A program made the position numbers and the translations under genes. Shown here one piece after another: positions 1 to 32,000 of a stretch of 32,000 nucleotides of DNA (positions are counted from its first letter, which is position 1; each line of letters begins with the position of its first letter). A model generated the notes under the pieces. It was not told the origin of the DNA and searched no databases. It saw only the letters and a program-made list of their open reading frames with translations. Source of the DNA: an archaeon (lineage in GTDB: Archaea > Asgardarchaeota > Thorarchaeia > Thorarchaeales > Thorarchaeaceae); NCBI GenBank assembly GCA_024275415.1, contig JAJRZD010000064.1, positions 1-32,000 of the forward strand, written 5' to 3'.

Positions 1-1014
1 CTGGGAGGTTCCTTTGGCAAATGCATCTTTTTCGAAATAGCCCATAGGACCATTGGCAAAAACAACCCTTGCATCACGAATCAATGCGCTATACCGCTCA
101 ATAGTTCGAGGGCCAATATCGTATATCGGATTGCCATCTGTTATATCAAGTCCACAGTCTACTCGTTTGCCATCTTTTTCGATCCCTACGTCATCAGGAA
201 GGAATACAATATCTGGATACTTATCGAGAATATCTAATGCATTTAGAAGGACTTGATTGTGTTTGGGTACTACTTGGGCGTACTCCTTGGGGATGACGCC
301 CTTTGCCGCCAGAAAGACATTGCCGATAAGTCCTCCTAGGAGGACGTAGTCTGCCCGCCCCGCATCCAGCAGCTGCTCTATTATCCGCACCTTATCAGGC
401 ACCTTACTTCCTCCTAAAACAAGAACCCACGGATGGAGATCTTGAGCAGTTATCCTGCCAAGCACGCGTACCTCTTTCTCTAACAGTCGTCCTGCAACCG
501 ATGGTAAGACAGTCGTGAATCCAACTATCGATGCCTGGGATCTGTGCGCCGCTCCAAAAGCGTCATTTATGAAGAAATCGAACAAGGGATAGAGCTCTTG
601 AACAATGGGTTCCCTTGCGACTTCATCGATGGAACCGTTCTTGTTCTCGCCACCGAACATTCGTACATTCTCAAGGACTAGTATCTCACCCACATCAACG
701 GCTTTGATTGCGGACTTGGCCCTTTCTCCGAAGATATCACCGACAAACTTGGCGTTGAATCCTAAATCTCGTAGCCTTTCCATATGCGGTTTCAGCGAGA
801 TGAAATCATCACTCCCGGGGCGTCCTTGATGAGCTATAAGCACTACTTTGCAATTGGAGATATCTTCCAAGGTGGGAATTGTTGCCCTTATTCTAGTATC
901 GTCCAAGATCTGCTTTGTTTCGGGATCTATGGAACAGTTCATGTCAACACGAACCAGAACACGCTTTCCCCTCAAGTCGATATCATCTAGAGTCTTGAAA
1001 GGTAGGTCAGTCAT
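1..1014 (-). CDS. pgk: Phosphoglycerate kinase (partial, 3' end runs off the window)
   Basis: Manual minus-strand translation from ATG at 1014 gives MTDLPFKTLDDIDLRGKRVLVRVDMNCSID...LIAHQGRP and, at 60..1, FANGPMGYFEKDAFAKGTSQ. These are PGK signature motifs. The ORF is missing from the supplied track. Confidence 0.97.
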   Translation of the reverse strand, partial: MTDLPFKTLDDIDLRGKRVLVRVDMNCSIDPETKQILDDTRIRATIPTLEDISNCKVVLIAHQGRPGSDDFISLKPHMERLRDLGFNAKFVGDIFGERAKSAIKAVDVGEILVLENVRMFGGENKNGSIDEVAREPIVQELYPLFDFFINDAFGAAHRSQASIVGFTTVLPSVAGRLLEKEVRVLGRITAQDLHPWVLVLGGSKVPDKVRIIEQLLDAGRADYVLLGGLIGNVFLAAKGVIPKEYAQVVPKHNQVLLNALDILDKYPDIVFLPDDVGIEKDGKRVDCGLDITDGNPIYDIGPRTIERYSALIRDARVVFANGPMGYFEKDAFAKGTSQ

Positions 1015-1157
1015 CGAGTGGCATCCTCTGTGATGTTACGTATTATGACCTATCTAGCCCACAGCTCCCTCAAAAACATACCTCAGCCATTAGCAGGAAG
1101 CTCGTTCACTCTAGCAGTTTGATTCGAGAGTGTTGGATACAGGCTCAATAGTTTATA

Positions 1158-1296
1158 TGGTGCCGCAGGAGGGATTCGAGCCCTCGACTTCGAGATTTCC
1201 CATCTCGGGCCTTAGAGACATTGACCCCATAGTTTAGGTCGAAGATACGACCAAGATTATGAGTCTCGCGCCCTAACCAGGCTAGGCCACTGCGGC
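1158..1296 (-). tRNA. tRNA with CAT anticodon (probably elongator Met), 61-nt intron at 37/38 (1197..1257), encoded CCA
   Basis: Acceptor GCCGCAG/CTGCGGC+ACCA, anticodon arm CGAGA-CTCATA|A-TCTCG, T-arm GAGGG/CCCTC. Bulge-helix-bulge: CUCA pairs with intron UGGG and UCUUGG pairs with CCGAGA. Confidence 0.95.
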
Positions 1297-1407
1297 TTCG
1301 AACATGATCTCTTGTTGAGATTTGAATCTTCGATGGCTCACCACATCGACTGTCTATTAAAGTTACCTTTCTGGTTACTGTACAGTATATCATACACATC
1401 GTTATCG

Positions 1408-1421
1408 TATTACAAGTATTA
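1408..1421. repeat. TAWTAC-N2-GTAWTA palindrome, copy 1
   Basis: TATTAC-AA-GTATTA in the divergent tRNA/pan intergenic region. Confidence 0.7.
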
Positions 1422-1498
1422 GCATGTTATATAGCGTAGAAACCCCCAAGGATATGCTTAAGTAATTATCATCAAATTAGAACCAGAGGTGCCTCAGT

Positions 1499-2701
1499 AT
1501 GCCTAGTGGAACAGAGTCAAAAAAGGATGGCGAGCTCGAGGACGAAGTTCATTCACAGAGTTACACTCGTCATTTGGAGCGTAGACTAAGAGCGCTTGAA
1601 ACAGAACGTCAAATCCTGCAGGCTGAAAGGGGTAGACTTGAGAAAGAAACTCAAACGTTGCGAACTGAGCTGGAAAAGCTACGTCAAAGCCCGCTCATTA
1701 CTGGTACGATTGCAGAACTTTTGGATGACGGAAGGGCAATTGTCAAATCGTCGACAGGGCCAACATTTGTCACTCATGTTTCTTCAAGTATCCCGAAAGA
1801 AAAGATTCAACCAGGAGCTCGTGTTGCTCTTAACCAACGATCCTTCGCTGTGACTCAGGAACTACCACCTCCACGAGACCCTATGATTCGTGCGATGGAG
1901 ATTGAAGAGGCACCTGAGGTATCATACTCAGATATTGGAGGACTTCAGAATCAGCTCCGTGAAATCAGAGAAACGGTTGAACTCCCACTAATCAGGCCCG
2001 AGATTTTCAAAGAAGTAGGTATTGAGCCTCCCAAAGGTGTTCTTCTTACAGGCCCACCTGGAACAGGAAAAACATTGAGTGCTAGAGCGGTGGCTCACGA
2101 AACGAATGCCACATTCATTCGAGTGATAGGATCTGAACTTGTACAGAAGTTCATTGGCGAGGGTGCCCGTCTAGTTCGAGAAATCTTCATGATGGCAAAG
2201 GAGAAAGCTCCTGCAATCGTCTTTGTTGACGAATTGGATGCTGTGGGATCACATCGTCTGGATATCGCAACCTCTGGGGATCGAGAGGTACAGCGTACCC
2301 TTATGCAGCTCCTTAGCGAGCTTGATGGATTCGAATCTCGCGGTCAGGTTGCAATCATTGGAGCTACGAATAGACCAGATATTCTCGACCCAGCCCTTCT
2401 CAGGCCTGGGCGGTTTGACCGTATCATCGAGTTCCCTTTTCCGGATGCTTCGAGCCAGAGAGAGATATTCAAGATACATACGAGGGGCATGAATATAGAT
2501 AGTGGCGTGAATTTCGATGCGCTCGTTTCAGATAGCGTAAAATTGACTGGTGCTGATATCAAAGCCATCTGCACCGAGGCCGGAATGTTCGCTATTCGGG
2601 ATGGACAAACATGTGTGACTCAAGAACACTTCCGAAAAGCGATACAGAAAGTCAGAGAACGTGGTGGCGATAGCAACATTCCCAGCAACATCTATTGCTA
2701 G
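1499..2701 (+). CDS. pan: Proteasome-activating nucleotidase (AAA+)
   Basis: N-terminal coiled coil, OB fold, Walker A GPPGTGKT, Walker [31 protein letters not shown]-terminal HbYX (IYC). Confidence 0.96.
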
Positions 2702-2803
2702 AAGAATTAGTCACTTCCAATACTTGTAGATTAGGATAACATATCCTAATAGACATGAAATGTAGTGATTTGCAAAAACGCGAGTTCTTGATGGTGAAAC
2801 ATT

Positions 2804-3625
2804 ATGAGATATCGTGAGTTTCTTGGATTGGAAATGGCCGGCAGCAATTTTGAGGGCAATGCCCTACCTAATGGATATCATCTAATTGGACATGTTGCAC
2901 TCCTCAATGTCCCAGTTGACGATTTGGAGTATATCAAAATAATTGGCAAGCTAACACTAGAGTACGACTCACGGGTCAAATCAGTGGCAGTACGAACTGG
3001 CCCGACACAGGGGATTCGCAGGATTCCTTCATACCGTGTGATTGCAGGGACAACAAATACTGTCACTACTCATGTCGAAAATGGAGTCAAATTTCACTTA
3101 GACCCACTCCGAATCACATTTTCTGGTGGAAACCGTGAAGAGCGAATATCATTCCCGAAATGGGTGAAGGGTAACGAACATGTGGTAGATATGTTTTCAT
3201 GCGTCGGTCAATTTGCTCTGCATGTTGCCTGCAAGACCAATGCCAGAGTCACTGCGATTGAGATCAATCCTGATGCCTTCAGGTTTCTAAAAGAGAATAT
3301 CTTGATCAATGCAGTCCAAGATCGGGTGGAATCTATTCTCGGCGATTGCAGGAACGTCACCCCAAATTATCCTGCAAATAGGATAATAATGGGATACTTG
3401 CATGATACTATCAAGTATATTCCTACTGCTGTTGGAATGTTATCTAGCCAAGGAGGGTGGATTCACATGCATACTGTGACCACTAAAAGGGAGTTGGCCG
3501 GATTGTGTAATACAATTAATACTCTCTGTGGGGAACACGGTTTTGATGCAACGAGTAAATGGCGCGAGATCAAAAACTACTCCCCAGGGATGACGCATTA
3601 TGTATTCGACATAGAATTGCAGTAA
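2804..3625 (+). CDS. Trm5/Taw2 (Met-10+) family SAM-dependent tRNA methyltransferase
   Basis: IGHVALL N-terminus, FSGGNREER, VVDMFSCVGQFAL motif I, EINPDA, RIIMGY, IKNYSPG. Paralog identity (Trm5a/b/c vs Taw2) is unresolved. Confidence 0.85.
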   Translation: MRYREFLGLEMAGSNFEGNALPNGYHLIGHVALLNVPVDDLEYIKIIGKLTLEYDSRVKSVAVRTGPTQGIRRIPSYRVIAGTTNTVTTHVENGVKFHLDPLRITFSGGNREERISFPKWVKGNEHVVDMFSCVGQFALHVACKTNARVTAIEINPDAFRFLKENILINAVQDRVESILGDCRNVTPNYPANRIIMGYLHDTIKYIPTAVGMLSSQGGWIHMHTVTTKRELAGLCNTINTLCGEHGFDATSKWREIKNYSPGMTHYVFDIELQ

Positions 3626-3690
3626 ATCGCATACATCAAAGCATAAGCGTTTTATCTATTATGGAGTATTAAAGAGTGAGGCTGTATTAA

Positions 3691-4071
3691 ATGGGATTTC
3701 GAGGTATGTCACCCAAGCAAATTGCTCGAATGATGAAAAAGATGGGCATAGAACAAAGTGACTTGAAAGGTGTCAAGGAGGTCATAATCCGTTTTGAAGA
3801 CAAGGAGTGGCTAATTTCGAATCCACAGGTCGGAGTAATCAAACAGGCAGGGAGCGAATCATATCAGGTTTCAGGAAATAAGGTCGTGAGGAGTATTACA
3901 TCGGGATCACCATCTACAACCTCAGAAGAACAAGTTAGAGAAATTGAGATTCCAGTGGAAGATGCTGCGTTAGTTGCTAGTCAGACAGGCGTGACAATAG
4001 AACGAGCAACTGAGGCACTAAAGGAAACAGAAGGTGATCTTGCCGCAGCAATCCTTAAACTCAAGCAGTAG
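3691..4071 (+). CDS. nac: Archaeal nascent polypeptide-associated complex protein
   Basis: MSPKQIARMMKKMGI N-terminus, NAC domain, C-terminal UBA-like EDAALVASQTGV...ALKETEGDLAAAILKL. Confidence 0.95.
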   Translation: MGFRGMSPKQIARMMKKMGIEQSDLKGVKEVIIRFEDKEWLISNPQVGVIKQAGSESYQVSGNKVVRSITSGSPSTTSEEQVREIEIPVEDAALVASQTGVTIERATEALKETEGDLAAAILKLKQ

Positions 4072-4147
4072 AAACTCTATAACAGGTTGGAATCGGTTTT
4101 TTCAACAAGTATTTGTAATTGGTATAACGGATGAAAAGTGGCTGAGA

Positions 4148-4777
4148 TCAGTCCATATCCATTCTGTCACGAATCATTTTCAAACGGATGAAATCCTCAC
4201 GTTCTCTTTCTTCAAGTGCCAATCTTACAAACCGTGCTGTGGCATCGAGACGCGGGATGACAATGGTTTCTAGAGCTGAAACCCTCCGCTTTGTACGTTC
4301 AATCTCCAATGCCAACCTCTTTACTGTAGATTCGATTTCTGCAAGCTTGGTCAGGGATTTTAACGCCTCTCTAAACTTTATACTCATAGTATCCAATCGT
4401 GCGCTCGAGTCAGGAAGAGAGTAGGGAAGTTCAGGTACGTGTTGCTCGACAGTCATCACAGGGACACGGACGCCCATCATTGATCTTGTGGCAATGCTAA
4501 TATCTGTTCGCACCTTACTGGCGTATGCAAATTCAATGACTCGTGAGGGTCCCATAACCATCTTCGCCTGAGTGAGGCTTGAGAATGCTTCAGAAAGGGT
4601 ATCTTCTACAACATTTCTGGCCTCCTTGATTTCTGCGATAGCATTGAAGAATTCCATAATGAGCGAGTCACGTTTTTCCTTCAACAGATTGTGGCCGCGC
4701 TCAGCCAATCGCATTCTGTTCTTCAGGCGTAGTAGTTCCATTCTCGTGGTTTTTGTGCCTGCAAGTATTTTACTCAT
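4148..4777 (-). CDS. atpD: A/V-type ATP synthase subunit D
   Basis: TRMELLRLKNRMRLAERGHNLLKEKRDSL and EIERTKRRVSALETIVIPRL motifs. ATG at 4777 is preceded by GAGGT. Confidence 0.95.
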   Translation of the reverse strand: MSKILAGTKTTRMELLRLKNRMRLAERGHNLLKEKRDSLIMEFFNAIAEIKEARNVVEDTLSEAFSSLTQAKMVMGPSRVIEFAYASKVRTDISIATRSMMGVRVPVMTVEQHVPELPYSLPDSSARLDTMSIKFREALKSLTKLAEIESTVKRLALEIERTKRRVSALETIVIPRLDATARFVRLALEEREREDFIRLKMIRDRMDMD

Positions 4778-4863
4778 AAACCTCACATCGTGCTGCGAAC
4801 TGTTCAGATGATTTTGTAACGAAACCGGATGCCATCAGAATCCTAAAACTGTTGTGCTGGGCA

Positions 4864-5142
4864 TTATGTGAAACCAAATGCCAAAGCACTTATTATTAGT
4901 CCAATGGTGCATGTAATGATCCAATCCCGTAGATGCTTCTCAACGTTGTTGGGATTTTCGTTAATCAAGCCAGTTGTAACAAGTGTCATGGCTGAGATGA
5001 ACAGAAATGCAAAGGGAAGGGATGCTGTAGTGTTATCTAATGGAGCATCTGTAATCAAGATGATACCGGCAAGCATACCAAAGATGAGAAAGCTAAGTAT
5101 CATGAGAGAGGTCAAGATTCGTTGGATTCGGCTGACATCCAT
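4864..5142 (-). CDS. Small three-TM membrane protein, unknown function
   Basis: ATG at 5142 is preceded by AGGAG. Three hydrophobic segments. The upstream extension in the ORF track overlaps the next gene and is probably not real. Confidence 0.7.
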   Translation of the reverse strand: MDVSRIQRILTSLMILSFLIFGMLAGIILITDAPLDNTTASLPFAFLFISAMTLVTTGLINENPNNVEKHLRDWIITCTIGLIISALAFGFT

Positions 5143-5312
5143 ACTGAGTAGTCTCCTTAGTCGTCGTATATTAGTGCGTTGCCTTGACACATCACCTTCT
5201 TCAAAAAGGTTGTGTATTGAAAGAAGCAGGTTACACTTTTTTAACATAACCTTTATCAGTAGCGGAAATGGATGTTGTATTACAATAACTACATGTGATA
5301 CGAGGTATATGG

Positions 5313-6287
5313 ATGACAATCGCCATTCATGAGTCTGCATTGATACGGCATTTCAATACAAGAAAAGAAACATTGAGAGCTTGGGAAGAAAAGATAGGTG
5401 CACGATTCAGTCCGTTTAGGGGATTCAAAATGCCTGATAGTAGGCTTTATGTCGAACATCCTGATTTTCTAGATTCGATTGTGGATTTGATTATAACCAA
5501 CGAGCGTCATATCTTTTTGAGAGGGCCTGTAGGTAGTGGGAAAAGCACTTTGATGTTGTTGGCATTGCGAGATCTTCCTACACTTGCTGATAGGAGAGGA
5601 AACAAATTCATTACTGGGTATGTAGGAATGACTGGGCTTTATGAAAAGCAGATGAGTGCTGCTATTGCAGATTCGTTGCGCATCAAATATCGAAGATCTT
5701 GGGAGTCGAGCCAAATCATCGAAGCCGTAGCTCAGGAGAGTGTGCGTAGATACATTGAGGAGAAAAGCCGTACTGCTCTGTTCATTGAAGATGTGGCAGA
5801 CAACCAGGAAGCTGCATTTCATAAGCTACGTTATCTCGCAGACCTCCCTACTGAAGAGATGAAAGATGAATATGGGACAACACTTGATGAGCCTGTAGTG
5901 ACTCTAGTCATGTCGGGGACATCAATGTATTGGAATGCTATGTTGTCATTCCTTCCACAGATTGCCGATCGAACCGAACCTCTCGATGTTCCGCCGTTGA
6001 ATGACGATAAAGCAAAAGAATTCATCGGCAGGAGACTCGCTTATGCTAGGGGCGACATCGACAAGTTCGACCCAGATGACTTCAGTATTTATCCGTTTCA
6101 CGATGATGCCATCGTTGTTCTAAATCAAGCTTCAAAGGGAAATCCTCGCGACATTCGGATGTTAGCTCGCGGCTGCCAACAGGTAGCTGCTGAGAACTAT
6201 AAAAGAACTGGCAATCCTGATGTTGATGTAGAGATTGCCACATTGGTTGCAACTGCTTACGAGTATATCTTGAAGGAGGTCAGATGA
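5313..6287 (+). CDS. ExeA-like AAA+ ATPase
   Basis: Walker A GPVGSGKST, Walker B LFIEDV, sensor-like VMSGT, and GNPRDIRML helical bundle. ATG at 5313 follows GAGGT. Confidence 0.8.
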   Translation: MTIAIHESALIRHFNTRKETLRAWEEKIGARFSPFRGFKMPDSRLYVEHPDFLDSIVDLIITNERHIFLRGPVGSGKSTLMLLALRDLPTLADRRGNKFITGYVGMTGLYEKQMSAAIADSLRIKYRRSWESSQIIEAVAQESVRRYIEEKSRTALFIEDVADNQEAAFHKLRYLADLPTEEMKDEYGTTLDEPVVTLVMSGTSMYWNAMLSFLPQIADRTEPLDVPPLNDDKAKEFIGRRLAYARGDIDKFDPDDFSIYPFHDDAIVVLNQASKGNPRDIRMLARGCQQVAAENYKRTGNPDVDVEIATLVATAYEYILKEVR

Positions 6288-6586
6288 TGAGCCTACTAGG
6301 AAAATATAGAAAGGAAGAGGAACGTCGGGATGAAGAAAAACCTCCAGACAGCCCACGGAGTTCAAAGACAAGAAAGAAGACACAGGTACGCTCAACCCCA
6401 GTTGCGGTGCCCAACAAGGAGAGGAGAAGCCCTATAATGTCGTTCAGTGTGACATCGGAACTAAGATCTTGCCTTCAGGCGGTCAGAAATGAAAAGGCCA
6501 TCAATCTTAGTTTGTGGGTAGAAAAGAAACTACGTGAAGCATTGTCTGACGAGTTCCCTCTGATTGCTGATAGATATCTTGAATAA
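6284..6586 (+). CDS. Ribbon-helix-helix protein with disordered, charged N-terminal tail
   Basis: ATGA overlap with the ATPase stop. C-terminal IMSFSV (strand) - TSELRSCLQAVRNEK (helix) - AINLSLWVEKKLREAL (helix) fits the RHH pattern. Confidence 0.7.
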   Translation: MMSLLGKYRKEEERRDEEKPPDSPRSSKTRKKTQVRSTPVAVPNKERRSPIMSFSVTSELRSCLQAVRNEKAINLSLWVEKKLREALSDEFPLIADRYLE

Positions 6587-6597
6587 TACAAGTATTA
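6584..6597. repeat. TAWTAC-N2-GTAWTA palindrome, copy 2
   Basis: TAATAC-AA-GTATTA. Its ends are the TAA stops of the two convergent genes. Confidence 0.75.
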
Positions 6598-7995
6598 TGA
6601 GTGGGCATGTCTCTGCAAAAGGTAGGCATATTCAGTAATTTTCGACATACACAGGGATGCTAAGAAAGGATCATCATAACAGGGAATACGATTCATTTCA
6701 AGCAAATCCTTGCCAGGTTTGCCAACATCACCGGATAACCAAACACCAACTACTGGTTTATCGGACTCAACTGACCGGACACCTTCGAGCATACCAGCAG
6801 CATGTTCTGTTTGGGTCATACCCGCAAAAGTTGGGACTGCACAGATTACTAATAGCATGTCCACATTGGGATCGCTTAGAAGAAGTTCTGTGGTCACTCT
6901 ATACTCACGCCTACCTCCACTGGCAACAACATCGATTGGATTACCTATTGATGCCATGGGGGACAGTACTTGGCGAAGTTCACGTGTGGTTTCGGATTCT
7001 AATGATGGAATCGCTAGGCCCAAACTGGATGCCGCGTCGGTTGCAAGCACACCTGCACCACCTGTATTACTGATAATACCTATATTACGGCCTTTCGGGA
7101 GTGGCTGATAGTCAAAGAGCTTGCATATTTCAATAAGTGAATCAAGGGTCGGGGCAGAAACACAACCGGCTTGCTTAACCATGCCATCAAAGACTCTCGT
7201 TTCGCCAGCCAAAGACCCTGTATGGCTTTGAGTTGCTCTTCCTCCGGCTTCGCTTCTTCCACCTTTCAGGATAACTATGGGTTTTTCACGGGATGCCCTG
7301 CGTAGGGATTCAAAGAGCTTCTTTCCGTTCTCGACACCTTCAATGTATATAGCGATTACTTTCGTTCTGGGATCATTTCTGAAATATTCAAGTATGTCAA
7401 CAAAACCAATATCGGCAGCATTTCCAATACTTGCAAACTTGCTGATTCCGATTCGCTTGGCACGAGTCGTATAAATCATCATTCCTCCCAGGGCTCCACT
7501 TTGAGAAAGCAAGGCAATATTGCCACGTTCAGGCATCATGGTAAACGTCCCATTGAACAAGCGGCTATTCGAAATTCCAACACAGTTAGGTCCGACAATC
7601 CTGACGCCGGCTTTCTTCGCAGCAATCACAAGTTTTTGTTCAAGCTCGAAACCTTGAGGGCCAGTTTCACTGAAACCACCCGAAATCACTATAGCGTGAC
7701 TTGCACCTGCCTGTTTTACCTCAGCCATAAGGTCTGGACAATACTTTGCACTGACTGCTATTATCACAAGGTCGACGGGGTTTGGTATTTCAGACAGACT
7801 CCTGTATACTTTTGTTCCTAGTATGCGGTCACTTGATTTGCTAATCGGATATATTTCGATTTCCGATGAGAGGAGGTTCATAAGGATGGAGTTGCCTAGC
7901 TTTCTGTAATCAGTGGACGCACCAACCAATGCGACTCTTCTAGGGTTGAAGAAAGGATCCACATCGTTATATATATCGGGCTTGGAAGAACTCAT
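6595..7995 (-). CDS. acdA: Acetate/acyl-CoA ligase (ADP-forming), alpha subunit
   Basis: CoA-binding domain VALVGAS, RIVGPNCVG, SQSGALG, phospho-His motif SHTGSLAG, NTGGAGVLATD, NPIDV. Confidence 0.9.
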   Translation of the reverse strand: MSSSKPDIYNDVDPFFNPRRVALVGASTDYRKLGNSILMNLLSSEIEIYPISKSSDRILGTKVYRSLSEIPNPVDLVIIAVSAKYCPDLMAEVKQAGASHAIVISGGFSETGPQGFELEQKLVIAAKKAGVRIVGPNCVGISNSRLFNGTFTMMPERGNIALLSQSGALGGMMIYTTRAKRIGISKFASIGNAADIGFVDILEYFRNDPRTKVIAIYIEGVENGKKLFESLRRASREKPIVILKGGRSEAGGRATQSHTGSLAGETRVFDGMVKQAGCVSAPTLDSLIEICKLFDYQPLPKGRNIGIISNTGGAGVLATDAASSLGLAIPSLESETTRELRQVLSPMASIGNPIDVVASGGRREYRVTTELLLSDPNVDMLLVICAVPTFAGMTQTEHAAGMLEGVRSVESDKPVVGVWLSGDVGKPGKDLLEMNRIPCYDDPFLASLCMSKITEYAYLLQRHAHS

Positions 7996-8040
7996 GCATG
8001 CATCGCAATCGGGATATGATTTATGTGTGTCGTGGAAGTG

Positions 8041-8054
8041 TATTACAGGTAATA
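8041..8054. repeat. TAWTAC-N2-GTAWTA palindrome, copy 3
   Basis: TATTAC-AG-GTAATA, 3 bp past the stop of ORF 8058..9320 and upstream of acdA. Confidence 0.7.
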
Positions 8055-8057
8055 GGT

Positions 8058-9320
8058 CTAATAGGTCTTATTCTTCCACATTTTCCGATAGAATCTATAA
8101 AGTTCATTGACATAGAAACAGTTACTGCTGAGCAATTCAGAAACAGCTCTTTGTGTTTCGGGGCAGCGAGGTATCAAACGACTGATGACATCAAGGATCA
8201 GACTTCGAATAGACCGATTATTAGTATGGCAGAAGATGTCAAGTAGTGTATGTGCTGATGCTTCATCATAGAAATTACCTATCGCACGGATAGCATCGGA
8301 TTTGATTCTCATATCTGGCAGCTGGACAAGTTGACTGATAGATGAAATAGAATCCACCCACCGAATGATAATATGATCTCGTAATAACGATAGGAAACTC
8401 CTGTAGTCATGGCTACTACTAGTCTGCCGGTAGTTATCAGTATGATTTCTCAAAAGATGATTAAACACAGGACAGGCATGTCTGCTGCCAAGATTCCTAA
8501 GATTCTCCACATCACATGTGATCAGAGCGTCTAAGAGAAGCCTGTATTGGGAGTTCAGAGGTTTCTGATCGTAAGAGTTGTTTGTCTTCGTAATACCTCC
8601 TTGCAGGAGTCTACTTCGCACCTCATTTGATACTTGTAATACAGATATTACAACCTGAAATACTTCGGGCGAAACGACGAGTCCTTTGATACATAGTTCA
8701 ACGAGTGCTCGTCGTCCGAATTCTGAATGCCAGAGAGGGGTGATGTTGATTGAGTTTCCAATGGTATGACATATAATACTTGAAACTGAATCCTGCTGCA
8801 ATTCTTCAACTCTAAGACGTTGTTCTCTTTGGAGTCCAATTTCATAGGGAAGCAGAGAGGGTTCGAAGAAAAGGGTGTCGTTCGATTCGATATGTTCTTC
8901 CACGGCTCGACTGATTTCTTTTATGAAACAGGTTTTTGCGCGAACGAACGAGTTTGCTTCAGAAAGGTATTGGAGAAGATTGACAATACTTCGATTGACT
9001 GGTTCAAAGCCAGCACAATCAAAGATGCTAAATATGACTTCTCTAAATTTCAAAGGTTCCAATCGTCGGGTAGGATTGTCGCCGTCCAATGGGACGGAAT
9101 ACTTCATACTAGACGCACGGATGAGAAATGTAACCGCACTCTCCCAATCAATTTGATTTTCGATTTTCCAGAGGATATCCTGGACATCCCGTATACGCCG
9201 CTCCCCAATTGCATTACAGATCCTTTGAGCTATCTCGTTGTCTTGACTCTCTTGGATCCTCTTTCTACTAGCAGCCAATAATCGATTGATTGTACTGTCG
9301 TCACCCAAGATGATCCCCAC
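8058..9320 (-). CDS. Hypothetical helical protein with C-terminal HEAT-like repeats
   Basis: 420-aa ORF. C-terminal DMRIKSDAIRAIGNF...SIRSLILDVISRL resembles HEAT repeats. Confidence 0.7.
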   Translation of the reverse strand: MGIILGDDSTINRLLAASRKRIQESQDNEIAQRICNAIGERRIRDVQDILWKIENQIDWESAVTFLIRASSMKYSVPLDGDNPTRRLEPLKFREVIFSIFDCAGFEPVNRSIVNLLQYLSEANSFVRAKTCFIKEISRAVEEHIESNDTLFFEPSLLPYEIGLQREQRLRVEELQQDSVSSIICHTIGNSINITPLWHSEFGRRALVELCIKGLVVSPEVFQVVISVLQVSNEVRSRLLQGGITKTNNSYDQKPLNSQYRLLLDALITCDVENLRNLGSRHACPVFNHLLRNHTDNYRQTSSSHDYRSFLSLLRDHIIIRWVDSISSISQLVQLPDMRIKSDAIRAIGNFYDEASAHTLLDIFCHTNNRSIRSLILDVISRLIPRCPETQRAVSELLSSNCFYVNELYRFYRKMWKNKTY

Positions 9321-9593
9321 ATATGTGATAAGCGTAATAATATATCAAGAGGAAAAAAGTATTTCTTGTATTATATATATTGGTTGTAATACATGTATAG
9401 TATCTCCAACGTGTCATTATTACTACTAAAATAGGTGCAACTTAGCTTCGTTCTAAGATTAGAACTATGTATTATTGTTACACAAGTAAGTATGAATGTG
9501 TCGTGTCATACGATATGACTGCCATGAGATCGTTTCAATCAATAACGTAAATGAATCGTCGATTCTATCTCTATCTCCTCAAAAGCAATAAAC

Positions 9594-9896
9594 CTACAGA
9601 TTGATAGGCGATGGTTCGGATTGCGATAATTCGGTCTTGGAGCAGTCCCCCGATATGCGTATCACGGCACATTCGTACCGTTGGTAGCAGAATGTAAAAA
9701 TCTTGCCAATCGTATCAACAGGCATGTTAGTCATCCATGAAATCATCGAGCCTTCACGGTACGGATACATAGGAGTGCTTTGGGTAATGCACTTCCAGTA
9801 AATATGTAATTCAATAGTATTACTTGCAAGTGTTGTGATCAAAGTTGACTTGAAATTTGGACGATCTAAGATATTCCGACAACGAAAGAATATCAC
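9594..9896 (-). CDS. Possible small hypothetical protein
   Basis: 100-aa ORF with a GTG start, co-oriented with its neighbours. No recognisable motif. Confidence 0.3.
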   Translation of the reverse strand: MIFFRCRNILDRPNFKSTLITTLASNTIELHIYWKCITQSTPMYPYREGSMISWMTNMPVDTIGKIFTFCYQRYECAVIRISGDCSKTELSQSEPSPINL

Positions 9897-9915
9897 TCTG
9901 ATGTGTTAATATGTG

Positions 9916-9929
9916 TATTACAAGTATTA
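9916..9929. repeat. TAWTAC-N2-GTAWTA palindrome, copy 4
   Basis: TATTAC-AA-GTATTA. It includes the TAA stop (9927..9929) of the minus-strand gene. Confidence 0.75.
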
Positions 9930-10505
9930 TTCGTCCGGATTGTGCTGTCTTTTTCTGGCTAAATCGGATTTAAGGTTTAGAGGCGATGTTAATTCATGGA
10001 GTGCATCAAGAACCATCTGCTCAGCAGCCTTGTAGCTTTCTAGATCTTCCGCACTGAGATTTTCCCTACCGGACAAAACTTCTCGAATGCTTCGATATCC
10101 TCTAATCTTCGTTGACAACTCTTCAAACGGACGGAAAATTGAGTAATCAAATAGCTCAAGATATGAAAGAAGAAGCATAGTATAAAGACAACGGACAATA
10201 TTACGCCTCGATTGAGATAGGGTACGATTGAAAGCACCACGCGACACCCCCAAGGATCTACTAGAGGTTTTCGATCTCAGAGTTGCTTTACTTTCATATG
10301 AGATGTGACTTCCTAGCTGATCCTCAATTACAAGGTCGATAAGGAGTGTCTCTAACTGGACTTCAGTAAGATTGGATCTCTCAAGAAGAGCTCGTAGAAT
10401 AGGTTCTTGTAGGGCCCGCTTTGCATATTGCATAGCAGACTTCAAATCAGTTCGTGGAAGTTCATCATCTTTAGGATTCAAACTGACTAACCAACCTTTG
10501 TACAT
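9927..10505 (-). CDS. Conserved archaeal hypothetical protein with probable helix-turn-helix
   Basis: SNLTEVQLETLL...YESKATLR...GVSRGAFNRTLSQSRRNI resembles an HTH-containing archaeal family. Recognised from memory, not by search. Confidence 0.75.
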   Translation of the reverse strand: MYKGWLVSLNPKDDELPRTDLKSAMQYAKRALQEPILRALLERSNLTEVQLETLLIDLVIEDQLGSHISYESKATLRSKTSSRSLGVSRGAFNRTLSQSRRNIVRCLYTMLLLSYLELFDYSIFRPFEELSTKIRGYRSIREVLSGRENLSAEDLESYKAAEQMVLDALHELTSPLNLKSDLARKRQHNPDE

Positions 10506-10624
10506 GTGTGCGAAATCAGCGGTTTATCGCCTTCTAGGGCATTCTGGCAGTAGTTTCACAATGTGTCCTGTGCGGATACACTTTTGTATACACGGATAAC
10601 AGCGAGTTATGAGCTTTATGGATA

Positions 10625-10638
10625 TAATACACGTAATA
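10625..10638. repeat. TAWTAC-N2-GTAWTA palindrome, copy 5
   Basis: TAATAC-AC-GTAATA, 4 bp past the stop of ORF 10643..11062. Confidence 0.75.
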
Positions 10639-10642
10639 CAAA

Positions 10643-11062
10643 CTAAGAGGGAATTGTCCATTCATCCTCTATCGACAGCTTGACGAATCCTAGAATCAGA
10701 TTACCTCGAATCTCTTCAAATTTATATACGCCAAAAATGAATCGTTCTGTCCCTGATGTCCATTCCATCCGAGATTGATTCGCAAGATAATGAAAGAGAT
10801 TCCTACAGTATTTGCGAATAGTGGTAAATAGTGTCCTGAATTTCCGCCGTTGGGACGGGCGAATGCCCCAACGGTTCAATATAAACCGATTAGCCAGACT
10901 ATTGCTTGATATGAGGACGGTTCTCTTCTTCTGACTTGCCATGCTTGACTCAACGAGCATCTCCCGCAAGCAGGTAGGGATATTGCCCGCAACGGAGGGA
11001 GTAACGACCGGATCAATATAGAAATCTCTTTTCTGTTCCACTGTCGACCTCAAGGTAATCAA
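10643..11062 (-). CDS. Hypothetical basic protein
   Basis: 139-aa ORF with plausible composition. No family recognised. Confidence 0.65.
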   Translation of the reverse strand: MITLRSTVEQKRDFYIDPVVTPSVAGNIPTCLREMLVESSMASQKKRTVLISSNSLANRFILNRWGIRPSQRRKFRTLFTTIRKYCRNLFHYLANQSRMEWTSGTERFIFGVYKFEEIRGNLILGFVKLSIEDEWTIPS

Positions 11063-11199
11063 CCTCTAGTCCAAGATGTGGGAATATAAAGCCCTACATA
11101 AATCGTAATACAAGTAGTACTGGTATTAGGTCTGTATGATACCATGTCAGTGAATTAATAACTCGTGTCATTGCAGTGCTAAGATGAGGTCTTCCACAA

Positions 11200-13569
11200 T
11201 TGATTCGGAGTGCAAAGATCCATATCAACGGAATTGTACAGGGGGTTGGATTTAGACCTTTTGTATATAGAGTTGCTAGAACTCTTTCATTGAAAGGAAC
11301 CGTGCTGAACCTAGGCGATGCTGGAGTGCGGATAATTGTAGAAGGTGAAAAAAGAACAATCGAAACGTTTTTGGAAATTCTAAGGAATCGTCCTCCCTCT
11401 ATTTCCCGAATTGATTCAATGGTTGTGGAATGGAGTGAATATAGTGGCCGGTACTCTGAATTTCTTATTGAAAAATCACAAGTTGTACGAAGTGATAGTG
11501 CTGAACCTGTGATACCTCCAGATATCGCAATCTGTGATGATTGTATAAAGGACTTGTTTGAAAACGGATCTAGATGGAAAGGATATCCTTTCACATCCTG
11601 TGCAGCATGTGGCCCTAGGTTTTCAACAATTCTAAAACTGCCTTACGATAGGCCCAACACCACAATGAACGATTTCCCTCTCTGTAGTACATGTAATACA
11701 GGTTATACAGACCCTCTAGACCGTAGATACCATGCACAGACTACCGCATGCGGATTATGTGGCCCCAAGTACAGCTTTAAAGACAATAACGGAAACACAG
11801 TCACATCTGAAAGACCAATACGCGAAACTGCAAAACTACTTCGGGATGGAAAGATAGTCGCAATCCAAGGCATTTCAGGAACACATCTCGTGGTCATTAC
11901 TTCACAGTCCGATCCGCTATTCGAACTGAGAAAAAGGAAAAATCGTCATCAACGACCACTTGCTATAATGATGCGGTCAACCGAGGCACTCGTGGATTGC
12001 TTCGATGTGACAAGCGAAGAATACAGTCTTCTTACTTCGTGGCGTAGGCCAATCGTTCTCGTGAAAAAAAGGACCAGTCCGAATCGAAAGGGAGATGTAT
12101 TACCTGTAATACATGATACGGTGCTTGAAATGCTCGCACCAGGTCTCGACACAGTGGGAGTGATGTTGCCATACGCGCCAGTACATCACTTGCTCTTTCA
12201 GAATCTTGACGAACTGGCGTTGGTGATGACAAGTGCAAATCCGACAGGTATTCCAATGTATGTGGAGCCAAGTGAGATACAGAGTTCCCTAGTTGGGATT
12301 GCCGATTACTACCTAATACATAATAGGAAAATCCAACAACGTGCGGATGATTCGGTAGTAAAATTCATTGGTGATAATTCAGCTCTCTTCATTAGAAGGG
12401 CTAGAGGATATACTCCTGAGCCTATTCCTATTAGGAGAAATGGCAACAAGTGCACCGTCCTTGGGTTGGGGCCAGAAGAAAAGGTGATGGGAGCTATCCT
12501 CAAGTCAGGAAACATATACCCTACTCAATACATCGGAAATGTAACAAACGTCGAAAACATCAGATTCCTAGAAAATGCATATCATCATCTTTCACAACTA
12601 ATTGGTGCAGAGCAAATAGATGCAATTGCTTGTGATCTACATCCTGAGTTCTTCACTAGTACTCATGCAGAATCGATCTCAAGTGAATGGGAGATCCCAT
12701 TATTCAGGGTGCAACACCACCACGCTCATATGTCTTCGCTCATCGCCGACCACAAATTACCCATTGATACAAGTATTGTTTGTATTACAGCTGATGGGTA
12801 TGGTTATGGGCTAGGTGGAATCGGGTGGGGTGGAGAAGTCCTTATGGGAAGCTGTGCAAACTTTGTGAACAAAGCTGGACTACACACATATATACATCCT
12901 GGCGGGGATCTGTCTGCCGAATTTGGATCAAGACCTCTAATTGGCATCCTTAAAGATCGTATTGAAGAAGACAGGTTACTATCTCTATTAGACGGACTTC
13001 CGATTTCTAAGAACGCAAGATTAGATGAACATACCCTTAACATACTACTTCGATCGATTGACAAAAAAGTCAATACGATAATGACTTCAAGTGCAGGAAG
13101 ATATCTTGATGCTGTCGCAGCGATTCTTGGAATTTGTGATAGGAATACTTACGATGGCGAAAGTCCGATGAAACTTGAGGCTGTTGCAAGGCGCACAGAG
13201 ATCAAAATTGAGCCATGTTTCATACAGACAAAAGGAAGACATGTAATGGATCTATCTGATTCTATCCAAAAGATAATAGATCTAAAAGAACGAAGAGTTT
13301 CAACAGAAGAAATAGCATATGCAGCCCAGTGGGGTCTCGGCAATGGACTCGCAACCTTGGCAGCTGAAATAGCAGAAGAAAGTGATGTCTCATACATCGG
13401 TTTCTCGGGCGGGGTTGCTTTAAACCGCATAATTACCAAAGCGGTAGTATCAACAATAGAAGCATATTCCAAAACACCTCTAATTCATAGTCGGGTGCCT
13501 CCAGGAGACGGAGGTGTTTCTGTCGGTCAGGTAATGGTTAGCGCTGCGCTACTCGAACGAAAGCAGTAA
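11200..13569 (+). CDS. hypF: [NiFe]-hydrogenase maturation carbamoyltransferase HypF
   Basis: Acylphosphatase domain GIVQGVGFRPFVY, zinc fingers (CDDC/CAAC, CSTC/CGLC), TSAN, QHHHAH, PPGDGGVSVGQ. TTG start after GAGGT. Confidence 0.97.
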   Translation: MIRSAKIHINGIVQGVGFRPFVYRVARTLSLKGTVLNLGDAGVRIIVEGEKRTIETFLEILRNRPPSISRIDSMVVEWSEYSGRYSEFLIEKSQVVRSDSAEPVIPPDIAICDDCIKDLFENGSRWKGYPFTSCAACGPRFSTILKLPYDRPNTTMNDFPLCSTCNTGYTDPLDRRYHAQTTACGLCGPKYSFKDNNGNTVTSERPIRETAKLLRDGKIVAIQGISGTHLVVITSQSDPLFELRKRKNRHQRPLAIMMRSTEALVDCFDVTSEEYSLLTSWRRPIVLVKKRTSPNRKGDVLPVIHDTVLEMLAPGLDTVGVMLPYAPVHHLLFQNLDELALVMTSANPTGIPMYVEPSEIQSSLVGIADYYLIHNRKIQQRADDSVVKFIGDNSALFIRRARGYTPEPIPIRRNGNKCTVLGLGPEEKVMGAILKSGNIYPTQYIGNVTNVENIRFLENAYHHLSQLIGAEQIDAIACDLHPEFFTSTHAESISSEWEIPLFRVQHHHAHMSSLIADHKLPIDTSIVCITADGYGYGLGGIGWGGEVLMGSCANFVNKAGLHTYIHPGGDLSAEFGSRPLIGILKDRIEEDRLLSLLDGLPISKNARLDEHTLNILLRSIDKKVNTIMTSSAGRYLDAVAAILGICDRNTYDGESPMKLEAVARRTEIKIEPCFIQTKGRHVMDLSDSIQKIIDLKERRVSTEEIAYAAQWGLGNGLATLAAEIAEESDVSYIGFSGGVALNRIITKAVVSTIEAYSKTPLIHSRVPPGDGGVSVGQVMVSAALLERKQ
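12095..12114. repeat. TAWTAC-N2-GTAWTA palindrome, copy 6 (extended, intragenic)
   Basis: ATGTATTAC-CT-GTAATACAT inside hypF. Confidence 0.65.
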
Positions 13570-13590
13570 TGTAATACAGGTATTACATTA
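13567..13590. repeat. TAWTAC-N2-GTAWTA palindrome, copy 7 (extended to 24 bp)
   Basis: TAATGTAATAC-AG-GTATTACATTA. Its two ends are the stop codons of convergent hypF and iorB. Confidence 0.8.
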
Positions 13591-14217
13591 TAGTGAATCA
13601 GAAATCGCTTGATAGCCGAGTTCAAATGCTTTCGTATTCACGTCTACAAACTTGCTAGGAAATGTAGTCTGCACAACATGTAATGCGGTTTCTTTCTTAA
13701 TAGGAACAATCCCACTTGCTAGTATTGCACCCAGCATTACAATATTCATAGATAGGCTATTTCCAGCGTTATTGGCCAGTTCTATTGCGTTGAATTCAAT
13801 GATTTTCGCTGTGTGCATAGTCAAGGCATCATGGATTTCCTCTTTCGAGGGATACTCTGCCTTACCCATAGAAACTACAACTGGATATTGAACATGGGAA
13901 TTCATGATGACTAAACCTCCTTTCGATATCAGGTGGATCTCCCTCAGTGTTTCAACAGGCTCAAAACCTACTACCAAGTGAGCAGTGCCAGGATCAATTA
14001 TAGGACCCTTTGCATTCTCGCCAATACGCACAGTACATACAACATGACCACCACGTTGAGCCATCCCATGGATTTCTCCAACACGCACATTATGGGAATC
14101 TTCCAATGCACTCTTTGCCAGTATCTCTGCGAGTGTAAGAACTCCTTGGCCTCCAACACCGGTAATAGCTATGTTAATCACAGTTGTATTACGTGTATTA
14201 CTAGTCATGAGATTCAT
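13588..14217 (-). CDS. iorB: Indolepyruvate:ferredoxin oxidoreductase beta subunit
   Basis: ITGVGGQGVL, EIHGMAQRGGHV, NIVMLGA motifs. ATG at 14217 overlaps the iorA stop (ATGA). Confidence 0.93.
   Translation of the reverse strand: MNLMTSNTRNTTVINIAITGVGGQGVLTLAEILAKSALEDSHNVRVGEIHGMAQRGGHVVCTVRIGENAKGPIIDPGTAHLVVGFEPVETLREIHLISKGGLVIMNSHVQYPVVVSMGKAEYPSKEEIHDALTMHTAKIIEFNAIELANNAGNSLSMNIVMLGAILASGIVPIKKETALHVVQTTFPSKFVDVNTKAFELGYQAISDSL
14187..14200. repeat. TAWTAC-N2-GTAWTA palindrome, copy 8 (intragenic)
   Basis: TATTAC-GT-GTATTA in the N-terminal coding region of iorB. Confidence 0.6.
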
Positions 14218-16103
14218 TCCTCCTGTTTGATAGCACCTTGTGGACAAACTGCAACACAAGTTCCACAATAATTACACAGTGGCTCATCAATCACTGCTTT
14301 ATCTGTCACACTATCAAGATACATCGCTGGGCAGGACAACCGATTCAGGCATCGTTTGCAAGCTGTACACATATCAGAGTCGACATAGAACCTAGGGGGA
14401 TACTCTCCAGTCTTCCTCATCTCCGCAGCAGTAAGAAGTGCACATGGTGCTTTTGAAACTAATACAGCTGGTTCATGGTTTTCACGAACCCATTTGACCA
14501 TCTCCCGTACTTCACGTACTAATCCGGCAAGCGAGTCGAAAGGATTGATCGTTTTCACATACTTCACACCTAATCCCTTAGCTACATCCTCTACATCAAG
14601 GGGTTCCACCTGCTCTTGCATCCCCGTGATTCCTGTCCCGGGATGGGGCTGATGTCCAGTCATAGCGGTCGTACGGTTATCCAAAACTACAAGGCTGACG
14701 GGATGTTTGTTGTATACGGCGTTGACAAGCCCTGGAAGAACTGAGGCAAAAAAAGTGCTATCACCGACCGATGCCACAATATCCTGTCCCGTGACTTGAG
14801 CAATCCCACATGCAGTTGAGATCGAAGAGCCCATGTCAAAGAGAATATCTGCTGTTTCCAAAGGCGGTGCGATGCTAAGTGTGTAACATCCGATATCCGA
14901 GGGATAGATGGCTTTCCCGCGTGTAGCAGTTCTAATTGCAAAATAACTTGCCCTGTGGGGACAGCCCGCACAGAGTAATGGAGGTCGTGGCGGGAGGTCA
15001 GCCATATCCTTCATGCGCGAGTCGATTTCATCCCAATTGATACATGTATTACAGTCAGCAATCTTACACAGGGCCTCAATTACTATACGCGGACTGTATT
15101 CCATCGTCCTCGAGAAGTAACCCTGCTCTTTGCCGAGGATGTCGACCTCAACTCGGTGAAGTTGGGCGAGGCGGCGAGCGTGGGTTTCGAGATACGGTTC
15201 GAGCTCTTCCACAACAACCACTCGTTCATGCATCCTGAGAAAATCAGTTAGCTTCTGTTCAGGTAGCGGATGAGTGATACCAAGCTTGAGGATTTCAGCA
15301 TTCATCCCAAGATGGTCAAGAGCTTCGACGACATAAGTATAAGCGACACCACTCGTGATAATCCCTAAATCGCCTGTGCCCTCTATAAAGTTTAAGTGGC
15401 TAGTTTCAGAGATTTCTCGTGCTTTCGCTATTTGGCCGAGAAGCCAAGGATGTCGTAGTCGTGCTACTGAAGGTACTGGGACAAATCGATAGGGTTCTTT
15501 TTCAAATTCTACTTGTGCAGGGCGTTCACGGATCTCGTGGAACCGAACGGGTGCCCTAGTATGGTTCACCCGAGTCGTTGTGCGAAATAATACCGGAAGT
15601 TCTACTTTCTCTGAAAACTCATAAGCCTCTAACAACATTGATTTCGCCTCTGCTGGATCGGATGGTTCCATAAGTGGCATATTACCCATTAGAGCATAAT
15701 ATCGACTATCATTCTCGTTCTGGGAACTCCACATGCTTGGGTCGTCAGCCACCACAATCACCATCCCCCCACGCACACCCACATATGCTAGAGAGAAAAA
15801 AGGATCTGCTGCCACATTCAAACCAGGGCCCTTGCATACCATCATTGATCGGACTCCTGCAACCGCAGCCGCTCCAGCTACCTCTAATGCAACTTTCTCA
15901 TTTGTGCTGAACTCGAAATAGAAATTCGGAATGTGTGGAGCCATGAAAGTAAGATTATTCCCAATCTCACTGCTTGGAGTTCCTGGATAAAGTGCAACTA
16001 ATCGTACACCAGCCTCAAGAACACCTCTCGCTATCGCTTCGTTCGCTAACAGAAGTAAAGTCTTACCAGGTGCATCTTCAAGTAGTTCTTTTGGTTTTGT
16101 CAC
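14214..16103 (-). CDS. iorA: Indolepyruvate:ferredoxin oxidoreductase alpha subunit
   Basis: YPGTPSSEI, NEKVALE, PPLLCAGCPHR, TPP motif GDSTFF...LDNRTTAMTGHQ, and a C-terminal two-cluster ferredoxin domain (CTACKRC, CNYCGTCVAVCP). GTG start after AGGAGG. Confidence 0.96.
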   Translation of the reverse strand: MTKPKELLEDAPGKTLLLLANEAIARGVLEAGVRLVALYPGTPSSEIGNNLTFMAPHIPNFYFEFSTNEKVALEVAGAAAVAGVRSMMVCKGPGLNVAADPFFSLAYVGVRGGMVIVVADDPSMWSSQNENDSRYYALMGNMPLMEPSDPAEAKSMLLEAYEFSEKVELPVLFRTTTRVNHTRAPVRFHEIRERPAQVEFEKEPYRFVPVPSVARLRHPWLLGQIAKAREISETSHLNFIEGTGDLGIITSGVAYTYVVEALDHLGMNAEILKLGITHPLPEQKLTDFLRMHERVVVVEELEPYLETHARRLAQLHRVEVDILGKEQGYFSRTMEYSPRIVIEALCKIADCNTCINWDEIDSRMKDMADLPPRPPLLCAGCPHRASYFAIRTATRGKAIYPSDIGCYTLSIAPPLETADILFDMGSSISTACGIAQVTGQDIVASVGDSTFFASVLPGLVNAVYNKHPVSLVVLDNRTTAMTGHQPHPGTGITGMQEQVEPLDVEDVAKGLGVKYVKTINPFDSLAGLVREVREMVKWVRENHEPAVLVSKAPCALLTAAEMRKTGEYPPRFYVDSDMCTACKRCLNRLSCPAMYLDSVTDKAVIDEPLCNYCGTCVAVCPQGAIKQEE

Positions 16104-16207
16104 AGAAGATCCTCCTTAACACCATAGAATTGGCTGTGCAGTCGAACCAAGTTTCGTCTATCAGTCTTATGGTAGTACAGAGCCTGTATTACATGTATCA
16201 CGCACTA

Positions 16208-16225
16208 TTAGAACACATGTTCCAA
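16208..16225. promoter_or_regulatory. 18-bp palindrome WTAGAACACRTGTTCYAA, copy 1
   Basis: TTAGAACACATGTTCCAA. Confidence 0.7.
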
Positions 16226-16300
16226 CAAACAATCATACAAAACAAGACGTAGCGTTAAACAAGATCAACACAACAAAAACAGAAAATGTGGAAAGACAAG

Positions 16301-16322
16301 ACCCCTCTATTTCCTATGGAAC
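16301..16322 (-). promoter_or_regulatory. Origin recognition box (ORB)-like element
   Basis: The minus strand reads GTTCCATAGGAAATAGAGGGGT, a TTCC-N3-GGAA dyad plus G-string as in archaeal ORBs. Confidence 0.75.
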
Positions 16323-16433
16323 TGTATGAATATTGCTTGTAGCAATGACAACTGTATGTATGTATGAAAAATGGAGATAAATGCAATTTGTCAATCTTAT
16401 ATATATAATTTTCTTTTTCTGTTTTTTTTTGAT
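16323..16433. other. AT-rich core (candidate duplex-unwinding element)
   Basis: 16397..16430 is 31/34 A+T. It lies between ORB-like boxes and includes a (TGTA)3 run. Confidence 0.6.
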
Positions 16434-16463
16434 ACCCCATTATTTCCATTGGAAGCAAGGGGG
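16434..16463. promoter_or_regulatory. ORB-like element readable in both orientations
   Basis: Plus strand TTTCCATTGGAAGCAAGGGGG (16443..16463). Minus strand CTTCCAATGGAAATAATGGGGT (16455..16434). Confidence 0.75.
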
Positions 16464-16506
16464 ATTAGTGGTTTCTTCTAGTAACCATCCGAATCCATTA
16501 GCGTTG

Positions 16507-16524
16507 TTAGAACACGTGTTCTAA
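16507..16524. promoter_or_regulatory. 18-bp palindrome, copy 2 (perfect)
   Basis: TTAGAACACGTGTTCTAA. It overlaps the stop codon of the small ORF. Confidence 0.75.
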
Positions 16525-16814
16525 TAGGTGATTTCATCTACAATTTCAAAAACCCGAAGATGCATGATATCGGAATATTCGCTGAATAAAGTGTCAAAGA
16601 CCGATTTGTATTCACTCGGGACAATAATAGCCGAATCAACCACGATCTCAGAGCCTAGACACTCCTCGATCAAACCTGGCTTTCGTTTCTGCCTAATCCC
16701 TGATTTGGTCTTCCACGTATATGTAAATCCATATAGCTCCTTAGTGAACGAAACACGTCTTGCATTAGTCCTGCGAGCTTGTCGAAAATCGTATAGGAAT
16801 AGAAATTTGGCCAA
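16521..16814 (-). CDS. Small hypothetical protein, possibly Cas2/VapD-like ferredoxin fold
   Basis: TTG start at 16814 with GGTGA 5 nt upstream gives MAKFLFLYDFRQ...FTKELYGF...DSAIIVP...LRVFEIV. The start and fold are inferred. Confidence 0.6.
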   Translation of the reverse strand: MAKFLFLYDFRQARRTNARRVSFTKELYGFTYTWKTKSGIRQKRKPGLIEECLGSEIVVDSAIIVPSEYKSVFDTLFSEYSDIMHLRVFEIVDEITY

Positions 16815-16828
16815 GCATATCACCAGCA

Positions 16829-16846
16829 ATAGAACACATGTTCCAA
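16829..16846. promoter_or_regulatory. 18-bp palindrome, copy 3
   Basis: ATAGAACACATGTTCCAA, identical to copy 1 over 17 bp. Confidence 0.7.
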
Positions 16847-16870
16847 ATTTCATTATATGTAATACACCAT

Positions 16871-16884
16871 GTTCCAATGGAAAG
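16871..16884. promoter_or_regulatory. ORB core dyad without G-string (mini-ORB-like)
   Basis: GTTCCAATGGAAAG in the divergent region upstream of the LKR gene. Confidence 0.4.
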
Positions 16885-16942
16885 CTTAAAGCGTGGATAC
16901 AAATGCCCTGACCTACCCCTTCGAGTTTCAGGAGGCACTCCT

Positions 16943-18244
16943 ATGAACAAGATAGGTCTGCGGAAGGAAGAAAAAGACTTCGAGTCGCGTGTTCCGATAG
17001 TTCCTGATCATATACGCCTTTTGCACGAGAAATATGGGATTGATTTCGTCATCGAGCCGAGTGAGCAACGAGCTTTCAGTCATAAGGACTATCAGATTGC
17101 AGGTGCCACTATTTCTCTCCTAACAGGTAGTGATGTGAATGTCATTCTGGGAATCAAAGAGATGCCTATGGATTTCTTTGAGCCCTCTAAGGTCTATGTG
17201 TTCTTCAGTCATACCGTGAAAGGTCAAAAGCACAACATGCCCATGTTACAGCGGATCTTAAATATTGGAGCAACGCTCATCGACTATGAGCGGATTGTCG
17301 ATGAACGAGGGCGAAGACTTGTCTATTTCGGGAATTGGGCCGGCATAGCCGGCCTAGCAGACACACTACACTCATTTGGGCTGCTGCTTGAGCTGGATGC
17401 TATTAAGCCGAACCCTTTCTACGGGCTCAAGCCTACAATTGAGGTAAATAATCTCCACGAGCTCCAAGCGGAGTTCAAATCACTTGGAAAACGTATAGAG
17501 TCTGATGGCATCCCTGAAACGCTCGCACCTCTTGTAGTCGGATTTGCCGGATATGGGAATGTGTCTCGGGGAGCACAGGAGCTCCTTGATTTCCTTCCCC
17601 TTGAAACAGTATCCCCTGATGATTTGTTCAATCTCCCAGCTCGTTCTGATGTGCTCTACAAATGTGTCTTTAAGGAAGAGCATATGGTAGAACCCGTTGA
17701 CCCTGCGAGTAGTTTCGACTTGCAGGAATACTATAATCACGGCTCCGAAAAATATCAAGGCATTTTCGAGAAGTACATCCCGTACCTCACTATACTGATG
17801 AACTGCATCTATTGGACTGAGAAGTATCCACGTCTGATAACAAAGGAGTTTATGCGGAAACACTGGCACAGTACTGCCCGACGACTCCGTGTCATTGGAG
17901 ATATCTCATGCGACATAGAAGGTGCGATTGAACTCACCATCACAACCACCAAACCCAATGATCCCTCGTTCACATATATCATTGATGAAGACAGGGCCGA
18001 ACAGGGTGTCAGCACAAAAGGTCCCGTCATCATGGCCGTTGATAATCTCCCTTGCGAACTACCACGAGAATCATCTACTTCGTTTAGTACAACCCTTTTG
18101 GAATTTGTGCCCTCTTTGGCAATGGCAAACTTCGATTTGTCTTTCGAATCTTTGGATTTGCCTCGTGAACTACACGATGCGGTTATTGTTCATCGAGGAA
18201 AACTAACCCCGAATTACGAGTATCTGGAAAAATTCCTATCTTAG
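16943..18244 (+). CDS. Lysine-ketoglutarate reductase / saccharopine dehydrogenase (lysine-forming), AlaDH/PNT fold
   Basis: IGLRKEEK..ESRVPIVP, ILGIKE, FFSHTVKGQ, TLIDYERI, GYGNVSRGA, NCIYW..KYPRL, DISCDIEG, AVDNLPCELPRESS. ATG after AGGAGG. Confidence 0.9.
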   Translation: MNKIGLRKEEKDFESRVPIVPDHIRLLHEKYGIDFVIEPSEQRAFSHKDYQIAGATISLLTGSDVNVILGIKEMPMDFFEPSKVYVFFSHTVKGQKHNMPMLQRILNIGATLIDYERIVDERGRRLVYFGNWAGIAGLADTLHSFGLLLELDAIKPNPFYGLKPTIEVNNLHELQAEFKSLGKRIESDGIPETLAPLVVGFAGYGNVSRGAQELLDFLPLETVSPDDLFNLPARSDVLYKCVFKEEHMVEPVDPASSFDLQEYYNHGSEKYQGIFEKYIPYLTILMNCIYWTEKYPRLITKEFMRKHWHSTARRLRVIGDISCDIEGAIELTITTTKPNDPSFTYIIDEDRAEQGVSTKGPVIMAVDNLPCELPRESSTSFSTTLLEFVPSLAMANFDLSFESLDLPRELHDAVIVHRGKLTPNYEYLEKFLS

Positions 18245-18257
18245 GTGAATCAGTACC

Positions 18258-19577
18258 ATGAACAAAATACTATGTCTCGGTGCGGGTCTTGTGGCCCGAC
18301 CCTATGTCCAATATCTCTGTAATCACGGCTTCCAGCTTATAGTAGCAAGCCGTACACAAGAAAAGGCCGAACGAATGGTTGAGGGATGTAGGAATGCCTC
18401 GGCCATCAAGTTCGATATAGCAAAGGACGACGAACTCTTGAACCAACTAACTGCTAGTGTTGATCTTGTCTGCTCTCTGTTGCCCTATACCTATCATGTC
18501 AAGGCCGCAAAAATAGCTATCAGGCATAAGAAACACTTCTGTACAACCTCATATATCTCGCCTGAAATGCAATCTCTTGACGAGTCTGCAAAGAAAGCAG
18601 GCATTTTACTCCTGAACGAATGCGGCGTGGATCCCGGCATTGACCACATGAGTGCAATGAGGATTATTGACCACATTCATAATGCTGGCGGAGAGGTTCA
18701 TAGCTTCACTTCTTTTACTGGGGGTCTCCCTGCCCCGGAATCTAATAACAATCCCTTTGGTTACAAGCTATCATGGAGTCCAAGAGGTGTGTTACTTGCA
18801 GGTAGGAATGATGCCTCATTTCTTAGAGATGGAGAAACGGTTACGATTCCCGGATCTGTCCTTTTCGATAATTACGAGATAATGGAGGTGCCTGGGATGG
18901 GCAAGTTCGAAGGTTACCCCAACCGTGACAGCCTATCATACATTGATATCTATAACATCAAGGAAACGAAGACGATGCTTCGTGGCACATTTCGAAACAT
19001 AGGCTGGTGTCCTACCATGAAAAAGATCGCAGACCTCGGCCTGTTGGATTTGGAGGATCGGGATTTGAGTGGCACCACGTTCGCTCAGATGATTTTGAAC
19101 CTAACTTCAAGTGATGGGGATCCTTTCACCTCTACTGCGACGTATCTCAATCTCCCGCCTAATGATCCAATCCTCAAGCGCATGGAGTGGTTGGGTCTCT
19201 TTGAGGATCGACCAATACCTGAAGGGACTCGCACATATCTGGATACACTATGCCATCTCTTTGAAGAAAAACTTCAGTATGAATCTGGAGAACGCGATAT
19301 GATCATCATGCATCATGACTTTATCGCGAAATACCCTGATCGTCTTGAACGAATCACATCGACATTAGTGGATTATGGCATTCCGAACGGCGATAGTTCG
19401 ATGTCCCGAACGGTCGCACTTCCTGTGGCAATCGCCAGTAGGATGATTCTCGAAGGGAGGATTGACTTGACAGGCGTACACCGTCCAATTCTTCCAGAGA
19501 TATATAATCCGATTCTCGACGAACTTGTGAAACTAGGAATATCCCTTGATGAGCATACAACAAAAATCACAGAATAA
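18258..19577 (+). CDS. Saccharopine dehydrogenase (glutamate-forming)
   Basis: ILCLGAGLVARP, SLLPYTYH, NECGVDPGIDHMSA, GGLPAPE..NNPFGYKLSWSPRGVL, EGYPNRDS, SSMSRTVALPVAIA. Confidence 0.93.
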   Translation: MNKILCLGAGLVARPYVQYLCNHGFQLIVASRTQEKAERMVEGCRNASAIKFDIAKDDELLNQLTASVDLVCSLLPYTYHVKAAKIAIRHKKHFCTTSYISPEMQSLDESAKKAGILLLNECGVDPGIDHMSAMRIIDHIHNAGGEVHSFTSFTGGLPAPESNNNPFGYKLSWSPRGVLLAGRNDASFLRDGETVTIPGSVLFDNYEIMEVPGMGKFEGYPNRDSLSYIDIYNIKETKTMLRGTFRNIGWCPTMKKIADLGLLDLEDRDLSGTTFAQMILNLTSSDGDPFTSTATYLNLPPNDPILKRMEWLGLFEDRPIPEGTRTYLDTLCHLFEEKLQYESGERDMIIMHHDFIAKYPDRLERITSTLVDYGIPNGDSSMSRTVALPVAIASRMILEGRIDLTGVHRPILPEIYNPILDELVKLGISLDEHTTKITE

Positions 19578-19598
19578 ATGTCTGGCTGAGAGAATCAA

Positions 19599-20228
19599 TC
19601 ATTTGCCAACTCTCACTTGGAGTATTGATAGGATTTTCTCAGCGCGCCCAATTTCTTTCTTGACATCCTCAATTTCAGTCTTCAAACGGTACATGTAGCC
19701 AGACCTATTTCCTATTCGTTCTAGATGTCCTTTTCCATTGTTCCACATTCTGGCAAGATATGTTGATGCAGTACTCTTTGGGAGGTTTTCCTCAAACGTG
19801 TTCTGATATATCTCAGTGACATCAAGTGATGAGAATTTGCCATGTTTGAATGACGCGTAGATAACCATCTGGAGCTTTTCAAAGTTACTCATTGACTCGT
19901 AATCTGACTCTTCAATCTCCACATCGCTGGGCTTTTCAGTTGATCTGACGATAGAGCATCCCGTACTAGCTTCCAGAAAAACCTTGAATTTCTCAAGCAT
20001 TTCCTCTATGCTACTACCCTTGACCTGAAAACTTGATTCCTCCCCTGTGACCTCATCTGAAACCACTATTTTGAAATCAAATGGCGCTTCTGCTAACGAA
20101 AGCATTCGTTCGAATCGTTTCAGTGCTTCACCTGGAAGGACGTATCTGCACTGAAATATCTCTCTGGTTTTTGGAGATGAATTGTACGTGAAGGCGTACA
20201 GATAATTAGTTCGTCCTGTATCAGGCAT
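19599..20228 (-). CDS. Hypothetical protein with C-terminal winged helix-turn-helix
   Basis: FSSLDVTEIYQNTFEENLPKSTASTYLARMW..GHLERIGNRSGYMYRL fits a wHTH recognition helix plus wing. Confidence 0.75.
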   Translation of the reverse strand: MPDTGRTNYLYAFTYNSSPKTREIFQCRYVLPGEALKRFERMLSLAEAPFDFKIVVSDEVTGEESSFQVKGSSIEEMLEKFKVFLEASTGCSIVRSTEKPSDVEIEESDYESMSNFEKLQMVIYASFKHGKFSSLDVTEIYQNTFEENLPKSTASTYLARMWNNGKGHLERIGNRSGYMYRLKTEIEDVKKEIGRAEKILSILQVRVGK

Positions 20229-20260
20229 ATCGTTCAGTATCCAAACTATTCTTTGGGGTC

Positions 20261-20689
20261 ATTCACAAAATTAATGCGTTTATATCCAAATAAGTGTGAG
20301 TATGTGAATCGTGTATATCCCAATAAGTACAAGGTATTGCGTACATAGCTATTTTGAGCGTGATAATCACAGATTTCCTTTGTTATGACAACGAAAACGT
20401 TAGAAATCTGCTTAAAGATGTTATTAACGCTTATTTTCGTGGTTTAAGATGATTATCCAATTCCATTAACATTCACACAAATATGGGTGCTGTGAACAAC
20501 GATACCGACCTATCTAAACGCTCCTCTCCGATTTCCAGTGGAAACGAAGGGGTATGATAAATCACAATCAACTGCTTCTTTATACGCTCCCTCTATTCAA
20601 ACTAAGCCATATGACTCCTCTTTTTCTGTCCACCGTTCACAAAAAAGGCGCCATTCACAGATATATACTGTGAACGCGTGATTGTGAAT
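20261..20689. repeat. Array of ten R(T/A)TCACA heptamers in both orientations
   Basis: ATTCACA at 20261+, 20303-, 20471+, 20653+, 20683-; GTTCACA at 20491-, 20635+, 20669-; AATCACA at 20365+, 20560+. Confidence 0.75.
20532..20553 (+). promoter_or_regulatory. ORB-like element
   Basis: TTTCCAGTGGAAACGAAGGGGT closely matches the canonical archaeal ORB (TTCCAGTGGAAAC + G-string). Confidence 0.8.
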
Positions 20690-20713
20690 ACGATTCTGTT
20701 GTGGTACCTTTTC

Positions 20714-21715
20714 CTACTCGATAGGGACAAGATAGTCCGTTTTGCATTCACCTACGACGAGTTGGAGGAACGGGTCTGCACCTTCGATTTGCACAGACTC
20801 TAATCTCCCCCTTGCCTCCACATTCATTCCTTTCATCACATGTTCAGTAAAACGTCCTCGATAACTAATGATTCGCCTGACACCAGGGTTGCTTTGGCAA
20901 CTCACATCATATTCACACGGTGTAAAGATACCCTGTGAATCGTCAATTATCTGACAACGTATCGTTCTTTTTCCAACATATGTATGCTTTGAATACTCGT
21001 ACCTTCTTTTCACTTCGTTTGGATCCTTCACTAACCGAATGAAAAACTCATGATTATGAAAGATGCCCTGTAGAACTTTTGTACCTTCAATCTGATATAA
21101 CCAAGTGTACTGCTCCCCTAGACTTCCCCATCTAAACGTGACATGCCTTGAAAGGGCTTTTCCCGTATACCTTTCCAATTCAGGGATATTTGTTTTCAGT
21201 GCATCATAGGCTGCCCTACAATATTCTTCTCCAAATACAATCAAATCAATATCAGAGTCCTCGGTTGAGAGCCCTGCGAGCAAAGATCCCGTCACTCCAA
21301 ATGAGGAAAGAGGAATTCCCGACACATCAGCGATCCTGTCAGCCAATCTGACAGAATTGCATTCCAACTCATTCAAATGAACTCCTTTGTCACGCAATTG
21401 ACTTAGGCAATCCCTCGGATCTAAAATGAATTTAATATGCGTGTAGGCAACACTTTGCAGTAGACGGTTTGTGTTCTTATCAAACCAGAGGTATTCCGGA
21501 TAGTTCTCTCGAAGAAAATTCTCTCGTTCACCCAAATCATATATCTTCGAGTATCTCATTCCATCCGTTCTGGTGCGTGCTCCATACTCGTCAGGCACAT
21601 ATCGCAGATAAGCTATGAATCTGCCCCGAGGATGAACGACACCCTTTACCTCAAAGATAAGGTCGCTATCCGTGATGATGAAATAGCCTTCACATACAGA
21701 ATCCATTATCGACAT
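20714..21715 (-). CDS. Predicted archaeal nucleotidyltransferase (COG1665-like)
   Basis: LIFEVKGVVHP..RFIAYLRYVP N-terminus and GVTGSLLAGLSTEDSDIDLIVFG Pol-beta NTase motif. The start is trimmed because the ORF-track extension overlaps the divergent gene. Confidence 0.85.
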   Translation of the reverse strand: MSIMDSVCEGYFIITDSDLIFEVKGVVHPRGRFIAYLRYVPDEYGARTRTDGMRYSKIYDLGERENFLRENYPEYLWFDKNTNRLLQSVAYTHIKFILDPRDCLSQLRDKGVHLNELECNSVRLADRIADVSGIPLSSFGVTGSLLAGLSTEDSDIDLIVFGEEYCRAAYDALKTNIPELERYTGKALSRHVTFRWGSLGEQYTWLYQIEGTKVLQGIFHNHEFFIRLVKDPNEVKRRYEYSKHTYVGKRTIRCQIIDDSQGIFTPCEYDVSCQSNPGVRRIISYRGRFTEHVMKGMNVEARGRLESVQIEGADPFLQLVVGECKTDYLVPIE

Positions 21716-21764
21716 ACCAACGACATTACAATTAAAGGCAGTCGGTTGTACTTTCAGGAGTGTG

Positions 21765-22973
21765 ATGCGAATGAATATCCGTTCACATTTTCCTGTCCTC
21801 TCGAAATATCCAGAACTGATATACCTTGATTCTGCAAGCACAACCCTGATACCGGAAGTGGTGATTGAGAGTGTCTGTGAATTTTTGTCATCTATCGTAT
21901 CATCTTCCAGACGTGGGGCACATATGCTAGCAGTACACGGCGGAAGTGTCGTTGAGGATGTAAGAAGGCAACTGGCAAATTTCCTAGGCACCGATACATC
22001 CCAAGTATCATTTCAAAAATCAATCCCGACCGCTGTCGTTTCTTTCGCGTTAGGATACGACTGGAAAGCAAAAGGAAAGGATACCATTTTAGTTGCAGAA
22101 AGTGAAGAACACTCAGTTCTTGTAGCACTTCGAAGATTGTCTGAGATTCTCCATTTGAACTTCAAATTGGTTCCGATAGACCGTAATGGTCATCTAGATC
22201 TCGGAGTTCTAGAAGACCTGCTAGATGACCTCGTGGGCATCGTGGCAATATGTTCTAGAACCTTAGGGTGGGGTGTACAGAACCCCCTTAGAGAAATCTC
22301 CACCTTAGTTCATGATTATGATGTGACACTCATTTCCGACATGAGTCGTTCTTTTGGCTTTGAGCTCCCAGAGATGATCAACACTGGAGTAAATATCGCA
22401 TTTGCATCAGCGAACATGTCCTTTATGGCTCCCCCTGGACTAGTCATCCAATGGACTAATCAACTGACGAACGACCATCACACTCCCGGGATTCTAGGTG
22501 GGTCTGGCGTCACAGATGTGAACTTGGCTGGTTACAATGCAGCACTCCCACCAGATAAATTTGAGTCAGGAATGCTTAACATACCTGCAATCGCAGGACT
22601 TGGTAAAGGGCTAGAGTATCTTACCGGAATTGGAAAGGAACGCATTGAATCTCACTTAACGAAACTAGCCACTAACACCCGTAGACGCTTGGAGTCAATT
22701 TCATCACTGACCCTTTATGGGACTACCACAGAGAATACACCTATTCTTGGTTTTAATCTTGGTTCAGAAGACTTGATTAGTTGTCACGATATTGCGTTGT
22801 TCCTAGACGAGTCAAATATTGCAGTGAGAAGTGGACTCCTGTGTGCCCATCCTCTCGTAAAACAGGTAGCAACAGAAGGGATTATCCAGATGTCATTGAG
22901 CATCTACAATACCCCAGAAGAAATTGACAAAGTAGCTGATACCCTTGAGATTATTGCAAAGGATCTTGTGTGA
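21765..22973 (+). CDS. SufS/CsdA-like class V aminotransferase-fold protein, degenerate at PLP-binding residues
   Basis: IYLDSASTT, PDKFESGMLNI, RSGLLCAHP present. The SGHK motif reads SANM. Confidence 0.85.
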   Translation: MRMNIRSHFPVLSKYPELIYLDSASTTLIPEVVIESVCEFLSSIVSSSRRGAHMLAVHGGSVVEDVRRQLANFLGTDTSQVSFQKSIPTAVVSFALGYDWKAKGKDTILVAESEEHSVLVALRRLSEILHLNFKLVPIDRNGHLDLGVLEDLLDDLVGIVAICSRTLGWGVQNPLREISTLVHDYDVTLISDMSRSFGFELPEMINTGVNIAFASANMSFMAPPGLVIQWTNQLTNDHHTPGILGGSGVTDVNLAGYNAALPPDKFESGMLNIPAIAGLGKGLEYLTGIGKERIESHLTKLATNTRRRLESISSLTLYGTTTENTPILGFNLGSEDLISCHDIALFLDESNIAVRSGLLCAHPLVKQVATEGIIQMSLSIYNTPEEIDKVADTLEIIAKDLV

Positions 22974-22978
22974 TGATA

Positions 22979-23230
22979 TTATCCCATTGTGAATAAAGGT
23001 GGGTACATGACAAAGTACTGTATGACTACGGCAAGCACGATTCCACTGAAAACAAGCCCTTTCCCTCTTTTCATATTCACCTCGGTGAACCAAAGAATGG
23101 CTCCTACCATCACAACTATCACAGCAGAGATTCTTCCAATGAAAATCAGGAATTCCCAAATCTCTGCAAAGTATCCTGCTATTATATTAGCGAAATCGGT
23201 CAGTGGCGATTGAAGCATGAACGCTGTCAT
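22979..23230 (-). CDS. Small two-TM membrane protein (VirB2/TrbC/CedA pilin-like architecture)
   Basis: Hydrophobic helix ISAVIVVMVGAILWF, short basic loop KRGKG, second helix LVFSGIVLAVVIQYF. The pilin assignment is tentative. Confidence 0.65.
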   Translation of the reverse strand: MTAFMLQSPLTDFANIIAGYFAEIWEFLIFIGRISAVIVVMVGAILWFTEVNMKRGKGLVFSGIVLAVVIQYFVMYPPLFTMG

Positions 23231-23274
23231 AGGTTTCACACATAACTAATGAGTTACCGTACGATTTAAGCTCC

Positions 23275-25098
23275 TTACAGGACCGTGACCGACTTTGCCA
23301 GATTTCGTGGTTTATCTGGGTCATATCCCTTCAGTGTTGCCATGTAATAGCTGAATAACTGTAACGGAACAATATATGGCATGACTGAAAACTCCGGCTC
23401 TACCCCCCTTGGAATAGAGAATACGCTATCAGATAAGGACTGTATTTCTCCATCACCTTCTTCTAGCACTGATACGATTGATGCTCCTCTTGCCTTCATT
23501 TCCATAATATTGCCAATCAATCTTGTACGTGTTTCATCATTGGGTGCTACAAAAATGACCGGATAGTTATCTTGTACCAATGCAATTGGCCCATGCTTTG
23601 ATTCCCCTGCTGAGTATCCCTCTGCATGATTATATGCGATTTCCTTCAGCTTCAATGCTCCCTCACATGCCGTAGCAATAGAGATTCCCCTTCCTAGAAA
23701 AAGCATACTGGGGCTTGCGTAATATAGTCTGGCATAATGCCGAGCGTGCTCTTCTTCAGTGGCAATAACCCTCGAAACAATTTTGGGCATCTTTTCAAGC
23801 GCTGATCGTTTGATAGCAATAATCTCTGGATCCTGGTGAGCTGTCAATTCCCCCAGAGCTAATGCTAGTTGTGCCAATGACGTAAGTTGCACCATGAAGG
23901 TTTTCGTTGCTGCAACCCCAATCTCCGGCCCCGCCTGAGTGATGATAGTGTGATCCGCTAATCTGGTAATCGAACTGCCTACGACGTTGGTAACAGCCAC
24001 TATCCTTGCGCCCAGCCGTTTTGCATATTTTGCAGCCATTATCGTGTCCGTCGTTTCACCAGACTGAGTAATGGCCAATACTAAGTCGTTTTCTGTTATC
24101 ACATCATAAACGCTATCCTGAAAATCACTGGCTAGCTCAACTATCGGCAGCACACCACCGAGAGATGCAAACATATGTTTCCCAGCTACCGCGGCATGTC
24201 CTGACGTTCCCATTGCAAGGAAAAACAGATTGTCGGCGTTGGAGATGAGTTTGGCAGCACCCTCGATGATTTCAGGTCTCAATCTTAGGGTGCCCTTGAT
24301 AGCATCAGGCTGTTCATGGATTTCCTTAAGCATAAAATGAGGGAATCCACCTTTTTGGGCCTGATCGGCTGTCCAGCTTATTTTGATTGTTTCACGTGCC
24401 ACTTTTTGCCCGTTATGGAGCTTTTCGATATCAATCCCGTCAATAGTAAGTGTGGCTAATTCACCGTCAAGAAGAAGAATCATATTATTGGTAACTGGGA
24501 GAAATGCAGGAATATCCGACGAAACATAGCTCGTCTTATCTTGCCTGCCAATTACCAATGGATTACCATCTCTTGTGGCAACCATCTTGTCTGGCTCACG
24601 GGTACTCATCACAACAACCGCATATGTTCCTTCAATCAATGACGTAGTCATTTTCAATGCTTCTTTTAGTGATCTTCCATCATTCATGAAATCCTCAATC
24701 AAATGAGGAAGAATTTCCGTATCCGTTTCTGATTTGAATGTATGACCCTTCTTTATCAAATCTTCTCGAAGCTCGAGGAAATTATCTATGACTCCATTAT
24801 GGACAACAGCAATCTCGTCATTACAATCAAAGTGGGGATGTGAGTTATACATTGAAGGAATCCCATGTGTCGCCCACCGAGTATGCCCAATCCCAATACT
24901 ACCCGGAAGGTCATCTAGATTCAGCATCTGATGAACCTCATCGATTTTTCCCTTATCCTTCTTGGTAAACAACCGACTAGTATCTAGTGTTGTAATCCCC
25001 ACCGAATCATACCCTCTATACTCTAATCTTCTCAATGCCTGATGGATGAACGGTGCGACTTCTCCTTTCTCCTGTATAACGCCAATAATTCCACACAT
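23275..25098 (-). CDS. glmS: Glutamine--fructose-6-phosphate aminotransferase
   Basis: MCGIIG N-terminus, LEYRGYDS, GHTRWATHG, SQSGET, EGALKLKEI, PRNLAKSVTV. Confidence 0.98.
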   Translation of the reverse strand: MCGIIGVIQEKGEVAPFIHQALRRLEYRGYDSVGITTLDTSRLFTKKDKGKIDEVHQMLNLDDLPGSIGIGHTRWATHGIPSMYNSHPHFDCNDEIAVVHNGVIDNFLELREDLIKKGHTFKSETDTEILPHLIEDFMNDGRSLKEALKMTTSLIEGTYAVVVMSTREPDKMVATRDGNPLVIGRQDKTSYVSSDIPAFLPVTNNMILLLDGELATLTIDGIDIEKLHNGQKVARETIKISWTADQAQKGGFPHFMLKEIHEQPDAIKGTLRLRPEIIEGAAKLISNADNLFFLAMGTSGHAAVAGKHMFASLGGVLPIVELASDFQDSVYDVITENDLVLAITQSGETTDTIMAAKYAKRLGARIVAVTNVVGSSITRLADHTIITQAGPEIGVAATKTFMVQLTSLAQLALALGELTAHQDPEIIAIKRSALEKMPKIVSRVIATEEEHARHYARLYYASPSMLFLGRGISIATACEGALKLKEIAYNHAEGYSAGESKHGPIALVQDNYPVIFVAPNDETRTRLIGNIMEMKARGASIVSVLEEGDGEIQSLSDSVFSIPRGVEPEFSVMPYIVPLQLFSYYMATLKGYDPDKPRNLAKSVTVL

Positions 25099-25187
25099 AG
25101 TGGTTTTTCCTCATTGATATTAAGCAGATAGTACTATAGATGGACTGTTTCAAGAAAGAGTTTTTGCTAAAATGAAATTCCAATTTT

Positions 25188-25499
25188 CTAGCCAGTAAGC
25201 TCTATCTCAATATATACGGAATCTGGGATACGAACACGCATTATTTGTCTGATAGCTCGCTCATCGGCATCGATGTCAATAAGCCGTTTATGAACTCTCA
25301 TCTCCCATTTGTCCCAGGACTCTGAGCCCTGTCCACAAGGTGTTTTCCGAGTTGGGATTACCATTCTTCTAGTAGGAAGCGGAATCGGGCCTGACATCCT
25401 TACACCAGTTTTTCGAGTAATTCGACGAATCTGATTACAGACGCCGTCCAGATGCTCTGTGCTTGTACTTGATAGTCTGATTCTTGCTCTTTGTGTCAT
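25188..25499 (-). CDS. rps10: 30S ribosomal protein S10 (uS10)
   Basis: [40 protein letters not shown]. Confidence 0.97.
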
Positions 25500-25639
25500 A
25501 TCGATATCCCGCTCCGATATGCTGGTGTTCATCTCCTAGAGATTTTGGTTCCGATAAAAAGATTGTCTTATGCCTTAGAACCAATCTGAGATAACAATTT
25601 CCATAAGCGATTATGGATCACAAAGGCTTGGTGCCAAAT

Positions 25640-26437
25640 ATGACCGAAGTTATACTTCTCAAGCTTGGTGGATCAGTGATCACACACAAACATGATTCCC
25701 CTCCTCGACTTGCCATTAATAACGTGAGAAGAATCGCAAAGGAGCTCCAAGGTGTTTCAAGTCCTATGATCGTTGTCCTTGGTGGCGGTGCTCACGGTCA
25801 TCAAGCAGCGCACTCCTTTGGCTATGGAAATCCAACTACTCCCTCTACAAAGCTTATTGCAGGTATCCCCCAAATTCGGCGCAATATGACTGAACTCTCC
25901 TCAAGTATTGAACATATTTTTTCCCAAAATGGGATTAACTCGGTCGTAATTCCTCCTTTCGCTTCCACCTTTTTGAACGACGGTGAAATAATATCATTTT
26001 CACTTAGCATAATGGAACGAACCATCGAGTCAGGTATTAATGTGATTACGCATGGAGATGTTTGTTATGACCTACAAAGAGGCGCCGCAATCCTAAGTGG
26101 GGATACCGTGATAACTTATCTTGCTCACTCAATGCATCCAAAAAGAATTCTAATCGGAACCGATGTGGATGGTATCTTTGATGGCAACCCTCGCAACAAT
26201 CCCCATGCAAAGGTGGTTCCAAGGATTGACAGTTCCAACCGGGAACAAATTCTTAGCCAAGTAGAATCTTCCTCTGCAATTGACGTTACCGGAGGTATGC
26301 TGAAAAAAGTTCAAGAGCTATTATCCATCCAAGGTGGAAATATCGAATCTATCATATTCAATCTAACCGTGCCTGGCAGGTTAGAACGATTGATAAATGG
26401 AAAATCAGTCATTTGTACGAAAGTCTTGTCCCGCTAG
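25640..26437 (+). CDS. ipk: Isopentenyl phosphate kinase (amino acid kinase family)
   Basis: LLKLGGSVITHK, GGGAHGHQAA (IPK His), HGDV, ILSGD, GTDVDGIF, DVTGGMLKKV. Confidence 0.9.
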   Translation: MTEVILLKLGGSVITHKHDSPPRLAINNVRRIAKELQGVSSPMIVVLGGGAHGHQAAHSFGYGNPTTPSTKLIAGIPQIRRNMTELSSSIEHIFSQNGINSVVIPPFASTFLNDGEIISFSLSIMERTIESGINVITHGDVCYDLQRGAAILSGDTVITYLAHSMHPKRILIGTDVDGIFDGNPRNNPHAKVVPRIDSSNREQILSQVESSSAIDVTGGMLKKVQELLSIQGGNIESIIFNLTVPGRLERLINGKSVICTKVLSR

Positions 26438-26569
26438 CAGACTTGTGTGAAAAGACAATAAAGACTTTCTAATTGGATGAATCTCGAACCGACTCGTGTT
26501 TGAACTGATGCCTTTCAATCATCGTCCATTTTAGTCCTGCCTCGTTAGTTCGAGTTTTCATAGAAACTC

Positions 26570-29500
26570 CTAATAGACAATCGCCGCTATTCCCTCATCG
26601 ATAGTTCGTACAGTTAGATTGGATGGCAACACTATCGAATCCTCTATATATTCCGTAGCAGTTAGAACGCACACAACTTCTCTCGATCCGCATTTTCTAC
26701 ATGCAATGTCGCTATGAACCTGAATTAACGTTGTCAGTTCTTGCTGAGTAGGAAATATTACGAATGACTTCTCCACACAGCAGATATCATAGTACCCATG
26801 TCCCATGAATACTTCTCCGTTCTTTTTTATCAACTCGTTCTTTAGTTTTTCAACAGCTTTGGTTTTAAGACTGCTCAGAACATTGATATTGGCTATCCAT
26901 AATCCCTCATCCAACTCGCATAGATTGTTGTCTGTTCCCACTCTCATTGCAACAAGCACTTCATCAGCCAAGAGTTCCGTCAACGCCCTTTCCCCACCTT
27001 CTACGGTCAAAGGAATGCTTCTTCCGTTCTTTGACCGTGATGCTGTCATTTTTATGAATTCCAGAACCAACTCCCACTTAGAGGAACCGTGGGACAATTC
27101 AATAAACTCTTGAATCAAGCCAAACCATAAGCGTATCTCTGAAGCATGACCAGAAGTTGGAACCCTCTCTTGCAGAACTCCCTTATGTCCTAATCCGTTC
27201 TCCGCCACCATCGGCAACAAGGGTGAGTCATCAGAGTCTTTTCTGTGTGGAAACAACCTGCTTACAAGCCTAGACAAGGAACTTGGGAATGCAGATACAA
27301 CCGAAACGTTATCAAACTCATCTGAACCTTCTATGTAGTCTCGCAGTCTAGCAGCAGCCACGCTCCCTCTAACTATAATGACTAAGTTTGAAACACCGTT
27401 TTTCAGGACGCTCATCTGATACCTGACTTTATCTACAACGCTATCTAATGAAGACGCTTTGATTTGCTCAGGAAAAATAACGATAGCCGTATCGTTCACA
27501 ATTAAATCGAGATTCGAGCCGTCATTTACATTGTCCTGATCAGTCAAACACAACATATCTCGTAAATAATTGATAATCACCTTCCTCACTGCGGACAACC
27601 CATTTCCAAAAGGAGCATACACAAAACCTCCTGGTACAAGGGGAATCGCCTCGCGTTGGATTGTTGAAAGCGAAACCAAATCCTGAAGGAGTCCTTTTAT
27701 GTCCTCATCTGTAATCCTAGAATCTATCCCAGTCAAAAATCCACGGATATCATCATACGTGGTGATTTCCCTAGATGCTAACAGTGCTATGATTTGATTT
27801 GTCAGTTCCCCCATTTTATCAAAAACTGGGACTTTATGGTCTTTTCGCGTATCGCTTTTTTTTGCCGGTTGAATCTTTCTTGTTTTTGGAATAATCTCTT
27901 CTGAACTATCAGCCTCTATACTTGTATCACTGGATTCAAGAGCACTAGTGTGGAATCTCACGTACTCGTCTATTCCGAATGGTTCAGTTTCAATTTCGAA
28001 TGCATTGCTATTTGGCAATAGCACCAGAGCTCTGCCTCTGCGCATGGTTCGTAGGTATTGTTCCTGATCAGAATTGATTGACATGAACCTACTTCCTGAA
28101 AGGCTATCAAATGGAAGTCTGAAAGTGATTTTTGTTGAGGTGTTTGCAAGAATGTTAGTAGATATGTTTGGTCTTGTTGAAACGACAATAACACCTTGCC
28201 CAGTGGCTCGTTGAAGCATGACCATAGATTCACCTGTAGTTACATCAGCAGCAGAATGTCGTGTATAGCTCTCAGGGACAAGATTACTTGCTTCCTCAAG
28301 AACCACAAGATGATGCAATCCTTCAACGATTCCTCTTTTCATTGATGCATCGAAAATCCGCTTTGCAACGAGATTATATAACAGACGTGCGGCGTCCAAT
28401 CCTCCCTTGCGTGACACATACCTAAGATCAAACACAACACGTGAGCTTAGCAAGTCTGAAATCTTCAGGGCGTCTGGCCCGCCTGACAAAATCGAACCCA
28501 AAGGCTCTCTTAATAATATTTCAAGTCTATTCAGCAAGGCATCACTTGTCATCTGGTTGCTCCTACCATTTGTTGAAATCTCCTCGATTTTACTTACGAG
28601 ATCCTTCACCCCCTTACCACTTCCTTTGTTTCTAGCAACGGTAAGAACCGCTTCTCGAAGAAGCTTCTCCATTGCAGGTGAGAGCTCGGAACTATTCCCC
28701 TCATGCAGTAATTCTCTCAAGAGTGTGAAAGTTGAGTGACCATTACCCGACTTGGCCGAATCATGCTCTACAAGATCAATCACAAATGTTGGGTCTAATC
28801 CAGGACGTAACACAATGACATCATCAATCCTCGACAAATCGGAGTATTCGGAACCTTTGAAATCAAAGATCCACCAAGGAACTTTGGTTTTTAGTGTAAT
28901 CTCAGCCATCAACTTCTTTACTACGTTTGTTTTCCCCGTTCCTGTTGCTCCCATCACTGCCATATGCTCTCTCAGCCACTCGAGTTTGAGCCCAACAACA
29001 CCCAATCTCCGGTTTCCATATATTGCCCATCCAACCTCCAATTCATTCTCGGTAAGTTCACTCGGAGGAATTTGAAATCCGGGCGAAAATGTTGAACTTA
29101 ACACTGGGATTTGTTGTATTGGCGTGTTGACGTATGCTACCAGTCTGTTTGCATGAATTCTTTGTTTTTTTAGGTGCCTCTTGAGGAAAAGACGATAGTA
29201 TTTCTCTTGTGTAATTTGTCGTTCGCTTATGACTAGATTTTCATCTCCACCCCATACCGAATGAATTAGGCCCTTTACACCATCAACGGGGGTGTTCTCA
29301 TCGAGTATAACATAAGTTGAAACTTCAAACCAGGCAGAGCTGGTGCTTATCTCCTCAAACTCCTTCATCAGCACACTCTTCATCGTTTGATCAGCTAAGG
29401 AGTCATTATTCTGCTTTTCTCTTAGCCTAATACCTCTCCATCGCCGCTCCAGCTTTTTGCTCTCTCTACCTGATTTTGCTTTTGAAAAGATACAGGTTAA

Positions 29501-30298
29501 GGACACAGAATAACCTTGACGTAATACCGTAGATATGAACGTCCCAACCTGCGATGACGTTTCGGTAGGCGTGACTCTTGGATTGCCTTGGATTTGCAAT
29601 AGAGTTTTACCCTCGCTCACGTTTTTTTTAAAAGTCCCATCTTCAGTGATTCCAATACCAAACATCTCTTGAGACTTCTCAAGTAGTGCTATCCCTCTTA
29701 ACAGCTGAATATCAACCCCCTCCAATGTAGAGAGTAAGATAGCTTCGGTTCTGGTTGCCTCTCTCCTTAAAGTATCCTTGACCGAACTCTTGCATCCTGA
29801 CGTTGTCGATATAAAATAGCGAAGGAAGGGCTCCCCACTTTTTACTCCGTATTGATACGCATAATTGATACTTTTATCGAGTCCTGATCTAATAGCTAGG
29901 ATTTGGGAAGTATTGTATTTTAGAGGCTCGCCTTTGGTTATCGACGAACCGGAAACAGCTGTCACATTGAGACATATGACTCCAACATATCTATTGTCCA
30001 TTTCAAGTATCAAGAACTCGTCGTCTAATGTTATGGATGGACTAAGGTTATTGACTCGTGCATATGCTAATGTTGTCCCAGATGACACCAGCAATATGCA
30101 TAGAATTGATTCTATGAAGAATCTGTTAGTTACAATTGAATAAGGGTAAACCCCTAGGAAGGGCAAGAAATATACTCCACCGAGATAGAACGCAGATATT
30201 ACTATCACCACCGCCCAAAAGAAAATTAAAAGCGTCAAGAGGGATGGTAATCGTTGTGCAAGTTTTCTTGCATACAATTCAGGATTGATTTTCAACAT
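26570..30298 (-). CDS. Large membrane-anchored HerA/VirB4-like (DUF87) ATPase
   Basis: Two N-terminal TM helices, HMAVMGATGTGKT Walker A, WIFDFKGSEY, VVLEEAS Walker B, ILANTSTKITFRL, and a long C-terminal extension. Confidence 0.85.
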   Translation of the reverse strand: MLKINPELYARKLAQRLPSLLTLLIFFWAVVIVISAFYLGGVYFLPFLGVYPYSIVTNRFFIESILCILLVSSGTTLAYARVNNLSPSITLDDEFLILEMDNRYVGVICLNVTAVSGSSITKGEPLKYNTSQILAIRSGLDKSINYAYQYGVKSGEPFLRYFISTTSGCKSSVKDTLRREATRTEAILLSTLEGVDIQLLRGIALLEKSQEMFGIGITEDGTFKKNVSEGKTLLQIQGNPRVTPTETSSQVGTFISTVLRQGYSVSLTCIFSKAKSGRESKKLERRWRGIRLREKQNNDSLADQTMKSVLMKEFEEISTSSAWFEVSTYVILDENTPVDGVKGLIHSVWGGDENLVISERQITQEKYYRLFLKRHLKKQRIHANRLVAYVNTPIQQIPVLSSTFSPGFQIPPSELTENELEVGWAIYGNRRLGVVGLKLEWLREHMAVMGATGTGKTNVVKKLMAEITLKTKVPWWIFDFKGSEYSDLSRIDDVIVLRPGLDPTFVIDLVEHDSAKSGNGHSTFTLLRELLHEGNSSELSPAMEKLLREAVLTVARNKGSGKGVKDLVSKIEEISTNGRSNQMTSDALLNRLEILLREPLGSILSGGPDALKISDLLSSRVVFDLRYVSRKGGLDAARLLYNLVAKRIFDASMKRGIVEGLHHLVVLEEASNLVPESYTRHSAADVTTGESMVMLQRATGQGVIVVSTRPNISTNILANTSTKITFRLPFDSLSGSRFMSINSDQEQYLRTMRRGRALVLLPNSNAFEIETEPFGIDEYVRFHTSALESSDTSIEADSSEEIIPKTRKIQPAKKSDTRKDHKVPVFDKMGELTNQIIALLASREITTYDDIRGFLTGIDSRITDEDIKGLLQDLVSLSTIQREAIPLVPGGFVYAPFGNGLSAVRKVIINYLRDMLCLTDQDNVNDGSNLDLIVNDTAIVIFPEQIKASSLDSVVDKVRYQMSVLKNGVSNLVIIVRGSVAAARLRDYIEGSDEFDNVSVVSAFPSSLSRLVSRLFPHRKDSDDSPLLPMVAENGLGHKGVLQERVPTSGHASEIRLWFGLIQEFIELSHGSSKWELVLEFIKMTASRSKNGRSIPLTVEGGERALTELLADEVLVAMRVGTDNNLCELDEGLWIANINVLSSLKTKAVEKLKNELIKKNGEVFMGHGYYDICCVEKSFVIFPTQQELTTLIQVHSDIACRKCGSREVVCVLTATEYIEDSIVLPSNLTVRTIDEGIAAIVY

Positions 30299-30737
30299 CT
30301 TGTTTGTTCCTCCTTTGAAGATGAATTGTTTAGAGTGTGCTAATGGGCAGTCTTATTCAAAAAAGAGTTCATCACTATGCCATAAGAACTACTAGATAAC
30401 TGCTCCCTATCTACTATCGCCGATTGCAGAAAGTAAAAAACCTGCCAATCTTGTCATCAGGTATGTCAAGCCAGAACCGAGATTATGGCAAACAGTTTCG
30501 AAGTATTTCATTCATTGAAGAAACAGAAGTTGGGATGTTTCACAGTGCGGGTTTTTTGATTGGAGATTATATACCCGGATAAGAGAAAATGACTGAGGTT
30601 GATTCGGATAAACACACAATCCCTGAACTCCTCCTAGTTCCATTTCTGGAAGAACAGCACTCTACCTAGGGCCGTCCAAATAATGAATCGTAACCCTATC
30701 GAATCCCCTGTCAATAATAGAATAAGAGGTTGATCCT

Positions 30738-32000
30738 GTGCCAAATAGACTGTCGTCCCATCAATCAAGGTTTCCCCTGATCCGATGCTTTCTCTTTGTT
30801 ATCCTCGGATTAAGCATTGTTCTCTTTCTAATACCCATACCAGCATCAGCCACGAGCTCTACCCTAGTTTCTCGAGGCGAGCCATTTCAAATCTCTGTAA
30901 CCCTTTTGACAAATACAACAGATGGTGAGCTGTTGTCGAATCAGGTAGTTGAGTTCTATGACGAAACATACGATACCTTTCTTGGCGAGGCTGTCACTAA
31001 CGAACTGGGTATTGCCACCCTTGATTATGCATTCCCTCTCACACATCCAAAAGGGTACACACTGGTCAATGCAACATTTAGAGGGAATGAGTCCCAATCT
31101 CTCGCTCCCTCTTATCAATGGATTCTTTTTCTTGTAACGTCTCTCACTTCAATGGAATTAAATTATTCTAGCACCCTTCTTGCTCCAAATGACGATTTGA
31201 TCATATCAGTATCTCTCACTGACGACTTGGAGAATCCACTTCCCAATGAAAAAATAAGCATCTACTGTGATGGGACGTTGCTTACGACATCTCGTACGAA
31301 TATATCCGGATACGCCTTGGTAGATATCAATCTAGAAAACGCATCGATTGGTGTTGGACACCATTCTATTTTAGTTGTCTATGAAGGCAATAGTACTAGT
31401 TTTGACAGAGGTGTTTCGAATACTTTCGATTTTGAGGTTCGGAAGATTACGACGAGCATCAATCCCCTAGAACCAATTAATGAGTCACTTGAATTAAACC
31501 AGACTATTGGGGTCGATGTTGAGGTAATCTCAAACGAAGGTCCTCTTAGTGATGTGCCCTTGTCTATCCTGATAGATGGCACTGTTATTGGCAAATCATC
31601 AACAGACTCGATAGGTCGAGCATATTTCACCATCTGGCTAAATGAGTCATACTCTTTAGGCTTTCACATATTAGAAATCCAATATTCTGGTGACATCCGG
31701 CATGATTCAAGTGCATTACAGGTTGAAGTCAAGATTATCACGGATCTCCTGTTGGGCATTACACATGACCCTATCGCTACAATAAATTCTACCATTGGCA
31801 TTGATTTGGAAGTACTTGACATTCTTGCACGACCTCTTCCTCATGTATTTGTCACATTGTCTGATACCACTGCAAATCGAACCGTGTTCTTCGAGTATGT
31901 ATATCAATCTGAAATAACACTAGAATTCGCAATTACTGGGACATTGGGAATGCACAAGTTCTACCTAACCGCAGAGAGCGGGTTTGCCAAATCCAATGAC
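30738..32000 (+). CDS. Secreted/surface glycoprotein with Ig-like repeats (partial, runs off the window)
   Basis: GTG at 30738 after GAGGT, open to the window end. Signal-like hydrophobic N-terminus, ~95-aa repeats (T...G.A....Y.G) and many N-x-S/T sequons. Missing from the ORF track. Confidence 0.85.
   Translation, partial: MPNRLSSHQSRFPLIRCFLFVILGLSIVLFLIPIPASATSSTLVSRGEPFQISVTLLTNTTDGELLSNQVVEFYDETYDTFLGEAVTNELGIATLDYAFPLTHPKGYTLVNATFRGNESQSLAPSYQWILFLVTSLTSMELNYSSTLLAPNDDLIISVSLTDDLENPLPNEKISIYCDGTLLTTSRTNISGYALVDINLENASIGVGHHSILVVYEGNSTSFDRGVSNTFDFEVRKITTSINPLEPINESLELNQTIGVDVEVISNEGPLSDVPLSILIDGTVIGKSSTDSIGRAYFTIWLNESYSLGFHILEIQYSGDIRHDSSALQVEVKIITDLLLGITHDPIATINSTIGIDLEVLDILARPLPHVFVTLSDTTANRTVFFEYVYQSEITLEFAITGTLGMHKFYLTAESGFAKSND

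Follow-up and report, generated by a model that had tools for sequence, protein, structure and literature searches.

An origin-side array of phased GTAWTAC boxes in a Thorarchaeota genome, with a possible centromere-like role

In type Ib plasmid partition cassettes, such as ParF-ParG-parH of TP228 and delta-omega-parS of pSM19035, an ATPase gene is followed by the gene for a small RHH protein, which has a flexible tail at its N-terminus and autoregulates the operon. A ParA of the deviant Walker type is the motor, and the centromere consists of 7-8-bp units laid out in one to three compact arrays. In the Sulfolobales, the SegAB system uses segS, a centromere near an origin that consists of short phased repeats ([AGNGTNN]3), with extra partial sites (bioRxiv 10.1101/2025.04.15.649018 = PMC12139799; PMC11381335). 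RHH proteins of Sulfolobales and their viruses read the aCcr1-box and the ccr-2 box, with sequences such as A(T/G)GTA(A/T)TACN and AGTATTA (PMC9976878, PMC9976892). No paper describing the box array reported here was found in the literature.

A scan of the window, that is, the whole 32,000-nucleotide stretch of thorarchaeal DNA analysed here, recovered all eight exact copies of TAWTAC-N2-GTAWTA (1408, 6584, 8041, 9916, 10625, 12098, 13572 and 14187) listed in an earlier sequence-only reading; its rough expectation of ~0.02 was reproduced by dinucleotide shuffles (0.02), a very large enrichment over background. The one-mismatch copies, of which that reading had given examples, amounted to 13 more at 3508-16187 against 0.22 expected, and the window beyond 16.2 kb contained none. 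When the whole genome was scanned (3,525,578 bp, or 3.53 Mb, in 127 contigs; 92.9% complete), the eight were the only exact copies, every one at window positions 1408-14200, which bears out the earlier statement that none occurs at 16.5-32 kb. The distribution was not uniform, the sites lying in one cluster. One-mismatch copies numbered 32 genome-wide, 13 in the origin-side block and 19 scattered singly elsewhere. The full box could be defined as GTAWTAC-N2-GTAWTAC, comprising two to three units with a 9-bp period. With 0-1 mismatch it occurs 14 times in window positions 1-16300 (1.4-16.2 kb) and nowhere in the rest of the genome; with 2 mismatches it occurs 9 times there and 15 times elsewhere. 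Single GTAWTAC units number 23 in the region, where the genome rate predicts 1.1. A total of 18 distinct box loci were distributed over ~15 kb, several of them as three units at 9-bp offsets, with spacing evener than random (CV 0.38, equalled by 5 in 100,000 random placements). Position 1 of the window is a contig end, past which the array could extend.

The first site, a two-unit array with an exact 14-mer (1407..1422), lies in the spacer separating a tRNA gene from the start of PAN, and an equivalent site upstream of PAN is present in G006, G020 and G005. A two-unit array with one mismatch (3507..3522) lies inside the Trm5/Tyw2 coding sequence, where TGT AAT ACA ATT AAT AC is kept in 6/9 orthologues despite variable protein sequence. 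A lone perfect GTATTAC unit (5277..5283) stands 30 bp upstream of the start of the ATPase-RHH operon; six relatives (G014, G016, G017, G020, G008 and G013) carry one or two full arrays in this same intergenic spacer or just inside the adjoining o158 ORF. The array with an exact 14-mer at 6583..6598, whose position is kept in all relatives examined, provides the stop codons of both the RHH gene and acs-alpha, which converge on it. Inside acs-alpha, a three-unit array (7064..7088) had a third-position entropy of 0.34 compared to 1.41 outside the site, and it was absent from the outgroup G025. The exact array at 8040..8055, also conserved in position, lies 45 bp upstream of the acs-alpha start and 4 bp from the HEAT-protein stop. 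The HEAT-repeat gene contains an array at 8627..8651, preserved as GTA WTA nnn GTA WTA C in 9/9 orthologues at a protein identity of ~31%, and a weak one with two mismatches at 8764..8779, the least certain member; a further array (9359..9374) is found 39 bp upstream of its start.

A three-unit array of conserved position (9906..9930) overlaps the stop codon of o192, and the array at 10624..10639 lies 4-5 bp from the o139 stop on one side and, upstream of o192, 119 bp from that gene's start on the other. Three units (11105..11129) occupy the spacer that holds the divergent promoters of o139 and hypF, and hypF itself contains three sites: a three-unit array in the zinc-finger coding sequence (11684..11708), a perfect 16-mer (12097..12112) and an array with two mismatches (12773..12788; -3330 relative to iorA) that reads ATT nnn TGT ATT ACA in 8/9 orthologues and ATC ACC in G018. 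Perfect 16-mers also occur between the convergent hypF and iorB stops (13571..13586) and in the first codons of iorB (14186..14201). The last two sites are an array with two mismatches inside iorA (15037..15052), where amino-acid entropy is above that of the rest of the gene, yet the DNA is preserved, and an array bordering the candidate origin (16186..16201), which stands 83 bp upstream of iorA and has equivalents in G014, G017, G006, G020 and G008.

Comparison with relatives showed that every Thorarchaeota genome examined has a single cluster, located in the same syntenic block. These genomes include one complete chromosome, in which 8/9 copies fall inside 11.7 kb. The exact copies located in the syntenic cluster were 10/10 in G014, 8/8 in G016, 6/6 in G017, 10/11 in G013 and 5/5 in G006, counts that overstate independence because the relatives are kin. 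About 20 sites hold their position relative to iorA across genera. The conservation at synonymous positions that the sequence-only reading had proposed to look for could be observed in the coding sites, with third-codon-position entropy of 0.34-1.10 compared to 1.31-1.46 outside. Host proteins are remodelled relative to outgroups at box-bearing sites; the hypF zinc finger at 11684..11708, for example, reads PLCxTCNTGYT in the Thor family and PFCDECYKEYT or PLCTYCNQEYK in outgroups. Selection acts on the box DNA itself. The motif is lineage-specific at this one locus. The sister family (G025) uses TTAWTAA (TAWTAA-N2-TTAWTA), with 12/14 genome copies in the syntenic 14 kb, and the complete genome of a distant Asgard family (G060) has paired GATATC with a ~13-bp period, 9/10 genome copies lying in 11.4 kb around DP1-Orc1-o209-AAA330-RHH-o192-HypF, a pattern that recurs in four congeners.

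The earlier description of placement near stop codons was roughly right, since the copies at 6584, 9916 and 13572 overlap or abut stops and those at 8041 and 10625 are 4-5 bp away; its two intragenic exact copies were also confirmed, at 12098 inside hypF and at 14187 in the first iorB codons. Such adjacency could suggest a transcription terminator, a REP-like element or the remnant of a mobile element, and a termination signal had been one of the earlier proposals. This reading of the boxes is, however, very improbable. The whole-genome scan found no boxes at any other gene end, about half of the boxes are inside coding sequence, and a T-run is not consistently present after them. In paired units the central W bases vary independently (TT 6, AT 6, AA 4, TA 4), which means that the boxes hold no conserved hairpin. 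Moreover, they are 16 bp long without a flanking repeat body and stand at orthologous positions within conserved genes.

About 7 of the 18 loci are situated 30-120 bp upstream of start codons, the operon's own promoter included, a placement that counts against a centromere-like reading. The earlier view that the sites fit chromosome organisation better than promoter operators was upheld only in part, as these loci are placed like operators and the core is that of an RHH-repressor operator. A(T/G)GTA(A/T)TACN, AGTATTA and TGTATTAT of the aCcr1 system all hold the GTAWTAC unit, as do the present boxes; in the aCcr1 system this core is read by a small RHH dimer, full binding requires two copies, and there is a link to the cell cycle (PMC9976878, PMC9976892). 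The boxes might therefore be operators of a local regulon under an aCcr1/CdrS-like RHH cell-cycle repressor, either the tailed protein described below or a stand-alone paralogue, in which case the intragenic boxes would be roadblocks or by-products. Each genome encodes 3-4 stand-alone aCcr1/CdrS-like RHH proteins, which could be box readers, and the present genome (G000) has an aCcr1-like RHH_1 protein with 42% identity to SIRV2 gp21. We regard this explanation as rather unlikely. aCcr1 is a 58-amino-acid, tail-less repressor of ~300 promoters genome-wide (PMC9976878), whereas the paired boxes here are phased pairs and triplets in one 15-kb origin-side block. Half of the sites lie inside coding sequence or between convergent stops, with their position kept even where this altered the protein; the block genes (PAN, NAC, AtpD, ACS, HypF, IOR) have no common pathway; and the ParAB lineage, too, has the stand-alone RHH family. 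A dual operator role is nevertheless likely for a subset, given the loci upstream of starts and the identity of the core with the published operator (PMC9976878).

The box-array locus always contains genes for an Orc1/Cdc6-like ATPase, a tailed RHH-like protein and a conserved HTH-type protein; in one family ParA-ParB stands at the exact place of the first two. The tailed protein (6284..6586, + strand), the proposed box reader, has a start that overlaps the ATPase stop (ATGA) and comprises a conserved N-terminal LLGKYRK peptide, a disordered basic tail (tail length 50 amino acids) and a C-terminal RHH-like domain. Its predicted structure is consistent with an RHH fold rather than proof of one; no Pfam match was obtained, and structural Z-scores were at most 3.7, with SegB (Z 3.0, rmsd 2.1 Å over 45 residues) and the omega repressor (Z 2.9) among the matches. 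In contrast to aCcr1, the protein has a tail and a putative ATPase partner, and the hhalign probability of homology to aCcr1 was 5.7%. In the two Thor families, the residues of the strand that faces the DNA may be much alike, which makes a co-variation argument weak. The HTH-type protein o192 (9927..10505, - strand) is Asgard-wide, beside either AAA330-RHH or ParA-ParB; its HTH helix is identical among families with differing box motifs, which is evidence against o192 setting the specificity.

The ATPase, AAA330 (5313..6287, + strand), is an Orc1/Cdc6-like AAA+ protein without a winged-helix domain, with weak Pfam AAA_22/ORC matches and 80-92% identity across Thor genera. No known partition family includes it, a search of PLSDB plasmids yielded no homologue, and its distant relatives are likewise followed by tailed RHH-type ORFs. 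The order of ATPase and tailed RHH-like gene and the short-unit arrays resemble the type Ib cassettes; the present system, however, has ~20 arrays over 15 kb of chromosome. SegAB is similar in that an archaeal RHH-type site-specific binder, here a predicted one, is encoded downstream of an ATPase, but SegA is a ParA/Walker-type ATPase, and segS is one full site by the operon plus weak sites across the chromosome, unlike the ~20 strong sites in one block, with none elsewhere, seen here. Bacterial ParABS likewise has a genome-unique palindrome whose copies, often intragenic, group together no more than a few kb from the origin. The present box is unrelated to the 16-bp parS, its reader is probably an RHH protein and not an HTH CTPase clamp, and a search of this genome for the ParB_N domain found none. 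In Asgard family f13, ParA-ParB occupies the equivalent locus: the gene order of the complete genome G036 is DP1, Orc1/Cdc6, ParA, ParB, o192, so ParAB takes the place held elsewhere by AAA330-RHH. ParB_N is present in 3/3 f13 and 12/13 f5 genomes, whereas the AAA330 families (f1, f2, f3, f7, f19) have it in just 3/42, a largely complementary distribution.

The origin beside the array (16301..16463), outside the array itself, is predicted from an AT-rich core that inverted ORB boxes with G-strings surround. ORB plus G-string matches number five genome-wide, three of them at 16435, 16445 and 20534, and on this contig cumulative GC skew peaks at ~14 kb. The complete Thor chromosome has a second, better-scoring Orc1 gene ~1 Mb away, which counts against a reading tied to this predicted origin. 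In this genome the boxes are confined to one side of the origin, as claimed earlier, but relatives have a few on the other side. The array begins ~100 bp from the ORB boxes, from which its own boxes differ, and the AAA330 model (pLDDT 87) has archaeal Orc1/Cdc6 and eukaryotic ORC/Cdc6 subunits among its best fold matches, with a sequence only ~14% identical to Orc1/Cdc6. The RHH protein could accordingly bring this ATPase to oriC-flanking boxes, where it would serve not segregation but replication, as an auxiliary initiator or regulator, with possible roles in origin licensing, sequestration, a helicase-loading zone or firing timing. In G060 the boxes fill the DP1-Orc1 and Orc1-o209 spacers, and G000 and the complete Thor chromosome both have an Orc1 paralogue at a distance of 25 kb. 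Such replication control is a minority possibility in our judgement. TnsC-type DNA-coating ATPases match the AAA330 fold almost equally. The array runs 15 kb into housekeeping genes, far past any known origin, and the equivalent position in another family is held by ParA-ParB, not by an initiator.

The chromosome-organising reading (parS/SegB-site-like) put forward earlier is the best supported, given a single genome-unique cluster by the ORB boxes, positional and synonymous-site conservation, lineage variants of the motif and ParA-ParB at the equivalent position. At about even confidence, we take the boxes to be an origin-flanking protein-binding array that would serve as a centromere-like element, organising a partition complex or the origin domain. 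Each GTAWTAC is a 7-bp palindrome fit for one symmetric dimer, and the 9-bp period of the two or three units may allow dimers to bind cooperatively. We infer that the boxes are most likely read by the tailed RHH-like protein, whose gene lies within the array and whose N-terminal peptide and basic tail might recruit or stimulate the co-transcribed AAA330. The promoter-near subset, the operon's own boxes among them, probably doubles as operators. The ~18-20 complexes, one every ~600 bp along 15 kb, would mark origin-adjacent DNA and compact it for handling after replication.

The whole source genome (3.53 Mb in 127 contigs, 92.9% complete), in which the window covers positions 1–32,000 of a 95.9-kb contig, was scanned for the palindrome TAWTAC-N2-GTAWTA. 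Eight exact copies were recovered at 1408, 6584, 8041, 9916, 10625, 12098, 13572 and 14187, as the sequence-only reading had reported, against 0.02 expected from dinucleotide shuffles, and these eight were all the exact copies in the genome. With up to one mismatch, 21 copies could be found in the window, all within 1408–16200 (expected 0.22). One-mismatch copies numbered 32 genome-wide, distributed as 13 in the window region and 19 elsewhere, the latter single and scattered at the background rate. Because copies overlap at 9-bp offsets, the real unit was recognized as a 7-bp palindrome, GTAWTAC, which stands in runs of two or three separated by 2 bp. This unit occurred 23 times in 1–16.3 kb compared to 1.1 expected at the genome rate, while the 16-mer GTAWTAC-N2-GTAWTAC (up to one mismatch) gave 14 matches in the region and none in the other 3.51 Mb.

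Eighteen distinct loci made up the array. Adjacent units varied independently in their central W bases (TT 6, AT 6, AA 4, TA 4), and the element is therefore a pair of protein-sized palindromes with no conserved hairpin. A termination signal had also been proposed from the sequence; the boxes can effectively be dismissed as terminators, REP elements or mobile-element sequences. They do not recur at many gene ends genome-wide, as an intrinsic terminator or REP element would, and they conserve no hairpin. An Rfam search of the window returned tRNA only, which leaves the boxes outside every known RNA family. The same search located an intron-containing tRNA gene at 1161–1296 (−) (136 nt, 51 bits), and the 84-aa ORF that it underlies is therefore spurious. 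In the core of 6.6–16.2 kb the loci were spaced at 640 ± 242 bp (CV 0.38, window 6591–16194), an evenness equalled or beaten by 5 of 100,000 random placements. This even spacing, which is kept across genera, could be due to a structural requirement, for example looping, wrapping or chromatin phasing.

Analysis of family relatives belonging to other genera revealed the exact motif concentrated in one place in G014 (10 of 10 copies, 22.5 kb), G016 (8 of 8), G017 (6 of 6), G013 (10 of 11), G006 (5 of 5) and G005 (5 of 6). The shared syntenic block was always the same, PAN...AAA330-RHH-ACS-HEAT-o192-o139-HypF-IorBA-[spacer]-AlaDH. The strict 14-mer missed the cluster on the complete Thor chromosome CP070658.1, giving one unrelated match; the 16-mer with up to one mismatch placed 8 of its 9 copies within 11.7 kb of the same block. 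Across ten genomes, about 20 sites lay at matching offsets from the iorA start (+90, −1066, −1917, −2540, −3330, −4008, −4415, −5000, −5490, −6200, −6550, −7300, −7880, −8870, −9350, −10900, −12400 and further).

The comparison of synonymous positions that had been suggested gave a clear result, with third-codon-position entropy of 0.34–1.10 in the sites versus 1.31–1.46 in the remainder of each gene. Within IorA, IorB and Trm5 the DNA box was retained while the encoded residues varied. The HypF zinc finger reads PLCxTCNTGYT in the Thor family versus PFCDECYKEYT, PLCTYCNQEYK and PLCDYCMEEYT in outgroups, and ACS carries KGRNIGIISNTGG in the Thor family versus KGNKVAIITNAGG in outgroups. These outgroup sequences show that the proteins were rewritten to accommodate the box. 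The array is a clear example of a DNA signal overriding coding constraint, with rewriting in the zinc finger of HypF, the glycine-rich loop of ACS and the N-terminus of IorB.

The genes of the block are ordinary archaeal housekeeping genes (PGK, PAN, Trm5/Tyw2, NAC, AtpD, ADP-forming ACS, HypF, IorBA, AlaDH and saccharopine dehydrogenase). Among them lie uncharacterized genes for a 324-aa P-loop ATPase, AAA330 (5313–6287), a 100-aa protein (6284–6586) whose gene overlaps the AAA330 stop codon (ATGA), a 192-aa HTH-type protein, o192 (9927–10505), and a 139-aa protein, o139. The 735-bp iorA-AlaDH spacer contains inverted ORB boxes with G-strings flanking an AT-rich tract; three of the five ORB and G-string matches in the genome fall at 16435, 16445 and 20534 of the window, and the cumulative GC skew of the contig reaches its maximum at approximately 14 kb. 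Of the two full Orc1/Cdc6 genes of the source genome (C52:654-1769 and C43:41277-42374), one was located 25 kb further on the window's contig and one on another contig, and on CP070658.1 (783 kb and 1,832 kb) one lies 24 kb from the locus and the other about 1 Mb away. This arrangement, together with the ORB boxes, makes an origin plausible, which is predicted only and may be one of two. Only the lower-scoring Orc1/Cdc6 paralogue is a neighbour of the site array, at about 25 kb, and Thor chromosomes may have two origins with the array at only one. In the six-frame match, the C43 copy carried a single in-frame TAG. A second palindrome, TAGAACAC(A/G)TGTTC(C/T)AA, occurs three times (16208, 16507 and 16829) at approximately 300-bp spacing, bracketing the ORB/AT-rich core; its GAACA-N2-TGTTC dyad also ranks first among the dyads close to the ATPase of a distant family (G030).

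AAA330 was 80–92% identical across Thor genera, higher than its neighbour genes. Its homologues were labelled Candidatus Thorarchaeota, and remoter ones (25–43% identical) occurred in MAGs that carry Heimdallarchaeota and Jordarchaeia labels, as well as in further families. The profile family is narrow (10 representatives at E<1e-30) and lies within the ExeA/AAA_22 superfamily. The structural model (pLDDT 87) matched best the AAA+ modules of archaeal Orc1/Cdc6 and eukaryotic ORC/Cdc6, followed by TnsC, at a TM of approximately 0.5. AAA330 falls outside Orc1/Cdc6 itself, with 11.9 bits against the TIGR02928 cut-off of 181, no winged-helix/Cdc6_C domain and a length of 324 aa. That the boxes serve replication control via this ORC-like ATPase, a reading to which the initiator-like fold and the neighbouring ORB boxes are relevant, is considered rather unlikely. 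The protein is a classical P-loop AAA+ with AAA_22 hits and is neither a SegA-type nor a deviant Walker-A ParA. A tblastn search of PLSDB plasmids with the Thor and G060 (a distant Asgard genome) ATPases gave no match. Each of two distant AAA330 relatives examined was followed by a small tailed protein whose C-terminus is RHH-like.

The 100-aa protein has an invariant N-terminal LLGKYRK, a disordered basic tail (residues 18–55) and, in the model, a confident C-terminal helix-loop-helix after an extended segment. Structural searching produced weak scores (Z up to 3.7) from a list rich in RHH proteins (SegB, omega, PutA, CopA, ParD and SvtR), among them SegB 7duv (VIA-align; Z 3.0, rmsd 2.1 Å over 45 residues). 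As the scores are weak though the list is RHH-rich, the RHH assignment is consistent but unproven. Pfam and NCBIfam held no family for this protein, o192 or o139; PDB profile searches were empty, with no sequence match for the RHH protein; Foldseek with its model gave nothing significant (Arc repressor at E~9), and tblastn of its domain gave no relevant match among phage and archaeal-virus records. Complex prediction of AAA330 with the RHH protein, both given as alignments, scored 0.00, which is no verdict and bears neither way.

The published box of aCcr1, an RHH repressor of Sulfolobales, and its viral homologues is A(T/G)GTA(A/T)TACN, also written AGTATTA, with a related ccr-2 box, TGTATTAT. 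Two box copies are required for full aCcr1 binding, and about 300 promoter sites are known genome-wide. The 9-bp box with its GTAWTAC core is common to the published motif and the array unit, which is independent experimental evidence that RHH dimers are able to recognize the unit and also defines the main rival reading, namely that the boxes form a local aCcr1-type regulon. That reading is regarded as improbable: aCcr1 boxes are found throughout the genome in many genes, placed between TATA box and start codon, whereas the array pairs occupy a single locus and half of them are intragenic. An hhalign comparison of the RHH protein with SIRV2 gp21 of the aCcr1 clade gave a probability of 5.7%, which does not establish homology, although the alignment is in register on the strand. 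A stand-alone 75-aa RHH_1 protein of the source genome (CopG/aCcr1/CdrS-like; C20:70007-70231 = L046:8007-8231, −), 42% identical to SIRV2 gp21, is a possible alternative reader; three or four RHH_1 paralogues were present in each Asgard genome checked, the ParAB lineage included.

Other candidate readers were also considered. The HTH protein o192, likewise suggested by the sequence-only reading, was down-weighted: its HTH segment is identical in two Thor-order families with different motifs and nearly constant across the phylum, and it is therefore unlikely to set specificity. The protein o139 was rejected as the reader, its detection being confined to the Thor family while the sister-family genome still has an array. 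The case for co-variation of the RHH strand with the motif was weakened, the probable DNA-facing residues being I-S-S versus I-T-S in the two families.

The only sampled sister-family genome (G025, 33% GC) was without the box at orthologous positions and instead had TAWTAA-N2-TTAWTA, 12 of whose 14 genome copies lay in the syntenic 14 kb (reversed-pattern control, 16 copies). In G060 (complete, 3.58 Mb, a distant Asgard family), GATATC(A) was strongly enriched near the ATPase homologue in pairs or triplets at a period of approximately 13 bp, and 9 of 10 chromosomal copies of GATATC-N6-8-GATATC fell in 11.4 kb. GATATC pairs were likewise co-located with the ATPase contig in four congeners. The G060 locus, PolD-DP1, Orc1/Cdc6, o209 (wHTH), AAA330, a 155-aa protein with a C-terminal RHH-like pattern, o192 and HypF, is a textbook archaeal origin neighbourhood. 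In family f7, paired GTTAAC was found within about 1.5–2.5 kb of the ATPase in all four genomes, with only 1–2 of 3–6 genome copies there, so that the cluster is small or the motif poorly defined. No clearly enriched word was seen in G026 (family f3). Family f12 has neither a detectable AAA330 nor a detectable ParB; around o192 in its genome G065 (locus L043 1-20000), TCAATGAA (15 versus 2.3 expected) and TGATATCA (6 versus 0.6) were enriched beside ORB-like TTCCAGTGGAA boxes, which suggests a further variant of the system. A Thor-type ATPase (84% identical) at the end of a short contig in a genome assigned to f12 (G117:C249:2-955) is likely bin contamination.

ParB_N (PF02195, E≤1e-5) had no match in the 92.9% complete source genome; in ParABS, ParB (ParB_N with HTH) usually lies beside parA. 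As in ParABS, genome-unique palindromic sites are clustered near an origin, here itself predicted. In a survey of 151 sampled genomes that represent few independent lineages, ParB_N was detected in AAA330 families f1, f2, f3, f7 and f19 in 3 of 26 (on other contigs), 0 of 1, 0 of 4, 0 of 5 and 0 of 6 genomes, respectively, and in 3 of 3 in f13 and 12 of 13 in f5. The distribution of o192 was wider than that of AAA330. In the complete genome G036, the o192 locus runs DP1, Orc1/Cdc6, a 2.4-kb spacer, ParA, ParB, two small ORFs and o192; canonical ParAB therefore occupies the exact place of AAA330-RHH in G060. Such a distribution of ParB and AAA330 would be expected from non-orthologous displacement of a partition module. 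The o192 gene (9927-10505 (−); L042:11819-12391) stays at the origin locus with either pair of neighbours, and its product may be a shared component of both systems.

The array is firmly established as a genome-unique set of phased palindromes that lies beside predicted ORB boxes, is conserved in position and is under selection as DNA; its linkage across Asgard lineages to an operon of an Orc1-like AAA+ and a tailed RHH protein is equally firm. A centromere-like element is the most likely role, at about even odds. RHH dimers would bind GTAWTAC units cooperatively and recruit AAA330, and the resulting complexes would mark and organize origin-proximal DNA, and a subset of sites would serve as operators too, as is the case for ParG, omega and ParB. 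SegB, an archaeal RHH centromere binder, reads short phased repeats beside its own operon; SegA upstream of segB is a ParA-type Walker ATPase, whereas an Orc1/Cdc6-like AAA+ stands upstream here. Type Ib partition (ParF-ParG, delta-omega) places a small tailed RHH binder after the ATPase, and the gene order here, with its ATGA overlap, is comparable, the local protein having a disordered segment and a confident helical C-terminal domain in the model and a putative RHH fold; where type Ib has a deviant Walker-A ParA, the gene here encodes a classical P-loop AAA+ of initiator-like fold.

Full-text literature searches brought up no account of the array or the operon, and a current review names only ParA/ParB homologues for Asgard. 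In this sample, the families without detected ParB (most Thor genomes and several other Asgard families) are those with the ATPase-RHH operon in a genome-unique array at the origin locus. We tentatively propose, while holding the wider claim to be somewhat doubtful, that several Asgard lineages (Thor, the Heimdall-labelled group, Jord-labelled MAGs and others) may segregate or organize the origin region with an undescribed class of partition machine. It would comprise an initiator-clade (Orc1/Cdc6-like) AAA+ ATPase without winged helix that acts as the motor or a scaffold, an RHH adaptor with a tail, and about 20 phased palindrome arrays forming a dispersed centromere beside oriC, and it would be a non-orthologous replacement of ParABS. 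The system can be tested in vitro from sequence alone: the box spans 16 bp, and the RHH-like protein and the ATPase have 100 and 324 aa, respectively. If true, an ORC-like ATPase would be tied to chromosome handling beyond initiation.

Follow-up and report, generated by a model that had tools for sequence, protein, structure and literature searches.

Can an intergenic spacer with the layout of an archaeal origin of replication be the oriC of its chromosome if no initiator gene lies beside it? This question is raised by a spacer of a Thorarchaeaceae genome (assembly GCA_024275415.1), which we analyzed within a window of 32,000 nucleotides located at the start of contig C43 (JAJRZD010000064.1). 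The first-pass annotation had proposed that two ORB-like boxes inverted around an AT tract form an origin, flanked by iorA, a tiny open reading frame (ORF), and LKR/SDH, in a stretch devoid of orc1/cdc6. The boxes were located where this annotation had placed them, on the minus strand at positions 16301 to 16323 and on the plus strand at positions 16443 to 16463, with the AT tract (31 of 34 nucleotides) between them at positions 16397 to 16430. The flanking genes were also those named, iorB and iorA being carried by the minus strand, and it is true that the 32 kb contain no orc1/cdc6 gene, the nearest one being found ~25 kb away (C43:41277-42374).

Both ORBs consist of a TTCCA-NN-GGAA dyad followed, after 4 to 5 nucleotides, by a G-string. 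The left ORB has its dyad at positions 16311 to 16321 and the right ORB has its dyad at positions 16444 to 16454 and its outer G-string at positions 16459 to 16463; since the former is on the minus strand and the latter on the plus strand, the two G-strings face outward, away from the AT core. The dyad core TTCCANWGGAA was found nine times in the window versus 0.26 expected, a number that none of 100 shuffled sequences reached. In the 3.53-Mb, 127-contig assembly, perfect boxes combining the dyad and the G-string were detected only at C43:16311, C43:16444, C43:20533, and C123:8403. The first two form the sole complete ORB-DUE-ORB unit of the assembly, and an nhmmer search with a profile of the unit retrieved one full-length copy in this genome. 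The spacer between the two ORBs (positions 16324 to 16442; ~120 bp, strandless), presumed to be the duplex-unwinding element (DUE), has an AT content of 75% versus 56.6% for the window, and no 40-mer of the 95,895-bp contig C43 is richer in AT than the one starting at position 16395, between both boxes. The features by which an archaeal ORB-type oriC is recognized, i.e., at least two ORBs matching the dyad and G-string consensus and the arrangement ORB(-)/AT-rich DUE/ORB(+), are both present. The inverted layout that had been proposed thus stands, but the right ORB also carries an inner C-string (positions 16434 to 16438) that makes it readable on both strands and that is specific to the Thorarchaeaceae genome studied. 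This C-string was found in none of 11 aligned relatives, in which the outer G-string is invariant, indicating that the inverted reading is the conserved one. A functional double-headed right ORB was rejected on these grounds.

Additional motifs surround the midpoint and the ends of the unit. The central block AAAATGGAGATAAAT (positions 16368 to 16382, plus strand) is invariant and ends at the midpoint between the ORBs (position 16382.5); the full 15-mer is unique to the unit in the assembly, whereas its 10-nucleotide core has 15 scattered matches. About 15 nucleotides beyond the central block lies an AT box (positions 16398 to 16412, strandless; family consensus TATWWATACTTTT), which is both TATA-like and ucm-like. 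Three strandless 18-bp palindromes (PALs) were identified: PAL-L (positions 16208 to 16225; half-sites GAACA/TGTTC), PAL-R (positions 16507 to 16524), which overlaps the stop codon of the small gene, and PAL-3 (positions 16829 to 16846), ~20 to 35 bp upstream of the start of that gene. The extended form of the palindrome is present at six sites genome-wide, three of which are at the origin locus. The half-sites of the PALs (TGGAAC and GTTCCA in relatives) correspond to the hexamers of the ORB dyad halves in everted order, and an Orc1 paralogue, instead of an unrelated protein, might bind the PALs. A motif of the GTATTACA/TGTAATAC type lies 10 to 20 bp from PALs at positions 16185 to 16197 and 16854 to 16866 and recurs in relatives within the promoter of orc1-1; it may be a promoter element specific to the lineage. 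The locus further contains a mini-ORB, reduced to a dyad without G-string (positions 16870 to 16884, strandless), and, 4.2 kb from the two-ORB unit, a satellite full ORB (positions 20531 to 20553, plus strand), which is the single ORB of that region. An Rfam scan of positions 15900 to 17100 gave no match at E values of up to 1, so the conserved core is not explained by a known RNA gene.

Conservation of the intergenic region in relatives was among the checks that the first-pass annotation had called for, and it revealed that the boxes and their layout are kept across the family and beyond. The order iorA-spacer-small ORF-LKR was found in 16 of 18 sampled Thorarchaeaceae genomes. All 11 syntenic relatives, belonging to at least 10 genera, have two ORBs 130 to 136 bp apart with outward G-strings. 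The profile of the unit detected one copy per genome in 24 of 26 genomes of the family (E values of 1e-11 to 1e-29), related genomes not being statistically independent. In an alignment of 12 genomes, the invariant columns comprised C4, T13 to C15, and G21 to A22 of the left ORB, GGAA and GGGG of the right ORB, and TAT..ATA.TTT of the AT box. The 18-bp PALs flank each ORB at ~35 to 90 bp in the family alignment, and a PAL is found at both ends of the small gene in relatives. The satellite ORB occurs at the same offset of ~4.2 kb in genomes G014 and G005. The mini-ORB at positions 16870 to 16884 is not consistently conserved.

The location of the unit in a divergent intergenic spacer raises the possibility that it controls transcription on both sides, of iorAB and of the small gene and LKR, the boxes and PALs acting as operators and the TATA-like box as a promoter. 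Several features fit such a role: read on the minus strand, the AT box and the adjacent A run resemble a BRE/TATA element, PAL-3 sits in the promoter of the small gene, and Orc1-2 is described as a transcription regulator in Sulfolobales (PMC12490963). However, in G014 the whole core (central block and AT box) is reverse-complemented relative to the flanking genes, and the core is inverted with respect to the small gene, as judged from the strand of the best match to the model, in 8 of 25 genomes of the family (G014, G012, G116, G135, G034, G121, G131, and G089). Such inversions are in keeping with an autonomous, quasi-symmetric module and speak against a promoter dedicated to one of the neighbouring genes. 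The sequences suggest recurrent inversion between the inverted ORB and PAL repeats. The structure of the unit is moreover maintained between families in spite of different flanking genes (see below), and we regard a control region as very unlikely.

If the unit is an origin, where is its initiator encoded? The assembly contains three genes of the Orc1/Cdc6 type: orc1-1, carried by the 2-kb contig C52 (418 bits); the orc1-2 paralogue located ~25 kb from the boxes on C43 (291 bits); and a divergent paralogue on contig C1. The reading frame of orc1-2 is interrupted by one in-frame TAG in the region encoding the C-terminal winged helix; the orthologues of five relatives have no such stop, which could reflect a pseudogene, a sequencing error, or recoding. 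In Thorarchaeaceae, no initiator gene was found directly adjacent to the unit. In three better-assembled genomes of the family, orc1-2 is located ~24 kb and orc1-1 ~63 to 78 kb from the unit: in G014 and G007 the unit is followed by orc1-2 ~24 kb away and then by orc1-1 ~40 kb further, and in G005 the distances are ~24 kb and ~78 kb, respectively.

Profile searches in other Asgard lineages retrieved full-length matches to the unit model at 1.2 to 1.5 kb from orc1-1 in five genomes belonging to four families (G019, G020, G024, G030, and G041), G019 representing a sister family of the same order. These orc1-adjacent Asgard units served to establish the orientation of the ORBs empirically, and the orientation was the same in the four that were inspected (G019, G020, G024, and G041). 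The orc1-adjacent units of G019 and G024 also have PALs on their sides. In G019, G020, and G024, the unit and the small gene lie next to each other; the small gene was not detected in G041. By tblastn, the gene encoding a 209-amino-acid protein that is located in the window at positions 19599 to 20228 (minus strand) was found, in each of the four genomes inspected (G019, G041, G020, and G024), in the interval separating the unit from orc1-1. The unit is flanked by iorAB in G019 and has hypF and the counterpart of the AAA+ gene of the window (positions 5295 to 6287) in its vicinity in G024. The satellite ORB, whose dyad starts at position 20533, matches by its position an ORB located between orc1-1 and the 209-residue protein gene in G019. 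The orc1-1-adjacent units differ from those of Thorarchaeaceae by the distance between the ORBs (145 to 202 bp versus 130 to 136 bp), and the central block is not conserved in them outside Thorarchaeaceae. The common neighbours and the ORB layout indicate that the locus of the window is the orthologue of the orc1-1-linked oriC. As judged from gene order, LKR/SDH was inserted and orc1-1 displaced in Thorarchaeaceae, and the missing adjacency is a derived state conserved in the family.

The region upstream of the displaced orc1-1 was considered as a rival origin and rejected. In the family genomes checked, it is a short divergent promoter of 150 to 200 bp containing two to four mini-ORBs (C52:1850-1892 in this assembly), which lack G-strings, and it contains no long AT tract. 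The mini-ORBs look like an autoregulatory device kept by the gene after its separation from the origin. Such autoregulation is a further point in favour of a transcriptional role for the unit itself, as considered above.

The first-pass annotation had also called for a skew analysis, which revealed a replication-type switch of strand asymmetry at the unit in relatives with long contigs. In the 592-kb contig C2 of G014, maxima of the cumulative disparities were found at 376.7 kb (A-T and purine) and at 378.3 kb (amino/keto), the ORB pair being located at 378.0 to 378.15 kb. To exclude artefacts due to gene orientation, third-codon-position skews were computed separately for plus-strand and minus-strand ORFs on each side of the locus. 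The skew flipped with the side of the locus and not with the strand of the genes in the four genomes tested (G000, the genome studied here, G005, G007, and G014). In G014, AT3 was +0.10 for plus-strand ORFs on the left versus -0.17 on the right, and -0.15 for minus-strand ORFs on the left versus +0.12 on the right; GC3 flipped across the locus in G000, G005, and G007. In G014, most of the asymmetry comes from A/T at third codon positions, but in G000 (C43), G005 (C7), and G007 (C4) it comes from G/C. A raw cumulative GC or RY maximum at 13.6 kb, observed both in the window and in its own contig, tracks gene orientation and was set aside as not decisive.

Scans with one breakpoint positioned the switch with respect to the unit. 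In G014, the best AT3 breakpoint was at 377.0 kb (bootstrap interval, 372 to 377 kb) for a unit at 378.0 kb, and R2 was 0.70 with the switch at the unit, equal to the best value, versus 0.03 without switch, 0.56 at orc1-2, and 0.41 at orc1-1. In G007, the best GC3 breakpoint was at 48.5 kb (bootstrap interval, 43 to 49 kb) for a unit at 49.7 kb, with R2 values of 0.33 at the unit, again equal to the best value, 0.06 without switch, 0.10 at orc1-2, and 0.02 at orc1-1. The switch is thus sharp in these two genomes. It is compatible with the unit in G005 and in the genome studied here, which gave a good fit at the unit with a broader optimum: the best fits were located 24 kb and 7 kb away, respectively, with similar R2 values. 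A promoter shared by iorAB and the small gene does not explain a switch that extends over entire contigs.

The resolution of the skew analysis is ~5 kb, and in G014 the R2 of 0.70 at the unit compares with 0.68 at the satellite ORB. On this scale, the unit might be a conserved Orc1-binding platform that fires rarely or has ceased to fire (a dormant or relic origin, or a site of licensing or regulation), initiation taking place a few kilobases away, for example at the satellite ORB at ~20.5 kb, or at other, undetected origins. Dormant origins bearing ORBs do exist in haloarchaea (PMC4595724). Contig C123 moreover shows that ORBs alone do not make an origin. Positions 8340 to 8560 of this contig contain one full ORB with strings on both sides, located 133 to 137 bp from an 18-bp palindrome, i.e., at the ORB-ORB distance of the origin unit, with an AT-rich stretch containing a TATA-like box in between. 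This association of an ORB and a PAL at 133 to 137 bp is also found in five relatives. The C123 module and its orthologue in G009, used as negative controls, displayed no strand switch, and the module was rejected as a detectable second origin; contig C123 shows a strong and uniform AT3 effect. Against a dormant platform, the unit under study is the only site where an inverted ORB pair encloses a long AT tract and invariant motifs at the midpoint, the satellite region has a single ORB, and the bootstrap intervals of G014 and G007 end at the unit. We therefore consider dormancy of the unit to be unlikely, if somewhat less so than a control region.

The polarity of the switch calls for a separate comment. 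The leading strand leaving the unit is C-rich (and T-rich in G014), and the unit lies at a cumulative GC-skew maximum, which is opposite to the bacterial rule. As such a maximum marks the terminus in bacteria, the locus could be a replication terminus or another strand-switch boundary, such as an assembly join, with ORB-like boxes present by chance. However, the orc1-1-adjacent unit of the closed genome G020 (1,418,269 bp; 400 kb examined, C1:420001-820000), the only one with which polarity was compared, also lies at a cumulative GC-skew maximum, and its breakpoint has the same sign as in Thorarchaeaceae (delta, -0.06), with 215 ORFs co-directional with the forks versus 166 in the opposite direction. 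In Thorarchaeaceae, ORFs tend to be oriented like the forks that leave the locus (50 to 59% of the ORFs and 53 to 60% of coding base pairs; 499 versus 419 ORFs in the pooled data), and the AT3 component of G014, with its T-rich leading strand, has the polarity usual for an origin. The switch also recurs at the orthologous locus in independent assemblies. The ORB content, the co-orientation of genes, and the match to orc1-adjacent units lead us to read the locus as an origin, and a terminus or an assembly boundary is most improbable. Together, a dormant platform, a control region, and a terminus retain a small share of the probability.

The conservation of the unit, the switch of strand asymmetry, and the orthology to orc1-1-adjacent units support the earlier proposal of an archaeal oriC layout without a neighbouring initiator. 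We consider it highly probable, from these comparisons, that the ~170-base unit is the chromosomal oriC in this Thorarchaeota genome and belongs to the classical archaeal ORB(-)/DUE/ORB(+) type. Such an origin, which lies at a distance from its initiator gene, would be new for Asgard archaea. Additional origins may exist elsewhere in the fragmented assembly. By this account, Orc1-1, although encoded elsewhere, would bind the two ORBs in opposite orientations, with one monomer per ORB, the winged helix contacting the TTCCA..GGAA dyad and the AAA+ domain contacting the outward G-string. Once bound, the two monomers would load MCM at the AT-rich spacer (~120 bp) for replication in both directions from the unit. 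The central block, the ucm-like AT box, and the flanking PALs are probably docking sites for accessory factors.

Which accessory factors might be involved? The gene closest to the unit (positions 16521 to 16811, minus strand) is a single-copy gene with a TTG start, which abuts the origin unit and encodes a protein of ~95 residues. It was located 17 to 233 bp from the unit in all 36 genomes in which both could be placed on one contig (25 Thorarchaeaceae and 11 members of four other Asgard families). Twelve orthologues are 55 to 71% identical within the family, the Asp8 residue being invariant among orthologues, and the close homologues are all annotated as Candidatus Thorarchaeota. The protein matched no Pfam family at E values of up to 0.1 and had no match in a sequence-profile search of the PDB. 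Its AlphaFold (AF2) model has a pLDDT of 92.6 and a ferredoxin-like beta-alpha-beta-beta-alpha-beta fold. Comparison of the model with the PDB by Foldseek gave no match at E ≤ 0.001; the top rows were Cas2 proteins, with weak E values of 0.03 to 0.1. In VIA-align, Cas2 proteins had Z scores of 6.6 to 7.7, tied with unrelated ferredoxin-like proteins, so that these matches are generic. Assignment to the Cas2 or VapD families is not backed by family profiles, in the form of either a Pfam family or a PDB sequence match. Prediction of a homodimer gave a score of 0.46 versus 0.00 for the best control, with at least 94% of the contacts shared between runs and a partner pLDDT of at least 81; of the proteins solved as one-chain pairs, 20 of 30 reached the mark applied to this score, versus 1 of 23 among those solved as single chains, and passing it may partly reflect the likeness to solved Cas2 dimers. 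The model supports pairing of the protein, and a dimer would suit a palindromic site, DNA binding being putative. The second linked gene is the 209-codon gene that, in other Asgard families, separates the unit from orc1-1; its product had no Pfam match and no PDB sequence match.

These linkages raise the possibility of an Asgard origin module larger than ORB-DUE-ORB, which would include the PALs, lineage-specific midpoint motifs, and the two linked genes as origin-binding or licensing cofactors, the ~95-residue protein binding the PALs. We put this forward tentatively, as a possibility with less than even chances. It is likewise rather doubtful, within such a larger module, that the ~95-residue and 209-residue proteins are functional analogues of UBP and of WhiP/Cdt1-type factors. 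If the larger module exists, the initiator gene can leave, as in Thorarchaeaceae, and the linked cofactor genes cannot.

How does the unit compare with origins already described? The canonical archaeal pattern is ORB(-)/DUE/ORB(+) (preprint 10.64898/2026.08.15.744077). The oriC1 of Sulfolobus has a 130-bp ORB3-DUE-ORB2 core with one initiator of defined polarity per ORB; neither the two ORBs nor an 11-bp ucm located midway can be dispensed with, and UBP, a protein reported as restricted to Sulfolobales and Desulfurococcales, binds the ucm (PMC12141716). The authors of that study ask whether other lineages have analogous factors. The Thorarchaeaceae unit resembles the oriC1 of Sulfolobus and Saccharolobus by its inverted Orc1-1 boxes ~130 bp apart, its AT-rich DUE, and its conserved midway motif. 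The central block is a positional analogue of the ucm with a different sequence, and the AT box of relatives has only TTATAC in common with the verified ucm TTATACAAAC (preprint 10.64898/2026.08.15.744077), a likeness that we treat as a lead only. The two origins differ in that orc1-1 is immediately adjacent in Sulfolobus and tens of kilobases away in Thorarchaeaceae, and nothing described in Sulfolobus oriC1 corresponds to the PALs or to the linked small gene.

Similarities to Pyrococcus extend to the sequence of the boxes, since the ORBs bound by Cdc6 in that genus have a dyad core, TTTCCACTGGAA, identical to that of the Thorarchaeaceae unit, together with a C/G-string (PMC1904270). The spacing between the dyad and the G-string in Thorarchaeaceae also matches that of a haloarchaeal ORB. 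As in the Thermococcales, an inverted ORB pair is accompanied by a second ORB cluster a few kilobases away, within the Cdc6-bound zone in Pyrococcus (PMC1904270), and orc1-1 adjoins an ORF resembling the PolD small subunit (contig C52, identified by eye). The genes located between the ORB clusters differ, being cdc6 in Thermococcales and LKR/SDH and the 209-codon gene in Thorarchaeaceae. The oriC of Thermococcales also contains many mini-ORBs, whereas in Thorarchaeaceae the mini-ORBs stayed with orc1-1.

An ORB(-)/DUE/ORB(+) origin without adjacent initiator has a precedent in the main oriC of Hyperthermus butylicus (Ori-Finder-Arch preprint, 10.64898/2026.08.15.744077), and an adjacent initiator is therefore the usual but not the invariable arrangement. 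H. butylicus is a member of another phylum, and the displacement in Thorarchaeaceae differs in being traceable by synteny to an orc1-adjacent ancestral state. Our searches of the literature returned no description of an Asgard replication origin, and reviews on Asgard archaea state only that Orc1/Cdc6 and MCM are carried. In Candidatus Odinarchaeum yellowstonii LCB_4, a putative origin was placed at a GC-skew minimum (PMC9246712). The polarity observed here suggests that the leading strand of Asgard archaea may be C-rich and that their skew polarity may be inverted with respect to the bacterial rule. If so, Asgard origin calls at cumulative GC-skew minima may mark the terminus.

The locus provides Thorarchaeota with a precisely placed and conserved candidate oriC, which orthology extends to several other Asgard families; its ORBs and DUE are defined, and some of its motifs and two linked genes are candidates for accessory roles. 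An origin and its initiator gene can part by tens of kilobases, the origin staying in place, and such origins could escape annotation pipelines in which intergenic regions beside an initiator gene receive the top rank. The unit thus offers a candidate map of the start of replication in close relatives of eukaryotes.

Follow-up and report, generated by a model that had tools for sequence, protein, structure and literature searches.

A satellite origin recognition box in a rigidly spaced TTCACA array beside a winged-helix gene: a putative Orc1 docking platform at the replication-origin locus of Thorarchaeaceae

The question raised by this locus is what a 485-bp non-coding region, holding a full origin recognition box (ORB) within a dense array of short repeats and lying beside a gene for a winged-helix (wHTH) protein, does in a Thorarchaeaceae genome. 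A sequence-only reading of the DNA had suggested either a second or bipartite replication origin or a promoter controlled by Orc1, and had drawn a parallel with Sulfolobus oriC3 and WhiP. The window, by which we mean the whole stretch of 32,000 nucleotides that was analysed, is C43:1-32000 in a genome of 3,525,578 bp and 127 contigs. The genome is metagenome-assembled, and the organisms named for its nearest protein relatives are Thorarchaeota, an Asgard group. The region (20229-20713, AT-rich at ~38% GC) is the gap between the start of the wHTH gene and the stop of a nucleotidyltransferase-like (NTase-like) gene. The features of the region and its flanks are as follows.

19599 to 20228, minus strand: wHTH gene P0001, 209 aa (AlphaFold model, pLDDT 85)
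20261 to 20267, plus strand: H1, promoter-proximal heptamer ATTCACA, ~33 bp upstream of the wHTH start codon; TTCACA invariant in 21 genomes
20283 to 20675, no strand: length-invariant span of the array; 386-388 bp from the H2' block to H8 in 21/21 genomes
20288 to 20309, minus strand: H2/H2', 22-bp block AAATAAGTGTGAGTATGTGAAT, nearly invariant across 21 genomes
20471 to 20497, no strand: H3/H4 inverted pair, ATTCACA-N13-TGTGAAC in the window; half-sites invariant, spacer variable
20532 to 20555, plus strand: ORB3, full origin recognition box, dyad core TTCCAGTGGAAAC (at 20533-20545) plus G-string GAAGGGGT
20560 to 20566, plus strand: H5, heptamer AATCACA in the window and ATTCACA in relatives, at the same position in 21 genomes
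20635 to 20675, no strand: distal composite of H6, GGCGCC, H7 and H8, TTCACA-N5-GGCGCC-A-TTCACA-N9-TGTGAA
20683 to 20689, minus strand: H9, heptamer TGTGAAT, semi-conserved; GTGAAT is there in most, not all, relatives
20714 to 21991, minus strand: NTase-like gene, 425 aa, upstream neighbour of the wHTH gene
20911 to 20940, no strand: extra inverted heptamer pair ATTCACA-N16-TGTGAAT within the 3' part of the NTase-like gene

The ORB at 20532, the heptamers, the inverted pairs and the direct repeat were all located where the sequence-only reading had placed them. ORB3 has a dyad core of the TTCCAGTGGAAA type, seen as the exact 13-mer at 20533, and this 13-mer has one copy in the 3,525,578 bp scanned. 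The GGGGT that gives an ORB its polarity lies a few bases 3' of the core, within the G-string, and is invariant in 21/21 genomes of the family. The genome codes for Orc1-type proteins, and from motif identity and co-occurrence Orc1/Cdc6 would be expected to bind ORB3.

The ten R(T/A)TCACA heptamers are spread over 20261-20689. Eight have the form RTTCACA (20261, 20471, 20635 and 20653 on the plus strand; 20303, 20491, 20669 and 20683 on the minus strand), and the remaining two, at 20365 and 20560 on the plus strand, are AATCACA. Genome-wide frequencies give expected values per 485 bp of 0.36 for RWTCACA and 0.18 for RTTCACA, and the cluster is the densest in the genome, which bears out the earlier description of a dense array. 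The runner-up 485-bp window has five heptamers and lies at C21:62685, within the gene for an 805-aa repeat protein. Beyond the locus, each spacing of TTCAC-Nn-GTGAA yields ~5 pairs in the whole genome, about as many as chance predicts. That the heptamers might be a general transcription-factor motif, common in other promoters, had been named as the observation that would count against a special role for the array; we rejected this possibility, since the heptamers cluster nowhere else and paired sites elsewhere occur at chance. It follows that this locus would be the concentrated target of the presumed binder.

Read on the strand of the wHTH gene, the AAATAAGTGTGAGTATGTGAAT block is ATTCACA-TA-CTCACAC-TTATTT, in which H2 and H2' stand in tandem directly against a TATA-like element. 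On this minus strand H1 follows the conserved TTATTT at a distance of ~26 bp, and these positions suggest that the TTATTT block has a promoter role and that H1 may lie near the transcription start. In the family alignment H3/H4 takes the form ATTCAC-N14-GTGAAT. H4 is 42 bp away from ORB3 on one side, and H5 begins 5 bp past the G-string on the other. Within the distal composite, GGCGCC and the hexamers on either side of it show little or no variation in 21 genomes, and H7 and H8 form the inverted pair TTCACAG-ATATATA-CTGTGAA (20654-20674) in the window. The extra pair at 20911-20940 is found at the same offset in several, not all, relatives, and here coding constraint is inseparable from conservation of the sites.

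Orthologs of P0001 were present in 20 of the 24 genomes sampled from the same family, giving an alignment of 21 genomes, the window's own included, from many genera. A search for the motifs upstream of these orthologs, which had been proposed as a check, found them at the same offsets in the 21 genomes. ORB3 lies ~290-325 bp upstream of the wHTH gene in 21/21, and its copies define a 21-bp box with 16 invariant columns. Nine heptamer positions, ORB3 and GGCGCC all keep constant offsets, with H9 kept in most genomes only. Thus all ten heptamers that had been reported are present, and nine of them recur in relatives together with the variant CTCACA of H2' (20294-20299), but the heptamer at 20365 is not conserved; similarly, relatives retain only in part the direct repeat TATATCCMAATAAGT that the window has at 20281 and 20314. 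The alignment consists of short invariant islands split by spacers that are variable in sequence and constant in length, with column identities of 95% in the islands and 43% in the spacers (random expectation, 27%). Short islands separated by variable spacers of fixed length point to protein-binding sites that need a fixed geometry, not to RNA or coding sequence. On this comparison of sequences, we regard the region as a rigidly conserved, putative protein-docking platform, in which one ORB is set among about nine TTCACA boxes.

Other sources of conservation were considered and rejected. A structured RNA found no match in Rfam at E-values up to 1, and RNAalifold on the 21 sequences returned a covariation term of +0.12, with 20 of 21 predicted pairs free of compensatory change; the predicted pairs connect the repeated boxes and the ORB, all of which are invariant or nearly invariant. 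A hidden gene was likewise rejected, the longest open reading frame in the region being 49 aa and the conservation having no 3-base period.

Whether replication might start within the array depends on the other ORBs of the locus, which lie to the left of the wHTH gene.

16299 to 16466, no strand: likely oriC core, with inverted ORBs at 16299-16322 (minus strand) and 16443-16466 (plus strand) that flank an AT-rich element at ~16395-16433

The ORB weight matrix was built from the 21 ORB3 copies, and its ranking of ORB3 above the ORBs of the pair is circular within the family. Three of the next six best matches genome-wide sit inside the 170 bp at 16299-16466, where the pair is inverted, with its G-strings outward and an AT-rich tract between. 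The same three-ORB layout was found in 17 of 19 relatives, where 133-149 bp separate the two ORBs of the inverted pair and the third is 4.07-4.25 kb rightward, in agreement with the earlier remark that the first ORB cluster lay some 4 kb off. In the window ORB3 is ~4.1 kb from the pair and has the orientation of its right-hand ORB. Among 18 genomes, 13 have the least stable 40 bp of the whole 7.2-kb locus in the interval between the pair, and in the rest that interval is within the top 0.2%. The array's least stable 40-bp window, on the other hand, ranges in position from -280 to +75, counted from ORB3, among the genomes and is usually weaker; it is the least stable of the whole locus in 2/18 genomes. 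We conclude from this arrangement that the pair at 16.3 kb is likely to be a classical ORB-DUE-ORB core.

Comparison with a canonical oriC leads to a different picture for the array. The two or more inverted ORBs of such an origin are found at 16299-16466 and not in the array, where no second matrix match scores above 11, and an easily melted AT-rich element conserved in position between ORBs was not seen in the array in any consistent place among the 18 genomes. An adjacent orc1/cdc6 gene is missing in the Thor genomes, in which one orc1-type gene is ~12-23 kb away and the other 60-143 kb away, and no ORB-matrix match flanks the orc1/cdc6 genes in a 400-kb stretch of the relative G014. Thor orc1-A, which is C52:570-1826 in this genome, adjoins the gene for the PolD small subunit on another contig and has tandem mini-ORB cores 23-45 bp upstream. 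A GGCGCC near this relocated orc1-A, on contig C52, is missing from the G014 counterpart and was treated as chance. A single ORB with neither a partner nor an unwinding element fixed in position makes an independent origin unlikely, and the region is probably not a second start site, contrary to one of the earlier suggestions. Judged by its motifs and placement, it would instead be a satellite, the third ORB of the chromosome replication-origin locus, ~4.1 kb from the likely oriC core.

The closest documented parallel is the second ORB cluster of Pyrococcus. In P. abyssi and P. furiosus, ORB3 and mini-ORBs in dp1 form a second conserved cluster bound by Cdc6/Orc1; it lies across the origin-adjacent gene, and Cdc6 binds it both in vitro and in vivo, with an affinity comparable to that for oriC (PMC1904270). 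As in Thor, this is a conserved ORB locus a few kb from an ORB-DUE-ORB core and beyond the origin-adjacent gene, found order-wide in the Thermococcales, and the Thor ORB core is nearly identical to the Pyrococcus TTCCAGTGGAA (PMC1904270). The layout itself, a second ORB locus with a gene between, is that of 17/19 relatives. The two differ in that the Thor satellite is non-coding and has one full ORB within a TTCACA array; it has no mini-ORB cluster of the dp1 kind, the array being without further ORB-core matches. They also differ in what is enclosed between core and satellite, which is the wHTH gene and two dehydrogenase genes in Thor and cdc6 in the Thermococcales.

Other systems resemble the locus in part. 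At Sulfolobus oriC1 a non-ORB element, ucm, with its binding protein UBP is reported to be needed as well, UBP being described as a nucleoid-associated protein of general type that has hundreds of sites (PMC12141716). Both cases would combine an ORB-type origin with a non-ORB element bound by a DNA-binding protein other than the initiator (putatively so in Thor), but whilst UBP sites run to hundreds on that account, the TTCACA boxes cluster at this locus alone. Sulfolobus oriC3 is likewise tied to a winged-helix gene and has no adjacent orc1, and WhiP is Cdt1-related (PMC3607249); the array, however, is without origin hallmarks and P0001 has generic wHTH matches only. Tandem direct repeats of ~17-22 bp, as in iteron-type origins, were not found: the boxes are 7 bp long, occur in both orientations and are spaced 8-168 bp apart. 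A haloarchaeal 'origin-associated protein' was looked for in PMC3936714 and not found.

By analogy, a cluster of accessory-protein sites around an initiator box, away from the start site, is also reminiscent of bacterial regulation. The datA and DARS loci of bacteria titrate or regulate the initiator, and strict phasing is typical of loops, as in looped repressosomes. Here the domain of life, the proteins and the motifs are all different, and no homology is implied.

We also followed the module beyond the family. The P0001 family comprises 63 clusters at 50% identity and is present in 149 of the 201 Asgard genomes searched. Of 19 more distant Asgard genomes, from about 16 families, 18 have ORBs within a few kb of the wHTH homolog, and 16 have orc1 at 0.2-6.5 kb from it. 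A TTCACA/TGTGAA cluster beside the wHTH gene or an ORB was seen in about 13 of the 19, and an inverted ORB pair 143-215 bp apart in about 10. In four of these genomes (G025, G029, G035 and G052) the intergenic region between divergent orc1 and wHTH genes consists of the array and its ORB, and the order of elements is that of the window: proximal boxes, ORB, distal boxes. TTCACA-N5/6-GGCGC(C) recurs in the homologous regions of G029 and G035, where GGCGC(C) stands among the distal boxes, and GCGCC in the Odin-like G026, whilst the layout of pair, wHTH gene and ORB3 is shared by G029, G031 and G035. The order in G026 is ORB pair, small ORF, wHTH gene, 409 bp, orc1; the Odin-like genomes keep the wHTH gene and the ORB pair, with ORB3 missing. 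G030 and G040, of one lineage, have GTTAAC arrays upstream of the wHTH homolog in place of TTCACA, a replacement that would be expected of an array serving as the cognate site for the protein encoded next to it. Taken together, these alignments of gene order and motif show that the Thor array is homologous to an ancient divergent orc1/wHTH control region, from which orc1 has been relocated in Thorarchaeia with the platform retained.

GC skew is supportive of an origin in this locus, though weakly informative and not decisive. In the closed chromosome of G026 (1,418,269 bp), the only ORB-matrix matches scoring at least 15 are an inverted pair at 622,650 and 622,863, which adjoins the wHTH homolog and orc1. 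The cumulative skew climbs for 540 kb up to the pair, and the detrended global maximum, at 626,157, is 3.3 kb off; there is a second sharp peak of similar height in the raw skew, at 1.28 Mb. The skew of G014 climbs as far as about 346-381 kb and levels off beyond the locus, which is at 378-382 kb, and that of the contig of the window peaks near 14 kb; both signals are weak, being broad or 2-3 kb off. No skew extremum was found at the locus of G047. For the closed Odinarchaeum chromosome, position +1 has been put at the skew minimum as a 'potential replication origin' (PMC9246712), whereas the ORB data suggest that the origin of the closed Odinarchaeum-like genome is at the skew maximum.

That the flanking 209-aa gene encodes a winged helix, as had been proposed, was corroborated by the AlphaFold model and by fold and profile searches. 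The model has a duplicated beta-beta-alpha N-terminal domain, an acidic linker, the winged helix and a long C-terminal helix. Matches by fold and profile are to generic winged-helix proteins only (PadR, ArsR, MecI/BlaI, RosR, Sso10a), and the winged helices of Cdt1 and Orc1 score no higher than the others; the Cdt1 C-terminal domain is at rank 17 with E 0.014, among dozens of unrelated wHTH regulators that score alike. The likeness to oriC3/WhiP that had been proposed is an analogy only. P0001 itself has no Pfam or NCBIfam match over the cut-off. Penicillinase_R (PF03965) gives weak matches in 17 of 32 family members (best E 1.7e-6) and none in P0001. A fold search with the N-terminal domain reached at best a Z of 6.2, below the usual noise, with de novo designs and KH tandems as the top matches. 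A complex prediction for Orc1-A and the wHTH protein scored 0.00, which is evidence neither way. Among the papers searched, none was seen to describe the wHTH family, the TTCACA array or ORBs of Asgard archaea. The identity of the motifs and their co-occurrence lead us to infer that the wHTH protein binds the TTCACA boxes.

How, then, might the platform work? The reading that we favour, with a probability of roughly 0.6, is that the region is a platform for Orc1 and the wHTH protein within the origin locus, a homolog of the orc1/wHTH control region, which autoregulates the wHTH gene and modulates the origin. Membership of an origin locus is upheld by the three-ORB layout in 17/19 relatives and by the presence of the module beside ORB pairs and orc1 across Asgard lineages. 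The promoter that the sequence-only reading had proposed also gains support, in that the proximal heptamers bracket TTATTT and the homologous region in other Asgards is the divergent orc1/wHTH promoter. One Orc1/Cdc6 at ORB3 and several copies of the wHTH protein at the TTCACA boxes would be bound side by side. The wHTH protein would repress its own gene from H1, H2 and H2', the boxes on either side of the TATA-like element and start site, and would also occupy the distal boxes H3-H8. The proximal and distal sets, held in register, could then form a loop or wrap, which would account for a span of 387 bp that tolerates no change beyond 1 bp. Orc1 at ORB3, amid the distal set, may bend the DNA and alter the stability of the complex, so that occupancy by the initiator would be coupled to expression of the wHTH protein. 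We offer the loop, and the effect of Orc1 upon it, as a hypothesis drawn from the fixed spacing alone. One point against this reading is that a regulator bound as far as 270 bp ahead of a start site would be unusual in archaea. The complex might in addition hold Orc1 near the inverted ORB pair and the unwinding element 4.1 kb away, thereby modulating the true start site.

A more far-reaching version, possible but with the odds clearly against it, is that the wHTH protein is an undescribed Asgard-wide initiation cofactor, which with Orc1 at ORB3 would license or restrain firing. It would hold, hand over or sequester Orc1 or MCM, as a functional counterpart of Cdt1/WhiP or of bacterial control of the DiaA/SeqA/datA type.

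The strongest rival is purely transcriptional. On this account the wHTH protein controls its own gene through the TTCACA boxes as operators, Orc1 acts on the same promoter through ORB3 (ancestrally also on that of orc1), and there is no role in replication itself. The invariable position of the array upstream of the wHTH gene fits well, as do the TATA-like element bracketed by proximal boxes and the homologous divergent orc1/wHTH promoter region of G025, G029, G035 and G052. There is precedent too, Orc1-type proteins of Sulfolobales being reported to act as transcription regulators (PMC12490963). What it does not readily explain is that orc1 has gone from the Thorarchaeia locus, yet ORB3, H5-H8 and GGCGCC are invariant, where decay would be expected if they served the orc1 promoter only. 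A regulator whose own promoter is its sole clustered target would, moreover, be without evident function, and the linkage to an ORB pair persists phylum-wide, even with orc1 elsewhere. That the distal half has outlived the departure of orc1, and that there are no other clustered targets, argues for a task beyond control of a promoter: the complex would most likely hold or titrate Orc1 beside the start site, or otherwise tune firing. We therefore consider the transcriptional account rather unlikely as a complete explanation.

A centromere-like or origin-positioning site, in which the wHTH protein would coat the array in a PadR-like or ParB-like manner and so segregate or anchor the origin region, seems improbable. 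It draws on the array being the genome's single clustered set of sites and adjoining the origin, on the winged helix with C-terminal helix, which resembles PadR- and Sso10a-type architectures, and on a candidate pair of ATPase and RHH genes at 5313-6597 in the window. However, a non-systematic look at other genomes found no partition ATPase linked to the module, the invariant ORB embedded in the array would be left without a role, and the ancestral position is a promoter region common to orc1.

Least credible of all is an independent second origin with the wHTH protein as its initiator or loader, as at oriC3/WhiP, and ORB3 as an auxiliary Orc1 site, for although an ORB and iteron-like repeats stand beside a DNA-binding gene in AT-rich DNA, which in 2/18 genomes includes the least stable window of the locus, the ORB is single and has no inverted partner, the least stable window of the array shifts between genomes and is usually weaker than that of the pair, the heptamers are of mixed orientation and irregular spacing, unlike iterons, P0001 matches generic winged helices only, with no match over the cut-off to the Cdt1, WhiP or Rep families, and Odin-like genomes that keep the gene and the pair are missing ORB3.

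Asgard archaea are the closest known relatives of eukaryotes and, to our knowledge, no study has addressed how their replication starts in terms of sequence elements. In the papers that we found, Asgard origins were placed by GC skew only (PMC11291895, PMC9246712). The locus provides a testable map with phylum-wide reach, comprising an ORB-DUE-ORB core, a satellite ORB and a conserved partner protein with a motif of its own. Should the wHTH protein prove to act alongside Orc1, it would constitute a novel origin factor, and one from the lineage that yielded the multi-subunit eukaryotic system of ORC, Cdc6 and Cdt1.

Three copies of a palindrome, TAGAACAC(A/G)TGTTCYAA, surround the origin core in the window, and two of these bracket a small conserved gene. 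A further copy lies outside the window, on contig C123 of the same genome.

16209-16225: palindrome, first copy
16509-16525: palindrome, second copy
16830-16846: palindrome, third copy
16521-16877, minus strand: small conserved gene, 118 aa, bracketed by the second and third copies
C123:8536-8553: further palindrome copy, outside the window

Each of the three copies around the origin core is kept in relatives. A Pfam search with the 118-aa product gave no match; the gene probably encodes the protein that binds the palindrome, or is controlled by that protein. On C123, the intergenic gap at 8340-8560 holds an ORB-like dyad with G-strings flanking both sides, followed by a very AT-rich stretch of 70 bp and a TTGGAACACGTGTTCCAA palindrome. 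This dyad is the second-ranked hit of the ORB matrix genome-wide. The site could serve as another replication origin, either of the chromosome or of an element integrated into it.

The initiator genes of this genome lie on two contigs.

C52:570-2000 (locus L001): region of the main orc1 (418 aa), which lies tail to tail with the gene for the PolD small subunit (DP1)
C43:41235-42390 (L002:613-1768): second orc1/cdc6 paralog, ∼9 kb past the end of the window

The tail-to-tail arrangement of the main orc1 is the same as that found in the Thermococcales. Between 23 and 45 bp upstream of its start are two tandem mini-ORB cores (TCCACTGGAAC, TCCAGTGGAAC), with similar cores present in the relative G014, and the pair looks like a site of Orc1 autoregulation. 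In this MAG, the second paralog carries an in-frame TAG at L002:1666-1668, within the C-terminal winged-helix domain; its orthologs are uninterrupted in five relatives. The interruption may mean that the gene has become a pseudogene, that the assembly contains an error, or that the codon is read through.

Beside the TTCACA array, there is one more inverted heptamer pair, which several relatives have at the identical offset.

20911-20940: ATTCACA-N16-TGTGAAT, in the NTase-like gene, within the 3' part of its coding sequence

The remaining observations concern loci with wHTH homologs in more distant Asgard genomes. The sole ORB pair of G026, a closed Odin-like genome of 1.42 Mb, adjoins the wHTH homolog and orc1 (C1:622650-625589; L076, L111), and this locus lies at a cumulative GC-skew maximum (3.3 kb away after detrending, with a second raw peak of similar height at 1.28 Mb). 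The closed Odinarchaeum chromosome was published in a rotation that starts at a skew minimum, taken as its putative origin (PMC9246712). In the closed genomes G050 and G088, of another Asgard family, an ORB and a TTCACA cluster of seven to eight boxes are kept as a unit (L153, L154), ∼5 kb from a weak wHTH homolog on the side opposite orc1, which is ∼10 kb away. In G030 and G040 (L077, L078), GTTAAC arrays replace TTCACA upstream of the wHTH homolog, with 8–9 copies against ∼0.5 expected, which suggests a switch in recognition specificity in this lineage.
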